A DNA stretch of 32,018 bases, from positions 1 through 32,018 of the forward strand of contig DAIOFH010000035.1 of NCBI GenBank assembly GCA_036745875.1, given 5' to 3'. Positions within the stretch are counted from its first letter, which is position 1, and each line of letters begins with the position of its first letter. Below, piece by piece: positions 1 through 32,018 of the stretch. The notes under the pieces were generated by a model. The model saw only the letters and a program-made list of their open reading frames with translations. It did not search any database and was not told where the DNA came from. This DNA comes from Planctomycetota bacterium (lineage in GTDB: Bacteria; Planctomycetota; SZUA-567). The position numbers and the translations under genes were made by a program.

Positions 1-4
1 CGAC

Positions 5-44
5 CAATAAAAAAGGCCGCCTCCCCGCGAGCGGGAAGGCGGCC
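5..44 (-). terminator. Rho-independent terminator downstream of ruvB
   Basis: GC stem 15-26/33-44 (ggccgcctcccc / gggaaggcggcc, one mismatch), loop gcgagc, followed on the minus strand by ttttttatt; lies just past the ruvB stop at 66. Confidence 0.6.
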
Positions 45-65
45 TGTCGCCATGGCTGGCGATTC

Positions 66-1052
66 TTATCTGGATATTTCCTTCACTGTCTCCCACCCCT
101 TCGGGGCCAGCTTCCGCCCGGCGGGAGTTTTCGACAGATATCCCTGCTGTATCAAGTACGGCTCATGAACGTTTTCGAGTGTGTCTTCGGTCTCTCCTAC
201 GGTGACCGCGATAGTCTTCAGTCCAACAGGTCCCCCGTCATGCATGGCGAGCGTTTCCAAAATCCGGCGGTCCATCTCGGTAAGCCCGTTTTTATCGACA
301 CCCAGCATCCGCAAAGCCTCTTCGGCGATTTGCATATCGATGGTGCCGTTCCCCTTTACCTCCGCGACATCCCGCGCCCGCGAAAGAAAGCGGTTGGCAA
401 TTCTGGGCGTCCCCCGGCAGCGCGATGCCAATTCCCACGCGCCGTCATCGGCGAGGCCAACTCCGAGAATGCCTGCCGACCGCCTGAGAATAATTTGCAA
501 TTCCTGCGAATTATAATAATCCAGCCGTTCCAGAATGCCGAACCGCGCCCGGAACGGCGCGGTCAACAAACCGTCCCGCGTCGTCGCGCCGATAAGAGTA
601 AATCGGGGGATGGTAAGGTGAATGCTTTTGGCATACAGGCCGGAATCCATCACAATGTCGATTGTCCAGTCTTCCATCGCGGAGTACAGGTATTCTTCAA
701 CAACCGGCGACATACGGTGAATTTCATCGATAAAAAGGATCTGCCCTTCGCCAAGGCTGGTCAACAGTCCGGCCAGATCGGCGGGCCGCTCGAGAGCGGG
801 TCCGGATGTGGCGTGGGATTCAACCCCCATTTCAGCGGCAACGATACCCGCCAGCGTCGTTTTTCCCAGACCGGGAGGGCCGGACAGGAGAATATGATCG
901 AGCGGTTCGCCGCGCTTTTTGGCTGCGGCTATATATATGCCAAGATTGTGGCAGATTTGTTCCTGACCGGGGAAATCGGCAAAACACTTGGGACGCAGTC
1001 GGTTTTCGAAAATCCTGTCGGTAGGCTCCGTATTGAAGGCGTTTTCCGGCAT
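66..1052 (-). CDS. ruvB: Holliday junction branch migration helicase RuvB
   Basis: Translation has Walker A GPPGLGKTT, DEIHR, and the TIPRFTLIGATTRDGLLTAPFRARFGI motif. Start trimmed to MPENAF (ATG at 1050-1052) because the upstream 43 codons of the ORF have no RuvB counterpart. Confidence 0.9.
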   Translation of the reverse strand: MPENAFNTEPTDRIFENRLRPKCFADFPGQEQICHNLGIYIAAAKKRGEPLDHILLSGPPGLGKTTLAGIVAAEMGVESHATSGPALERPADLAGLLTSLGEGQILFIDEIHRMSPVVEEYLYSAMEDWTIDIVMDSGLYAKSIHLTIPRFTLIGATTRDGLLTAPFRARFGILERLDYYNSQELQIILRRSAGILGVGLADDGAWELASRCRGTPRIANRFLSRARDVAEVKGNGTIDMQIAEEALRMLGVDKNGLTEMDRRILETLAMHDGGPVGLKTIAVTVGETEDTLENVHEPYLIQQGYLSKTPAGRKLAPKGWETVKEISR

Positions 1053-1207
1053 CAGAGTGGTTCCAATAATTATGCGGCAAAATTGGCGCCGCAATTCGTC
1101 AGGCGAGGCGCGAAGAATAGGCGTGACCCAAGCGGTTGTAACTGGGAGCAACGAAGGCTGATGGAAAAAGTGCAAGCCCATTTTGCAGCTTAATTACTGG
1201 AACCGCT

Positions 1208-3904
1208 CTAAAATTGGACATCCTTCAAATCGGCATCGGTGATGGGCGCTTCGATCATCGAATCAGAAAGATAATACACATCGGGATAACGACCTTCGGC
1301 CAACTGATCGACAATAGGCGTATACAACGGCGGCGGACGGTCCATGCCCATAAAACTCTTCGGCGAAAGGGTAAAATAAACGCCTCGGTCATCGGCATTG
1401 CGCTTTTGCACATAGCTCACCGAAAGTTCAAAGGTATCAAGGTCCCGGAATATCGAGACTCGATATTGATTGAAACCATGACGGACACCGGTCTGGTTAT
1501 TTCTCCACTCATTCGAATCCCGCCATTCGTAGCCAACCGCCGCTTCGATGGCGTAGTGGCTTGAGTCATTCCATAATTTGGTTCTGACAGCAAAGAAAGT
1601 CTGGTCGGACTGATCGGAATACGGGTAACGCCAGTATCTTCCGCGATAATGATAATGATTGGCGGTAATGCGGAAGAGATTCCCCAGCCGCCAGTCCGAA
1701 GTTAAAATGGCCCGGTTCACCGTATTATCGTGAGTATCATAATCGATACTTGCGCCCAATGTCAAACGAGGCAGTGGGCGATACGTCACTTCGAAATTAA
1801 TCTCAGTGAACTTTCTGTCGTAGTTGATTTTGGCCTGGTCTTGCCTACGCGGATAATAATAGAATCTCATACTGAAATCAAGGATATCACGCGTGGGAAT
1901 AACAGACCCGGATGCGTTTTCATAATAGCGGCGCTGTAGTTTATTTTGGAGTTCAAAACCCAAACGACGCTGACGATAATAAACGTCATATTCGTCCATG
2001 GGATAAATATTACGGTCATAATCCAATTCGGGCTTGGAATTTTCGAGATAACTAACGATTGGCTCGGTGATGAGACGCCATTGATCGTGGGCACCAAACA
2101 CAGTGTAGAATCGGGTGGACAAATCGGCGCCGAAGGGAACGGCATAATTGGTATCACTCCCGCCTCGCCTCGATAGCTGCCCGGAAGTGAAAACATTAGC
2201 CCTGCGGGCCACAAGATCTGCTGGCAGTAACTCGCCGTCAGGAAGAGGCGTTCCAAGAGTCTTGCTATAATATGTTGTTCGCAATCCGACCCATGGCTTG
2301 AAAGTGAGTGCGTTTGCCACGCGAAGAGGCGCTTCGAGGATAGCTTCATTATGCGCGCGGAAAAATGCACCGAAATGGTTCTTGTCCCAGAGACGGCTTT
2401 GTGAAAGACCCCATTCATCAAGTCCCCATATGCCGCCAGCACTCTCGCGCATGTATTTTACCGCATCTTCGTCAAAGTACTTGTCAACAACACCGACCCG
2501 CATGTCATCCTTGAAGAATAACGGCAGGTTGCCAATTTGCAGTGACGGAACAGTTAAGCGTATTTCAGGATAGTACGCGGTTTGCGTCTGCCACTTGTTG
2601 GATAAACGGGATTGGGCGACAAATTCGAGCTCCCAATGCTTGTCGAGTCGACGGACATCAACAAAATTCTGTGGTTCTTTTTCGTTCCAATATTTACTGG
2701 AATCATATTCCTTGAGATAATCGCGGTCATGGTATAACTTAGCTTCGGCACGGACATCCCATAGTTCGTTAAGTTGCTGGTAGTGTTCCCATTCAACGGC
2801 CCAGCGGAAATCCTTCCGGTACAGTGAGGGGGTCCAGTTCTGATTCCACGAATAAATACGGTCTTCATTATCCCCGATGGCACGGTCATAATCTTGGTCT
2901 TTGGAGATGGCGTGCTCATACACACCGTAAAGCTTGAGCTTGCCCTTCGAATCCCACTGACCCATATTATATCCAAACTCAACGCCTACACCGGTCCCGC
3001 GCTCGGTGAAATAGTCAAGGTCGAAAATAACTTTATCCATGCGGAAATAACGATTGGGATTGTCGTTCCTCAGCTTCCATCCCCACTGCGTCCTGGCAAA
3101 ATAACCAAGGTCACTGGTATGCCCCGCCGAGAAGCGCATCCAGGGCCAGTCGTACTGCAGGTCACGAATCAGGTAGGGAAAGTACAGAACCGGCATGTTA
3201 CCTACCCTGACCGTATTGTGGTATGACTCAATCTTTTCATTGCGCCGCAGAAGTGCTGCTGGCGAGTTGAAATACCATTTGGGCCTGGCAAATGAATCAG
3301 GGGTAATCTTCGCATCAATCAATTCAAATGTTTCTGAATCATGAGCGCGTAGCTCCTGGGCATGAACAAACATACGCCTGATAGGCCCGGCATCCTGCGT
3401 GCTGCTGAGACTTTGCGCCCTGGTCATATCGAGTGACGGCGCTTCATCAAGGAAGTCTTTCACCGGCAGCCGAACATTCTTGTTATCCATCTTCAATCGA
3501 ACGTTCTTGGCAAGGCCCTTCCATTCCTGGTAGTTGAAGGATAACTGATCGCAGTAAAACGCATTGCCATTGGGATCGTCGAAAACGACGTCCCCTTCGG
3601 CATAAATTTCCTGGAGCTCTACGTTCAGGACCATATTACGCGCGGAAACGGTGACTTGCGGCAGGACGATGACGGCATAGTTTCTGAGAATGGCGATGCG
3701 ATGGCCCTGTTCGTCTTCTTCCCAGTCCAGCATTCCGCCGCGGAAGTCGATGCCTTCACCAAGAAGACCTGCCATGCCGCCGGCACCGGAACCTGCTTCG
3801 CCGGAATACGCGGATCCGGCGACTATCCCGAAGGAGATTGCCGGAAATAGCAAGAAGAATAAATGTAGCACCACGCTACTTCTTTTTTGCCTGCGCGACG
3901 GCAT
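1208..3904 (-). CDS. lptD: LPS-assembly outer membrane protein LptD (OstA family), approx. 898 aa
   Basis: N-terminal signal peptide (MPSRRQKRSSVVLHLFFLLFPAISFGIVAGSA), OstA-like beta-jellyroll segment, and a very long aromatic-rich beta-barrel region ending in a C-terminal F. Start chosen at the ATG before the signal peptide. Confidence 0.6.
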   Translation of the reverse strand: MPSRRQKRSSVVLHLFFLLFPAISFGIVAGSAYSGEAGSGAGGMAGLLGEGIDFRGGMLDWEEDEQGHRIAILRNYAVIVLPQVTVSARNMVLNVELQEIYAEGDVVFDDPNGNAFYCDQLSFNYQEWKGLAKNVRLKMDNKNVRLPVKDFLDEAPSLDMTRAQSLSSTQDAGPIRRMFVHAQELRAHDSETFELIDAKITPDSFARPKWYFNSPAALLRRNEKIESYHNTVRVGNMPVLYFPYLIRDLQYDWPWMRFSAGHTSDLGYFARTQWGWKLRNDNPNRYFRMDKVIFDLDYFTERGTGVGVEFGYNMGQWDSKGKLKLYGVYEHAISKDQDYDRAIGDNEDRIYSWNQNWTPSLYRKDFRWAVEWEHYQQLNELWDVRAEAKLYHDRDYLKEYDSSKYWNEKEPQNFVDVRRLDKHWELEFVAQSRLSNKWQTQTAYYPEIRLTVPSLQIGNLPLFFKDDMRVGVVDKYFDEDAVKYMRESAGGIWGLDEWGLSQSRLWDKNHFGAFFRAHNEAILEAPLRVANALTFKPWVGLRTTYYSKTLGTPLPDGELLPADLVARRANVFTSGQLSRRGGSDTNYAVPFGADLSTRFYTVFGAHDQWRLITEPIVSYLENSKPELDYDRNIYPMDEYDVYYRQRRLGFELQNKLQRRYYENASGSVIPTRDILDFSMRFYYYPRRQDQAKINYDRKFTEINFEVTYRPLPRLTLGASIDYDTHDNTVNRAILTSDWRLGNLFRITANHYHYRGRYWRYPYSDQSDQTFFAVRTKLWNDSSHYAIEAAVGYEWRDSNEWRNNQTGVRHGFNQYRVSIFRDLDTFELSVSYVQKRNADDRGVYFTLSPKSFMGMDRPPPLYTPIVDQLAEGRYPDVYYLSDSMIEAPITDADLKDVQF

Positions 3905-4085
3905 AGCTAGAACGTTCTCCCCGCATGGTGAAAGAATAAAGTGAAAAACAATCAGTAATAGTGGCAATTACCCATAATTATCGAAACAGGCGAGGCAAAG
4001 TCAAGCGTCGATACGACAAACGAACGAAACCTTCCGGTACAGGTTGCGCCAGCCAAAACAATACTTTTCCATCGCGAATAAAACC

Positions 4086-4763
4086 CTAACAGCCGATTAT
4101 GGAAATAATCTTCCCGATCACTTCACCGGGAGTCATGGAACTGGTGTCAAGATAATGGATCCCCTTGCCGGACATAGCGTTATCGCGAGCCTCCTTCATC
4201 GGGCCCACTTGATAATCCGCTTCATCGCGCTTGACGATATCGTCATATATTGCCGAAAGTTCGACTTCCCGGCCCGCTTCCAGCATCTCCTTGTAGCGGC
4301 GCTCGGCCCTCGCCTCCGCCGAAGCGGTCAGAAAAAACTTCCAGCGCGCCTTCGGCAGCACTACGGTGCAAATATCCCGCCCTTCCATGACGACAGGCCG
4401 TTTTTCCGCAAACCCTTGCTGCAGCCTGACCATATGTGATCGGATCGCCGGCACCCTGGCGGCGAATTTCACATTCTGCGCCACCTCCGGGGAACGTATA
4501 TCCGAGGAGACGTCGGCACCGTCAAGCATGATCCGCGTGCCGCTGGGATCAAACTCAAGCCGTGACGAAAGCGCAACGCCGGCCATGACCTCGGGATCTT
4601 CCAGGTCGACGCCGAGCCGCAGCGCCTTCAGGGCGACGGCACGGTACATCGCCCCGGTATCGACGTAGAGGAACCCCTTCGCCTCGGCGACTTGTTTGGC
4701 AACGCTTGACTTGCCCGCGCCGGCGGGGCCGTCGATGGCCACCGCATCCTGTGAATTTTCCAT
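4086..4763 (-). CDS. cmk: Cytidylate kinase
   Basis: AIDGPAGAGKSSVAK P-loop and the YVDTGAMYR motif typical of Cmk. Start at MENSQ (ATG 4761-4763), 4 nt after the rpiB stop; an alternative ATG at 4773-4775 overlaps rpiB. Confidence 0.85.
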   Translation of the reverse strand: MENSQDAVAIDGPAGAGKSSVAKQVAEAKGFLYVDTGAMYRAVALKALRLGVDLEDPEVMAGVALSSRLEFDPSGTRIMLDGADVSSDIRSPEVAQNVKFAARVPAIRSHMVRLQQGFAEKRPVVMEGRDICTVVLPKARWKFFLTASAEARAERRYKEMLEAGREVELSAIYDDIVKRDEADYQVGPMKEARDNAMSGKGIHYLDTSSMTPGEVIGKIISIIGC

Positions 4764-4767
4764 CCCG

Positions 4768-5220
4768 TTACCCATTCGGATGATCGATGCGGTAGATGCG
4801 GCGAATATGGCGTTCCGCGTTGGAGAACGGGGTATTGAGCCAGGCATCGAGGATGTCGACCTGCGGGTCGACGGACGGCGCGCGGCCGGGCATTACCAAA
4901 ATATTCGAATCATTGTGTTCGCGGGCAAGCTTGGCGAATTCCACAGTCACGCACAAGGCGGCGCGGATGCCGGGAACGCGGTTGGCCACATAGCTCATGC
5001 CAAGGCCGGTGCCGCACAACAACACCGCCTTCGGAAAATCGCCTCGGGCCACGGCTTCCGCGACCGGACGCGCGACCTCGGGATAGTCCCCGGCCCCGTC
5101 CTGGACGGCAGTGTAGTCCGTCACCTCCCACCCCAGATCCTGAAGGTGTTTTTTAAGCTGCTCCTTCACATCGAAGGCAGCATGGTCAGAACCAATGGCA
5201 ATTTTTTTCACTTCGCTCAT
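4768..5220 (-). CDS. rpiB: Ribose-5-phosphate isomerase B
   Basis: 150 aa, MSEVKKIAIGSDHAAFDVKEQL...CGTGLGMSYVANRVPGIRAA, a typical RpiB/LacAB fold. Confidence 0.85.
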   Translation of the reverse strand: MSEVKKIAIGSDHAAFDVKEQLKKHLQDLGWEVTDYTAVQDGAGDYPEVARPVAEAVARGDFPKAVLLCGTGLGMSYVANRVPGIRAALCVTVEFAKLAREHNDSNILVMPGRAPSVDPQVDILDAWLNTPFSNAERHIRRIYRIDHPNG

Positions 5221-5252
5221 GACATCCCCTTTTTACAAAGAAATAAAAACTA

Positions 5253-5268
5253 GAGAAAACGTTTTTGC
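5253..5268. promoter_or_regulatory. 16-bp near-perfect palindrome GAGAAAACGTTTTTGC (CG-centred) between the tsaC stop and rpiB start
   Basis: Central AAAACGTTTT is self-complementary. On the minus strand it sits inside a TTAAAA-N17-TAGTTT sigma-70-like spacer ahead of rpiB. It resembles LacI/PurR-type CG-centred operators. Confidence 0.3.
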
Positions 5269-5271
5269 TTT

Positions 5272-5901
5272 TTAAGTATCGAAGTCCCAAATGGTCGCGA
5301 GGTCGCGTCGCGTGATCGCTCCCTCCCGCAGAATGTCGAATCCCCCATCCTTGTCTGCCAGAACGACAGTGGAGGCTGTGCCAACCGCGCATACGCCACC
5401 GTCAACGAGCAGATCCACAGCGGATCCAAATACATCCGCGGCACCGGCGTCGACAGGCGGCGGCTGCCCGCCCGGATTGGCGCTGGAAGTGGCGACCGCC
5501 CGCCCGAATTTCTTTATGACCGCCAGGGCAAAGCCATGGTCGGGAATTCTCAACCCGAGGGTCCCGCCCTCTTTATCCGGCACGATCAGGGTCAGCGGTC
5601 CAGGCCAGTATTGGTCGGCGAGGTGCGTGGCCCCCCGGGAAAACTGCCCCCCCATGGCCAAACCCATCCGGACATCGGCGATCAAAAGCTGGAACGGCTT
5701 GTCCGCGTCCCGCCCCTTCAGGCTTCGTAGACGCGCCACCGCCTCGCGGTTCGCCGCATCGACGCCAATGCCGTAAACCGTTTCCGTCGGAAAAATGACG
5801 ATTCCGCCGGATGCAAGCGTTTCCACGGCCGCAGTAACGGCATCGGCGAAATCCGCAGCCAACAGCTTCCGTATGTGCGCCATGGTGCCAAGACCTATCA
5901 T
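5272..5901 (-). CDS. tsaC: L-threonylcarbamoyladenylate synthase (Sua5/YrdC/TsaC family)
   Basis: ETVYGIGVDAAN motif and YrdC-fold length. The start ATG at 5899-5901 overlaps the upstream PPIase stop (ATGA at 5898-5901). Confidence 0.8.
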   Translation of the reverse strand: MIGLGTMAHIRKLLAADFADAVTAAVETLASGGIVIFPTETVYGIGVDAANREAVARLRSLKGRDADKPFQLLIADVRMGLAMGGQFSRGATHLADQYWPGPLTLIVPDKEGGTLGLRIPDHGFALAVIKKFGRAVATSSANPGGQPPPVDAGAADVFGSAVDLLVDGGVCAVGTASTVVLADKDGGFDILREGAITRRDLATIWDFDT

Positions 5902-7088
5902 TCCTTGCCAAAGTCGGGAGTATCGGGAAAAACAAGTTTGCCGTCCCTGATGGCCTTTTCCTTGAGCCTGGTCATGAAATCACCGGCGGCGGCGAAAAAG
6001 AACTTGTCTTCGTAATCCGCCAACACCTTTTCCCTGACATCCTCGAACCGGGGCAGCTTCCGCTCCCTGCGCTCTTCGACACGGACTATATGGTATCCCA
6101 TGCCGGTACGGATGGGAGCGGACATCGCGCCGGTCCGCAGCGAAAAAGCCGCATCCTCAAGCTCGCGCATCAACGCCCCACGCTCCACCCAGCGTGACGT
6201 TGTCGAACCGGAAGCAAAGGAACCCGCCACATCGCGGAAATCCTCGCCCATCCGCAAGCGCGTATGAGCCTCCAGGGCCAGCTTCTCCGCCTCAACCCAT
6301 CCTTCCCTGGAATACTCGGCATCGCCGTCGGGTCCTGCCGGAGGGGCGATGAATATCTGGGAGATCCGCACCCGGTCGGGTTCGATATAATCCGCCTGGC
6401 ACTCGGCGTAAAAAACGCGGAGCTGCTCCTCGGTCGGTTTCAGCGAAGCCTGCATCACCTTCCTGAGCGCCAGTTCCGCCCATACCGAACGCTCGACATA
6501 TTCATCCAAGCCCATCCCCGACGCGGCGCGCGCGAGTTCATCCCGGCCAGTAAGCTTTGGAAAAATCAGCGACAGCCCGCGCATATGCTCGTCGAGGCGA
6601 TCGGAAATTTCCTTCTCCGTGACGGCGAGGCCGAGTTTTTCCAGCTCATTTTCCAAAATCGCCTTGCCGACCATCCAGTCGAATGTTTCCCTGCCTTTGC
6701 GCTCCCATAGTTCGCGCATCACGTCACGATCGGTTATTTCCCGGTTTTCAATGCGGGCGAGCGTTTTCACCGAAGACTCAACGGAATCCGGCTCGGCGGA
6801 ATCGCCTGTCGTTCCAGACGCTGCGTACACTGTCGACTGGGTTTGCGAAGAGCCGTAGTAAACCTGCGGCGCGGCCGCGGATGACGAGCCCGTGTCCCTG
6901 ATGCTTGCCGTTCCCCGTTGCGTCGGAAGAGCCACCGTAACGCGGGCATTCGGTTGCACCGGCCGGGAACCGGAGCGGAAAGGGTCCAGGGAAGTCTCGG
7001 GCGGCATCGGCGCATCACCTGCCGCGAGGCGTCCCATAGGCATAAGCAGGAAAAAAAGTGAGAGAAAAAGGGGAAAAATACGCTTCAC
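5898..7088 (-). CDS. Secreted SurA/PpiD-like peptidyl-prolyl cis-trans isomerase (parvulin/PpiC domain)
   Basis: Signal peptide MKRIFPLFLSLFFLLMPMGRLAAG, a Ser/Thr/Gly-rich linker of about 90 aa, a chaperone-like helical region, and a C-terminal parvulin segment (GEDFRDVAGSFASGST...GYHIVRVEE). Its start overlaps the upstream gene stop (ATGA at 7085-7088). Confidence 0.75.
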   Translation of the reverse strand: MKRIFPLFLSLFFLLMPMGRLAAGDAPMPPETSLDPFRSGSRPVQPNARVTVALPTQRGTASIRDTGSSSAAAPQVYYGSSQTQSTVYAASGTTGDSAEPDSVESSVKTLARIENREITDRDVMRELWERKGRETFDWMVGKAILENELEKLGLAVTEKEISDRLDEHMRGLSLIFPKLTGRDELARAASGMGLDEYVERSVWAELALRKVMQASLKPTEEQLRVFYAECQADYIEPDRVRISQIFIAPPAGPDGDAEYSREGWVEAEKLALEAHTRLRMGEDFRDVAGSFASGSTTSRWVERGALMRELEDAAFSLRTGAMSAPIRTGMGYHIVRVEERRERKLPRFEDVREKVLADYEDKFFFAAAGDFMTRLKEKAIRDGKLVFPDTPDFGKE

Positions 7089-8137
7089 TTGTAATTGTCC
7101 CGCAGGGTATTGAAAAAGGCTTCGCCAGCCTTGAAAAAGGCGGTCACGCCCTTTTCCGCCGCATCGCGGATTTCCGTGGCGGTCTCCCGCCAGCCGGACT
7201 CTTCGGCTCCGGGTTGGCCAGAGGCGAATTCTCCCCAGAAGGCGAGGCCCGAAGTGGCGCAGCCTTCTTCCATTTCCAGGTCTTCCGGCGTTTGTACGGC
7301 GCCTGAAAGGATTTTTTCAGGAGCGCCGGAGGAAACCCATTCGGAAAGGTCGAGTATCCTGATAAGCCCCCCGGAATTATTGCGGTTGAGGGCGGAAGCG
7401 AAGCGCTGCCAGCGGCTCTTGTCCCAATCCTTGTCGCGGGAGGCGGCTTCAAGGCCCTGCAAGCGCAGACGGTCGGGGTCGACAATTCCTCCCCATGCCT
7501 TTGATCCCGCGCCGGAGATGCGACCCAACAGCACGTTGACACGGTCCGCGCCCAATTGGAGGCAGGCGGCGCGGTCGGCGGACATCGCGGCATAGCGCCG
7601 CCAATTTTCAAAAGCCCACGACAGCATAAAGGCGGGCGCGCCGACGATGCCGGAAAAATCCTGCACCCAGCGCAAAAATTCCGCCGCCGCGATATTGGTC
7701 GCGTTCCCAAGCCTGACGGAGCCCGCGATCATCGCCAGCAATACCTGCATTTCATCGACGGAAAGTTCGTCCAGCAGACGGGAAGACAACAGTGCGCGCG
7801 GCGCGGCGTTGCCGCCTTTCAGGATCCAGGGCTGCGCGTCGCAGTCGCAGATATGGAGCGTCATTTCAGGCAGGCCCGCCTGTTCGAGGCAGTCCTGCCA
7901 TTTCTTGAACAGCTTCGGGTAGACTTCGGTGCCGACCTTGACCATGGAGGCAAGTTCCACCAGGCGCTCCGCCTTGCCGCCGCCGTGATCGGACATAAGG
8001 TCGATCAATTTTGCAAAGCCGGGGGCTTTTTCAAGCTTCCCCAGGGCATCCTTTTCACCGGGATGACGGTAGAGTTCCGGATTGATTTCCTTGAACGGCA
8101 TGACATTTTCCGTCTTTTTCTTGTGGGACTCGGTCAT
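7085..8137 (-). CDS. M48 (HtpX/Ste24-like) metallopeptidase homolog lacking the HExxH zinc site (probable pseudo-peptidase)
   Basis: M48-like layout (LHICDCDAQPWILKGGNAA; LSVDEMQVLLAMIAGSVRLGN in the place of LSxxELxAVLAHELGH; ENWRRYAAMSADRAA in the place of ExxADRxA), with His/Glu ligands replaced. Start at MTESHKK (ATG 8135-8137), preceded by GGAGGAG. Confidence 0.5.
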   Translation of the reverse strand: MTESHKKKTENVMPFKEINPELYRHPGEKDALGKLEKAPGFAKLIDLMSDHGGGKAERLVELASMVKVGTEVYPKLFKKWQDCLEQAGLPEMTLHICDCDAQPWILKGGNAAPRALLSSRLLDELSVDEMQVLLAMIAGSVRLGNATNIAAAEFLRWVQDFSGIVGAPAFMLSWAFENWRRYAAMSADRAACLQLGADRVNVLLGRISGAGSKAWGGIVDPDRLRLQGLEAASRDKDWDKSRWQRFASALNRNNSGGLIRILDLSEWVSSGAPEKILSGAVQTPEDLEMEEGCATSGLAFWGEFASGQPGAEESGWRETATEIRDAAEKGVTAFFKAGEAFFNTLRDNYK

Positions 8138-8203
8138 TTTCGGTTCTCCTCCAAAGAAAGCATCCCTCACGCGAATCGTGCGCCGACGCATACTGCAACT
8201 GAG

Positions 8204-8962
8204 CTATGCCGGCTTCCATTCGCTCTGCAACAAATCCAGCATGCGCTGGTCGGTCATTTCGTGGCGCATCGGCGTTATGGTCGCGAAGCCGTCCGACAGC
8301 GCCCTGGCGTCGCAGTCGCTGTCGATCGCGGGGTCCAGCCAATCCGCTCCAAGGGTATAGCTGCCCGGCTGGCTGTGGGGAATCATGTTGTCGAGGTAGC
8401 CGCCGCTGCCGTGGCGCGTCAGCTTCAGTCCCTTGATTTTGTCGACAGGGAGCGAAGGCACGTTGAGGTTGAACATCAGGCGGGACTCCGCCCTGGACAA
8501 CTCCAGTAGTTTCTCGGAAGCGAGTCGGGCATAGTGTTTCGCGCCGGCCCAATTGGTGGGAAGGTCGTAATCCACTGAGACGGCCAGTGCGGGAAAACCG
8601 GAAACAAGGCCTTCAAAAGCCGCCCCGACTGTGCCGGAGCAACGCACATTCCTGCCGACGTTGGCGCCAAGGTTGATGCCGCTGACGACCAGGCGGGGCG
8701 GATTGTTTTTCAGCAAGTGCTGAAGGCCGTACTTCACGGCGTCCGCCGGAGTGCCGTCGATGGACCAGCGTTCCTTGACGCCGGGCCAATCGGAATGGCG
8801 CTTTGCGCTCATGGGGTCGGAGATGGTGATGGACATGCCCACACCCGACCGGTTCTTGGACGGAGCCGAAATATACAGGTCGTCCAGCCCGGACAACGCC
8901 TGCGCCAACTCACGCAGGCCTTCCGCGTCCACGCCGTCGTCGTTTGCCAATAATATGCTCAT
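8204..8962 (-). CDS. surE: 5'/3'-nucleotidase SurE
   Basis: MSILLANDDGVDAEGLRELAQAL... with the N-terminal DDG motif and SurE length (252 aa). Confidence 0.85.
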   Translation of the reverse strand: MSILLANDDGVDAEGLRELAQALSGLDDLYISAPSKNRSGVGMSITISDPMSAKRHSDWPGVKERWSIDGTPADAVKYGLQHLLKNNPPRLVVSGINLGANVGRNVRCSGTVGAAFEGLVSGFPALAVSVDYDLPTNWAGAKHYARLASEKLLELSRAESRLMFNLNVPSLPVDKIKGLKLTRHGSGGYLDNMIPHSQPGSYTLGADWLDPAIDSDCDARALSDGFATITPMRHEMTDQRMLDLLQSEWKPA

Positions 8963-8998
8963 GCAACCCCTCTCAAAAAACAGTGACCCGAAACTCGA

Positions 8999-9727
8999 TC
9001 ACGCCCGTTCCGTATACAAAACCCTCAAGGCGGCGGTGTCGACGCCAAGGGCGCGCTCAAGATAGTTTTTCATGCCGCCGTAATTTCCCTCAATCGACTT
9101 GAAAGCGGATTCAAGGTATGACCTGCGAACGCCGAGAAGCGCCTTGTGGGCTTCCGTCTTGGCCCATTTGGCGGAGACTTCGGCCAGGTTTTTGCTGGAA
9201 ATCATATAATCGTCGAAAATGGTCTGGTCATCGACGCCGAGGGCGGCGAGGAACAAAGCAGCGCCAAATCCGGTACGATCCTTTCCCGCCAGACAGTGAA
9301 AAACCAGCGGCGCATTCGACGAGTTGGCGAGACAGGCGAAGAATCGCCGGTATTGATCGGTGAAATCGTTGGCAAGCGAGGCGTAGATGTCCCTCATCTG
9401 TTTTTCGGCGGTTTCGCCCGTGAGGACATCGGAGGAAAAAATCTCCATCACCTGCGCCGTGTCGATGGAAAGGTGCTGGACGTGCAGGACGCCCGGCGCG
9501 ACCTTGTCAGGGCGCTGCTTTGTTTCGAACTTGTCGCGAAAATCGATATAGGTCTTTATGCCGAGGCGGGACAGGGCAACGAGGTCGTTGTCGGTCAAAC
9601 GCGACAGGTCGTCCGCGCGGTATACCTTGCCCCATACGGTTTTCCCGCCGCCTTGCACGGGATATCCGCCGAGGTCGCGAAAATTGTAACATCCTTCCAG
9701 TTTGAGGGTGCGGTTCTGTTTCGGCAT
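8999..9727 (-). CDS. Protein-tyrosine phosphatase (CX5R, Y_phosphatase3-like)
   Basis: Catalytic loop VFHCLAGKDRTG. Start trimmed to MPKQNRT (ATG 9725-9727); the longer ORF begins at a non-ATG codon. Confidence 0.7.
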   Translation of the reverse strand: MPKQNRTLKLEGCYNFRDLGGYPVQGGGKTVWGKVYRADDLSRLTDNDLVALSRLGIKTYIDFRDKFETKQRPDKVAPGVLHVQHLSIDTAQVMEIFSSDVLTGETAEKQMRDIYASLANDFTDQYRRFFACLANSSNAPLVFHCLAGKDRTGFGAALFLAALGVDDQTIFDDYMISSKNLAEVSAKWAKTEAHKALLGVRRSYLESAFKSIEGNYGGMKNYLERALGVDTAALRVLYTERA

Positions 9728-9998
9728 CTTCGTAATAGTCCTTGTTCCGGAGCGGGTACCTCCCCTCCGAACGGAAATAAACATTTTAAGAAGTTGTACC
9801 CGCAATTATGAAATTCTCTTTTCCCGATTATCCGGAATAAGAGGCATTAGGAAAGACTTCTTTCCAAAAACGGCGGAAAAGTTCAGGGCAAAAGTCTTTC
9901 ACCACCTACCAGTATAAGCGGAAGGCGTATCCAGGGAAACATTTAAGTGACGCGGAATAATTCTCTTTACAATGGCCAAAAATATGCTACCATTCAGC

Positions 9999-10016
9999 AA
10001 CTAACGAACGTTAGTT
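9999..10016. promoter_or_regulatory. Candidate TetR operator: palindrome AACTAACG-AA-CGTTAGTT in the tetR / phosphatase divergent promoter region
   Basis: 8-bp arms with a 2-bp spacer, 66 bp upstream of the TetR start. Flanked by a perfect 10-bp inverted repeat GCTACCATTC (9986-9995) / GAATGGTAGC (10070-10079), the latter overlapping the tetR RBS. Confidence 0.4.
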
Positions 10017-10082
10017 CGTGGCAAATGACAGTATCTATAGTCGAGCGTAATATAAAACGGCTATACAAGGAATGGTAGCAGG

Positions 10083-10754
10083 ATGAACGCTGCAAACAAG
10101 AGTTTCGACTTCAACATTCTGGGCGAAAGTTATCCAATCCCCCGGATAGAAACGGAAAGCCAAACCAAGGAAAACATCCTGGTAAATGCAACACTGCTTT
10201 TTGCCAAAAAAGGATATGCTGCGGTATCAATGCGCGAGATTGCCGATGCCACCGGTATTAAGCCCGCCTCTCTCTATAATCACTTTACCAACAAGGAAAT
10301 ACTGTGGCAAAATGTCCTCTGGCATGCGAAAGAACTGTATCTCCTTTATTTTGCGCATCTTGACGAAACGCTCGCTTCGGCGGAAACATTCGAGGAAGTA
10401 CTGGAGGTGATCTTCACGGAACCGAAACGCATGGCCAATGTCTTTACCTGCTATGCCTTCAGCATGACCCAGGCAGAGCAGTTCAGGGACAGGGCCGCGG
10501 GCGATTTTTTCACCTCCGTCTGTCTCGAATACAGCATTGATTTTTTGCAGTCATGGCTGGAGAAGTGCATCGCCAAGGGCCTTGTTAAACCATTTGACGC
10601 CAAAGCCGTGGCAGGAATCATCATGCACAGCGTCCTGATCGGGTTGAGCGTAAAAGTGCAGGAATGCATGGGGCGTAATGCACCTTATGACTACAACCTC
10701 ATGTTCTCGCAGCTGCAGGCTTTCATCCTGAACGCGGTGAAAAAGAACCGCTGA
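10083..10754 (+). CDS. TetR/AcrR family transcriptional regulator
   Basis: N-terminal HTH (TLLFAKKGYAAVSMREIADATGIKPASLYNHFTNKE) and a helical ligand-binding domain; 223 aa. Confidence 0.85.
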   Translation: MNAANKSFDFNILGESYPIPRIETESQTKENILVNATLLFAKKGYAAVSMREIADATGIKPASLYNHFTNKEILWQNVLWHAKELYLLYFAHLDETLASAETFEEVLEVIFTEPKRMANVFTCYAFSMTQAEQFRDRAAGDFFTSVCLEYSIDFLQSWLEKCIAKGLVKPFDAKAVAGIIMHSVLIGLSVKVQECMGRNAPYDYNLMFSQLQAFILNAVKKNR

Positions 10755-10808
10755 CAGCCAAAAGCCATCACAACCCGATCGTTCAACCACTCATACATCA
10801 TTATTTAT

Positions 10809-10882
10809 GCCCCGAAGGTGAAGGGAAAGCATTAAACGGACGGCCATCCTTATTATGCGTACCTTCGGGGCGAGTATTTTTA
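10809..10882 (+). terminator. Long stem-loop plus T-run after tetR (possible bidirectional terminator between tetR and uvrA)
   Basis: gccccgaaggt (10809-10819) pairs with accttcggggc (10861-10871) over a 41-nt loop, followed by gagtattttta. Confidence 0.4.
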
Positions 10883-10956
10883 GCCATAGCCACAATCCCG
10901 GCAATCGACCAAAGTAACCCTACCTTAATGATACCACCCCAGAACTCCTACGCAAA

Positions 10957-13785
10957 TCAAAGCATTCGTTTCAGATACTCGCCGGTCAGGCTCTTCGGAT
11001 TTTTGGCCACGTCCTCGGGCGTGCCGACGGCGATGATTTCGCCGCCCCGGTCGCCGCCTTCCGGGCCGAGGTCGATGATCCAGTCCGCCGACTTGACCAC
11101 ATCCAGATTATGCTCGATGACGATGACCGTGTTGCCCATGCTGACGAGCCGCTGCAGCACGTCCAAAAGACGCCGGATATCTGCGAAATGCAGGCCGGTC
11201 GTCGGTTCGTCAAGTATATAGACGGTTTTTCCGGTGGCGCGCCGCGACAATTCGGTCGCGAGCTTGACGCGCTGCGCCTCGCCGCCCGAAAGGGTGGTGC
11301 TGCTCTGCCCCAATGTCACATAGCCAAGGCCGACGTCGACAAGCGTTTCTATGCCCTCGCGAAGAGGCGGAATATTTTGGAAAAACGGCAGCGCCTCCGC
11401 TATCGGCATGGCCAGCACTTCGGCGATGTTTTTCCCCTTGTACCGGACTTCGAGCGTTTCGCGGTTGTAACGGGTCCCTTTGCATTGCTCGCATTCGACA
11501 AACACATCGGGAAGGAAATGCATCTCGATTTTGATCAATCCCGCGCCCTGGCAGTGTTCGCAACGCCCGCCCTTGACGTTGAAGCTGAACCGCCCCGGCT
11601 GGTAGCCGCGCATTTTGGCTTCGGATGTTTGGGTGTAGAGCTTCCTGATGTCGTCGAAAATACCCGTGTAGGTCGCCGGATTGGAGCGCGGCGTCTTGCC
11701 GATCGGCGACTGGTCGATTTCGATTATCTTGTCGATCTTGTCCAGGCCTGTCAGATTCTCGTACGGCGCGGGCTTTTCCTTGGAGCCGTTGATGTGCCGC
11801 CTGAGCGCCCGGCACAACGTCTGGGTCACCAGGGTAGACTTCCCCGAACCGGAAACGCCGGTGACGCAGGTCAGGCCGCCCAAGGGGAAACGCGCCGTGA
11901 CGTTTTTCAGGTTGTTGCCGGTCGCCCCCGAGAGAACGAGGGCGTTTTTCTTCGCGTCCACCTTGCGGCGCGATTCGGGGATGCTGATTTTTTCCCGCCC
12001 GGAGAGAAACGCCCCCGTCGGGCTGTCCGGATGCCCGGCCACTTCCTCGACAGTGCCGGCGGCGACGATTTCCCCGCCCAGGCGGCCGGCTCCGGGGCCA
12101 AGGTCCAGAAGGTAATCGGCGGCGCGAATAACGTCCTCGTCGTGCTCCACCACCAGTACGGTGTTGCCAAGGTCGCGCATCTTGAGAAGGGTTCCGAGGA
12201 GCCGGTCATTGTCGCGCTGGTGCAGGCCGATAGTCGGTTCATCCAGCACATAGCAGACGCCAACCAGCCCCGACCCCACCTGCGAAGCAAGGCGGATGCG
12301 CTGGTGCTCGCCGCCGGACAAGGAACCGGTCATGCGGGACAAGGTCAGGTACTCGAGGCCGACGTCGATCATGAAGGTCAAGCGCTTGATGACTTCCGAA
12401 CGGATCGGCGCGGCGACCGCCTCGCCTTCGGTATCAAGCTTGAGATCCTGCATGAACTCGAACGCCATGCGGGTCGACTTGGAGACGATCTCATGGATGT
12501 TGAGGCCGCCCACCCGCACGGCAAGCGCCTCCGGCCTGAGCCGTGCGCCGTGGCAGACGGGACAGAGCTGCTCCGCCATGTATTCGTGGATCTTCTGCTT
12601 GACGAATTCGCTTTCCGTCTTGTTGAACTGGGCCTCAAGCATGGGGATGACGCCCTCGAAGCCCGGCCCGTCCGGTTCCTTGTCCTCGGCATTCGCCTTG
12701 CGGGAGTCGGGATCCCCCCAAAGAAAGGCGTCCTTGGCCTTTTTGGGAATCTTGTTGAAGGGCTGCTTGAGGTCGACCTTATAGCTGCGGGCAAACTCCC
12801 GCACGACCCAGTGATATTGGGTTGAGAGATACATCCCGCCCTTGCGGGTTATTTCAAACGCATGGTTTGCGAGGGACAGCGTCGGGTCAGGGATGATCAG
12901 GTCGGGGTCAAGCTCGAGCTTCGTCCCCAGGCCGTCGCAGGCCGGGCATGCGCCGAAAGGCGAGTTGAAGGAAAACATGCGCGGTTCGAGTTCCGAAAAG
13001 GAAATGCCGCAGTCGGGACAGCCGAAGTTTTCGCTGTATAGAATATCATGCCAGTCGTCCTTGCCCCGTTCTATGGTGGCGATCACCAGACCGCCCGAAA
13101 GCTTTAGGGCAGTCTCGACGGACTCGGCCAGCCTGCCCTGCGAGTCCTCTTTCACCGCGAGGCGGTCTATGACCGCTTCAAGGGTGTGCTTGCGGCGCTT
13201 TTGCGGAATTTCGTTCAGTTCGCCCAGTTCCTGCATAAGGCCGTCTATGCGTGCGCGGATATAGCCTTCGCGCTTCAGCATGGCGATGATGTCCTTGTGT
13301 TCGCCCTTGCGTTCGCGAATGATGGGGGAAAGGATCATCACCCTTTTGCCCTTCGCCTCGGCCATGATCGAATCGACGATCTGCTGCGAGGTCTGGCGGG
13401 TGATCGGCTTGCCGCACTGCCAGCAATGGGGGATGCCCGCCCGCGCGAACAGCAGGCGCAGGTAGTCGTAGATTTCCGTGGTCGTCGCCACGGTCGAACG
13501 CGGCGTCGCGTGGCCTTTTCTCTGTTCGATGGCGATAGTCGGCGGCAGGCCGCTGATGGACTCGACATCCGGCTTCCCCGTCATTTCCAGGAATTGCCGC
13601 GCGTAGGCGGAAAGGCTCTCGACATACCGGCGCTGCCCTTCGACATAGATGGTGTCGAAAGCGAGGCTGGATTTTCCCGAACCGGACAAACCGGTCAGTA
13701 CGGTCAGGGTATTTCGGGGAATGTCATGGCTGACACTCCGGAGGTTATGTTCACGCGCGTTAACGATTTTGATATACTCGGTCAT
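10957..13785 (-). CDS. uvrA: Excinuclease ABC subunit A
   Basis: 942 aa; the N-terminus MTEYIKIVNAREHNLRSVSHDIPRNTLTVLTGLSGSGKSSLAFDTIYVEGQRRYVESLSAYARQFL aligns to UvrA. Contains two ABC ATPase modules and zinc-finger Cys clusters. Confidence 0.95.
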   Translation of the reverse strand: MTEYIKIVNAREHNLRSVSHDIPRNTLTVLTGLSGSGKSSLAFDTIYVEGQRRYVESLSAYARQFLEMTGKPDVESISGLPPTIAIEQRKGHATPRSTVATTTEIYDYLRLLFARAGIPHCWQCGKPITRQTSQQIVDSIMAEAKGKRVMILSPIIRERKGEHKDIIAMLKREGYIRARIDGLMQELGELNEIPQKRRKHTLEAVIDRLAVKEDSQGRLAESVETALKLSGGLVIATIERGKDDWHDILYSENFGCPDCGISFSELEPRMFSFNSPFGACPACDGLGTKLELDPDLIIPDPTLSLANHAFEITRKGGMYLSTQYHWVVREFARSYKVDLKQPFNKIPKKAKDAFLWGDPDSRKANAEDKEPDGPGFEGVIPMLEAQFNKTESEFVKQKIHEYMAEQLCPVCHGARLRPEALAVRVGGLNIHEIVSKSTRMAFEFMQDLKLDTEGEAVAAPIRSEVIKRLTFMIDVGLEYLTLSRMTGSLSGGEHQRIRLASQVGSGLVGVCYVLDEPTIGLHQRDNDRLLGTLLKMRDLGNTVLVVEHDEDVIRAADYLLDLGPGAGRLGGEIVAAGTVEEVAGHPDSPTGAFLSGREKISIPESRRKVDAKKNALVLSGATGNNLKNVTARFPLGGLTCVTGVSGSGKSTLVTQTLCRALRRHINGSKEKPAPYENLTGLDKIDKIIEIDQSPIGKTPRSNPATYTGIFDDIRKLYTQTSEAKMRGYQPGRFSFNVKGGRCEHCQGAGLIKIEMHFLPDVFVECEQCKGTRYNRETLEVRYKGKNIAEVLAMPIAEALPFFQNIPPLREGIETLVDVGLGYVTLGQSSTTLSGGEAQRVKLATELSRRATGKTVYILDEPTTGLHFADIRRLLDVLQRLVSMGNTVIVIEHNLDVVKSADWIIDLGPEGGDRGGEIIAVGTPEDVAKNPKSLTGEYLKRML

Positions 13786-13802
13786 ATGCTCGTCTGCTTA
13801 TT

Positions 13803-13839
13803 AAACAATAAAAACCGCCGCCTTGATATCCAAGGCGGC
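13803..13839 (-). terminator. Rho-independent terminator (of the hicAB transcript) only about 15 nt upstream of the uvrA start codon
   Basis: Perfect 9-bp stem gccgccttg (13817-13825) / caaggcggc (13831-13839), loop atatc; the minus strand continues tttttattgttt. Confidence 0.55.
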
Positions 13840-14001
13840 TCGGTTGACATTATACCGTATCCGTTATTAATGTCGATACGGGACGTTTTGCCTTTGAAGC
13901 ATTTAAAATAGGGAACTTCCGCCTTCCTCGGCGTTTTCTGTGTTTGGCAATCCGGAGATTCATCCGCCTTTCTTTCCAAATCCTGGTACCGAAAGCGGAT
14001 T

Positions 14002-14415
14002 TTACCGTACGGTCGTTTTTTTCCTGGGTTTTCGCTGGGCTTGGGCGATGACCGGGGTCTTTCTTCGTTTGCCTCGGCCAAAGCCGGCGGCATTGAACGC
14101 AGCGACCGCGATATCGGATACGCTTTTTCCCGATTTTTCCGCCTTTTCAAAAATTGTCTGATAGACAGTCGTTGGTACGGTCACGGTAATTTCAGTTTCA
14201 GCCGGCATTTCCGGATTTCGGCCCAATTCAGCGCAGGCGGCGAGATACGAGTCAATCCCATTTTCAAAGTCTTTTCGTAATTCGGCAACGCTGTCGCCAT
14301 GAAAACCAATTAACGTCTTGGTCAGCCCCACAACCTCGCCGACAAAACAACCGTCAACGTCGCTATATTCGACAGCTCCGGTATACCCTTTATAAAACAT
14401 GAAGTTTTGACTCAT
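14002..14415 (-). CDS. hicB: HicB-family antitoxin (HicB N-domain plus C-terminal ribbon-helix-helix)
   Basis: MSQNFMFYKGYTGAVEYSDVDGCFVGEVVGLTKTLIGFHGDSVAELRKDFENGIDSYL is the COG4226/HicB_lk pattern. The C-terminus TVTVPTTVYQTIFEKAEKSGKSVSDIAVAAF is RHH-like. Its start overlaps the hicA stop (ATGA). Confidence 0.8.
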   Translation of the reverse strand: MSQNFMFYKGYTGAVEYSDVDGCFVGEVVGLTKTLIGFHGDSVAELRKDFENGIDSYLAACAELGRNPEMPAETEITVTVPTTVYQTIFEKAEKSGKSVSDIAVAAFNAAGFGRGKRRKTPVIAQAQRKPRKKTTVR

Positions 14416-14666
14416 GGCTCAATCCCTGACTTAAGCAAGAAAAGGCGGATCGACTTTACCTGGTATTCGAGGGCCTCTTTCCCGGGATGCGGCCGGTGAA
14501 GATCAAGGCCAATTTCACCCAGCTGGAAAAAGACTCGCGATCCCTGCCCTTCAATCACCTCGCATCCCAATGCCGTCAATAACGATTCAATATCCCGAAA
14601 AGGAATACTTTTTGGAACCTTCTTGGCGAACAACGCACTCAATATCTTCCGCTGCCGATTATTCAT
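14412..14666 (-). CDS. hicA: HicA-family toxin (mRNA interferase), possibly with an altered catalytic residue
   Basis: 84 aa; ...IESLLTALGCEVIEGQGSRVFFQL...HRPHPGKEALEYQVKSIRLFLLKSGI matches the HicA_toxin/YcfA pattern, but the usual GSH is GSR here. Canonical toxin-first order upstream of hicB. Confidence 0.7.
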   Translation of the reverse strand: MNNRQRKILSALFAKKVPKSIPFRDIESLLTALGCEVIEGQGSRVFFQLGEIGLDLHRPHPGKEALEYQVKSIRLFLLKSGIEP

Positions 14667-14712
14667 GCTCTATATTACCTTAAATCATCGGGCAAAGTCA
14701 AATTGGAGCGCT

Positions 14713-15273
14713 CTATTCCAGATTCGCATGCCGCTTGAACATGACTTCGGAAGTCAAATTCATCTGGCTCATCAATTCCATGGTCAGCGCGTCGAAAAAC
14801 AGGAACATGCCCTGTTCGAACAGATTGGCCATCGGCTGGGCGGACTGGACGCCGCCGCTTGTCGCCACTTTCGGGGAAAAGGTCTCGAGAACCACCGTCA
14901 GGTCGGCCATCTTCGCGATGGACGACTCTTCACGCGAACTGACCAGAGCCACCTTGGCCCCGATGGCCTTGGCCCTTTCCGCCATCGCCTTCAGGCTGGC
15001 CGTTTCCCCGGACCCCGAGCCTATCAGCAGGAGATCGCCCGCCTGGATGGCGGGAGTCACCACCTCGCCGACGACAAACGCCGGCTTCGACATGTGCATC
15101 AGACGCATGGCGAATCCCCGCAGGAACAACCCGGAACGCCCCGCACCGGCCAAAAACACCGAATCCGCGTCAAGAATCAGGCGAACAAGGTTTTCACCGC
15201 CGCCAATGCCCATGTGGTCGTACAGCTCCTTGAGTTCGGTGATGATCAGTTCAAGGTTTCGTTTGATCGGCAT
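14713..15273 (-). CDS. SIS-domain protein, 6-phospho-3-hexuloisomerase (HxlB)-like
   Basis: FLAGAGRSGLFLRGFAMRLMHM...LLLIGSGSGETASL SIS motifs; about 186 aa. Start at MPIKRN (ATG 15271-15273), preceded by GGAGGAAGAA. Confidence 0.7.
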   Translation of the reverse strand: MPIKRNLELIITELKELYDHMGIGGGENLVRLILDADSVFLAGAGRSGLFLRGFAMRLMHMSKPAFVVGEVVTPAIQAGDLLLIGSGSGETASLKAMAERAKAIGAKVALVSSREESSIAKMADLTVVLETFSPKVATSGGVQSAQPMANLFEQGMFLFFDALTMELMSQMNLTSEVMFKRHANLE

Positions 15274-15297
15274 TTCTTCCTCCAGTAAGATACGCGT

Positions 15298-16065
15298 ATG
15301 GAAACATCGACAAATTCCCGACACGACAATGCATTTGCCTCATTCTTCGCACGGATCTTCAGGCCGTGCCTCGGTCTTTTTGTTTCGGCGGTCACTCCGC
15401 CCGCCTGCCGCCACTGCGGCGACGCGCTTGCCGGATACAGGAACCCGTTCCTCTGCCCCCAATGCCTTGGCGAACTGAAATGGATCGGCGCCGGGGCGTG
15501 CAGGGGTTGCGGCTATCCCGCCGGTCCCCACGCGGAATTGGGAAAAAGCTGCCGCCATTGCCACGGGAGAAACACCTCCCTCACCGGAGTCCTCGCGGCG
15601 GTGCGCTATGCCAAAGGGGCGAGGAGCCTGGTCACGGCGCTGAAATTCCACGGCGAAACGGAACTGGCGGCGCCGATGGCGGAAATAATGGCCCTGCGGG
15701 CGCAGGAATTCCCTTTGTCCCGGCTGGATCTCGTCCTGCCCATACCATTGCATCCGTCAAGGGAACGCGCGCGTGGATTCAACCAGGCAGAACTGCTGGC
15801 TGCCCGCATCGCCTCGCGGCTGTCAATCCGGCTGGAAACGGCTGCCGTCAAAAAAACGCGCCATACCACGCCGCAATCCGCCCTCACCCGCCTCGAACGC
15901 ATCGAAAACGCCAAAGGGAACTTCCGGACAGACGCCGATCTCACAGGCAAGTCGATACTCCTGGTGGACGACGTCGTCACCACAGGGGCGACCCTGGCGG
16001 AATGCGCCCATGCCCTTCGCGGCGCGGGGGCGAAACACGTCTATGCACTCGCCTTTGCGCGGTAA
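15298..16065 (+). CDS. comF: ComF family protein (double zinc ribbon plus phosphoribosyltransferase-like domain)
   Basis: CRHCGDALAGYRNPFLCPQC...CRGCG...CRHCHG zinc ribbons. The C-terminal PRTase motif SILLVDDVVTTGATLAEC. Confidence 0.75.
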   Translation: METSTNSRHDNAFASFFARIFRPCLGLFVSAVTPPACRHCGDALAGYRNPFLCPQCLGELKWIGAGACRGCGYPAGPHAELGKSCRHCHGRNTSLTGVLAAVRYAKGARSLVTALKFHGETELAAPMAEIMALRAQEFPLSRLDLVLPIPLHPSRERARGFNQAELLAARIASRLSIRLETAAVKKTRHTTPQSALTRLERIENAKGNFRTDADLTGKSILLVDDVVTTGATLAECAHALRGAGAKHVYALAFAR

Positions 16066-16073
16066 GGACCGGA

Positions 16074-16586
16074 TTATTCCCTGCCGAAAATGCTCAGGAT
16101 CTCCGAAATGTAAAGCGTATGGTAATCCTTGTCCGGATACCATTCGGCATCCACTTTTTTGTCAATGAAGGACGCCGGGTCATAGGGCTGGTGAAACAGC
16201 TTGCGGCAGATGAAAACATAGTCGGATTCGGCGAAATACGGCGCTTTTTCCGCATGGTCGACGGTGAACCCCGACTTGGCGATCTTGTCCACGTCCCTTC
16301 CCGACACCGAACCCAGCATGCTTTGGATTTCGCGGTATTTCGCAGGGTTCAGGAAGTTCAGCGAAAACGTCTCCGACGCGTCGACGAATTCCTTGGTGTA
16401 GCGCTGCGGACGAATAACGGTGTATGTGACCTTCCGTCCCCACATCACGCCCATCCCGCCCCAGGATGCGGTCATGGCATTGACTTTCCCGGCCTTTTCG
16501 GCCGCGATAACCATCCAGTCGCCGCCAATCATTTTAAACACGCTGTGGTTGAAATCATTCGGATCTATGGTCGTGAACGGTTTCAC
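16074..16586 (-). CDS. Flavin reductase-like (FMN-binding split-barrel) protein
   Basis: 170 aa; ...MIGGDWMVIAAEKAGKVNAMTASWGGMGVMW... is the typical flavin_reduct domain. Confidence 0.75.
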   Translation of the reverse strand: MKPFTTIDPNDFNHSVFKMIGGDWMVIAAEKAGKVNAMTASWGGMGVMWGRKVTYTVIRPQRYTKEFVDASETFSLNFLNPAKYREIQSMLGSVSGRDVDKIAKSGFTVDHAEKAPYFAESDYVFICRKLFHQPYDPASFIDKKVDAEWYPDKDYHTLYISEILSIFGRE

Positions 16587-16613
16587 TCGCTTCTCCTTGA
16601 GGGTCGTTGTTCT

Positions 16614-17612
16614 TCACTCGCCCAAAACAACGCCGTTATTGATGTACGGGTTCGATTTCGCAAGATGGCACTTAACATAATCCTCCACCCCGGCATGAAC
16701 GCCCCGGAAAGTGCCGGTGTAACCGGCCTCCCTGAGCCGCGTCATGTCTGCAATGGTGAGATACTGGTATTGGTTGCGCAGGTTCGCGGGCATCTCGACG
16801 TACTCGATGTTCGGTTCCATCCCAATGGCGTCGAAGACCGCGCCGGCCAGTTCGTTCCAGCTTTCGGCGACCCCGGAGCCGATGTTGAAAATGCCGTTGG
16901 CGTGGCGGTTGTTGAGAAGCCACCAGACCACGTCGACAACATCCTTGATATAGACGAAGTCGCGCTTTTGCTCGCCGTCGGCGAACTCCTTGCGGTAGGA
17001 TTTGAACAGGCGGATCCGGCCGGTGTTCCTGATCTGGCCGTAGGCCTTGAACACCATCGAGGCCATGTCGCCCTTATGGTATTCGTTCGGACCGTAGACG
17101 TTGAAGAAACGCAGGCTGGCGATCTTGTCCAGCATCCCGTTGCGGCTGGCCCAATCGTCAAAGAGCAGCTTGGAATAGCCGTACATGTTCAGCGGCCGCA
17201 GCTTGCCGAGGTTTTCCTCGAAATCGTCATACCCGTTTTCGCCCGCTCCGTAGACCGCTCCGGATGAGGCGGTGAGGAAGCGGATGTTTTTCACCAGCGC
17301 CGACTCGCACAGGAGACGGGTGAACTGGAAATTATTCTTCAAAAGATAATCGCCGTCCGTTTCGGTGGTGGATGAACATGCGCCGAAATGGATCAGCGAC
17401 TCCACGCCGTCCGGAAGCCCGTTGTCCCGGTCCAGACGTTCGAGAAATTCGTCCCGGCTCATGATCTCGGAAAAACGCAATCCCGGGAGATTGCGCCATT
17501 TAAGGCCTGATTCGAGATCGTCGACGACCCAGACATCGTCAATCCCCTCCAGGTTCAGCTTCCAAACCATGGCGCTGCCGATAAAGCCGGCGCCGCCTGT
17601 GACTATATGCAT
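16614..17612 (-). CDS. hldD: ADP-L-glycero-D-manno-heptose-6-epimerase
   Basis: MHIVTGGAGFIGSAMVWKLN Rossmann N-terminus, the YGYSKLLFD catalytic YxxxK, and HldD/RfaD-like length and motifs. Confidence 0.85.
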   Translation of the reverse strand: MHIVTGGAGFIGSAMVWKLNLEGIDDVWVVDDLESGLKWRNLPGLRFSEIMSRDEFLERLDRDNGLPDGVESLIHFGACSSTTETDGDYLLKNNFQFTRLLCESALVKNIRFLTASSGAVYGAGENGYDDFEENLGKLRPLNMYGYSKLLFDDWASRNGMLDKIASLRFFNVYGPNEYHKGDMASMVFKAYGQIRNTGRIRLFKSYRKEFADGEQKRDFVYIKDVVDVVWWLLNNRHANGIFNIGSGVAESWNELAGAVFDAIGMEPNIEYVEMPANLRNQYQYLTIADMTRLREAGYTGTFRGVHAGVEDYVKCHLAKSNPYINNGVVLGE

Positions 17613-17642
17613 ACCTGTTCCTTTGTTTCAATGTCCCTCAAA

Positions 17643-17667
17643 CAAAAAAAATCGGCGTAACGCCGCT
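17643..17667 (-). terminator. Short GC hairpin plus T8 after arfB
   Basis: cggcg-taa-cgccg stem, followed on the minus strand by tttttttt. Confidence 0.45.
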
Positions 17668-17713
17668 TTATTAATAATATAAAAAGATGGGGAAAAGGCA
17701 AACAGTTACGCCC

Positions 17714-18151
17714 TCACACATCGTCGTCGGACTGGCGTCGGTCCTGTTTGCGCGCCGCCTGCCTTTTTTTGTCGGCGAGGCGGCGTTCCCTGGACGCCCT
17801 GGTCGGCTTGGTGGGAGTGCGTTTTTTGACCGGCTTCAGCGCTTCATTGACGAGAAAGCGAAAACGCCCCGCCGCGTCCGCCCTGTTCGCCGATTGGCTG
17901 CGTTCGACAGAAGAGGTAATTTTCAGAATGCCGTCACTGTTGATGAAGCGCGCCAGCCGCGCCATGACGCGGTTCTTCTGCCAGTCGGTAAGCGCACCGC
18001 TGGCCTGGGGGGCGAAACAAAGGGTGGCAACGCTCGATACCTTGTTGACGTTCTGGCCGCCGGGCCCGGAGGCATGCGAAAACTCGTACCAGACCTCGTG
18101 GTCCGGGATGGCGAGCCGCTCGTTGATGTAATAATCGTGCCTGATAGTCAT
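17714..18151 (-). CDS. arfB: Alternative ribosome-rescue factor ArfB (peptidyl-tRNA hydrolase, YaeJ family)
   Basis: GGQ motif in HASGPGGQNVNKV and a basic C-terminal tail (KKRTPTKPTRASRERRLADKKRQAARK). ATG start at 18149-18151; the ORF-track M1 is a TTG. Confidence 0.8.
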   Translation of the reverse strand: MTIRHDYYINERLAIPDHEVWYEFSHASGPGGQNVNKVSSVATLCFAPQASGALTDWQKNRVMARLARFINSDGILKITSSVERSQSANRADAAGRFRFLVNEALKPVKKRTPTKPTRASRERRLADKKRQAARKQDRRQSDDDV

Positions 18152-18165
18152 GGAGCGCAATTATC

Positions 18166-18195
18166 CAAATAAAAAAGCCGCCTGGCAAGGCGGCT
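18166..18195 (-). terminator. Rho-independent terminator after the rubredoxin gene
   Basis: agccgcct-ggca-aggcggct stem; the minus strand then reads ttttttattt. Confidence 0.6.
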
Positions 18196-18222
18196 TGTCA
18201 ATTGAGCAACAAAAGTTCCGTA

Positions 18223-18381
18223 TTACTGCTTCGAGAACGACTCCTTGCCCGCGCCGCATTCGGGGCAGACAAAGTCATCCGGAAGCTTGTCAAACGGAGT
18301 GCCGGGAGCAGCGCCACTGATCGAATCGCCCTTGGCGGGATCATAAACCCAGCCGCAAACATCGCAGATATACTTATCCAT
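18223..18381 (-). CDS. Rubredoxin (52 aa), absent from the supplied ORF track because it is under 60 aa
   Basis: Own minus-strand translation [52 protein letters not shown] with CxxCG...CPxCG iron ligands. GGAGA SD 6 nt before the ATG, and a terminator downstream. Confidence 0.85.
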
Positions 18382-18706
18382 GGTTTTCTCCTTCTTGCAA
18401 GTGAACTCCCCTCGTATCCCCGTATTCGTAGCGAGGTTAAGAGAAGAAAGAATTCTTCCGTTAAAACGATTGATCCATTTGTGCTGAACGTTGTAATTAA
18501 CTGTCAGGATATTATCACCATCATACGCTAATAAAATAATTTTTCACCATAAATTTACCCCGATACGGTACAAATTCCATACTGCCGCCAGGCGGCGCTT
18601 GTCGCCCTTCAATAAAAACCTTTCGGGCAACGGACTGAAACTGTATACTTTGCAGGATTATTCGGGTTGCAGACTAAACAATCACCGTACGCAAGCAGGA
18701 TTAACC

Positions 18707-20128
18707 ATGACGATCAACCTTTACTCCAGTTCGGAACGCGGAAAAGCCGCACTTGAAACGCTTACCCCCGGCCATGTCAACATGTATGTTTGCGGGCCGA
18801 CGGTCTACGACTCATGCCACATAGGACATGCCCGGCCTTCCGTCGTCTTCGACGTTATCCGTCGCTATTTGGAGTACTCGGGACTCTCCGTCACCTTCAT
18901 ATCGAACATCACGGACATCGACGACAAGATAATCAACCGCGCAAGCAGCCTCGGAATCCCTTTCCAGATCCTCGCCCGGCGATACCAGGACGAATACGAA
19001 CGCGACATGGCTGCCCTCGGCGTCATGTCCCCGACGATACGCCCCCGCGCCACCGAACATATCGGCGAAATGATCAGCCTCATCAAGGGACTCGAGGAAA
19101 AGGGCGTGGCCTACGCCACCCCCAACGGCGTCTGGTTCGACGTAACCAAATTCAAGGACTACGGCAAACTCTCCGGCCGCACGGCGGACGACGAAAACAC
19201 CGAACACCGGGTCGAACAAGACCCGGAAAAGCGTAATCCCCAGGATTTCGCCCTGTGGAAGACGGCCAAGCCCGGCGAACCGTCCTGGGACTCCCCGTGG
19301 GGAGCGGGCCGGCCCGGCTGGCACATAGAATGCTCCGCCATGGCCGGGAAGTACTGCGATTTCCAGCTGGACATCCACGGCGGCGGCGCCGACCTCGCCT
19401 TCCCCCACCACGAAAACGAGAAGGCGCAGTCCGAAGCGTTCAGCGGCAAGCCTTTCGTCCGCTATTGGCTGCACAACGGCTTTATCACCGTCGGCAAGAC
19501 CGACGGCGCGGAAGACGAAAAGATGGGCAAGTCGAAAGGCAACGCCTTCTGGCTGAGGGACGCCTTCAAGCTGGCAAGCCCGGCCGCCCTCCGCCTCTGG
19601 ATACTCGGCACCCACTACCGGATGCCCCTCATGTACAAACCGGACCTCCTCCTGCAAAACGAAAACTCCCTCGCCCGCATCTACAACTGCCTTGAGGAAG
19701 TGGCGGGATATGTCGGGGAAGCGGTAAAAGCGGAGGACGGGGCCACCGCCGCCGCCGCAAAGGAGGCCGAAGCCAAGTTCCGCGCCGCCATGGACGACGA
19801 TTTCAATACGCCGCAGGCGCTCGCCGTCGTCTACGAATTGGTGAACATCCTCAACAACGCAGTCCGCGCCAAAGCCCCGGCAGCCGACGTCATCGCAGCC
19901 AGGAACGTAATCTACGCGGTTCTCGGCGTTCTCGGTTTGCCCCTGGAAAAACAGGCTTCAGCCGGTTCCGGCGGCGCGGACGAGGTCATTGACCTCCTTC
20001 TCGCCATAAGGAACGAAGCCCGCGCGGACAAGAACTTCGCGCTCTCGGACCGCATCAGGGACGGCCTCAAGGACCTCGGCATCGTCATCAAGGACCGCGC
20101 CGGGGAGTCAACCTGGGCGAGGGAGTAG
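18707..20128 (+). CDS. cysS: Cysteine--tRNA ligase
   Basis: HIGH (CHIGHARP) and KMGKS (KMSKS-type) class-I motifs, plus the Zn-binding region WGAGRPGWHIECSAM. Start trimmed to MTINLY (ATG 18707), preceded by AGGA; the upstream 36 codons have no CysS counterpart. Confidence 0.9.
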   Translation: MTINLYSSSERGKAALETLTPGHVNMYVCGPTVYDSCHIGHARPSVVFDVIRRYLEYSGLSVTFISNITDIDDKIINRASSLGIPFQILARRYQDEYERDMAALGVMSPTIRPRATEHIGEMISLIKGLEEKGVAYATPNGVWFDVTKFKDYGKLSGRTADDENTEHRVEQDPEKRNPQDFALWKTAKPGEPSWDSPWGAGRPGWHIECSAMAGKYCDFQLDIHGGGADLAFPHHENEKAQSEAFSGKPFVRYWLHNGFITVGKTDGAEDEKMGKSKGNAFWLRDAFKLASPAALRLWILGTHYRMPLMYKPDLLLQNENSLARIYNCLEEVAGYVGEAVKAEDGATAAAAKEAEAKFRAAMDDDFNTPQALAVVYELVNILNNAVRAKAPAADVIAARNVIYAVLGVLGLPLEKQASAGSGGADEVIDLLLAIRNEARADKNFALSDRIRDGLKDLGIVIKDRAGESTWARE

Positions 20129-20186
20129 CGCTCAACACGATACCTTCCGGAAAAGGCGCTCCGGACTTTACCGACAGGCAACCATT

Positions 20187-21599
20187 ATGTCTGCCCGTTT
20201 CGGGTATGCGGGAGATGATGAAGATCCGGCCACAACCAAGGACTTCGCCAGCTACCGCACCATCATCCATTATTCACTGCCGCTGATCCTGTCCTATTCG
20301 GGCGGGATAATCATGCAATTCACCGACCGCATGTTCCTCGCCTGGCATGCTCCCGAATCAGTTGCGGGAGCGGGGACGGCGGGACTGATCTCCATCTGCT
20401 TCCTCAGTTTCTTTTACGTCACCACCGGCTTCACCTCGGTATTCACCTCGCAGTACCTGGGATCGCAAAGGCTGGAAAAAATCGGCCCGGTCGTCTGGCA
20501 GGGCATCTACCTTTCCCTCGCCTTCGGGCTGTTGAGCTACATCCTCGCCTTCCGGTCGCAGGCGCTGTTCGAATGGATAGGACACGAGCCGGCCATCCTG
20601 AGGGCGGAGGTGGAATACTTTTCCGCCGTCATGCAAGGCGGCGTGTTTTTCATGCTCTCTATGGCGTCACTGGGATTTTTCATCGGCAGGGGCGACAACC
20701 GCAAAGTCATGCTGATCCAGCTCGGCGCGATAGCCATCAACATTGCCCTGGACTACGCGATGATTTTCGGCAAATGGGGTTTTCCGGCCTGGGGCGTCGC
20801 CGGAGCGGCCTGGGCAACGGTGCTTTCCCAGGTATTCGCCGTTGTTGCCAGCGTGATGCTGTTCCTGCGCCCATCGTACCGTACCCTCTACCATACGTGG
20901 ACCGCCAAAGTGGAGCCGGCCCTGGCGCTAAGGGTGCTGCGGTTCGGCATGCCCAGCGGGTTCAAGGCGGTTGTCGAGTTGCTGCTGTGGTCGGTTTTCC
21001 TCGGCTTGATCGGCTTATTGGGAACCGTCGAACTGGCGGCGTCCAATGTCGCCTTCACCATCAACAACGTCGCCTGGCAGCCCATGATGGGCGTCTCCAT
21101 GGCGGTGTCGATGCTGGTCGGAAAGGCGCAGGGAGCGGGACGCCCCGACCTGTCGCGGCAGGCGATGGTACGGGGCTTCTGGCTGACGCAGGCCTGGGAA
21201 CTCGCGGGAGCGCTCATGTTCATCCTGTTCCCGTATTTTTTCCTCAACCTGTTCTTTGGCGACCTCCCTCCGGAGCAGGCCGCGCCGCTCCTCTCGACCG
21301 GCAGGCATTTACTGTGGTTTGTCGCGGCCTACTGCCTCATCGACAGCGTCAATGTGGTTTTCGCCCAGGGCCTGATCGGTGCGGGCGATTCGTGGTGGAC
21401 GTCGAAAATGACCTTCATCCTGACGGCGGCGGCGATACTGGCGCTGTTTATCCTCTACCATTTCAACATGGGGCTCTACTCATATTGGGCGGTGGCGACA
21501 CTGTACATCGCCGTGTCCGGCGTAGCCTGGCTCTGGCGCTTTTTCGGCAAGGAATGGGAAAGCATGCGAGTCATCGAGACAGTGGTGGTGGAGGATTAG
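20187..21599 (+). CDS. MATE family efflux transporter
   Basis: 470 aa, about 12 predicted TM helices, MATE-like repeats (e.g. LPLILSYSGGIIMQFTDRMFLAW). Confidence 0.8.
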   Translation: MSARFGYAGDDEDPATTKDFASYRTIIHYSLPLILSYSGGIIMQFTDRMFLAWHAPESVAGAGTAGLISICFLSFFYVTTGFTSVFTSQYLGSQRLEKIGPVVWQGIYLSLAFGLLSYILAFRSQALFEWIGHEPAILRAEVEYFSAVMQGGVFFMLSMASLGFFIGRGDNRKVMLIQLGAIAINIALDYAMIFGKWGFPAWGVAGAAWATVLSQVFAVVASVMLFLRPSYRTLYHTWTAKVEPALALRVLRFGMPSGFKAVVELLLWSVFLGLIGLLGTVELAASNVAFTINNVAWQPMMGVSMAVSMLVGKAQGAGRPDLSRQAMVRGFWLTQAWELAGALMFILFPYFFLNLFFGDLPPEQAAPLLSTGRHLLWFVAAYCLIDSVNVVFAQGLIGAGDSWWTSKMTFILTAAAILALFILYHFNMGLYSYWAVATLYIAVSGVAWLWRFFGKEWESMRVIETVVVED

Positions 21600-21623
21600 A
21601 GGATTAATGGCATATTAATCCTC
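21599..21623. other. Perfect 10-bp AT-rich inverted repeat GAGGATTAAT-ggcat-ATTAATCCTC at the MATE/rtcB convergent junction
   Basis: Read directly from the sequence. The rtcB stop codon lies inside the stem, and gaggatta is tandemly repeated immediately upstream (21591-21606). Confidence 0.4.
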
Positions 21624-22814
21624 CGGCCGTTCCCCTCCCTCAGCCATACGAACCAGTTTGGGCTCGAACTTCGCAACGATTTCCACCAGGTCTTCCTGTT
21701 CGCGCATGACTTCGTCGATATCCTTGTAGGCCATCGGACATTCGTCCAGACCGGCGGAAAGGAGGGTAATGCCGCGTTCGGCGAGGAAGTCCAGCATCTG
21801 CCGCTTGGTGAAGGTGTTTTTCGCCGCGTTGCGGCTCATGCGCCGACCCGCCCCGTGGGAGGCGGACAACAGGGACTTTTCGTTTCCCTTGCCCCTGACC
21901 ACGTAGCCCGGCGTCCCCATTGAACCGGGGATGATTCCAAGCGTACCCAGGGCGGCGGGCGTCGCGCCTTTTCTATGGACAACCACTTCCCGCCCGCCAT
22001 GCGTTTCCTTCCAGGCGAAATTGTGGTGGTTTTCCACATCGGCCAAAACGTCGACGCCCAGGTTCCTGGCGATCTTCTTGTGGATCAGCTGGTGGTTGGC
22101 GGACGAATACTCGCCCATGAGTTCCATGGCCCGCCAGTATTCCCGCCCTTCCTGCGAGTCCAGGTCGAACCAGGCGAGGTACGACTGCTCCTTCGACAGT
22201 TCGGGATGGAGCTTTGCCGCCAGCTTCGAATAATGCTGCGCGATCGCGCCGCCAGTCCCCCGTGAACCGGAGTGCGACAGCAGGGAAAGATATTTTCCTT
22301 CCGCCAATTCGCCCGCATGGCGGCCGGCCTTCTCCGGCCGCGACCACAGTGCGGCAGGTTCGTCCAGGGTCAGGATGCCGAATTCGACAAAATGGTTCCC
22401 CGACCCCGAGGTGCCGAGTTGCGCCCATGCCTTGTCCTTGTTGGCCCGCGTGACCGGCGAGACGTCCCAGTCCATATCCATGACCGGGTGTTCGTTGCGC
22501 TTTTTCATTTTCGAGCCTACGCCAAAGACCGTTTCCCGCAGCAAGGCATTGCGCAGGCGTTCAGCCTGGCCGGTCAGGGCGGAGACGGGCAGGTCCAGGA
22601 CAGTCATTTTCATCCGGCAGGCGATATCCATGCCGACTGCATAGGGGATAACCGCGTCCTCGGTGGCCAATACGCCGCCGATGGGCAGGCCGTAGCCCTG
22701 ATGCGCATCAGGCATCAACGCCGCCGCCACGGAGACGGGGAGGGAACAGGCGTTGCGCATCTGCTTCAGGGCGCCTTCTTCGATATCCGTACCCCACTGG
22801 TTATAGTCGATCAT
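21615..22814 (-). CDS. rtcB: RNA-splicing ligase RtcB (3'-phosphate/5'-hydroxyl RNA ligase)
   Basis: 399 aa; MPDAHQGYGLPIGGV, HNFA, GSRG and other RtcB motifs. AAGGA SD. Starts 4 nt after the rtcA stop. Confidence 0.9.
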   Translation of the reverse strand: MIDYNQWGTDIEEGALKQMRNACSLPVSVAAALMPDAHQGYGLPIGGVLATEDAVIPYAVGMDIACRMKMTVLDLPVSALTGQAERLRNALLRETVFGVGSKMKKRNEHPVMDMDWDVSPVTRANKDKAWAQLGTSGSGNHFVEFGILTLDEPAALWSRPEKAGRHAGELAEGKYLSLLSHSGSRGTGGAIAQHYSKLAAKLHPELSKEQSYLAWFDLDSQEGREYWRAMELMGEYSSANHQLIHKKIARNLGVDVLADVENHHNFAWKETHGGREVVVHRKGATPAALGTLGIIPGSMGTPGYVVRGKGNEKSLLSASHGAGRRMSRNAAKNTFTKRQMLDFLAERGITLLSAGLDECPMAYKDIDEVMREQEDLVEIVAKFEPKLVRMAEGGERPED

Positions 22815-22818
22815 TGTC

Positions 22819-24837
22819 TCATCCTTTATCGCGGCAGGTCACGGTGTATACGGAGTAGTCGTCCGTCTGGTGGTCGAATTTGACCGGCAGGAACGACTCG
22901 ATGACCTGCATGTTGGTTTTACTGTGTTCCGTCAGGGGAAGGGTGGAAAACTCCCCGCCACCCGCCAGGGCGAGCGGCAACAATATCTGGTCGGCGGAAT
23001 GCTTGCCCAGGACGGCCGTCGACGCGGCATACAGCCTTGCGGCGCTTCCGGCGGCGTCAGCCACTTTTTCAGCCCTGAGCGCCTTTTCGCCAAAGGCGGT
23101 GAATACTTCGCTGTGGTCGCCTTTCTCGTCCCGCGCGTCCACCATGACGACATTGCCGGGACCGGCGGACTCGACCTGCAGGACGCGGCATTGGCTGTCC
23201 GACAGGCCGAGGCGACGGCGCAGGGCCTCCGCCTCCCGCTTGGCGACGGATTCCGGCAGCCCGCTGTAGACGCAACAGCCGCTCAATTTCACTTCTCCGC
23301 CGCGTTTCAGCAAAGACAACGGCGACAATTTCCCGCCCTGCACGCGGACTTTTACCTTGCCGCCCCCGGCGGGAAAAAAGCCGTGACGCGCAAGGGCAAC
23401 ATCCACTGCCGCCCCCATGCGCCGCAGCAGCGGCAAAAAGGTGCGTTCGAGGAAATCGTAGGGCGGAGCGAGCGGGTTGTGGGTGCCGCCTTCCAGGGTC
23501 AGGTTCGACTCCCCATCCGCAGACAGCAAGACAGGCAGGACGGTTTGCAAAACCAAAGTCGCGGACCCGGCCGTGCCGATGGCGAACGAATAGTTGCCGT
23601 GCCGGATACGTCCGGGTTTGAACTCGATTTCCGTCGAACCGGGGAAGTCGCCGTCGACCCGGGCGCCGCATATTTCCTCCGCCGCCTTGACAGCGGTCAT
23701 ATGCTGCCGCATAAGTCCCGGCTTGCGCCGCCTGGCTCGGATTTTATCGATGTGCAGCGCAGTTCCCGTGATCATCGACAGGGAAAGGGAGGTGCGCAAC
23801 ACCTGCCCTCCCCCTTCGCCAAGCGATCCATCTATATAAACCATCGGATACTCCTCCCGCCTGGTGATGGTCGCCGCCTCGGAAGCCTTCTTCGCTTCGA
23901 CCACTTTGTTCATGATCGCCTTGATGTCGCCGGGGAGTATTATGTCCCTGACGCCGAAGGAGGTGACCGAATACCCGTACTGCACGGCCTTGGCGCGAAG
24001 CTCCCGTTCCAGATCTCCGGCCAGGGAGTCCTTGTCCGAAAGCAGGCTGTCGAGTTCGACGCCGCCGACCTTTGCCCGCAGCAACAGTTGCGCTTCGCGG
24101 TACAGTGCCTGCTTCGCGTCCACCGATTCGTCCAGGCTTTTCATGACGTCGACGACCCTGCAGGTCAACGAAACGTTCAGCCTCAGCGCCAGCTTGTCGG
24201 CGGTCAACATGTCCTGCCCGCCGATGTCCAGGGTAATTTCCCGCATATCGACGACGCTGGACTGGTTGCCGTCGACAGCCTTCCAATAGACGTATTTCCC
24301 CGGTTCGAGCAAGCCGACGAATTCGCCGTTGTGGTAATACGACGCCTTGCTGCCGGGTCGGACCAGGACGACGAGAAAATGCGCAGCAAACGCCGGGTTC
24401 ATCATGATGCTGTCCAGGTCGGCGTGGACGAATCGGCCATGCTCGTCCCGGATGTCGTATACTTCATAGCGGATATCGACAAGCCCTTTCCACCAGGCCC
24501 AGCGTCCCGGCTCAAGGATACCGCAAAAGACGCCGTCCCGCCAGACCAGCGCCCGCTGATTGGAGTCAAGATCGAGGAGCGCCACTTCCTCTTCGGGCAA
24601 AAGACCGGACTTGACCATGGCGGGAAGCTGTTCGTGCCTGAACCACGGGTCGAGGCGGGAGAAGACCTCCATGGTATACTCCCCCATGGGGTCGAAAATC
24701 CATTTCTCGTCCTTTTCAAGCAGGCCCTGGAATTTGCCGTTTCTCCACAACAGGCCGCGCTGATAATCACGGACGCGAAATTTCCTGAGTCCGGCGAAAT
24801 AGGTGGCAACGTCGCCGATGAATTTGAGGGTGCCCAT
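22819..24837 (-). CDS. rtcA: SPFH/band-7 domain :: RNA 3'-terminal phosphate cyclase RtcA fusion protein (672 aa)
   Basis: The C-terminal 341 aa align along their length to RtcA (YIDGSLGEGGGQVLRTSLSLSMITG, RQHMTAVKAAEEICGA, LVLQTVLPVLL, DQILLPLALAGGGEF, LTEHSKTN). The N-terminal 331 aa form an SPFH domain (VVDMREITLDIGGQDMLTADKLALRLNVSLTCRVVD...GYSVTSFGVRDIILPGDIKAIMNK). A single ORF with no stop between them. ATG at 24835-24837 with AGGAGA SD; the ORF-track M1 is a TTG. Confidence 0.8.
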   Translation of the reverse strand: MGTLKFIGDVATYFAGLRKFRVRDYQRGLLWRNGKFQGLLEKDEKWIFDPMGEYTMEVFSRLDPWFRHEQLPAMVKSGLLPEEEVALLDLDSNQRALVWRDGVFCGILEPGRWAWWKGLVDIRYEVYDIRDEHGRFVHADLDSIMMNPAFAAHFLVVLVRPGSKASYYHNGEFVGLLEPGKYVYWKAVDGNQSSVVDMREITLDIGGQDMLTADKLALRLNVSLTCRVVDVMKSLDESVDAKQALYREAQLLLRAKVGGVELDSLLSDKDSLAGDLERELRAKAVQYGYSVTSFGVRDIILPGDIKAIMNKVVEAKKASEAATITRREEYPMVYIDGSLGEGGGQVLRTSLSLSMITGTALHIDKIRARRRKPGLMRQHMTAVKAAEEICGARVDGDFPGSTEIEFKPGRIRHGNYSFAIGTAGSATLVLQTVLPVLLSADGESNLTLEGGTHNPLAPPYDFLERTFLPLLRRMGAAVDVALARHGFFPAGGGKVKVRVQGGKLSPLSLLKRGGEVKLSGCCVYSGLPESVAKREAEALRRRLGLSDSQCRVLQVESAGPGNVVMVDARDEKGDHSEVFTAFGEKALRAEKVADAAGSAARLYAASTAVLGKHSADQILLPLALAGGGEFSTLPLTEHSKTNMQVIESFLPVKFDHQTDDYSVYTVTCRDKG

Positions 24838-25163
24838 TGTTTTCTCCTTCTCTATCTTTTCTTCGTATGGTTGTTCTGTAAAAATTGGCTTCGCAAAGAC
24901 CGGACTACGCACGTCCAAGCATTACTCAACGGGGAAGCGGCGGAGAAAAGCGGAGCGGACTGGATTTCGCCGGCATCGGGAATACGCTTCAGCCCGACGA
25001 CGCCCTGCCTTTCCTTTCCCCGTTTGCCCGTACCGTTTCCGCAGGCCGGTTTTACTTTTCCTCGGGACGGGATGCGGATTTCGCCGAATTCCCGTCTTTA
25101 GAGGACAGACGCTCGTTTTCCTTTCTTCCCGAAGCCAAAACTGGTGGAAAGAGGCAACCCTTT

Positions 25164-25236
25164 CCCAAGGAGTGGGAGTTGAACCCACGACCCGCTGATC
25201 CATAGTCAGCTGCTCTACCCACTGAGCTATCCGAGA
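25164..25236 (-). ncRNA. tRNA-like element 1: canonical D, anticodon-like and T arms; weakened acceptor stem; loop CUAUGGA; no CCA
   Basis: Minus-strand read UCUCGGA-UA-GCUC-AGUGGGUA-GAGC-A-GCUGA-CUAUGGA-UCAGC-GGGUC-GUGGG-UUCAACU-CCCAC-UCCUUGG-G. The acceptor pairs only 5 of 7 positions (internal UU/CU mismatch). The would-be anticodon AUG is not a natural bacterial anticodon. Confidence 0.5.
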
Positions 25237-25308
25237 TGGTGGACAATACGGGAGTCGAACCCGCCGGGAGTCGTCTCGGACCCGCCGCCATACCGTCATG
25301 GATTGCCC
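25237..25308 (-). ncRNA. tRNA-like element 2: perfect acceptor stem, T arm and encoded CCA, but a non-canonical core
   Basis: Minus-strand read GGGCAAU-CCAU-GACGGU-AUGG-CGGC-GGGUC-CGAGAC-GACUC-CCG-GCGGG-UUCGACU-CCCGU-AUUGUCC-A-CCA. The D-like stem starts at position 8 and the would-be anticodon loop is 6 nt. Abuts element 1 head to tail. Confidence 0.5.
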
Positions 25309-25414
25309 CGCTCGGCCCGATTCTTTTCAGAACCCGTTCCCCGGTACAGGCCCGACCGATCTTTTGGGAGAGGCGGGAATGCCGGCGGAAGAATCGAACA
25401 CGCTTTTGGTAAAA

Positions 25415-25429
25415 ACAACAGGCTTGCCA
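25415..25429 (-). promoter_or_regulatory. Candidate sigma-54 (-24/-12) promoter for the tRNA-like elements and rtcAB
   Basis: The minus strand reads TGGCAAgcctgTTGTT, which has the exact TGGCAC-N5-TTGC spacing, GG conserved, and GC replaced by GT. It lies about 105 nt upstream of tRNA-like element 2 and is oriented toward rtcA/rtcB. RtcR has a GAFTGA motif, implying a sigma-54 target nearby. Confidence 0.3.
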
Positions 25430-25546
25430 AAAATAAACAGGGCACAGCCAAAATCGGCAGAATCATGCAACATATTCATTATGAGGCAGTTAAAAAAGAA
25501 TTTATTAATTTGCGATGAAATTGCTTTTTCTTTGGCGGGGAGGCAG

Positions 25547-25575
25547 TTGAAAACATGTGAAGACGATATTATAAT
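25547..25575 (+). promoter_or_regulatory. Sigma-70 promoter of rtcR (TTGAAA-N17-TATAAT)
   Basis: TTGAAA at 25547-25552, a 17-nt spacer, TATAAT at 25570-25575; the rtcR ATG is at 25616 with GAGGCAGGA SD. Confidence 0.5.
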
Positions 25576-25615
25576 TAATTCTACATTTTATAATTTTTTA
25601 TAATGAGGCAGGATC

Positions 25616-27214
25616 ATGGCAAAACTGAAAAAGCACCGGCCGCTTGTCGTCATCGGCATGTTCGGAACAAACCTCGACGCTTCGCCGCAGGGTCGCAGCG
25701 AACGCTGGGAGCGCTGGCGGCCAAGCCTGTCCATTTGCCAGCACGATGATCTCATAGTCGACCGCTTCGAGTTGTTGCACGGCCGCGGCCATGACAAAAG
25801 CGCCGCCCTCCTCGCGGGCGACATGGAAACGGTCTCGCCGGAGACGAAAGTCAACCTGCACGAAATAGCCATGCACGATCCCTGGGATTTCGAGGAAGTC
25901 TATTCCGCGTTGTACGACTTTGCCCACGGCTATGCCTGGAGGCACGAGACTGAGGATTATCTTGTCCACATCACCACCGGCACGCATGTGGCGCAGATCT
26001 GCCTTTTCCTCCTGGCCGAATCGAGGCATTTTCCGGCGAAGCTTCTGCAAACCAGCCCGCCGAAACGGCGGCGAAGTCAAAACGCCGGTTCCTTCGCCGT
26101 CATCGACCTTGACCTGTCCAAATACGACCGCCTCGCCAGCCGCTTCGACAAAACGACTGAAAACGACCTCGCGTTCCTCAAGTCCGGGATCGACACCAGG
26201 AACAAGCGCTTCAACCGGCTTATCGAGGAAATAGAGAAAGTTGCGGTGCGTTCGCCCGAGCCGCTCCTGCTGATCGGGCCGACGGGCGCGGGCAAATCCC
26301 AACTTGGCAAAAAAATATACGAGCTCAAGAAAAACCGGCGGCTCGTCAGCGGGCCGTTTGTGGAAGTCAATTGCGCCACCCTCCGGGGCGACCAGGCGAT
26401 GGCCGCCCTGTTCGGCCATGCCAAGGGCGCATTCACCGGCGCGATCGAAAGCCGGGACGGCCTACTCAGGAAAGCGGACAAGGGCATGTTGTTCCTGGAC
26501 GAGATCGGCGAACTCGGCCTTGACGAACAGGCGATGCTGCTCCGGGCAGTGGAGGAAAAACGGTTTTTGCCGCTCGGGTCCGACAGCGAGGTGTTTTCCG
26601 ATTTCCAGCTCATCGCGGGAACCAACCGCGACCTGGCGCAGGAGGCCGAGGCGGGAATGTTTCGCAGCGACCTTCTCGCCCGCATCGATGTATGGACCTT
26701 CCGCCTGCCGGGATTGGCCGAGCGGCGGGAGGACATCGCGCCAAACCTTGACTACGAACTGGAGCGCGCGTCGGGGCAACTCGGGCGCAGGATCACCATG
26801 AACGCGGAGGCGAGAAAGGCATTTCTGGAGTTCGCCGATTCGGACCGGGCGACCTGGGCGGCCAATTTCCGCGACTTGGCGGCGGCGGTGACGCGGATGG
26901 CCACCCTCGCCGACGGCGGAAGGATCGCCCTTGCCGAATGCCGGACGGAGATAGGCCGCCTGGAACAGCAGTGGCGGTCGGGCAAGAGCGAAAGCGTTCC
27001 CGCCTTCCCCCATCTGGACCTTTTCGACGCGGTGCAGCTGGAAAAAGTGCTGGAGATATGCAGGCGTTGCGAAAGCTTGTCCGGTGCCGGCCGCGTGCTT
27101 TTCCAGACGTCGCGGCAAAAACGCAAACAAGCCAACGACGCCGACCGCCTGCGGAAATACCTGGCCAAATTCGGCCTTTCCTGGAAAGACATAATTAAAA
27201 CTGAAAATCAATAA
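25616..27214 (+). CDS. rtcR: Sigma-54 dependent transcriptional regulator RtcR (CARF domain, AAA+ domain, HTH)
   Basis: 532 aa. It is collinear with E. coli RtcR as recalled from memory: N-terminal CARF region with RWxRWRP, Walker A GPTGAGKS, GAFTGA in HAKGAFTGA, and C-terminal DADRLRKYLAKFGLSW. Confidence 0.9.
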   Translation: MAKLKKHRPLVVIGMFGTNLDASPQGRSERWERWRPSLSICQHDDLIVDRFELLHGRGHDKSAALLAGDMETVSPETKVNLHEIAMHDPWDFEEVYSALYDFAHGYAWRHETEDYLVHITTGTHVAQICLFLLAESRHFPAKLLQTSPPKRRRSQNAGSFAVIDLDLSKYDRLASRFDKTTENDLAFLKSGIDTRNKRFNRLIEEIEKVAVRSPEPLLLIGPTGAGKSQLGKKIYELKKNRRLVSGPFVEVNCATLRGDQAMAALFGHAKGAFTGAIESRDGLLRKADKGMLFLDEIGELGLDEQAMLLRAVEEKRFLPLGSDSEVFSDFQLIAGTNRDLAQEAEAGMFRSDLLARIDVWTFRLPGLAERREDIAPNLDYELERASGQLGRRITMNAEARKAFLEFADSDRATWAANFRDLAAAVTRMATLADGGRIALAECRTEIGRLEQQWRSGKSESVPAFPHLDLFDAVQLEKVLEICRRCESLSGAGRVLFQTSRQKRKQANDADRLRKYLAKFGLSWKDIIKTENQ

Positions 27215-27234
27215 AGAATATTTTCGAAAAAATA

Positions 27235-27263
27235 TTGACTTGCCAATAAAGTATCGCTATTAT
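27235..27263 (+). promoter_or_regulatory. Sigma-70 promoter of tRNA-Gly (TTGACT-N17-TATTAT)
   Basis: TTGACT at 27235-27240, a 17-nt spacer, TATTAT at 27258-27263, about 58 nt upstream of the tRNA. The leader contains a GGGGAAAG-caa-CTTTCCCC hairpin at 27282-27300. Confidence 0.55.
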
Positions 27264-27320
27264 GTCTCTTCCCAAACAGGGGAAAGCAACTTTCCCCTAT
27301 TTATTATGTACATACGCAAT

Positions 27321-27396
27321 GCGGGCGTAGCTCAGTGGCTAGAGCACCACCTTGCCAAGGTGGGGGTCGAGGGTTCGAATCTCTTCGCCCGCTCCA
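27321..27396 (+). tRNA. tRNA-Gly (anticodon GCC)
   Basis: GCGGGCG-TA-GCTC-AGTGGCTA-GAGC-A-CCACC-TTGCCAA-GGTGG-GGGTC-GAGGG-TTCGAAT-CTCTT-CGCCCGC-T-CCA; a canonical cloverleaf with CCA encoded. Confidence 0.9.
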
Positions 27397-27404
27397 ATAT
27401 TAGA

Positions 27405-27447
27405 CAACCCCTTATGCCATATGGCGTAAGGGGTTGTTTGTTTATGC
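27405..27447 (+). terminator. Rho-independent terminator after tRNA-Gly
   Basis: 16-bp stem acaaccccttatgcca / tggcgtaaggggttgt (one mismatch), 2-nt loop, then ttgtttatg. Confidence 0.7.
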
Positions 27448-27524
27448 ACTGATCCATACCCGGATAAAGCACGATACTATAACAAGAGCATTCGCAGCCG
27501 AAGAAAAATCCCGCATTGTCCCGG

Positions 27525-28598
27525 TCAGTCATCCAGGCTTTTTGCTTCCAGATACTCCGACAGCAAGTCAGCTATTTGGATATTGTTGAGATCGGAGAAT
27601 GGAAAATGCGTATTGCCGGTAATGCCGATTTCCGGCAGGTGCACGACAGTCGCATCGCCGCCGTACCGGTTGACGGTGTCGGCGAAATCCCTCGCCAACT
27701 GCAATTCGGCGCGCCATTGATCCATGCCGTAATGCTCGGTCGGTTCGGTGGCGATGTTGTCGCCGTAATAAATCACGATGGGAATGGAGGCGAGCTTCTT
27801 GAAATCCTCCAGCGGTATCCCTCTGCCTGCCCTTGGACCAAAGGATGTGTCGATGGGCTCGGGAACTTCGCCCTCGGGAAAAACAAAAGGGCTTCCGCCC
27901 GGCTCGTAGGCGACAATGGCACGTACCTTGTCGCTGCGTATCGCAGTCAACCATCCCGGCGACCCGCCCTGCGAATGCGTCACCAGTATGCCGGGGCCAA
28001 TCCGGTCGAAAAAGGCGACCATGGCATCGGCAACCACGGTAAAATCCAATGGCCCCGTGTTTGGCGTTATCTGGCGGAAGTATTGGTCAAGACTTGCGGA
28101 ATCCTGCGGGAACTGAACGCCGGGGAAAAAATCCGGGTAATTGCCCAAACGGAAAAGCATGTGATAGGTAATGTTCACAAAACTCGGTTGCAGGTCAATT
28201 GCCAGGGACGATTGTCCCGCCTTGGCGCGCCGCGGCTGGTCCACCAGGTAGACTCCGAACCGCCGGCGCAGGAAAATATTCTGGAAGCCTTCGCGGCCGT
28301 CGGGAGTGCTTTCCCACGTTTTTGAGGACTGGAATCCTCCATGAAGAAAAACGAGCGGCAGCTTTCTCGCGTTGACCGGTATTTGGTACGAGACATAGGC
28401 GTGGTCGGCATAGGTGGACTGTCCGTCCGGCCTGCGGAAATTGCCGGGATCGTACTCCCCCGGAGCGGTCACCACAATCCCGCCGGCGGTGAAACTCCCC
28501 TGTTCCTGCACCATGAGCGGCGGTTGTTGCGCCTCCCCGGCGATAGCCAGCACCGGAAGCACACAGGCAAGCAGAGCGGGTAAAACAAAACGAATCAT
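27525..28598 (-). CDS. Secreted alpha/beta-hydrolase fold protein
   Basis: Signal peptide MIRFVLPALLACVLPVLAIAG and the nucleophile elbow VTHSQGGSPG (GxSxG). Start at ATG 28596-28598, preceded by AAGGAGG. Confidence 0.7.
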   Translation of the reverse strand: MIRFVLPALLACVLPVLAIAGEAQQPPLMVQEQGSFTAGGIVVTAPGEYDPGNFRRPDGQSTYADHAYVSYQIPVNARKLPLVFLHGGFQSSKTWESTPDGREGFQNIFLRRRFGVYLVDQPRRAKAGQSSLAIDLQPSFVNITYHMLFRLGNYPDFFPGVQFPQDSASLDQYFRQITPNTGPLDFTVVADAMVAFFDRIGPGILVTHSQGGSPGWLTAIRSDKVRAIVAYEPGGSPFVFPEGEVPEPIDTSFGPRAGRGIPLEDFKKLASIPIVIYYGDNIATEPTEHYGMDQWRAELQLARDFADTVNRYGGDATVVHLPEIGITGNTHFPFSDLNNIQIADLLSEYLEAKSLDD

Positions 28599-28620
28599 GT
28601 ATTCCTCCTTGTATAGGTTG

Positions 28621-29103
28621 CTACGAATCCATACCAATGGCGCGTAACCACTCCGTTACCTGCCGTGCGAGCCTGCCGCCTCCGTTGCCGGAGACGACAA
28701 GTCCTGTCTTGCAGTCGGCTCCGCTGCAAAGCTCCGCTATGTCCCTCTCCATCCGGCCTTCGCCGCCGCCGCCATGGGTGCAAAACGGTATGACCGTCTT
28801 GCCGGCCCAATCGCATCCGGCAAGAAGCGTCGCAACCGGCGGAGCCATGGTATGCCACCAGATCGGCGAGCCGACGAATACAGTGTCATAGGATTCGATT
28901 CCCTCGGGTGTTCCTTTCAGGTGCGGCCTGAATCCCGCCTGGATTTCCTTCTTTGCCTGCTCGACGACGGCATTGTACGATGTCGGATAGGGCGAGACCG
29001 GTTCCACCTCGAAAAGATCGCCCTGGGTTTTCTCCCGGATGCATTCGGCGATTATCCTGGTGTTTCCGGAATGGGAATAATAGACGATAAGGATATTGCT
29101 CAT
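28621..29103 (-). CDS. Flavodoxin
   Basis: 160 aa; the N-terminal FMN phosphate loop MSNILIVYYSHSGNT and a flavodoxin-like fold; no signal peptide. Confidence 0.75.
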   Translation of the reverse strand: MSNILIVYYSHSGNTRIIAECIREKTQGDLFEVEPVSPYPTSYNAVVEQAKKEIQAGFRPHLKGTPEGIESYDTVFVGSPIWWHTMAPPVATLLAGCDWAGKTVIPFCTHGGGGEGRMERDIAELCSGADCKTGLVVSGNGGGRLARQVTEWLRAIGMDS

Positions 29104-29129
29104 TTTTGTCTCCTTTGCTGCAATGCTGT

Positions 29130-29792
29130 TTATATGGTTTTCCCAAGCTGGTACGCCTGCTCGGGAAATGGTGTGCGCTCTATTGCTCCGGCTGGCCAGA
29201 CTCCGGGGGCAACGACTTTACCCGAATCGGCCCAGCCCAAATAGCGCAGCAAAACTTCGTAATGCGAAAGCATCGGCATGGCCTCGCTGGCGGCCGTGTT
29301 GGCGTAGGTCATCATCAATACAGCCCGCTTCCCGCCATGCAGCCGCGAGCTGACGGAATAAAAGCGGTCGATTACCGCCTTCAACTGGGACGATACACCG
29401 AAGTAGTACATTGGCGTGGCGAAGGCAACCACGTCAGCGTCGAGGAGGGACGGGCGAATCGAAAGAAAATCGTCTTCCAAGACGCAATCCCCGTTCATCC
29501 CGCAAGCATTGCAGGCCGTGCAGGGATTGACGTTCTTGGAGGCCGAATCGAAGCGCGTCACTTCATGCCCCGCCTCTTCTGCGCCCTGGATAAATCGACC
29601 GGCAAGCGTGTTCGAATTGCCGTTTTTTCTCGGGCTCCCCGTCAAGACCAGCACCTTCATGCTTTTTCTCCTCTCCGTTCCCTGTGCAGGGCCGGCTGGC
29701 AACAATTCGGCGGCCGACGTTTTCCGGACATAAGCCGAACCTCCCAATACGGTCGCGGCCAATGCGGTTTTCAGAAAATCCCTTCGGTTCAT
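29130..29792 (-). CDS. Iron-sulfur flavoprotein (Isf)-like NAD(P)H-dependent FMN reductase with an N-terminal twin-arginine (Tat) signal
   Basis: Tat motif MNRRDFLKTALAATVLGGSAYV, then MKVLVLTGSPRKNGNSNTL (flavodoxin-like fold), and the compact Cys cluster CTACNACGMNGDC typical of Isf [4Fe-4S] sites. A second strong SD (GGAGAGGAGA) precedes the internal Met45. Confidence 0.65.
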   Translation of the reverse strand: MNRRDFLKTALAATVLGGSAYVRKTSAAELLPAGPAQGTERRKSMKVLVLTGSPRKNGNSNTLAGRFIQGAEEAGHEVTRFDSASKNVNPCTACNACGMNGDCVLEDDFLSIRPSLLDADVVAFATPMYYFGVSSQLKAVIDRFYSVSSRLHGGKRAVLMMTYANTAASEAMPMLSHYEVLLRYLGWADSGKVVAPGVWPAGAIERTPFPEQAYQLGKTI

Positions 29793-29826
29793 GTCAATAT
29801 CCTTTCCGTCCGCATTTTGGCAACGC

Positions 29827-30270
29827 CTATTGCTTCACCTCGACGTGCACGGAAAATTCACCCTGCATCGAGGCAAGCTTCTCCACACCGGATTCGATGG
29901 CGCCGAGGGGGATGAGCCCGCTGCCGTACCGGAAATCGCGGTAGAATACCGCCAAATTCCCCCATGGCGCATAGTAGGTGAAATCGCCAGCGGACGGGGT
30001 GCAGCCGGGCGGCGAGCCATCGACGGAAAGGCGTTGGGGCAAGTCGCTTATCTTCTCGGTCGCGTTGTAATCACGAAAGGCCAGGGTCATGGGAAGCATG
30101 GCGATAAAATCCCGGCTCGCCGGTGAATCGTTAAGGCGGACAGTCAGTTCTTCGCCGTCGAATTTCAGGAGAATGGCTGTGCTCATATCGTCATTTCCTT
30201 TTGCCCTTTCACCGGCGGCGGCAAACAACGTCGCCAGCAAGGCAGTCATAATTACGGTCAGTATACGCAT
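29827..30270 (-). CDS. Secreted cyclophilin-like fold protein (uncharacterised)
   Basis: Signal peptide MRILTVIMTALLATLFAAAG. The body (LTVRLNDSPASRDFIAMLP...FTYYAPWGNLAVFY) resembles the cyclophilin-like family. Start trimmed from the longer basic-rich ORF. Confidence 0.45.
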   Translation of the reverse strand: MRILTVIMTALLATLFAAAGERAKGNDDMSTAILLKFDGEELTVRLNDSPASRDFIAMLPMTLAFRDYNATEKISDLPQRLSVDGSPPGCTPSAGDFTYYAPWGNLAVFYRDFRYGSGLIPLGAIESGVEKLASMQGEFSVHVEVKQ

Positions 30271-30344
30271 ATATTTTTCCCGCCGATGCAAAAGCACTTT
30301 AAAGGTAAGTCGTTCACAGGCTTTCTCAAAACTGCCATATAGGG

Positions 30345-30815
30345 TTATTTGTTGTATTGCTCGTCGGTGACGGCTTCCAGCCAGTCGACGTTTTTGCCGT
30401 CGAGTTCTCCAGTGACGGTGAGATGGGTCATGGCGACGTTCGACGCCGCGCCGTGCCAGTGCTTGACGCCTTTGGGACAAGTAACGACGTCTCCGGCCCG
30501 GATCTCCTCGACCTTGCCGTCCCAGGTGCCCGTTCTGCCGACGCCGGAGATGACGAATATCTGTTGCCCGGCGGGATGGGTGTGCCAGTTTGACCGCGCG
30601 CCCGGCTCGAACGTCACCATGCCTGCGCCGGCGGAAATGCCGTCTATGGACGTAAAGACGGGTTCTATGCGGACATTGCCGGTAAAAATGTCGGCGGGAC
30701 CTTTTCTCGCATCCCTCTCTCCCGCGCGGGTGATTTTCTGTTCCTCACCGGAAAAACCAATAGTGGAGCAACAAAGAACCAGACTCCCGAAAACAAGTGC
30801 GTTAAGAATTTTCAT
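30345..30815 (-). CDS. Secreted cupin-domain protein
   Basis: Signal peptide MKILNALVFGSLVLCCSTIGFSG. Cupin motifs NWHTHPAGQQIFVISG and GDVVTCPKGVKHWHGA. Confidence 0.7.
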   Translation of the reverse strand: MKILNALVFGSLVLCCSTIGFSGEEQKITRAGERDARKGPADIFTGNVRIEPVFTSIDGISAGAGMVTFEPGARSNWHTHPAGQQIFVISGVGRTGTWDGKVEEIRAGDVVTCPKGVKHWHGAASNVAMTHLTVTGELDGKNVDWLEAVTDEQYNK

Positions 30816-30840
30816 TATTTTTCCTTTTCAGAAACGACTT

Positions 30841-31959
30841 CTATTTTAATTTGGAGTATTCCGCATCGCCAACCGGCTCCAGCCATTCCGTGGAAGCGCC
30901 TTCTGCAGGGACACTCACCGCAAGGTGCACAAACCAGGAGTCCTTGGCCGCGCCATGCCAGTGTTTCACGCCCGCAGGGATATTGACCACGTCGCCGGCA
31001 TGCAGTTCCTGAGCGGGCTTGCCTTCTTCCTGGTACCAGCCGCGGCCGCCGGTGACGAGCAGGATCTGCCCGCCCTTGTGATGTATGTGCCAATTGTTGC
31101 GGCATCCGGGTTCGAAGGTCACGTTGCCGATGGGCGCGCCGGTAGTGGTCAGCATGTTTAGATAGCTTGTCCCGGTGAAGTATTGGGCATACTCGCTGTT
31201 TTCCTCCCCAACCGGGAAAATCACGCCATCGGCAATTTCGCTGTTGTTTGCGCCCAGGAATGAATCAAGCTCCGCCCGTGCGCCATTGCCGACCGATCCG
31301 CCGACCTTGTCGCCAAGGATTGCCGTGATTTTTTTCAGCTGGGCGGGGGTAATGCCGATGTTCATGCTGATGTTGAAGTGGCTGCGCAGTTGCGACTCGA
31401 CCCCGGCAATGCTGGCGAGGGCGGAGACAGTCGCGATTTCCCTGCTTTGCCAGTCAAGATTGTCGCGCCCGAAGATGTCGCCGAAAAGATGGGCTTTCAG
31501 AAATTGGTCGACGGCGGGGGCGAAATCCATCAAACCGCCCCGCACCGGAGCGCCGGCAAGGGCGGTCTGGTTTTCCGTCCCCAACTCCAGCGCTGTTTTG
31601 CCGTCACGGGGAAATGGGCCGGCAGCTTTGCCCACCGCGTCGTTGATGCCTTTCTGCCGCCTGGCTTCAAGCGTTTCCGAAAAAGCGCCCAGGGCGTTCA
31701 GGCAGCGGGGAAAGCCGGCATACGCGTACAACTGGACAAGGATTTCCTTGATTTCGTTGATGGTCAAGCCTGCGTCGAGCCCCTCGCCCAGGGCTTGTTT
31801 GAGTCCCCGCATGTCGCCGCTGGCGGTAAATGAGGCTATGGGGACAATGGCTTGCTGTTTGGCGTTCAATGGTCCGGTATCCATGGCGAATCCTTCCGAA
31901 AAAATGCTGGATAATAGGCAAATGATGCTGCAGAGGAAATACGTCGTCGGTCTTCTCAT
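30841..31959 (-). CDS. Secreted carboxymuconolactone-decarboxylase (AhpD-like) family protein fused to a C-terminal cupin domain
   Basis: Signal peptide MRRPTTYFLCSIICLLSSIFSEGFA. Two CMD-like helical repeats (e.g. IKEILVQLYAYAGFPRCLNALG), then the cupin motif NNWHIHHKGGQILLVTGG...GDVVNIPAGVKHWHGA, which is paralogous to the neighbouring cupin. Confidence 0.65.
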   Translation of the reverse strand: MRRPTTYFLCSIICLLSSIFSEGFAMDTGPLNAKQQAIVPIASFTASGDMRGLKQALGEGLDAGLTINEIKEILVQLYAYAGFPRCLNALGAFSETLEARRQKGINDAVGKAAGPFPRDGKTALELGTENQTALAGAPVRGGLMDFAPAVDQFLKAHLFGDIFGRDNLDWQSREIATVSALASIAGVESQLRSHFNISMNIGITPAQLKKITAILGDKVGGSVGNGARAELDSFLGANNSEIADGVIFPVGEENSEYAQYFTGTSYLNMLTTTGAPIGNVTFEPGCRNNWHIHHKGGQILLVTGGRGWYQEEGKPAQELHAGDVVNIPAGVKHWHGAAKDSWFVHLAVSVPAEGASTEWLEPVGDAEYSKLK

Positions 31960-32018
31960 ATGGTCCTGTCTTATTTCGCTTCCTGAGTCATTGTAAAAAT
32001 AAGGTAGTCCAGGCAGTC

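Follow-up and report, generated by a model that had tools for sequence, protein, structure and literature searches.

The window, as the whole stretch of 32,018 nucleotides analysed here is called, carries an operon in which rtcR is followed, divergently, by a sigma-54-like promoter, two tRNA-like RNAs, an SPFH gene, rtcA, and rtcB, and in which the SPFH gene and rtcA form one open reading frame (ORF). The features of the locus are listed below.

25616..27214, plus strand: rtcR, the divergent activator, with an RtcR/CARF-type N-domain and a sigma-54 AAA+ domain (Pfam RtcR, E 3e-79; Sigma54_activat, E 1e-45)
25415..25429, minus strand: sigma-54-type promoter-like motif TGGCAAGCCTGTTGT (TGGCA-N6-TTGT), upstream of the tRNA-like genes
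25237..25308, minus strand: tRNA-like element 1, 72 nt (cloverleaf MFE fold, moderate confidence)
25164..25236, minus strand: tRNA-like element 2, of the b7a-tRNA kind (Rfam tRNA, 53.2 bits; ARAGORN His(atg))
25142..25165, minus strand: conserved hairpin GGAAAGGG-UUGC-CUCUUUCC, then ACCA, directly 3' of element 2 (from folding)
23851..24837, minus strand: SPFH part of the fused ORF, residues 1-329
23845..23856, minus strand: deletion junction, breakpoint 23855 (DNA alignment, exact count)
22819..23844, minus strand: RtcA part of the fused ORF, residues 332-672 (NCBIfam equivalog; Pfam RTC and RTC_insert)
21615..22814, minus strand: rtcB, RNA 3'-phosphate/2',3'-cyclic phosphate to 5'-OH ligase, 399 aa (Pfam RtcB, E 5.5e-90)

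The positions of rtcB and rtcR bear out the rtcA-rtcB-rtcR locus in which the original prediction had placed the fused ORF, and an NfeD partner was, as had been stated, absent from the operon, in which rtcR on one side and a convergently oriented MatE gene on the other enclose no ORFs except the fused one and rtcB. The start of rtcB lies 4 nt past the stop of the fused ORF. The order of rtcA then rtcB, to which attention had been drawn, was present but is not exceptional, being the norm in the closest relatives and in most of the related loci that contain rtcA. What had been overlooked was the pair of tRNA-like genes upstream, which defines the type of the system.

The promoter motif and the tRNA-like RNAs

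TGGCA-N6-TTGT matched twice in the window, against 0.5 matches expected by chance. The position of the promoter-like motif was conserved in two related loci (L001 and L003), and TGGCA-N6-TTG[CT] was found at the equivalent place in 10 of 16 rtcR-type loci. The motif may function as a sigma-54 promoter, and a divergent RtcR gene together with a sigma-54 promoter motif, both recognised from the sequence, is the combination by which an RtcR-regulated operon is identified.

In element 1, GGGCAAU and AUUGUCC pair as an acceptor stem of 7 bp, CGGGUUCGACUCCCG forms the T-arm, and the 3'-terminal ACCA is encoded. The stability of its MFE cloverleaf was no greater than that of shuffled sequence, and the Rfam match was a weak one of the tmRNA/tRNA-like kind (15.5 bits); its ortholog in L003/L004 was called a tRNA by ARAGORN, and the acceptor stem covaried in L003 (GCGAA/UUCGC). 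Element 2 forms a full cloverleaf with two mismatched acceptor pairs and the anticodon AUG, which is odd in a bacterium. The hairpin that follows it was retained in L003 by compensatory changes (GAGAAG/CUUCUC) and may mark a site of processing or mimic an acceptor. Among related loci with enough flank, 59 of 76 carried tRNA-like genes on the same strand 5' of the SPFH gene.

The fused ORF and its two parts

The fused ORF lies on the minus strand and runs without interruption through 672 codons, beginning with ATG at 24837 and ending with the stop codon 22821-22819, with a Shine-Dalgarno sequence (AAGGAG) 8 nt 5' of the ATG. A start at TTG 24918, which would give a product of 699 aa, was rejected because the ATG is the start in homologues. 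The exact 672-aa protein was recorded from NCBI, ENA, and Logan. Searches with Pfam matched Band_7 (PF01145) to residues 159-329 (E 8e-24; 85.1 bits, cut-off 23.6), RTC to residues 340-655 (E 7e-80), and RTC_insert to residues 512-598. Translation, Pfam, and NCBIfam thus agree with the claim that a single ORF carries an SPFH fold and a full-length RtcA; the profile comparison that had been proposed for the N-terminal half gave the PF01145 match above its cut-off, and neither half failed the models of its family, both matching above cut-off. The assignment of residues 1-331 to an SPFH domain was correct as to the presence of the SPFH fold, while residues 1-158 lie outside Band_7 proper and the C-terminal tail is missing.

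The RtcA part matched the NCBIfam equivalog for RNA 3'-phosphate cyclase (NF003246) with 419 bits against a cut-off of 352, residues 332-666 covering positions 3-336 of the 342 in the profile. It begins at the ancestral ATG (23844-23842), 6 nt 3' of AGGAG, and is colinear with two standalone RtcA proteins of 341 aa (P0270 and P0272) in the same 90% identity cluster. The motifs GEGGGQxLR and RxxKPGLxRQH of the N-terminal region were both present. In a pairwise alignment, the His of TEHSKTN was aligned with the His of SCHLQTN in E. coli RtcA (the SCH(L/Q) motif), which we take to be the adenylylated His309 of that enzyme; the original prediction, which had read LTEHSKTN as retaining the conserved His, was accurate on this point. 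The RtcA part is predicted to be a complete RNA 3'-phosphate cyclase. A further member of the cluster (P0271, 40 aa) was rejected as an additional witness, its sequence being unrelated.

In the SPFH part, an N-terminal helix and three five-stranded beta modules are followed by the alpha/beta core of SPFH and then by the C-terminal helix, of which the first 27 residues remain. The alpha/beta fold of the SPFH family is thus present in the fused ORF, and residues 1-158 are two extra five-stranded beta modules. The part is incomplete, the 55-residue C-terminal tail of the family being absent; of the C-terminal coiled coil and terminal segment, from which the oligomeric cage gets its wall and its cap, the 27 helix residues are all that is left. 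The columns of the tail were at least 90% conserved across 115 members of the SPFH family, and the tail was contiguous with the SPFH part in all 83 of the other loci. It resembles the C-terminal helix of stomatin, residues 330-366 of P0001 being aligned with human and P. horikoshii stomatin. The stomatin segment homologous to the lost tail is needed for oligomerisation. Since the segment that aligns with this helix and oligomerisation segment is lost, the tail-less SPFH moiety is probably impaired in the formation of a closed ring or cage. The loss of the tail therefore argues against, not for, a well-formed cage bearing RtcA.

No membrane anchor, either a transmembrane helix or a hairpin, was predicted, and the SPFH part contained no hydrophobic 19-mer; the Kyte-Doolittle mean was 0.41 at the N-terminus, and the maximum for the whole ORF (1.63) lay inside the RtcA core. 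Neither stops nor frameshifts were found over the 329 codons of the SPFH part. The dN/dS of this part against the relatives was 0.08-0.10, as compared to 0.094 for a pair of unfused relatives, so that no relaxation of selection was seen in omega, although a recent deletion cannot be dated in this way, and one that arose long after the divergence (dS about 0.5) would hardly register in the test.

The deletion junction and the search for other fusions

The junction reads ...CGG G|A|GG AGT ATC CG... and encodes E-E-Y-P. The sequence of the window passes from ...ACCAGGCGGG directly into AGGAGTATCCGATGG, and the peptide across the SPFH-RtcA junction is ...ITRREEYPMVYIDGSLGEGGGQVLR. Relative to three related loci (L086, L087, and L001), exactly 180 nt are missing, which comprise the codons of the 55-residue tail, the stop, and the first part of the spacer. 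The former Shine-Dalgarno sequence of rtcA (AGGAG, 23855-23851) is retained inside the junction. The breakpoints share a microhomology of 1 nt and have no flanking repeats. A deletion mediated by repeats, between the GGAG of the R-E-E codons and the GGAG of the rtcA Shine-Dalgarno sequence, was considered and rejected, the overlap in L086/L087 being 1 nt.

In the four relatives with 83-88% DNA identity (L086, L087, L088, and L001), the SPFH gene is unfused and has its tail and stop; two of them (L086 and L087; 86-88% nucleotide identity) have the same SPFH-rtcA-rtcB-MatE synteny as the window. The sequence AGGAGTATCCG-ATG of rtcA was present in the three of the four relatives that extend that far; in L001 it reads AGGAGTATCTT-ATG and is followed by an ORF of only 7 codons before the contig ends. 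The unfused SPFH gene, which was seen in the four relatives and 79 distant loci, encodes ~384 aa and is followed by a stop and, where the contig extends, a spacer of 18-19 nt. The closest genomes among the matches listed were Planctomycetota MAGs with 60% SPFH identity.

The search for SPFH-RtcA fusions in other genomes, which had been recommended, was carried out, and no recurrence with intact domains was found. None of the 80 loci listed from species-representative genomes had the fusion, and no other full-length fusion was detected in 5.8 billion clusters by a word-indexed search, in 1.84 billion representatives by an exhaustive phmmer search, or among the best 120 members of the SPFH family. 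The back-translated peptide of the fused junction had no match in JGI metagenome contigs. RtcA homologues of 420-550 aa were rejected as distant SPFH fusions, none of them having Band_7. The sole other protein found with both Band_7 and RTC was P0010, in which the junction lies inside both domain cores; at its locus, rtcR is fragmented and the region of the promoter and tRNAs is missing. With both cores truncated and the locus decayed, P0010 was rejected as a true second fusion and regarded as a decay product.

Known systems and the origin of the fusion

That SPFH scaffolds are new to Rtc systems, as the original prediction implied in knowing of no cyclase tethered to one, did not hold up, since a Band-7/SPFH protein with a cognate tRNA-like RNA next to RtcB was already described in 2016 (Burroughs and Aravind 2016, NAR 44:8525, as cited in bioRxiv 10.1101/312249, PMC13404743). 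Like those operons, the window has an SPFH gene in an RtcB operon, a tRNA-like RNA just 5' of it, and an RtcR sigma-54 regulator, and the SPFH proteins of those operons are, as here, major vault protein-like, with beta repeats, an SPFH shoulder, and a helix. The SPFH-RtcB neighbourhood also occurred in L003, L031, L043, L046, L061, L063, L077, and L080. Unlike all other members found, the window has lost the SPFH tail and has SPFH and rtcA in one ORF. In the literature, no experiment was found that shows, for any member, SPFH protein, tRNA-like RNA, and repair enzymes physically associated in one complex. The rsr-yrlBA-rtcBA operon of Salmonella is, like that of the window, controlled by RtcR and has a scaffold or ring protein and tandem tRNA-like RNAs before the repair enzymes, but its scaffold is TROVE/Ro60, its RNAs are YrlA and YrlB, and rtcB stands before rtcA (PMC7790460). 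The YrlA model matched the window weakly (18.9 bits, gathering score 69). In P. aeruginosa, the SPFH protein PaFlo8 (PA14_60630) is encoded amid rtcR, rtcA, and rtcB; it is a separate gene in a cultivable host, is likened to the window by gene neighbourhood alone, and had no phenotype in the assays of the study that described it (PMC13086221).

As compared to the cages of stomatin, HflK/C, QmcA, prohibitin, erlin, and flotillin, the SPFH part of the window lacks a predicted transmembrane or hairpin anchor and an NfeD partner; it also has two extra N-terminal beta modules, and the C-terminal helix/cap segment is deleted. The rtcBA-rtcR locus of E. coli shares with the window RtcA, RtcB, and a divergent RtcR with a sigma-54 promoter, and the RtcA of the window was 43% identical over the alignment to an E. 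coli RtcA variant. Unlike the window, the E. coli locus has neither a scaffold gene nor a tRNA-like RNA, and its order of rtcA and rtcB is reversed. Many Rtc operons, of which that of E. coli is an example, function without an SPFH gene.

The fused gene is real: the deletion and its exact ends were established by the DNA alignment and the count of missing bases, no relative shares it, and a second, independent assembly contains it. The fusion is not a conserved or evolved architecture, and because it is a one-strain deletion inside an operon type already described, it does not amount to a novel repair machine. We consider it probable that a strain-private, in-frame deletion of 180 nt inside an ordinary RtcR-controlled operon of Band-7/SPFH, tRNA-like RNA, RtcA, and RtcB made the fusion. 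The ancestor would have had an SPFH gene (~384 aa), a stop, a spacer of 18 nt with the ribosome-binding site of rtcA, and rtcA in the same frame. A single deletion of 180 nt at 1 nt of microhomology would have removed the last 55 SPFH codons, the stop, and the first part of the spacer, leaving a tail-less SPFH protein, Glu-Glu-Tyr-Pro, and full-length RtcA. Upon RNA damage, RtcR would activate the sigma-54 promoter, both tRNA-like RNAs would be transcribed together with the fused gene and rtcB, and the fused ORF would be translated into a protein of ~74 kDa. Since AGGAG-N6-ATG is intact inside the fused ORF, internal initiation probably still yields RtcA as a free protein of 37 kDa, and the cyclase and ligase functions would then persist. 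Most likely, the allele arose recently and is either neutral to mildly deleterious or a scaffold hypomorph, and not an adaptive architecture.

The fusion would be adaptive if fixing RtcA on the SPFH scaffold allowed it to cyclise RNA 3'-phosphate ends on the spot, while the complex of scaffold and tRNA-like RNA holds them, and so to supply RtcB ligation and RtcR signalling (the RtcR/RtcA signalling logic is taken from PMC7790460), which we regard as unlikely. The two genes are joined in frame with both moieties intact as folds, the SPFH part shows no weakening of purifying selection (omega about 0.09), SPFH and rtcA were neighbours in 16 of the 83 other loci examined, as expected of partners, and RtcA is known in fusions to other repair partners, such as the RtcA-RtcB fusion protein P0092. 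Gene fusions often mark physical interaction (the 'Rosetta stone' principle). However, the fusion was found in one strain only, with the four relatives at 83-88% nucleotide identity and all other loci unfused, and it sacrifices the invariant 55-residue tail, which a selected design would be expected to retain; besides, the linker is two residues long and the junction is the old ribosome-binding site.

A deletion introduced by library preparation or assembly, or a rare variant in a strain whose genes are truly separate, appears less probable still. The sequence stems from a 113.8-kb contig of metagenomic origin, and every relative is unfused, but a Logan contig from the run SRR4051759, made by an independent assembler though possibly from the same data that the genome was binned from, was 100% identical over 3320 nt spanning the junction. 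With the junction recovered a second time in this way, it is unlikely to be an artefact of the assembler; a loss of 180 nt without flanking repeats, at 1 nt of microhomology, is also unlike the error that would come from repeat or k-mer collapse. In look-ups of close relatives, no undeleted allele at 100% identity was found, the unfused ones being 83-88% identical.

An early stage of decay, in which SPFH function is lost, the ORF is harmlessly translated, rtcA is read from its own start, and the locus is heading to a plain rtcAB, would agree with the loss of the invariant tail, the retained Shine-Dalgarno sequence and ATG of rtcA, the clearly decayed SPFH/rtcA junction of L002, and the many Rtc operons that work without an SPFH gene, as in E. 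coli (PMC7790460), but is very improbable in view of 329 codons without further lesions at an omega of about 0.09 and of tRNA-like genes and a promoter that are intact and conserved.

On the reading of a strain-private deletion, the fusion itself carries little weight: it is a deletion scar of one strain and should not be counted as a novel compartmentalised repair system in genome scans. It is nevertheless a natural experiment in which RtcA replaces an invariant SPFH tail while close relatives are normal, and it could reveal what the tail and the scaffold contribute. That an in-frame fusion is tolerated is weak evidence for the SPFH protein and RtcA sharing one complex. A scaffolded or compartmentalised repair assembly is an existing hypothesis for the unfused systems, and to it, as to that part of the original prediction, the fusion lends this weak 'Rosetta stone' support. 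There is a slim chance that the allele is fixed and functional, with the tail-less SPFH protein still able to assemble on the tRNA-like RNAs, whether into an open ring or into a lower oligomer, and covalently attached RtcA standing where the cage wall would continue. If so, it would be a natural 'Rosetta stone' for the scaffold and cyclase acting in one complex and a handle for pulling down the complex that an MVP-like SPFH protein and tRNA-like RNA would form in bacteria. The larger question is the role of the vault-protein-like SPFH scaffold and the tRNA-like RNAs in Rtc repair, and for this the locus is a clean example of an SPFH/tRNA-like RNA Rtc system, in which two tRNA-like RNAs stand in tandem behind a conserved sigma-54 promoter motif.

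The undecayed state of the SPFH part, with the same omega as the unfused pair, runs counter to reading the junction as a deletion scar, and a functional, selected fusion would look alike. An in-frame deletion combined with a stop-free spacer is an outcome expected in one case in three or more rarely, and it could hint at selection for read-through.

The fused gene and its operon

The original prediction described a single 672-codon open reading frame (ORF) joining SPFH and RtcA in an rtcA-rtcB-rtcR locus. The ORF, domain, motif and neighbouring-gene evidence confirmed this description; the ORF is on the minus strand, with a good AAGGAG Shine-Dalgarno sequence 8 nt 5' of its ATG. The features of the locus were as follows.

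Features of the rtc locus (minus is the operon strand)
21615-22814, minus: rtcB, start 4 nt past the fused-ORF stop
24837 (ATG) to 22819 (stop), minus: fused SPFH-RtcA ORF, 672 codons
Fused-ORF residues 159-329: Band_7 (Pfam, E 8e-24)
Fused-ORF residues 340-655: RTC (Pfam, E 7e-80)
Fused ORF, RtcA part: RTC_insert (Pfam)
25142-25165, minus: conserved hairpin, then ACCA (fold, conservation)
25164-25236, minus: tRNA-like gene (Rfam tRNA, 53 bits)
25237-25308, minus: 72-nt cloverleaf ending in ACCA, 7-bp acceptor stem
25415-25429, minus: sigma-54-type motif TGGCAAGCCTGTTGT (motif match)
25616-27214, plus: rtcR, divergent from the operon

The Band_7 match bore out the SPFH identity of the N-terminal half. 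The predicted full RtcA with its catalytic motifs was likewise found: residues 332-666 exceeded the curated cut-off of the NCBIfam RtcA equivalog, the GEGGGQxLR and KPGLxRQH motifs are both kept, and the LTEHSKTN histidine was aligned to its conserved counterpart in E. coli RtcA, taken to be the adenylylated His309. The E. coli RtcA entry P0104 (375 aa) carries an internal 37-residue tandem duplication relative to the RtcA of the window. No homology supports an antisense 743-codon open frame spanning the whole fused gene (22870-25101, plus strand), which is most probably a shadow ORF produced by the G+C-rich coding region. An ordinary tRNA-Gly(GCC) lies ca. 100 nt downstream of rtcR (27321-27396, plus strand; Rfam 66.8 bits).

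Origin of the fusion by deletion

The fusion, a new variant private to this strain, arose from one in-frame deletion. P0001, the closest SPFH homologue (384 aa, 88% identical), is standalone and runs 55 residues past ...ITRREE (TAALRHQLN...KLATLI). Most columns of this tail were at least 90% conserved across the SPFH family, and the tail was contiguous with the SPFH part in 83 of the 83 other loci fetched. At 90% identity, the 672-aa protein clustered with standalone RtcA proteins of 341 aa, whose contigs (L086, L087 and L088) were 86-88% identical to the window in DNA and had the SPFH-rtcA-rtcB-MatE synteny in common with it. In these contigs, as far as they extend, the tail is followed by a TAA stop, a spacer of 18-19 nt with AGGAG and the rtcA ATG. 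Base-by-base alignment with the relatives showed that the window sequence jumps from ...ACCAGGCGGG to AGGAGTATCCGATGG, with exactly 180 nt missing at the junction and a breakpoint overlap of one base. Since the spacer is in frame and contains no stops, a single ORF results, within which rtcA keeps its ribosome-binding site and its start codon unchanged (23855-23842). In L001, the closest SPFH relative, AAAGGAGTATCTTATGG is kept after the SPFH stop (3210-3258), and the sequence then departs from rtcA (ATGGATGATTTTCCAAGCGGTTAA) shortly before the contig end; this divergence could reflect either an unreliable contig end or the presence of another gene downstream.

The exact 672-aa protein was recorded from NCBI, ENA and Logan. 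It is unlikely that the junction is a minority variant or library artefact. Run SRR4051759, from which the binned genome may itself derive, was assembled separately by Logan into a contig that matches the window at 100% identity across 3320 nt, junction included; and assembly collapse, we infer, does not typically remove 180 nt cleanly where no repeats flank the loss.

As a conserved architecture, the fusion did not hold up, and no other true fusion was found in other genomes. None of the 80 species-representative genome loci among the matches listed carried an SPFH-RtcA fusion, and where rtcA lay 3' of SPFH in the genome loci listed, a gap always followed the tail. When the whole fusion was queried against 5.8 billion clusters in a word-indexed search, only single-domain proteins and P0010 came back, and exhaustive phmmer over 1.84 billion representatives gave no protein matching both halves. 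The best 120 family members in the SPFH-only search were all standalone, no Band_7 domain was found in long RtcA homologues, and the back-translated junction had no match in JGI metagenome contigs.

P0010 (469 aa), a second Band_7 and RTC ORF at 5650-7410 of L002 (JGI 3300056972, Ga0568837_0004479), was ruled out as a true fusion because its junction lies inside the domain cores (Band_7 cut at profile position 110 of 176, RTC at position 12) and its locus is decayed. Its SPFH part lacks the first ca. 120 residues and the second half, and its RtcA the first ca. 10 residues. The decay is evident from rtcR, which is present only as fragments overlapping the P0010 ORF start, and from the absence of a promoter or tRNA region, no tRNA-like gene being found in L002; rtcB is apparently intact. 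RtcA was also seen joined to RtcB in P0092 (755 aa, Candidatus Magnetomorum sp. HK-1) and to a phosphoribosyltransferase domain (PF00156) in P0102 (570 aa).

Expected consequences for the scaffold and the cyclase

In alignments with human and archaeal stomatin, the lost tail matched the C-terminal helix. Stomatin oligomerisation needs the segment just after this helix, and the matching parts of HflK/C and stomatin form the cage wall and cap. In the fused protein, 27 helix residues are left, followed by Tyr-Pro and RtcA. Given the lost tail, the 27 residues kept and the role of this segment in stomatin, ring or cage closure is expected from the sequence to be impaired. Cyclase function should be preserved in the fusion, and initiation at the internal start that was retained probably also yields active free RtcA. 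The dN/dS of the SPFH part (0.08-0.10) equalled that between unfused relatives, indicating no decay (RtcA, 0.04-0.07; RtcB, 0.03-0.05); this would be expected if the deletion is recent and equally if the scaffold moiety is still useful, and dN/dS does not distinguish the two. The original interpretation was partly supported. The fusion does not represent a new class of repair machine; its value is as a potential natural experiment and as a faint indication that SPFH and RtcA are in contact.

A known type of SPFH-tRNA-Rtc system

An SPFH scaffold in an Rtc system had been thought undescribed, but earlier descriptions exist. Burroughs and Aravind (2016), as summarised in bioRxiv 10.1101/312249, described loci in which RtcB adjoins a Band-7/SPFH protein and a 'band-7-associated tRNA', and proposed that these two act as scaffold and cofactor in the manner of Ro60 and Y RNA; the window locus, with SPFH, tRNA-like RNA and RtcB, is of the same type. 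These proteins are named 'MVP homologs' in PMC13404743, which has them sharing operons with ncRNAs and RtcB, and P. aeruginosa PaFlo8, as in the window, is an SPFH gene within an rtc locus (PMC13086221). The association of SPFH scaffolds with Rtc enzymes is therefore already known, and the locus is a typical example of this known, experimentally unexplored system; the literature searched contained no organism in which a function for the SPFH protein or its tRNA-like RNAs had been put to the test. In such an operon, oligomerised RtcR would activate the sigma-54 promoter (signalling logic from PMC7790460), RtcA would convert 3'-phosphate ends to cyclic phosphate, and RtcB would join such ends (3'-phosphate or cyclic) to 5'-OH ends.

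The earlier reading overlooked four features between rtcR and the fused ORF, all on the operon strand: the sigma-54-type motif, two tRNA-like elements and the hairpin. The motif was found in 10 of 16 rtcR-type loci, at the same position in L001 and L003. The acceptor stem of the cloverleaf covaries in L003, where ARAGORN calls the orthologous element a tRNA, and the tRNA-like gene has an unusual AUG anticodon and two mismatched acceptor pairs. Single tRNA-like genes 5' of the SPFH gene in rtcR-type loci (surveyed in L001, L007, L021, L031, L063, L065, L076, L079, L080 and window 25164-25236) had highly diverse anticodons, and in many of them (aat, aag, acc, agc, atg, att) position 34 is an A, an unusual base there for bacteria. 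These varied anticodons suggest that tRNA shape, rather than decoding, matters.

In many Planctomycetota, the same SPFH family gene lies directly 3' of a very dense tRNA array, with 15-27 genes packed onto the same strand within about 3.4 kb (L079, L008, L011-L014, L024, L025, L028, L029, L060, L064, L073 and L084), and a span of 4 kb showed no RtcA, RtcB or RtcR. The array of Adhaeretor mobilis HG15A2 (L079; NZ_CP036263.1:3050794-3059723, locus positions 1-8930) has 26 tRNA genes, the last being 'His(atg)' as in the window, and is followed by the SPFH gene and two RlaP genes (PF10127, 'RNA repair pathway DNA polymerase beta family'). A gap of ca. 650-800 nt between tRNA-His and tRNA-Trp recurs at the same place in many arrays, and in L024 the gap within the array holds an ORF (1855-2667, plus strand) that encodes an HNH endonuclease domain (E 6e-13). 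P0002, P0003 and P0277 (528-532 aa) have an extra pair of N-terminal beta modules (five versus three); the number of modules thus varies in the SPFH family, as does that of the repeats in major vault protein.

Follow-up and report, generated by a model that had tools for sequence, protein, structure and literature searches.

The RtcR-regulated rtcBA RNA-repair operon has been described in E. coli and Salmonella (PMC7790460, PMC9650030). The locus studied here, located in a window of 32,018 nt of planctomycetotal DNA (the whole stretch that was analysed), resembles this operon in coding for an RtcR regulator with a CARF-type N-terminal domain and a sigma54 AAA+ domain, an RtcA cyclase and an RtcB ligase; it also has a candidate sigma54-like promoter motif. 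In contrast to the E. coli and Salmonella operons, rtcA precedes rtcB, an SPFH gene comes first, the leader spans about 590 nt and contains a tRNA-like RNA, and no Ro60 (rsr) gene is found in the operon. A separate SPFH gene in an rtc locus is known from Pseudomonas aeruginosa, where it has been named PaFlo8 (PA14_60630) (PMC13086221). Judged by gene neighbourhood, loci of the PaFlo8 type, as well as a further locus among those compared (L002, arranged as rtcR | SPFH - rtcA - rtcB), are similar to the window in that rtcR is divergent and an SPFH/Band_7 gene lies between it and rtcA/rtcB; in those loci, however, the SPFH protein stands alone and has its full tail, whereas in the window it is 55 residues shorter and fused to RtcA. 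Another Pseudomonas rtc locus (L088) is of the Ro60-RtcB-RlaP-RtcA type and lacks an SPFH gene.

SPFH proteins of the stomatin type form oligomers, as documented for PH stomatin (3bk6) and for the 16-mer of human stomatin (PMC12344292). Intact relatives of the SPFH part of our locus share with the stomatins the succession of SPFH domain, wall helix, cap helix and C-terminal strand. By contrast, the SPFH part in the window breaks off partway along the wall helix, without cap helix and strand, and its subfamily also differs from the stomatins in having a beta-rich N-terminal region of about 185 aa in place of the membrane hairpin.

The production of two isoforms through in-frame internal starts is well established for IF2 alpha/beta (infB) and for the long and short forms of ClpB and CheA, in which the internal starts are conserved across species and have been experimentally shown. 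Like these genes, the window contains a Shine-Dalgarno (SD) sequence and an ATG in the same frame inside a longer open reading frame (ORF); unlike them, its putative start is the leftover of a formerly separate gene and is confined to one lineage. A literature search combining internal SD sequences with gene fusion returned cancer papers alone. In this study we trace the origin of the fused ORF and weigh the possible roles of its internal initiation site. Our preferred explanation, to which we assign a probability of about 80%, is that of a fusion born by deletion in which the initiation site of rtcA has been retained.

A single reading frame joins an SPFH module to RtcA

On the minus strand, the ORF list gives a frame without interruption from 24918 to 22819, which amounts to 699 aa counted from the TTG at 24918. 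Pfam recognizes Band_7 (PF01145, 9.3e-24) at aa 186-356 and RTC (PF01137, 8e-80) at aa 367-682 of this fusion ORF, with both RTC and RTC_insert matched. The true start is probably the ATG at 24837 instead of the TTG, yielding a protein of 672 aa (22819..24837, stop codon at 22821..22819). Comparison with homologues places the start of the relatives of the SPFH part at the equivalent Met, and the 672-aa product is on record in identical form in NCBI, ENA and Logan (P0244), while an exact look-up of the 699-aa product found no record. The ATG at 24837 is preceded by the SD sequence AAGGAG (24844..24849, minus strand) and the 6-nt spacer aaaaca.

The SPFH-derived part (23855..24837, minus strand) comprises the N-terminal beta-rich region, the SPFH domain and the initial 26 or so residues of the long post-SPFH helix, ends with the residues RREE, and is 88% identical to the stand-alone protein P0001. 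The RtcA coding part (22822..23844, minus strand) covers 341 codons from an internal ATG at 23844..23842. Its closest homologue is a stand-alone RtcA of exactly 341 aa (P0121, 94% identity) that begins at this internal Met, and most of the RtcA-only matches in an exhaustive search likewise begin at query residues 332-334, corresponding to the same position; a previous sequence-only reading, which had taken this Met for the natural N-terminus of RtcA, is borne out in this respect.

At the junction the minus strand reads cgGGAGGAGtatccgATG, with the SD-like 8-mer GGGAGGAG at 23858..23851, a 6-nt spacer and the ATG at 23844..23842 all lying within the one ORF that carries Band_7 and RTC, at the very positions which that reading had given them. 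The codons ACC AGG CGG GAG GAG TAT CCG ATG GTT TAT ATA GAT translate as T-R-R-E-E-Y-P-M-V-Y-I-D.

Origin of the fusion through a short in-frame deletion

The sequence-only reading had proposed a comparison with orthologous loci in search of a stop codon at this point. Such a stop is present in two close relatives (L005 and L006, 86-89% nucleotide identity, gene order SPFH-rtcA-rtcB-<MatE), in which SPFH and rtcA are separate genes and the codons AGG CGG GAA GAA are followed by a tail of 55 codons, the stop codon TAA and tgtataaaGGAGtatccgATG. The layout of both relatives, AGGCGGGAAGAA-(tail)-TAAtgtataaaGGAGtatccgATGgtttatataga, is that of the window except for nucleotides 840-1019 of L005, exactly 180 nt, which are absent from the window at a junction located at 23854..23855 (minus strand; BLAST and direct reading of L005 and L006). 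The BLAST segments 1-842 and 1019-3237 of L005 accordingly abut in the window with an overlap of 4 nt. In terms of codons, the gap starts with the last base of the first Glu codon and takes in the next Glu codon, 55 C-terminal codons of SPFH, the stop codon and 8 nt of the 18-nt intergenic spacer. With an ancestral GAA GAA, the position of the breakpoint is uncertain by 1 nt; with GAG GAG, the uncertainty rises to as much as 5 nt (AGGAG microhomology, 23855..23851). The GGAGtatccgATG of the window is identical to the rtcA initiation region of both relatives. Separate, adjacent orthologues on the same strand are thus found in L005 and L006, as well as in L002, whereas in the window, which lacks the upstream stop and intergenic DNA, one frame runs through. 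Among named genomes, the nearest relatives are metagenome-assembled genomes of Planctomycetota and Desulfobacterales; a scan of JGI metagenome contigs for exact matches to the shared ribosome binding site (RBS)/start string GGAGTATCCGATGGTTTATATAGA gave no match and no further close relatives.

These comparisons support, almost to the point of certainty, a lineage-specific fusion by a single in-frame deletion of 180 nt. The ancestor would have resembled L005, L006, L001 and all family members examined, with an operon under the control of RtcR and sigma54 and a stand-alone SPFH protein (slipin/stomatin-like) of about 384 aa. After its SPFH stop would have come an 18-nt spacer, with the rtcA SD (aaGGAG) and the 6 nt tatccg, and then the ATG of rtcA. 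Starting inside the first Glu codon of RREE, the deletion ends immediately ahead of the GGAG in the SD of rtcA and, because 180 is a multiple of 3, keeps the frame into RtcA. Ribosomes reading through from the SPFH start would then have the Glu-Glu pair restored by the old SD, pass the old spacer as Tyr-Pro and continue into RtcA, the product being a 672-aa SPFH(deltaC)-RtcA protein.

Two other histories were considered and rejected. An ancestral fused state with separate genes as the derived condition is ruled out by the 55-aa tail with invariant positions found throughout the family, and plain loss of a stop codon by the 180-nt gap relative to L005. Of the earlier suggestion that two separate genes had recently been fused by loss of a stop codon with the downstream RBS retained, the recent fusion and the retained RBS therefore hold, in view of the separate genes and identical initiation region of L005 and L006, and the loss of the stop codon gives way to an in-frame deletion.

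The fusion is, in the collections searched, a singleton known from this organism alone. None of the 120 best SPFH homologues is fused, all of them carrying a conserved tail after RREE, nor is any of the 120 RtcA matches listed. The same holds for 81-82 genome loci, in which 81 together with L001, L002 and L005 have a tail of 55-60 aa (149 in one case). No protein matching both halves emerged when the 672-aa sequence was searched exhaustively with phmmer against 1.84 billion representatives. The sequence-only reading had named, as a result that would count against it, a full-length product alone together with relatives that share the junction but no SD-like codon choice; no relative carries the junction.

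Because its junction can be resolved to the nucleotide, the locus offers a clear natural example of gene fusion, in which one short in-frame deletion has removed a stop and a C-terminus and turned a downstream SD and spacer into Glu-Glu-Tyr-Pro codons, with the downstream RtcA probably left separately translatable. Annotators would do best to treat the locus as an intact rtcA preceded by a truncated SPFH gene; it should not be taken for a new family of bifunctional enzymes.

The internal initiation site

The SD motif alone is unremarkable. Counting both strands, the window contains 73 copies of GGAGG and, in 64 kb, one of the 8-mer, roughly as expected by chance, and equally strong predicted anti-SD pairing is found upstream of 26 of the 1028 ATGs of the window (~2.5%). 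Its placement, on the other hand, is not due to chance, since the block GGAG + TATCCG + ATG is the RBS of the separate rtcA in relatives. The 8-mer (23851..23858, minus strand) is chimeric, its GGGA coming from the Arg/Glu codons of SPFH and its GGAG from the ancestral rtcA SD, which in L005 is aaGGAG; the previous view of the 8-mer as a retained RBS consequently applies to the GGAG half, the GGGA half belonging to the RREE codons. The spacer TATCCG (23845..23850, minus strand), formerly between the SD and ATG of rtcA and now coding for Tyr-Pro, is the same 6-mer in L005 and L006. The ancestral site has the architecture AAGGAG-N6-ATG, equal to that of the SPFH start. Of 10 loci with rtcA behind an SPFH gene, 8 have a strong SD belonging to rtcA itself, after a gap of 18-144 nt.

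With a generic anti-SD rather than that of this organism, the predicted pairing energy is -11.2 kcal/mol for the window site against -8.5 for ancestral rtcA, compared with -8.8 for the SPFH start and -6.1 kcal/mol for rtcB. The mean unpaired probability is 0.53 for the window site and 0.40 for the ancestral one. Since the initiation region is intact, the predicted pairing at least as strong and the site no less accessible, we consider it more likely than not that ribosomes still start at the ATG at 23844, giving a 341-aa RtcA beside the fusion. A continued supply of free native RtcA would account for the deletion having been tolerated; elongating ribosomes and the loss of the upstream stop, with a possible ancestral coupling of termination and reinitiation, could act as brakes on internal initiation.

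Alternatively, the SD-like string might not initiate at all, the full-length fusion being the sole product and GGGAGGAG an inert consequence of Arg-Glu-Glu codons. RREE is invariant (43 of 43 family members), GAGGAG or GAGGAA being the most frequent spelling of its Glu-Glu in the family loci, and in several intact SPFH genes it is encoded as GGGAGGAG, in intact L011, L022, L029, L062 and L071 as CGGGAGGAG, with no start codon nearby; the 73 GGAGG further show how frequent SD-like strings are within the ORFs of the window. In the window, however, the rtcA spacer and start codon come after the string in exactly their ancestral form, in an architecture shared with the SPFH start, the GGAG portion of the 8-mer is the old SD itself, and neither predicted pairing nor accessibility is reduced, which makes an inert string unlikely.

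The deletion-born fusion with a retained initiation site also differs from a conserved in-frame internal start. No relative has the fused ORF, and SD and ATG are conserved solely as the start of a separate gene; on these comparisons, the arrangement is not a conserved two-product design. The first suggestion of the sequence-only reading, a full-length SPFH-RtcA and a stand-alone RtcA made from a single mRNA, is nevertheless plausible in mechanism, given an ancestral initiation site that is intact and, if anything, predicted to be stronger. Retention of such an internal RBS can soften the cost that a fusion brings, and a strong internal SD in an annotated fusion ORF can flag a recent fusion or mis-merged genes.

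Fate of the truncated SPFH half

The SPFH half has the SPFH/Band_7 domain expected of a stomatin-like (slipin) protein, while the 55 residues after RREE, which would have completed the wall helix and supplied the cap helix and C-terminal strand, are gone. The deleted tail holds 12 invariant and many near-invariant positions. AF2 was run on an intact relative, since aligning the fusion jointly with its SPFH and RtcA homologues overlays unrelated halves; in this model RREE (326-329) lies in the middle of a helix (303-345), so that the breakpoint falls inside the helix, and the tail aligns with helices of PH stomatin and human stomatin among the PDB matches. The elements with which stomatin-type proteins oligomerise, namely the distal part of the wall helix, the cap helix and the C-terminal beta-strand, would thus have been lost, and the SPFH half is probably impaired in its function.

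Selection was judged by pairwise dN/dS and by retention of invariant residues. Relative to L005, dN/dS is 0.079 for the SPFH half, 0.044 for RtcA and 0.044-0.098 for neighbouring genes, and the SPFH half retains all 34 family-invariant residues. Changes unique to one of three sequences number 18 in the window, 3 in L005 and 9 in L001, but do not form a valid test of relaxed selection, given that the window is an outgroup to the sister pair of L005 and L001 (dS 0.21 between the two). The lack of decay indicates either that the event is recent or that the truncated half is still useful, the low dN/dS of SPFH fitting a very recent neutral event and a selected fusion equally well.

A selected bifunctional design, a newly arisen two-isoform gene comparable to infB, clpB or cheA in which RtcA is tethered to the N-terminal/SPFH module and the inherited internal SD supplies free RtcA or sets the ratio of tethered to free enzyme, would agree with a deletion that is in frame, with purifying selection on the SPFH half across the divergence between the window and L005, with the preservation of every family-invariant SPFH residue, and with the functional link between SPFH and rtcA implied by conserved operon membership and by PaFlo8 in P. 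aeruginosa (PMC13086221). It would represent a natural snapshot of a domain fusion being explored while the original enzyme is kept. Against this, no second fusion appeared in any search, an in-frame outcome has a prior of 1 in 3, the lost tail with its 12 invariant positions corresponds to the oligomerisation elements of stomatins, a deletion that is simply recent would also be expected to show a low dN/dS, and the SD was inherited instead of evolving in place. We therefore regard such a design as improbable.

That the 180-nt gap reflects a mistake in assembly or sequencing that hides two genes, as a seemingly metagenome-derived source and a fusion found nowhere else might suggest, is scarcely credible: the junction is not an assembler artefact, because a second assembler gives the same one (100% identity over 3,320 bp in the independent Logan assembly of SRR4051759, L007, seen in 2 samples), it recurs in the 113.8-kb NCBI/ENA contig, repeat collapse is implausible as the flanks share at most 5 nt, far under any assembler k-mer, and the protein collection searched contains no intact allele from this lineage (>88% identity).

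Operon context and leader RNA

The fused gene is followed by rtcB (21615..22814, minus strand, 399 aa; RtcB, PF01139, 5.5e-90), which starts 4 nt past the fusion stop, the same order being found in L005 and L002. On the opposite side lies the divergent rtcR (25616..27214, plus strand), coding for a sigma54 activator with an RtcR (CARF-type) N-terminal domain (PF06956, 3.3e-79; Sigma54_activat, PF00158, 9.8e-46). The locus has two features of an RtcR-controlled rtc operon, namely an adjacent divergent RtcR gene and genes for RtcA and RtcB in the operon. A motif match picked out, as a candidate promoter of the operon, the sigma54-type promoter-like sequence TGGCAagcctgTTGT (25415..25429, minus strand), with TTGT and not TTGC as its -12 element.

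The fusion has little bearing on Rtc biology in general, and the more interesting lead is probably the conserved tRNA-like RNA in the operon leader (25164..25236, minus strand), detected by ARAGORN and scoring 53.2 bits with the Rfam tRNA model. In the window, L001, L002, L047 and L071, the sigma54-like motif lies 130-193 nt upstream of this element. With the YrlA model (Rfam RF02553) the leader RNA scored 18.9 bits against a gathering score of 69, which places it outside that family, and no TROVE/Ro60 (rsr) gene occurs in the interval between rtcR and rtcB. The tRNA-like leader RNA was found in 11 rtc-linked loci with a variable 'anticodon', and compensatory changes were observed at 10 of its 19 pairs.

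Organization of the fused gene

An uninterrupted ORF on the minus strand (24918..22819) encodes, by Pfam, a Band_7/SPFH domain (aa 186-356) followed by RTC and RTC_insert domains (aa 367-682). At the junction of both halves this strand reads, 5' to 3', ...ACC AGG CGG GAG GAG TAT CCG ATG GTT TAT ATA GAT GGA..., translated as T-R-R-E-E-Y-P-M-V-Y-I-D-G. The coordinates confirmed on this strand the claim of the sequence-only reading that a Shine-Dalgarno (SD)-like 8-mer, GGGAGGAG (23858..23851), lies 6 nt before the Met of the RtcA domain, the spacer TATCCG occupying 23850..23845 and the ATG 23844..23842. The mechanically called ORF begins at a TTG (24918), but the true start is likely the ATG at 24837, which has AAGGAG and a 6-nt spacer upstream, is also the start of the relatives, and gives the 672-aa protein of public annotations (P0244); the 27 additional N-terminal residues (24838..24918, minus strand) are probably not translated. 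The gene rtcB (22814..21615, minus strand; Pfam) begins 4 nt past the stop of the fused ORF, and rtcR (25616..27214, plus strand; Pfam) lies upstream in divergent orientation. A normal tRNA-Gly(GCC) gene (27321..27396, plus strand; Rfam 66.8 bits) is found ~100 nt beyond the end of rtcR.

Origin of the fusion through a 180-nt deletion

The SPFH half retrieved 380 homologues, the best 120 of which are without exception stand-alone proteins; they are about 366-400 aa long, except for a few that reach 532 aa through additional N-terminal repeats. In every SPFH homologue examined, ...ATITRREE is followed by a conserved tail of ~55 aa (TAAMRHQLN.AR.LAENPVLMRLRE.E.LEKVA...KL.V.LGDKGL.EKV..LI*), which is missing from the SPFH half of the window. 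Searches with the RtcA half returned stand-alone RtcAs only, among the 120 matches listed. The best of them, P0121 (94% identity), is exactly 341 aa long and therefore begins at the internal Met of the window, which had been taken for the natural RtcA N-terminus. This protein is carried by two Logan contigs, L005 and L006, with 86-89% nucleotide identity to the window and the same gene order (SPFH, rtcA and rtcB, followed by MatE on the other strand). Their SPFH and rtcA genes are separate, with a TAA stop codon between them in both contigs: ...ACC AGG CGG GAA GAA ACC GCG ...(tail)... CTT ATT TAA tgtataaaGGAGtatccgATGgtttatataga.

The window is equivalent to this sequence minus nt 840-1019 of L005, since BLAST segments 1-842 and 1019-3237 of the contig adjoin in the window, overlapping by 4 nt. 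The 180 nt missing comprise the last base of the first Glu codon and all of the second, the 55 codons of the tail, the stop codon and 8 of the 18 nucleotides between the genes. This comparison identifies the GGAG-tatccg-ATG of the window, base for base, as the ancestral ribosome-binding site of rtcA; the last base of the first Glu codon and the whole of the second are accordingly seen to be encoded by the old SD and Tyr-Pro by the old spacer, and the upstream GGGA of the 8-mer to derive from the SPFH Arg/Glu codons. The separate genes and the identical rtcA initiation region of L005 and L006 thus bear out the earlier proposal of a recent fusion with a retained downstream ribosome-binding site, except that the mechanism was this deletion instead of the loss of a stop codon. 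If the ancestor of the window had GAG GAG, the spelling of many relatives, an AGGAG microhomology would have been common to both breakpoints; if it had GAA GAA, as L005, only one A would. In L001, an 88%-identical relative, the sequence after the SPFH stop (3210..3258) is as in L005 up to tgtataaaGGAGTATC and then diverges (TTATGGATGATTTTCCAAGCGGTTAAGG) over its final ~30 nt, which could reflect either an artefact at the end of the contig or another gene downstream.

Direction of the change and uniqueness of the fusion

The motif RREE is invariant in all 43 aligned members of the SPFH family. The tail has 12 more invariant positions. The tail after RREE spans 55-60 aa (149 aa in one case), and none of the genes is fused in 81 GTDB species-representative loci plus L001, L002 and L005, which together argues that the genes were separate ancestrally. 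With the 672-aa protein as query, exhaustive phmmer searching of 1.84 billion cluster representatives found no protein matching both halves, the top matches being SPFH-only (query 14-330) or RtcA-only, starting at query 332-334; the fusion is a singleton. The protein collection contains no intact allele of this lineage, its next-best SPFH being 88% identical. An assembler artefact is ruled out, as the Logan assembly of SRR4051759 (L007, two samples on record) matches the window along 3,320 bp, across the junction, with 100% identity, and the flanks have at most 5 nt in common, far too little for collapse. A few RtcA homologues of the representative library bear non-SPFH N-terminal extensions of 90-180 aa (P0278, 547 aa; P0269, 441 aa; P0251, 433 aa; P0277, 421 aa), possibly as other fusions or mis-called starts.

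Significance of the SD-like motif and translation of the fused gene

By itself, the SD-like motif is not beyond chance. GGAGG occurs 73 times over both window strands and the 8-mer GGGAGGAG once in 64 kb, frequencies close to expectation, and equally good predicted anti-SD pairing is found upstream of 26 of the 1028 ATGs of the window (~2.5%). Because RREE is invariant, purine-rich spellings of it are frequent in intact SPFH genes, with GAGGAG or GAGGAA predominant, and CGG GAG GAG, which contains GGGAGGAG, is found in the intact genes of L011, L022, L029, L062 and L071, where no start codon lies close by; SD-like codons at RREE are therefore no evidence of an internal start. As judged from the sequence comparison, the copy in the window is set apart by its inherited spacer and ATG.

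Pairing was predicted with a generic anti-SD tail, assumed because the window contains no 16S rRNA; the value was -11.2 kcal/mol for the window site, as compared with -8.8 at the SPFH start, -8.5 at both the ancestral site and rtcR, and -6.1 at rtcB. The predicted accessibility of the kept rtcA initiation region was 0.53 vs 0.40, and this pairing and accessibility suggest that it is probably still functional. The SPFH start of the operon shares the AAGGAG-N6-ATG layout of the ancestral rtcA site, and rtcA has its own strong SD after a gap of 18-144 nt in eight of the ten loci having rtcA after the SPFH gene. Taken together, these features point to a free 341-aa RtcA that is likely still made, which would render the deletion tolerable, while translation from the SPFH start would yield a 672-aa SPFH(deltaC)-RtcA fusion. 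Dual products, as predicted for this gene, are plausible, but they do not represent a conserved design.

Consequences for the SPFH half

An intact relative retaining the tail aligns, tail included, with both PH stomatin (3bk6) and human stomatin. In its AF2 model (mean pLDDT 84), RREE (326-329) lies mid-way in a 43-residue helix (303-345), followed by a second helix (347-364) and a C-terminal segment; from this alignment and model, the SPFH half of the window is probably impaired. Pairwise dN/dS between the window and L005, which have diverged to a dS of 0.5-0.8, was 0.079 for the SPFH half, 0.044 for RtcA, 0.051 for RtcB and 0.098 for MatE, and all family-invariant residues are kept in the window SPFH half. 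We infer that either the deletion is recent relative to this divergence or selection still acts on the truncated half.

N-terminal to the SPFH domain, three similar beta-hairpin repeats (24285..24837, minus strand; aa 1-185 of 672) share the motif ..G.F.G.L.PG...W., and the same region of the intact relative is predicted by AF2 as three beta-rich modules with pLDDT above 90. Additional copies of the repeat occur in P0002 and P0003 (532 aa). Unlike classical stomatins, this region has no evident membrane hairpin.

Relationship to known systems

The RtcR/RtcA/RtcB core matches that of E. coli and Salmonella (PMC7790460, PMC9650030), and an SPFH gene within an rtc locus is known in P. aeruginosa (PaFlo8; PMC13086221). 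Separate SPFH genes are likewise present in the rtc loci of L002 and L005 and of several Desulfobacterales, Geobacter and Planctomycetota MAGs. In-frame internal starts giving two isoforms are a known phenomenon in infB, clpB and cheA, where they are conserved and demonstrated, whereas the internal start of the window is a relic in one lineage. The locus is thus of a known kind, in which an ordinary type of mutation has given rise to a fused, truncated SPFH. Among 82 genome loci of this SPFH subfamily, only about 14 show linkage to rtc genes, those of Desulfobacterales, Geobacter and some Planctomycetota; around most of the Planctomycetota copies, neither RtcR nor RtcA nor RtcB lies within 4 kb, and in L004 and L008 rtcB directly follows the SPFH gene, with no rtcA.

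A tRNA-like RNA in the operon leader

The leader of the RtcR-controlled operon contains, on the operon strand, a tRNA-like RNA (25236..25164, minus strand; Rfam tRNA 53.2 bits). It is conserved in 11 rtc-linked loci of distant taxa, some 325-500 nt ahead of the SPFH gene, being also found in L001 (1656-1730), L002 (two in tandem, 5650-5797), L011 (3499-3574), L022 (3459-3533), L047 (3563-3634), L051 (3535-3608), L057 (3527-3600), L071 (3587-3657), L086 (3520-3591) and L078 (176-248). The 'anticodons' differ and are often aberrant: ARAGORN assigned tRNA-His(ATG) in the window and Ile(AAT), Lys(TTT), Val(AAC), Leu(AAG), Ala(AGC) or an undetermined type in the other loci. Both the D- and the T-arm are invariant, the acceptor stem is just 5 bp long, and compensatory changes affect 10 of 19 pairs, with a covarying anticodon stem and an anticodon loop free to vary.

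The rtc/rsr operons of Salmonella encode YrlA tRNA-mimic Y RNAs (PMC4201824), which the RNA of the window resembles, and it is possibly a tRNA mimic linked to the sensing of damaged tRNA by RtcR. Rfam membership in YrlA was rejected (18.9 bits vs a gathering score of 69), and the operon of the window has no Ro60 gene. Directly upstream (25237..25345, minus strand), a second T-arm-like hairpin (ACGGGTTCGACTCCCGT) followed by ...CCACCA is the source of weak YrlA and tmRNA matches, and the motif CCG.ACGGGTTC.AAC is conserved in the other loci (alignment A2). A sigma54-type promoter-like motif, TGGCAagcctgTTGT (25415..25429, minus strand), lies 193 nt upstream of the tRNA-like element, a position that would imply a structured leader of ~590 nt ahead of the SPFH start; the motif recurs 130-191 nt upstream of the element in L001, L002, L047 and L071. 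Loci of the Desulfobacterota type show further conserved hairpins after the tRNA-like element.

Follow-up and report, generated by a model that had tools for sequence, protein, structure and literature searches.

Two adjoining tRNA-like elements, E1 and its degenerate partner E2, are encoded ahead of an RNA repair operon in a 32,018-nt stretch of DNA from a Planctomycetota bacterium (hereafter the window). They are probably Band-7(SPFH)-associated tRNA-like elements which, carried by the roughly 570-nt leader of an RtcR/sigma-54-dependent operon, provide the RNA part of a repair particle. Comparison with homologous loci shows that the elements exist and are conserved, and that the cloverleaf is backed by covariation. 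We infer that they are transcribed, processed, bound by the Band-7 protein and active in repair.

An Rtc operon headed by a Band-7-RtcA fusion

Pfam analysis of the window gave an operon in the order Band-7/SPFH-RtcA, then rtcB, with rtcR divergent. The first gene (22819-24837, minus strand) is a 672-aa ORF in which a slipin-like Band-7/SPFH domain is fused to RtcA: the initial 330 residues make up the Band-7/SPFH domain (Band_7 match at residues 160-330), and RTC is matched at residues 341-656 in the same frame. Its closest homologue, P0001 (88% identity), is a free-standing SPFH protein of 384 aa with a 55-aa C-terminal tail that is missing from the fusion ORF. The RNA ligase gene rtcB lies at 21615-22814 on the minus strand (Pfam RtcB, E=5.5e-90), and rtcR, encoding a sigma-54 activator with a CARF-type RtcR domain, at 25616-27214 on the plus strand (Pfam RtcR, 3.3e-79; Sigma54_activat, 9.8e-46). 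RtcR itself is switched on by 5' tRNA halves that carry a terminal cyclic phosphate (PMC7790460), in agreement with an earlier note on this DNA, which had RtcR sensing such fragments.

That note had placed the elements immediately upstream of rtcA. They are co-oriented with it, on the minus strand, but the next ORF starts with Band-7/SPFH and is 326 nt away. The absence of a Ro60/Rsr gene held: a tblastn search, with an L049 ORF assigned as Rsr by sequence as the query, found none in the 32-kb window, hence none within the distance of about 4 kb that marks YrlA loci. The proposal of a new Rsr-less variant did not survive, since the Band-7/SPFH domain that had been overlooked is the defining partner of the elements, and the concept is already known as the Band-7 branch (10.1101/312249).

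Two tRNA-like elements that do not decode

E1 (25164-25236, minus strand, read 25236->25164) was delimited with ARAGORN, the Rfam tRNA model, a family covariance model and covariation. It is a full standard-order cloverleaf with its own T arm. ARAGORN calls it tRNA-His(atg), the Rfam tRNA model gives it 53.2 bits (E=6.7e-9, whole window searched), and the family model R1 gives 74.4 bits, other SPFH-proximal elements scoring 68-82 bits. E1 is clearly above chance; its fold is not more stable than that of shuffled sequences (z = +0.41). In the Rfam alignment the acceptor pairs 3:70 and 4:69 are non-standard, leaving five of the seven pairs formed. The anticodon loop is CUAUGGA, with the unnatural anticodon AUG, and the 3' CCA is absent. 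With these three defects E1 is not a canonical decoding tRNA, and no ordinary tRNA with a standard anticodon was called there by either tool, ARAGORN reading atg and Rfam flagging the acceptor.

E2 (25237-25308, minus strand, read 25308->25237) adjoins E1 and was recognized by direct reading, folding, relaxed ARAGORN and the T arm of R1. Its 7-bp acceptor stem, GGGCAAU/AUUGUCC, begins with G1:C72, G2:C71 and G3:U70, and its T arm, GCGGG-UUCGACU-CCCGU, is closed by a G-U pair. The 3' end consists of A73 and an encoded CCA (ACCA), directly after which E1 starts. The D and anticodon arms are poor and aberrant, and folding to minimum free energy yields a cloverleaf of four arms whose 'anticodon' loop has 6 nt. 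ARAGORN returned E2 at relaxed thresholds only, as a tRNA-Arg(ccg) of 72 nt at exactly these coordinates; the Rfam tRNA model made no call, and R1 matched the T arm alone (14.9 bits, E=0.0035). The 6-nt loop in the fold and a mismatched anticodon stem in the ARAGORN structure set E2 apart from a canonical decoding tRNA. The earlier note had described these features of both elements from the letters alone, and had concluded that neither decodes. Reading and folding bear out the description of E2, E1 has the coordinates and features given for it, on the minus strand, and the conclusion stands: E1 departs from a decoding tRNA in anticodon, acceptor and CCA, E2 in its loop, and the latter draws no Rfam tRNA call.

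To assess the cloverleaf, 56 SPFH-proximal elements were compared with 500 shuffles and with slid controls. Standard pairs filled 92% of the cells, versus 70% in shuffles, and the covariation score was 0.587 versus 0.162, a value reached by none of the 500 shuffles (slid controls, 0.108 at most). The compensatory changes in relatives that had been suggested as a check are therefore present, and they support the cloverleaf. The D stem is invariant over the 56 elements. Each of the outer three acceptor pairs is unpaired in 35-60% of members, so that the mismatched acceptor of E1 is a family trait. U33 is kept in 28 of 50 members, the loop differs from 7 nt in 9 of 56, and many anticodons start with A34, all of which we count as support for a non-decoding character.

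E2 has a different statistical standing. Its fold is not distinct from shuffles (z = -0.52), and a 7/7 acceptor complement occurs in 14% of them (single-sequence test, P about 0.14). The same test for E2-type acceptors, combined over nine loci by Fisher's method, gives about 0.007. The window sequence alone does not place E2 above chance; conservation supports it. E2 is kept in the close relative L161, where the changes preserve the helices, and equivalents were found in L001, L162, L165-L167, L170, L040, L052, L118 and L126. It is absent from L168, a member of the same clade, and the 5' halves of E2 could not be aligned across the clade with MAFFT. As it is missing there and has a different form elsewhere, E2 may be dispensable.

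By direct reading E2 carries the alanine-acceptor sequence (G3:U70, A73, G2:C71 and CCA). This set was found in E2, L166 and L167 only, three loci in which the lower acceptor stem has changed by compensation (AAU/AUU, AAG/CUU and AUG/CAU). L161 and L040 likewise have G3:U70, and L126 has an ACCA at the junction. Elsewhere position 3:70 is G3:C70 (L001, L165 and, by our own reading, L118), U3:A70 (L170) or C3:G70 (Pseudomonas group). The encoded ACCA is not conserved in the closest relative, L161, which has ACUU, and in most equivalents CCA is not encoded. For such recurring E2-type minihelices, and for the G3:U70/A73/CCA set in three loci of one clade, no prior description was found in the literature searched.

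Linkage to SPFH-first operons and relation to known RNAs

The association of the elements with gene content was examined in 80 RtcR loci and in the 55 SPFH-anchored metagenome loci that had enough upstream sequence. Of the 16 SPFH-first RtcR loci, 12 had strong tRNA-like matches in their leader, versus 2 of 59 others (Fisher P=5.6e-9). A T arm was found 250-900 nt upstream on the operon strand in all 55 metagenome loci, and on the opposite strand in one. YrlA scored 75-86 bits in Rsr-type loci (controls L030, L003 and L080) and was found in none of six SPFH-type loci scanned. In L021 and L049, tRNA-like elements lie ahead of rsr as well, and some loci hold arrays of 5-13 tRNA-like genes. The linkage of the elements to SPFH-first Rtc operons is tight and nearly exclusive, and the proposal that they are tRNA mimics belonging to an RtcR-controlled RNA-repair locus is borne out.

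E1 and E2 belong to the already predicted b7a-tRNA class, as that class is described in 10.1101/312249; it goes back to a comparative-genomics prediction by Burroughs and Aravind (2016). The class is a predicted, strongly tRNA-like ncRNA beside a Band-7 gene and RtcB, and E1 fits it in position, strand, fold and model score. Both elements adjoin the Band-7/SPFH gene of an RtcB operon, lying at least 326 nt upstream on the same strand; the cloverleaf resemblance is complete for E1 and partial for E2 (T arm and acceptor stem). b7a-tRNA is an alternative to Rsr/YrlA that occasionally lies beside Rsr, as in L021 and L049, and a function redundant with that of YrlA has been proposed for it (10.1101/312249). 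The window differs in having a second, degenerate element next to the first and a Band-7 domain fused to RtcA. Wang et al. 2018 (10.1101/312249) describe the class as not validated, and no later experimental test of it was found in the literature searched, full text included.

YrlA has the architecture of a permuted tRNA, with a Ro-binding stem to close it. The earlier comparison with Y RNAs was apt as an analogy to Rsr/YrlA loci, but the elements are an analogue and not a member of the YrlA family: the Rfam model (RF02553) gives 18.9 bits at 25264->25212, versus a gathering cut-off of 69, over a stretch that takes in E2's T arm and E1's D arm. According to Chen et al. 2014, tandem tRNAs produce false YrlA matches of this very kind. 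In common with YrlA, the window elements have tRNA-like D and T arms, belong to an RtcR-controlled RtcB operon, do not decode and are proposed cofactors of a scaffold protein. For the YrlA of M. smegmatis, RNase P cleavage and CCA addition are possible, as PMC4201824 presents it. The Rfam YrlA consensus runs T arm, closed stem-loop, D arm, whereas the window elements are standard-order cloverleaves, in which a T-hairpin-D order arises across the E2/E1 junction only. Moreover, YrlA lies between rsr and rtcB, whereas the window elements lie in the 5' leader, with Band-7 in the place of Rsr.

Two other RNAs were considered. E2 resembles the tRNA-like domain of tmRNA in its G3:U70 acceptor, A73, CCA, T arm and reduced D and anticodon regions, but it is 72 nt long and lacks both pseudoknots and an mRNA-like reading frame; it scores 15.5 bits with the Rfam tmRNA model, versus a cut-off of 47, and ARAGORN -m found 0 tmRNA genes. 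E1 with its 3' hairpin recalls the tymovirus tRNA-like structure (RF00233), which has D-like, anticodon-like and T arms and a hairpin followed by ACCA, but the score is 20.2 versus a cut-off of 40. A pseudoknotted acceptor of the tymovirus type could pair in the window (GGGU/ACUC), and was rejected on the loss of the loop bases in L161.

A conserved leader with additional motifs

The elements lie downstream of a candidate sigma-54 (-24/-12) promoter, TGGCAAGCCTGTTGTT (25414-25429, minus strand, read 25429->25414), a pattern match with 2 mismatches. As a pattern it is not significant alone (15 matches versus 14.2 expected); an identical site is present in L161, and canonical TGGCAC-N5-TTGC sites occur at the equivalent place in other SPFH-type leaders. 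The position and orientation given by the earlier note thus hold, for a site that is itself weak. Comparison of leaders revealed a motif, M1, CCUGUACCGGGGAACGGGUUCUGAAAAG (25323-25350, minus strand; family consensus about GUGUUCCGUGAACGGGUUCUGACGAAGG), which most SPFH-type leaders, from different phyla, carry 20-40 nt 5' of their tRNA-like element(s), and which is identical in L161. A second motif, M2 (consensus GGCAGCAC-N10-12-GCCCUGCAGUGCGUGGAUACCGC), is present in many leaders, 110-515 nt ahead of the SPFH start. Its tentative counterpart in the window, GGCAGGGCGUCGUCGGGCUGAAGCGUAUUCCCGAUGCCGG (24970-25009, minus strand), is divergent and weak, and was matched by eye to L127. Directly 3' of E1, folding gives a hairpin, GGAAAGGG-UUGC-CUCUUUCC, followed by ACCA (25142-25165, minus strand). 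A hairpin of at least 4 bp that begins at most 8 nt from the tRNA-like 3' end is present in 46 of 56 homologues, and in L161 both the hairpin and ACCAG are kept. No terminator-like site was found between E1 and the fusion ORF, which we count as support for co-transcription.

Between the window and L161, identity is about 89% from promoter to hairpin (our own count from the alignment), versus 73% at third codon positions. For the leaders of a Pseudomonas group it is 92-97%, versus 89-91% at third codon positions. The conservation covers the whole leader, beyond the tRNA-like parts, a pattern that a cis-acting leader or a single large RNA explains no less well than small excised mimics do. RNAalifold paired M1 (UGGxxUCUG) with M2 (UGGAUACCG) across about 300 nt, and gave a helix GCCNC/GNGGC with compensatory changes, one pair of which has changed on both sides in 5 sequences. 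When the sequence flanking M1 on its 5' side was paired by hand with GGCAGCAC, several loci showed compensating changes; this helix was not recovered by RNAalifold, which proposed the M1-M2 pairing instead. No prior description of this whole-leader conservation, with two further motifs, was found in the literature searched.

Rapid change of the anticodon loops

In four genomes of the Pseudomonas group, the anticodon loops are 14-86% identical, versus 92-97% for the rest of the leader and 89-91% for third codon positions. The loop also differs between the window and L161 (CUAUGGA versus CUAAUAA), within the leader part that is about 89% identical. In three other close sets (L002/L005/L006, L082/L088 and L155/L160), there was little loop change. 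Anticodon loops that outpace synonymous sites, as in the Pseudomonas group, had no prior description in the literature searched.

Discussion

We propose the following working for the locus. RtcR, switched on by cyclic-phosphate-ended tRNA halves, would have the leader and the operon transcribed together, and the tRNA-shaped modules would fold into L-shaped mimics, to be excised, probably by tRNA-processing enzymes. Were RNase P to cut where E1 begins, E2 would be left with ...ACCA as its 3' end; E1 itself, with five of seven acceptor pairs, may be a poor RNase P substrate. The mimics, as RNA part, would form a repair particle with the Band-7 scaffold and RtcB/RtcA, and together with Band-7 would take the place that YrlA and Rsr have in Rsr-type operons. 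That the anticodon loops vary freely suggests recognition of the elbow and body, or else contact of the loop with partners that change fast, such as anticodon nucleases.

A tentative alternative, which we judge somewhat improbable, is that the elements form part of a single structured leader of about 350-570 nt that acts in cis to control the operon mRNA at the level of stability, processing or translation, with the tRNA-like modules as built-in handles for tRNA-binding or tRNA-cutting enzymes rather than free RNAs. Conservation beyond the tRNA-like parts, with change slower than at synonymous sites, the recurrence of M1 and M2 across phyla, the RNAalifold pairings with compensatory changes in the GCCNC/GNGGC helix, the lack of a terminator ahead of the ORF, and the constant placement of the elements on the operon strand, 5' of the first gene, are all in its favour. 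However, the M1-M2 pairing uses nearly invariant bases and so has no covariation support, the M2 counterpart in the window is weak, and elements upstream of rsr (L021, L049) or in arrays of 5-13 look more like sets of separate RNAs. The fast loops lead to another reading, rather unlikely in our view, in which the mimics are baits or decoys for anticodon nucleases, and the variable loops track toxin specificities. Either the nuclease would be soaked up, or the cyclic-phosphate 5' halves of a cut mimic would amplify induction through the CARF domain of RtcR. Besides the loop change in the four Pseudomonas-group genomes, and that between the window and L161, it is favoured by loop triplets that often match known anticodon nuclease targets (UUU, GUG, GUU, ACG and CAU). 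RtcR binds 5' tRNA halves with cyclic phosphate, and a role as competitive inhibitor has been suggested for YrlA (PMC7790460). Yet the fast change is clear in one group only, in four genomes and 7-nt loops, the three close sets show little of it, and it could reflect single multi-base events or relaxed constraint; a Salmonella nuclease did not cleave YrlA. Moreover, the element cannot act as the initial sensor, because little is transcribed from a sigma-54 promoter until induction. In its broadest form this idea would make the mimics arms-race baits rather than passive cofactors, with loops under diversifying selection; their cutting or binding, within a larger conserved leader RNA, would couple toxin attack to RtcR signalling and Band-7/RtcB repair. 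In the window's clade, E2 would in addition be a CCA-ended and possibly alanine-accepting minihelix released by RNase P. This remains speculative, and we consider it rather doubtful.

The last point can be taken on its own. G3:U70 with A73 and CCA is the identity set of AlaRS, and E2, which also has G1:C72 and G2:C71, might be an aminoacylatable minihelix, charged with alanine like the tmRNA tRNA-like domain, with a CCA end that would arise once RNase P has cut where E1 starts. The persistence of the set in L166 and L167 despite a compensated lower stem, G3:U70 in L161 and L040, the junction ACCA in L126, a true tRNA gene in the window that also encodes CCA, and the weak Rfam tmRNA match to acceptor and T arm (15.5 bits) agree with this. 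We nevertheless think it quite unlikely: the set is not conserved (ACUU in L161, other 3:70 pairs, CCA unencoded in most), shared descent explains part of the G3:U70 pattern because the window falls in one clade with L166 and L167, L168 has no E2, the tmRNA match is far under the cut-off of 47 with no ARAGORN tmRNA gene, and a charged non-decoding RNA has no evident function in repair. There is very little chance that E2 and E1 together are a YrlA-type Y RNA, made of the E2 T arm, a junction hairpin and the E1 D arm. The weak Rfam match covers exactly that stretch, and when E2 and E1 are folded together, the minimum-free-energy structure shows a hairpin at the junction (UGUCC/GGAUA) and a closing stem of 10 bp. 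However, shuffled sequences fold no less stably (z=+0.57), the score falls far short of both the cut-off and the true YrlA of Rsr loci, tandem tRNAs are a named false positive, E1 forms a cloverleaf that is complete in itself, T arm included, and Rsr was not found in the window; the idea is largely refuted. Ordinary decoding tRNAs, decayed tRNA pseudogenes or functionless chance matches are just as hard to credit. ARAGORN and Rfam do call E1 a tRNA, and E2 alone is statistically like shuffles. Against this stand the unnatural anticodon, two broken acceptor pairs and missing CCA of E1, and the frequent loss of U33 in the family; the comparative data, with position, strand and structure conserved across phyla with covariation, and conservation above that of synonymous sites, refute it.

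Bacterial Rtc operons have accessory RNA-protein pairs, Rsr with Y RNA or Band-7 with tRNA-like RNA, and in the literature searched the Band-7 branch is known as a prediction only. The window is a clean example of that branch. For experiments it offers, as handles, a covariance-supported family of at least 56 members, a weakened acceptor stem, an invariant D stem, a 3' hairpin, two leader motifs and, in one Pseudomonas group, very fast change of the anticodon loop. The rtc locus of Pseudomonas aeruginosa carries the SPFH gene PaFlo8 (PMC13086221). As the SPFH-rtc layout is reported for this species, the predictions made here can be tested in a tractable organism.

Organization of the rtc locus

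The operon, E2, E1 and the other leader parts all lie on the minus strand, and rtcR (25616-27214, plus strand; RtcR/CARF and sigma-54 AAA+ domains by Pfam) is divergent from them. In operon-side order, a sigma-54-like site TGGCAAGCCTGTTGTT (25429→25414) comes first, followed by the conserved motif M1 (25350→25323), the two tRNA-like elements E2 (25308→25237) and E1 (25236→25164), a hairpin and then ACCA (25165→25142), about 300 nt of remaining leader, a 672-aa ORF (24837→22819) and rtcB (22814→21615). Pfam assigns the first 330 residues of the ORF to Band-7/SPFH and the remainder to RtcA. The earlier note had placed tRNA mimics between the sigma-54-like site and rtcA; this order holds, but the next ORF opens with Band-7/SPFH, so that the defining partner had been missed. 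No terminator-like site was found between E1 and this ORF. As had been claimed, the window contains no Rsr detectable by tblastn.

Band-7/SPFH and RtcA form a single ORF, in which the SPFH part (...ITRREE) runs directly into the RtcA start (YP-MVYIDGS...), without the 55-aa C-terminal tail of the free-standing homologue P0001 (88% identical). Either a real deletion/fusion or an error of assembly could account for the joining. The database contains one more chimera of Band_7 and RTC (P0010, 469 aa).

The AT-rich region between rtcR and the operon carries three copies of GAGGCAG(T/G)(T/A) (25483-25491, 25540-25548 and 25605-25613, plus strand), spaced 57 and 65 nt, the window having 4 matches versus 0.84 expected. 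Locus L161 keeps, in part, only one copy. An activator or regulator might bind to them. The rtcR start is preceded, at a distance of about 40 nt, by a sigma-70-like promoter (TTGAAA-17-TATAAT, 25547-25575, plus strand, 11/12 matches). On the far side of rtcR, 107 nt past its stop, there is a tRNA-Gly(GCC) of normal appearance whose CCA is encoded (27321-27396, plus strand; Rfam 66.8 bits).

E1 and E2 in the window and in relatives

The two tandem elements reported in the earlier note were recovered at the same positions, E1 by ARAGORN, as tRNA-His(atg), and by Rfam tRNA (53.2 bits, E=6.7e-9), and E2 by ARAGORN at relaxed threshold only, as tRNA-Arg(ccg) with exactly the ends first proposed. 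In E1, acceptor pairs 3:70 and 4:69 are broken, the loop is CUAUGGA and CCA is absent. E2 combines an acceptor stem GGGCAAU/AUUGUCC, in which G3 pairs with U70, with the T arm GCGGG-UUCGACU-CCCGU, and its 3' end, ACCA, directly abuts the start of E1. At minimum free energy it folds into a cloverleaf that has four arms and a 6-nt loop. Its fold z-score was -0.52, a perfect 7-nt acceptor complement such as its own arose in 14% of shuffles, and the covariance model of SPFH-proximal tRNA-like elements (family model) matched its T arm only (14.9 bits). From the window sequence alone, E2 is not convincing. The YrlA match across the E2/E1 junction, of only 18.9 bits against a cut-off of 69, was rejected as a false positive; Chen et al. 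(2014, PMC4201824) warn that model searches can take tandem tRNAs for YrlA, which explains it.

In L161, the closest relative found (SPFH 88% identical), the leader from promoter to hairpin is about 89% identical to that of the window (own count from the alignment), versus 73% at third codon positions. E2 is retained there: a T-stem G-U becomes A-U and two changes give the middle arm a continuous 5-bp stem; ACCA becomes ACUU and pair 1:72 is broken. E1 pair 4:69, broken in the window (C4/U69), is U4-A69 in L161, and the loop CUAUGGA is CUAAUAA.

Upstream of the main element, L001, L162/L163, L165, L166, L167, L170/L171, L040, L052, L118 and L126 have an element of the E2 type, with an acceptor-like helix and a T arm but poor other arms. 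A full cloverleaf takes that place in a Pseudomonas group (L050, L058, L061, L071), L124 and L134, and L168 has no upstream element. In L022 (~5520-5560, minus strand), L065, L144, L128 and L159/L160, a T-arm minihelix made of an acceptor-like stem, a GAAA-type hairpin and a T arm lies downstream of the main element instead, whereas the window's clade has its minihelix upstream.

Association with SPFH-first operons

A protein-anchored scan with RtcR gave 80 loci from many phyla, in which the first gene of the divergent operon was rsr, rtcB or an SPFH gene. Strong tRNA-sized matches to the family model were present in the leaders of 12/16 SPFH-first loci, versus 2/59 others (Fisher P=5.6e-9). 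In both exceptions, L021 and L049, the tRNA-like element is upstream of rsr, in agreement with the remark that the Band-7-associated tRNA-like RNA (b7a-tRNA) occasionally adjoins Rsr, made by Wang et al. (2018, bioRxiv 10.1101/312249), who summarise Burroughs and Aravind (2016) and describe the RNA as unvalidated at that time. The tRNA-like genes of these Rsr-first loci lie between rtcR and rsr (L021 4759-5081 and L049 5680-5757, minus strand). With the SPFH protein as anchor, another scan gave 80 metagenome loci, of which 55 extend 900 nt or more upstream; 250-900 nt upstream, a T-arm motif occurred on the operon strand in 55/55 and on the opposite strand in 1/55. In Rsr-type loci, Rfam located YrlA between rsr and rtcB, at 75-86 bits; it did not find YrlA in six SPFH-type leaders, where only "tRNA" matched. 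Together, the leader counts and the Rfam pattern indicate that the tRNA-like element accompanies Band-7 as YrlA accompanies Rsr, which bears out the idea that mimics of the Rtc locus stand in for Rsr/YrlA.

In metagenome loci L082-L085, L090, L091, L108, L127, L141 and L158, the SPFH gene is preceded by arrays of 5-13 tRNA or tRNA-like genes in the same orientation. Several loci repeat one order (Trp, Thr, Arg, Arg, Arg, Cys, ...), and the arrays include an unusual but conserved member that resembles "tRNA-Cys(GCA)"; the genes may be either spare tRNAs or mimics. Where the SPFH match is shorter, in the subfamily of L013, L016 and L023, the leader element is degenerate, with a T arm and without full cloverleaf.

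Family structure and leader motifs

Compensatory changes, which the earlier note had suggested looking for in relatives, were found in an alignment of 56 SPFH-proximal elements. Standard pairs filled 92% of cells, versus 70% in shuffles, and the covariation score was 0.587 versus 0.162 shuffled, a value reached by 0/500 shuffles (slid controls at most 0.108). Two-sided changes affected the anticodon stem, the T stem and four inner acceptor pairs; the D stem GCUC/GAGC was invariant. The outer three acceptor pairs were unpaired in 35-60% of members, so the mismatched acceptor of E1 is a family trait. The window tRNA-Gly(GCC) has the same invariant D arm and scores 68.6 bits with the family model, which therefore does not distinguish certain genuine tRNAs from mimics. 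In 46/56 members, a hairpin with 4 bp or more begins at most 8 nt from the 3' end.

Constraint is weakest in the anticodon loop: U33 was present in 28/50 members, loop length differed from 7 nt in 9/56, and triplets starting with A34 were frequent (AUG, AAG, AUU, AAU, AGG, AGU). The family elements are not decoding tRNAs, as had been proposed for E1 and E2 and as the anticodon AUG, broken acceptor pairs and missing CCA of E1 also indicate. In the four genomes of the Pseudomonas group, leaders upstream of SPFH, with three loops set aside, are 92-97% identical, a value higher than at third codon positions (89-91%), and the two anticodon regions and 3' hairpin loop are only 14-88% identical. By this comparison, these loops appear to change much faster than the near-neutral rate; since other close sets do not do so, this is a lead, not a rule.

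M1 (consensus ~GUGUUCCGUGAACGGGUUCUGACGAAGG) lies upstream of the tRNA-like elements in most loci. In many loci the SPFH start is preceded by M2 (GGCAGCAC-N10-12-GCCCUGCAGUGCGUGGAUACCGC), at a distance of 110-515 nt; the tentative window counterpart of M2 is at ~24970-25009 (minus strand). The two motifs flank the tRNA-like elements across phyla (L082-L137 and others), M2 there taking the form GGCAGCAC...CUGCAGUGCGUGGAUACCGC. No Rfam family matches either. RNAalifold of ten leaders recovered the cloverleaf and the 3' hairpin, and predicted a hairpin GCCCG/CGGGC and the helix GCCNC/GNGGC, the latter showing compensating changes. It also paired M1 UGGxxUCUG with M2 UGGAUACCG, a pairing without covariation support since these bases hardly vary. 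A larger structured RNA, about 350 nt long, may include the tRNA-like module.

Possible roles of the elements

The finding is real, and E1 and E2 belong to an already predicted class: the "Rsr-less variant" of the earlier note corresponds to the prediction of Burroughs and Aravind, as relayed by Wang et al. Full-text literature searches found no later study of b7a-tRNA. A 2026 paper places the P. aeruginosa SPFH gene PaFlo8 within the rtc locus, and a term search of its text (PMC13086221) did not find "tRNA".

Among other roles, action of the leader in cis is possible, if doubtful, and a decoy function for anticodon nucleases is somewhat less probable. That E2 accepts alanine is quite improbable. 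G2:C71, G3:U70, A73 and CCA are common to the window, L166 and L167, whose lower stems differ by compensating changes, which is suggestive of alanine identity; these loci are few and partly related, and elsewhere only G3:U70 (L161, L040) or ACCA (L126) recurs. The likeliest reading is that tRNA-processing enzymes would cut the tRNA-like elements out of the leader, and that E1 and E2 would work alongside the Band-7 scaffold, as its RNA partner, in repair by RtcB and RtcA.

Follow-up and report, generated by a model that had tools for sequence, protein, structure and literature searches.

What process do the six minus-strand genes at 27525-31959 of the window (the whole 32,018-nt stretch of DNA analyzed) serve together? 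The initial annotation described them as encoding mostly exported redox and detoxification-type proteins. All six ORFs were present in an ORF check, and family searches backed the identities given to them, except for an "AhpD-like" label that is discussed below. Scored by simple signal criteria, export signals were found on five of the six products: four Sec-type (alpha/beta hydrolase, cyclophilin-like protein, cupin, and CMD-cupin fusion) and one Tat-type (Isf-like flavoprotein), the flavodoxin being the exception. Neither these criteria nor homolog conservation rejected the signals, which are kept in other-genome homologs of all five exported products. The same uncharacterised module occurs in anaerobes of the gut and rumen that span several phyla, and a literature search found no experiment or paper on it. 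The best overall explanation, which we hold with moderate confidence, is a seven-gene operon switched by a LysR-type transcriptional regulator (LTTR) and belonging to a shared mosaic regulon for periplasmic transformation or detoxification of small molecules.

The suspicion that the cluster might extend past 32,018 was borne out: a seventh co-oriented gene and a divergent LysR gene follow on the same contig. The six genes are most likely cistrons 2-7 of an operon whose order would be small Cys protein, CMD-CMD-cupin, cupin, cyclophilin-like-2, Tat-signal Isf-like flavoprotein, flavodoxin_4, and SulE/esterase-713-type hydrolase. Its anatomy comprises intergenic gaps of 11-74 nt, a Shine-Dalgarno (SD) sequence before each start, and a terminal hairpin. 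Of the operon's first gene, the window holds the 3' end (last 15 codons plus stop; 31971-32018, minus strand, as are all cluster features below), which ends in DCLDYLIFTMTQEAK and the stop; the remainder of this gene lies past the window end, together with the promoter/operator and the LysR gene that points the other way. Its small, predicted cytoplasmic product (about 76 aa) matched no Pfam or NCBIfam family, has NLKDAGC and DCLDYL motifs that are conserved (loci L083 and L002), and has homologs within ±8 kb of the Tat-Isf gene in 19 of 80 loci. At the other end, the cluster is convergent with tRNA-Gly(GCC) (27321-27396, plus strand). An 18-bp stem-loop at approximately 27401-27440 separates the tRNA from the hydrolase gene; RNAfold gave about −41 kcal/mol for 27397-27524 on both strands, and the stem-loop is a probable bidirectional terminator that forms the operon 3' end and is shared with tRNA-Gly.

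The hydrolase gene (27525-28598) encodes an exported 357-aa alpha/beta hydrolase of the SulE/esterase-713 family (PF12697), starting at the ATG at 28598 with AAGGAGG 5 nt upstream and carrying the Sec signal MIRFVLPALLACVLPVLAIA/GE (the slash marks the end of the signal). It aligns from residue 27 to its C-terminus with SulE-type chains (PDB 8goy/7y0l, E 2e-63) and, over residues 26-237 only (the N-terminal part), with esterase 713 (PDB 1QLW, E 3e-37), and like these secreted carboxylesterases it bears an N-terminal signal, whereas its closest structure, 4q34 (E 1e-107), is itself uncharacterised. SulE detoxifies xenobiotic esters, including herbicides (PMC10356948), and we favor a xenobiotic role because of this relationship and the regulon cargo found elsewhere (see below). 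In the periplasm, the host bacterium, a member of Planctomycetota, would place the ester hydrolase along with two cupins and a CMD module. The operon would most likely be induced to transform or detoxify a small molecule of dietary or host origin before cytoplasmic entry; candidate substrates are esterified aromatics, quinones, and other electrophiles.

The two cupins are paralogous, as proposed earlier, with 44% identity (E 1e-27) and VKHWHGA in both. The single-domain cupin (30345-30815; 156 aa; PF07883, NF049940), which has a Sec signal ending GFS/GE, reaches 168 bits against the NCBIfam (R)-mandelonitrile lyase model NF049940 (cutoff 140). Its full-length alignment with GtHNL (PDB 4BIF, E 3e-42), a Mn-dependent hydroxynitrile lyase of the cupin type from Granulicella tundricola, includes WHTHPxGQ and KHWHGA. 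Unlike GtHNL, it has a Sec signal, and therefore folding and metal uptake in the periplasm would apply; the fused cupin scores 120, under the cutoff, with G at the position of the aligned Gln. To our knowledge, the physiological role of GtHNL itself is unclear, and naming the window cupin "(R)-mandelonitrile lyase" is probably an over-annotation. The fusion (30841-31959; 372 aa) combines two PF02627 stretches with PF07883 behind the Sec signal MRRPTTYFLCSIICLLSSIFSEGFA/MD, matches PDB entries 2f4p, 4g9q, and 2af7, and has homologs that also bear Sec signals. An exported cyclophilin-like family 2 protein (29827-30270; 147 aa; PF18050, 3.8e-36; Sec signal MRILTVIMTALLATLFAAA/GE) has homologs with Sec or lipoprotein signals; a sequence search for solved structures found no relative of it. 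The signal-less Flavodoxin_4 protein (Fld4; 28621-29103; 160 aa; PF12682, 2e-27; PDB matches 3klb/4ici/4j8p) is encoded by an ORF whose limits permit no upstream extension. Its nearest orthologs, in loci L086 and L087 (75-77% identical), are also signal-less and also follow the Tat-Isf gene; remoter homologs bear Sec, lipoprotein, or Tat signals. Lacking a signal, the flavodoxin may work on the cytoplasmic side, which counts against the periplasmic reading.

Central to the cluster is the Isf-like FMN/[4Fe-4S] flavoprotein, a 220-aa precursor (29130-29792; PF03358, 2.6e-22; TIGR01409). Its residues 1-27 (29712-29792; MNRRDFLKTALAATVLGGSAYVRKTSA/AE) form a twin-arginine signal peptide with an h-region hydrophobicity of 1.57, a basic c-region, and an RR pair that is invariant in alignment A1. 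The signal scored 20.6 with TIGR01409 (cutoff 16.7) and 22.1 with Pfam TAT_signal, slightly under the cutoff of 22.7. That this Tat signal is genuine, as first suspected, is supported by RRxF[LI] conservation in 118 of 120 homolog clusters and 78 of 80 loci. The Cys motif CX2CX2CX5C (C91, C94, C97, and C103; 29484-29522), the presumed [4Fe-4S] ligands, occupies invariant alignment columns (120/120 clusters, 77/80 loci) and falls within the Isf definition CX2CX2CX5-7C (PMC3164229). Compared by fold and motif definition, the protein shares with Isf of Methanosarcina thermophila a flavodoxin-like FMN_red fold, a catalytic domain of about 175 aa, and the compact motif, which in both follows the second strand at an equivalent position; it differs in its conserved 27-residue Tat signal and linker, from which we predict a periplasmic location, and in belonging to a regulon of exported enzymes under an LTTR.

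An AF2 model searched with Foldseek retrieved quinone/azo reductases and the flavone reductase FLR, and FLR, quinone reductases, and azoreductases are also the nearest solved relatives (PMC7862272); because of these relatives and the FMN_red fold, the protein is predicted to be a reductase. By sequence, FLR of Flavonifractor plautii is the best solved relative (PDB 7D38, E 3e-12). This gut-bacterial enzyme uses FMN to reduce dietary compounds (PMC7862272), and the match covers the N-terminal flavodoxin-like domain with its Cys-rich loop. FLR is, however, a cytoplasmic protein of 310 aa whose substrate pocket is built from C-terminal subdomains that are absent from the window protein. The Isf-like reductase would be folded and loaded with its cofactors in the cytoplasm and then exported by Tat. 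Such routing was initially called unusual, which holds against characterised Isf and the family majority (most representatives at 50% identity measure about 178 aa and lack a signal), but not as a claim of rarity, since the lineage is widespread in gut and rumen diderm anaerobes. Tat-bearing Isf-like proteins are a minority lineage of a mostly cytoplasmic family, and a literature search found no paper on them.

The gene also contains an internal start at the signal/mature junction (29658-29676): the SD sequence GGAGAGGAG (29668-29676) precedes an ATG (29658-29660, Met45), which begins the 176-aa form called by JGI and Logan. This ATG is kept in 76 of 77 loci, and an SD-like motif in 60 of 77, compared with 8% at control positions; synonymous resampling expects 27.8 ± 4.6%, and the observed value was reached in 0 of 2000 simulations. 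Likewise, an internal SD and ATG at 31882-31884 of the CMD-cupin gene yield a 347-aa form, the one annotated by NCBI, JGI, and ENA, with the ATG in 18 of 19 homologs and the SD in 16 of 18 (45 ± 11% expected). These calls, and the strong SD ahead of both ATGs, would fit the Tat signal being an annotation artefact, the true product a 176-aa cytoplasmic protein, and the cluster a set of ordinary cytoplasmic enzymes. We consider this extremely unlikely: the same 118 clusters and 78 loci conserve the in-frame N-terminal extension at the protein level, with M-x-RR-x-F-[LI]-[KR], h-region, and basic c-region in order, and CMD-cupin homologs keep their signals too. Untranslated DNA is not expected to preserve such features. 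The conserved internal starts could nevertheless keep a fraction of both proteins cytoplasmic, against the periplasmic reading. As in Tat "hitchhiker" export, e.g. of E. coli PaoABC (PMC4273604), a cofactor-bearing Tat substrate is encoded beside a signal-less flavoprotein partner (Fld4), and the internal start could give signal-less Isf-like subunits, although a hitchhiker complex here is purely hypothetical.

Electron supply also bears on a periplasmic reductase. NAD(P)H is not to be expected in the periplasm, and the window cluster encodes no electron donor, a NapH-NapG-like gene being absent from it; both points count against the preferred reading. Electrons would reach the reductase through its Fe-S cluster, supplied by an Fe-S donor in the membrane or the periplasm. 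In the closest relatives (loci L086-L090), a 465-aa NapH-like plus NapG/NapF-like polyferredoxin is encoded immediately upstream of Tat-Isf, and such a gene also occurs in 7 of 80 other loci. It resembles the NapGH quinol dehydrogenase, which feeds periplasmic reductases in the Nap system: its NapH-like membrane domain (two CX3CP motifs) is joined to a NapG/NapF-like ferredoxin, it retains a twin-arginine segment, and its gene adjoins Tat-Isf, so that by analogy a route from quinol through periplasmic Fe-S to the reductase is plausible in these relatives. It differs from NapGH in that all scores are under equivalog cutoffs, both parts are in one polypeptide, and a flavoprotein takes the place of the molybdoenzyme partner.

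We place the operon's putative LTTR promoter about 250-300 bp past the window end, beside the divergent LysR gene. The putative operator is bipartite: an ATGC-N7-GCAT dyad (T-N11-A) is followed, 18-20 nt downstream, by the 14-mer AAGTATTTGYTATT, which overlaps a −35-like TTGCTA. This 14-mer had 33 exact matches in 27 of 90 loci (chance expectation, 0.017), and the dyad accompanies 28 of 31 non-redundant matches; in locus L083, it lies at 16646-16659 with the dyad upstream. Hosts of operator loci include the window's Planctomycetota contig, Victivallales, and Gastranaerophilales. Within ±8 kb of Tat-Isf, the CMD-cupin co-occurs in 44 of 80 loci, Fld4 in 41, and LysR in 24. When ORFs were clustered without bias, aldo/keto reductase, additional Tat-signal proteins, and more hydrolases joined this list. 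Regulon cargo in other genomes includes DUF3737, acetyltransferase, an esterase-ABM fusion, and aldo/keto reductase.

Methanogen Isf is reported to reduce O2 or H2O2, and the CMD superfamily contains AhpD. The operon could accordingly be read as a periplasmic oxidative-stress defence, with O2 or H2O2 as the putative substrate of the exported Isf-like protein, peroxides as that of the CMD module, superoxide or related species as that of the metal cupins, and LysR as an oxidant sensor; the Isf-type Cys motif and fold, AhpD's place in the superfamily, the anaerobic hosts, and the linkage of Entamoeba Isf genes with oxidative and nitrosative stress responses (PMC3164229) are in keeping with it. 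We nonetheless regard it as unlikely. A sequence check found no AhpD-type CxxC in the CMD-cupin, which leaves the "AhpD-like" label unsupported, and LysR falls far under OxyR models (79 bits; cutoff, 329). The cargo consists mainly of esterases, aldo/keto reductase, acetyltransferase, and DUF3737, not peroxidases, SOD, or rubrerythrin, and the hydrolase has no obvious part in ROS defence.

LysR also gave weak matches to PcaQ, CatM, and BenM, and aromatic catabolism is often under LTTRs. PcaD and PcaC are an alpha/beta hydrolase paired with a CMD protein, a pair that our hydrolase beside a CMD protein resembles, and the CMD domains weakly match PcaC and PcaDC/PcaCD fusions. By analogy with the beta-ketoadipate pathway, the module might be catabolic and acquire nutrients from a specific aromatic or lactone compound, with a ring-cleaving or isomerising cupin, a CMD decarboxylase, and a hydrolase acting as lactonase or esterase. 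That is quite improbable in our judgment, as scores are far under equivalog cutoffs (e.g., PcaC, 48 bits; cutoff, 155.7), the enzymes are exported, the operon has neither a transporter gene nor genes for the downstream steps (CoA-transferase, thiolase), and the cargo differs strongly among genomes. Periplasmic transformation or detoxification remains our preferred reading.

CysS and RtcR put the host in Planctomycetota, while the module's closest named relatives are in Victivallales, Desulfovibrionaceae, and others, and its regulator, operator, and enzymes most resemble counterparts from other phyla; horizontal acquisition is therefore favored. The nearest relatives do not retain the block as conserved core synteny; these genomes are too rearranged for a comparison at fine scale. 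Because the cluster adjoins tRNA-Gly, an acquired island had been suggested, and insertion there by a site-specific recombinase would also agree with the different phyla of host and relatives and with the cluster's GC3 of 0.67-0.71, against 0.77-0.80 in the adjacent rtc, cysS, and matE genes. The GC3 shift is mild, however, and several core genes in the window are equally low. No integrase was found from the tRNA to the contig end, about 10 kb that reaches beyond the window, a search for repeats of the tRNA 3' end found no second copy of its 25-mer at up to 3 mismatches, and the cluster is convergent with the tRNA, with only a terminator between them. Insertion at tRNA-Gly is thus very unlikely, and judging from these sequences the module was likely acquired horizontally by a non-tRNA-linked route. 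The operon would be one version of an apparently horizontally shared mosaic regulon of host-associated anaerobic diderm bacteria, in which the regulator and its bipartite operator would travel with mostly exported enzymes whose set varies. The window also encodes LptD, indicating that the present host is diderm.

Six minus-strand ORFs occupy 27525-31959, separated by gaps of 22-74 nt, and a Shine-Dalgarno (SD) sequence precedes every chosen ATG. The cluster is convergent with a tRNA-Gly(GCC) gene (27321-27396, + strand), and an 18-bp hairpin (~27401-27440) lies between the tRNA gene and the last gene of the cluster. ORF calls and family profiles confirmed and extended the six gene families proposed in the initial annotation: an exported alpha/beta hydrolase (ABH; 27525-28598, PF12697), a Flavodoxin_4 protein (28621-29103), an FMN_red protein with an N-terminal Tat signal (Isf-like; 29130-29792), a Cyclophil_like2 protein (CypL2; 29827-30270), a cupin (30345-30815), and a CMD-CMD-cupin fusion with two CMD repeats and one cupin (CMD-cupin; 30841-31959), all on the minus strand. 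The interpretation attached to these genes, an exported redox and detoxification cluster possibly forming a tRNA-linked island, was supported in part. The closest structure to ABH was the uncharacterised 4q34 (E 1e-107); ABH is also clearly related both to SulE (E 2e-63), an esterase that detoxifies a herbicide (PMC10356948), and to esterase 713 (1qlw). The solved relatives of the Flavodoxin_4 protein were structural-genomics proteins only, and HmuF/FldH, considered as a relative, was dropped as it was absent from the PDB matches. For CypL2, the sequence search found no solved relative. Scanning the cluster and its leader with Rfam gave no regulatory RNA, and no paper describing the module, including Tat-exported Isf/FMN reductases or this gene combination, was found in the literature library searched. 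The locus is present on its source contig in ENA (ERZ27241893:k141_2267384, 113.8 kb) and on a JGI contig.

Signals were judged by profile models, simple physico-chemical criteria and conservation. Residues 2-8 of the Isf-like protein (N-R-R-D-F-L-K) fit the (S/T)RRxFLK twin-arginine consensus near the N-terminus, and its score for TIGR01409 (20.6) exceeded the cutoff of 16.7, with that for Pfam TAT_signal PF10518 (22.1) marginally under the cutoff of 22.7. Its h-region is weak (maximum Kyte-Doolittle value over 10 residues of 1.57, versus 2.6-2.9 in the Sec signals of its neighbors), and a basic c-region (R23/K24) is followed by an AxA-type cleavage site (TSA|AE). In a 17-homolog alignment (58-83% identity), the motif M-x-RR-x-F-[LI]-[KR] and four cysteines were invariant; the Tat motif was found in 118 of the 120 best protein clusters and 78 of 80 genomic loci, the two clusters lacking it being truncated gene calls. 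The genuine-looking Tat signal reported earlier is thus upheld, as is the mostly exported nature of the products: by the simple criteria, four further products (ABH, CypL2, cupin and CMD-cupin) bear Sec-type signals, in which a positive n-region precedes an uncharged h-region of 18-21 residues (hydrophobicity 2.6-2.9), with small residues at -3/-1. Sec, lipoprotein or Tat signals are also present on homologs of these four and on most Flavodoxin_4 homologs. Given this conservation, the 176-aa Isf-like and 347-aa CMD-cupin products recorded in JGI, Logan, NCBI and ENA are N-terminal truncations. By the same criteria, the Flavodoxin_4 protein of the window has no signal, and upstream extension of its ORF is impossible. 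No tat genes were found in the ~38 kb covered of the 113.8-kb contig. In the module elsewhere, Flavodoxin_4 homologs mostly have Sec/lipoprotein-type signals (e.g., ...FGACGCSAEN; loci including L014, L019, L020, L023, L034, L064, L069 and L081), which would mean that this FMN protein is exported unfolded and has to bind its flavin after leaving the cytoplasm. The family members at two Desulfovibrionaceae loci (L037 and L059) have Tat-like signals instead.

The FMN fold of the Isf-like protein was recognized by PF03358 (2.6e-22) and PF02525 (4.6e-17). Its AF2 model had a mean pLDDT of 70.5, with low confidence solely in the signal and the Cys loop, and matched quinone reductases, azoreductases and FLR (flavone reductase) in Foldseek (E about 1e-8). 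The four cysteines C91, C94, C97 and C103, presumed [4Fe-4S] ligands, were invariant in 17 of 17 aligned sequences, and the motif was kept in 120 of 120 clusters and 77 of 80 loci; the compact motif that defines Isf is CX2CX2CX5-7C (PMC3164229). The best solved sequence relative was the N-terminal domain of FLR, including the Cys-rich loop (7d38, E 3e-12). No Isf-specific HMM matched in the profile search, PDB sequence and profile searches gave no Isf chain, and a search with an Isf probe sequence gave none either, with FLR again as the best match. The assignment as Isf-like draws on fold and Cys motif. Searched exhaustively with the mature domain, the family yielded 9,953 representatives at E <= 1e-3, of which 130 reached E <= 1e-30. 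The nearest (35-53% identical) are mostly ~178 aa long, begin at the flavodoxin strand and retain the Cys motif, and a few of them bear a Tat signal (P0376, P0377, P0383, P0405 and P0419). Prototypical Isf (M. thermophila, A. fulgidus) is a cytoplasmic protein with FMN and [4Fe-4S] that reduces O2 and H2O2 in a ferredoxin-dependent way, unlike the Isf-like protein in that the latter has a conserved Tat signal; the Tat-routed form is thus a distinct minority lineage within a mainly cytoplasmic family. In this sense the protein is unusual, as the initial annotation held, but the lineage itself is common. The Tat-bearing Isf-like protein is real, and belongs to a common yet uncharacterised lineage, which current annotation hides under the labels 'flavodoxin family protein' or 'WrbA', often as a signal-less truncation. 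A Tat-exported Fe-S flavoprotein would be a type of periplasmic reductase without description in the literature library searched.

The suggestion that the cluster runs past position 32,018 proved correct. In L083, which carries this locus, a seventh co-oriented gene (16356-16585, - strand) has its last 15 codons and stop codon at 32018-31971 of the window and stops 11 nt ahead of the CMD-cupin start; it is judged to begin at a GTG preceded by AAGGAGG, which gives a product of ~76 aa. This small protein has conserved NLKDAGC and DCLDYL motifs and no signal, and matched no Pfam or NCBIfam family. Members of its family are ~70-80 aa long, are predicted to be helical, occur in 19 of 80 loci and share invariant NLKDAGC and (I/V)DCLD(Y/F)L. 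A single-sequence AF2 model (pLDDT 66) is a three-helix structure with no meaningful Foldseek match (best E 2.5). The gene is almost always the first after the conserved operator described below, and its product may be a thiol-based sensor or co-regulator. A LysR gene (L083 16738-17631, + strand; PF00126 and PF03466) is divergent from the operon on the minus strand; an OxyR-like identity was rejected on score. Beyond it, the contig carries an arginase-family gene, then a membrane LuxR-type regulator and finally a 193-aa ORF before it ends.

The LysR/operon intergenic region contains a dyad, ATGC-N7-GCAT (T-N11-A), in the form ATGAAATGC-N7-GCATATCAT, then AAGTATTTGCTATT with TTGCTA. The second operator element, AAGTATTTGYTATT, sits 18-20 nt downstream of the dyad and includes the -35-like TTGCTA. 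In the classical layout of LysR-type regulators (LTTR), a recognition site lies near -65 and an activation site at -35; the operon likewise has a divergent LysR gene and a T-N11-A dyad upstream of a -35-overlapping site. The operator 14-mer occurred 33 times in 27 of 90 loci (expected 0.017), and the dyad accompanied 28 of 31 non-redundant copies. Within the window, the motif was absent at <=2 mismatches because the operator of this contig sits just past the window end, by ~250 bp. Downstream of a copy lies either the small ORF or a gene for a signal-bearing CMD-cupin, an exported hydrolase, a DUF3737 protein, an acetyltransferase or an exported esterase-ABM fusion. Regulator and operator therefore travel together across phyla with a changing set of enzymes, most of them exported.

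We scanned one genome per species with a profile of the Isf-like alignment, which gave 541 confirmed relatives, and analyzed the best 80 of the 541 (55-67% identical). Their hosts were Victivallales/Lentisphaeria, Gastranaerophilales, gut Alphaproteobacteria, Mailhella, Bilophila, Desulfovibrio, Kiritimatiellia and Riflebacteria, and many of their records name gut, rumen or faecal sources. Within +/-8 kb of the Isf-like gene, CMD-cupin was the most frequent module neighbor (44 of the 80 loci), followed by Flavodoxin_4 (41), the window-type LysR (24), the small ORF (19), CypL2 (8) and the window-type ABH (4). When the ORFs of these loci and the source contig (81 loci) were clustered without bias, additional partners emerged, namely an aldo/keto reductase (42 loci), CMD proteins (50 loci), Tat-signal DUF6282, DUF362 and MBL-fold proteins, more exported hydrolases and MerR regulators.

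The single cupin passed the equivalog model NF049940 for (R)-mandelonitrile lyase (168.2 bits, cutoff 140), whereas the fused cupin scored below the cutoff (120.2 bits). The single cupin aligned with GtHNL (4bif) at E 3e-42, with WHTHPAGQ and KHWHGA matched, and this alignment agrees with HxHx3Q ... H, the metal-ligand pattern of the GtHNL structure. In the fused cupin, Gly stands where the Gln of this motif aligns. Hydroxynitrile lyases of this family would be loaded with Mn in the cytoplasm, whereas the Sec signal predicted for the single cupin implies that its metal would be acquired in the periplasm. Because of this signal and the operon context, the name '(R)-mandelonitrile lyase' is probably over-specific. 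The two cupins are paralogous, as had been proposed (44% identical, E 1e-27). The CMD domain of the fusion was recognized in two stretches (PF02627, 1.5e-17), but the label 'AhpD-like' found no support, since the sequence lacks a catalytic CxxC: its complete set of cysteines comprises C10 and C14 (CxxxC, in the signal peptide), one in GFPRCLN and one in EPGCRNN. An identity as PcaC (4-carboxymuconolactone decarboxylase, TIGR02425) was also rejected (48.2 bits, cutoff 155.7).

The periplasm is not expected to contain NAD(P)H. In the closest relatives of the locus (L086-L090; Isf-like proteins 83-85% identical), a gene for a polyferredoxin of 452-465 aa lies directly upstream of the Tat-Isf gene, and the 160-aa signal-less Flavodoxin_4 follows, as in the window. 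The polyferredoxin is a NapH-NapG-like fusion in one polypeptide (L087 5149-6546; L086 2511-3869) adjoining the Tat-Isf genes, with an N-terminal NapH/MauN-like membrane domain carrying two CX3CP motifs and then ferredoxin motifs, a twin-arginine-like hydrophobic segment in its middle (SRRKFILAG..., SRRKFILAGSMAALGAVVVG) and finally a NapG/NapF-like ferredoxin domain. It was found in 7 of the 80 other loci (L005, L006, L027, L053, L064, L069 and L081), and its gene was absent from the window. By analogy with NapGH, the polyferredoxin of these relatives could pass electrons from quinol to the periplasmic Fe-S flavoprotein, which hints at an electron route into the periplasm.

The mature Isf-like domain opens with a Met (ATG at 29658-29660) preceded by GGAGAGGAG. 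This internal ATG was kept in 76 of 77 loci, and an SD-like 4-mer was present at -17 to -4 of it in 60 of 77 (78%), compared with 8% at other codon positions of Isf-like genes and 54% upstream of the long start by the same measure. Synonymous resampling of the seven upstream codons gave SD in 27.8 +/- 4.6%, a frequency that stayed below the observed one in all 2,000 simulations; the SD persists although the linker residues vary across loci. In the CMD-cupin genes, the ATG at the signal/mature junction was found in 18 of 19 and an SD in 16 of 18 (expected 45 +/- 11%; reached in 0 of 2,000 simulations), the loci in these statistics being related to each other and the use of SD by these phyla being assumed. 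In the window, an SD-like sequence also occurs ahead of Met29 of CypL2. The internal starts could give exported and cytoplasmic isoforms from one gene, or, by analogy, signal-less subunits that hitchhike with signal-bearing ones; it is also possible that they are retained ancestral starts without function. The hitchhiking reading may be set beside the dimeric structure of FLR, with FMN at the interface, and the precedent of PaoABC for Tat hitchhiker export (PMC4273604). With these conserved starts, dual localisation through alternative initiation could be tested in a bacterial system.

The named matches of CysS, falling from 79% to 60% identity, were all from Planctomycetota, and those outside the phylum dropped to ~52%; RtcR matches agree with a Planctomycetota host. 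As LptD is encoded in the window, the host has an outer membrane and a periplasm. The closest named relatives of the module, by contrast, belong to other phyla, and the GC at third codon positions (GC3) of the cluster is 0.67-0.71 versus 0.77-0.80 in the adjacent rtc, cysS and matE genes, although some core genes of the window are similar to the cluster. Foreign-phylum relatives and lower GC3 favor horizontal acquisition, and the module was likely gained in this way, but not through a tRNA-targeting integrase. The suggested tRNA-linked island was not supported: the initial annotation had already noted the lack of an integrase in the window, no integrase or recombinase was found from tRNA-Gly to the contig end either, and L083 contains no second copy of the tRNA-Gly 3' 25-mer at <=3 mismatches. 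No local synteny was shared with the nearest relatives (CysS 79% and 74%, RtcR 73%), which are too rearranged for site-by-site comparison. Elsewhere in the window, the LptD-like gene (1208-3967, - strand; GC 0.49, GC3 0.54) and a TetR gene (10083-10754, + strand; GC 0.49, GC3 0.62) have a markedly lower GC content than the rest (GC3 0.68-0.80).

With regard to function, the best reading, which we judge somewhat probable, is that the module is an LTTR-induced set of periplasmic enzymes that processes a xenobiotic or electrophilic small molecule; it competes with a defence against oxidants in the periplasm and with a specific catabolic route. The predicted conserved operator provides a handle for finding the inducer. 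A more ambitious joint reading, which we hold to be rather unlikely as a whole, is that of a hitherto undescribed LysR regulon that spans phyla, with a bipartite operator that hardly varies, a quinol/Fe-S-driven periplasmic flavoprotein reductase and dual-product genes. Such a regulon would give gut and rumen anaerobes a periplasmic flavoprotein reductase system, and Tat-Isf and CMD-cupin would each yield, from one frame, an exported precursor and a signal-less form, the latter from the conserved internal SD and ATG where signal and mature protein meet. This short form would remain cytoplasmic, for a two-compartment detoxification, or leave as a hitchhiking subunit, and the adjacent signal-less flavodoxin might likewise stay or hitchhike. 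If the inference of periplasmic small-molecule processing holds, a mobile, LysR-switched kit with a Tat-exported Fe-S flavoprotein at its core, common to gut and rumen anaerobes, in phyla including Planctomycetota, Lentisphaerota, Desulfobacterota, Alphaproteobacteria and Melainabacteria, would act on small molecules outside the cytoplasm, and could be relevant to how microbes metabolize dietary polyphenols, quinones, esters or drugs.

We also made observations on the RNA-repair region of the window. At 25164-25341 (- strand), within the rtcR/rtcA intergenic region, is an element called tRNA-His by ARAGORN, with the non-standard anticodon ATG (Rfam tRNA, 53 bits) and two non-canonical pairs in the acceptor stem. 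Another tRNA-like 3' end (GGGTTCGACTCCCG...CCACCA) directly adjoins it on the 5' side, with a weak match to a tmRNA end (15.5 bits), and a weak YrlA match, far below the cutoff (18.9 bits), spans the junction of the two. Both elements are on the rtcBA strand, with a sigma54-like TGGCA...TTG promoter upstream of them. Instead of a decoding tRNA, they may be a tRNA-like or Y-RNA-like leader for the RNA-repair operon that RtcR controls. The RtcA (RNA 3'-phosphate cyclase) encoded at 22819-24837 (- strand; 672 aa) is fused to an N-terminal Band_7/SPFH domain; in the nearest relative (L084), the Band_7 and RTC parts are encoded by separate adjacent genes.
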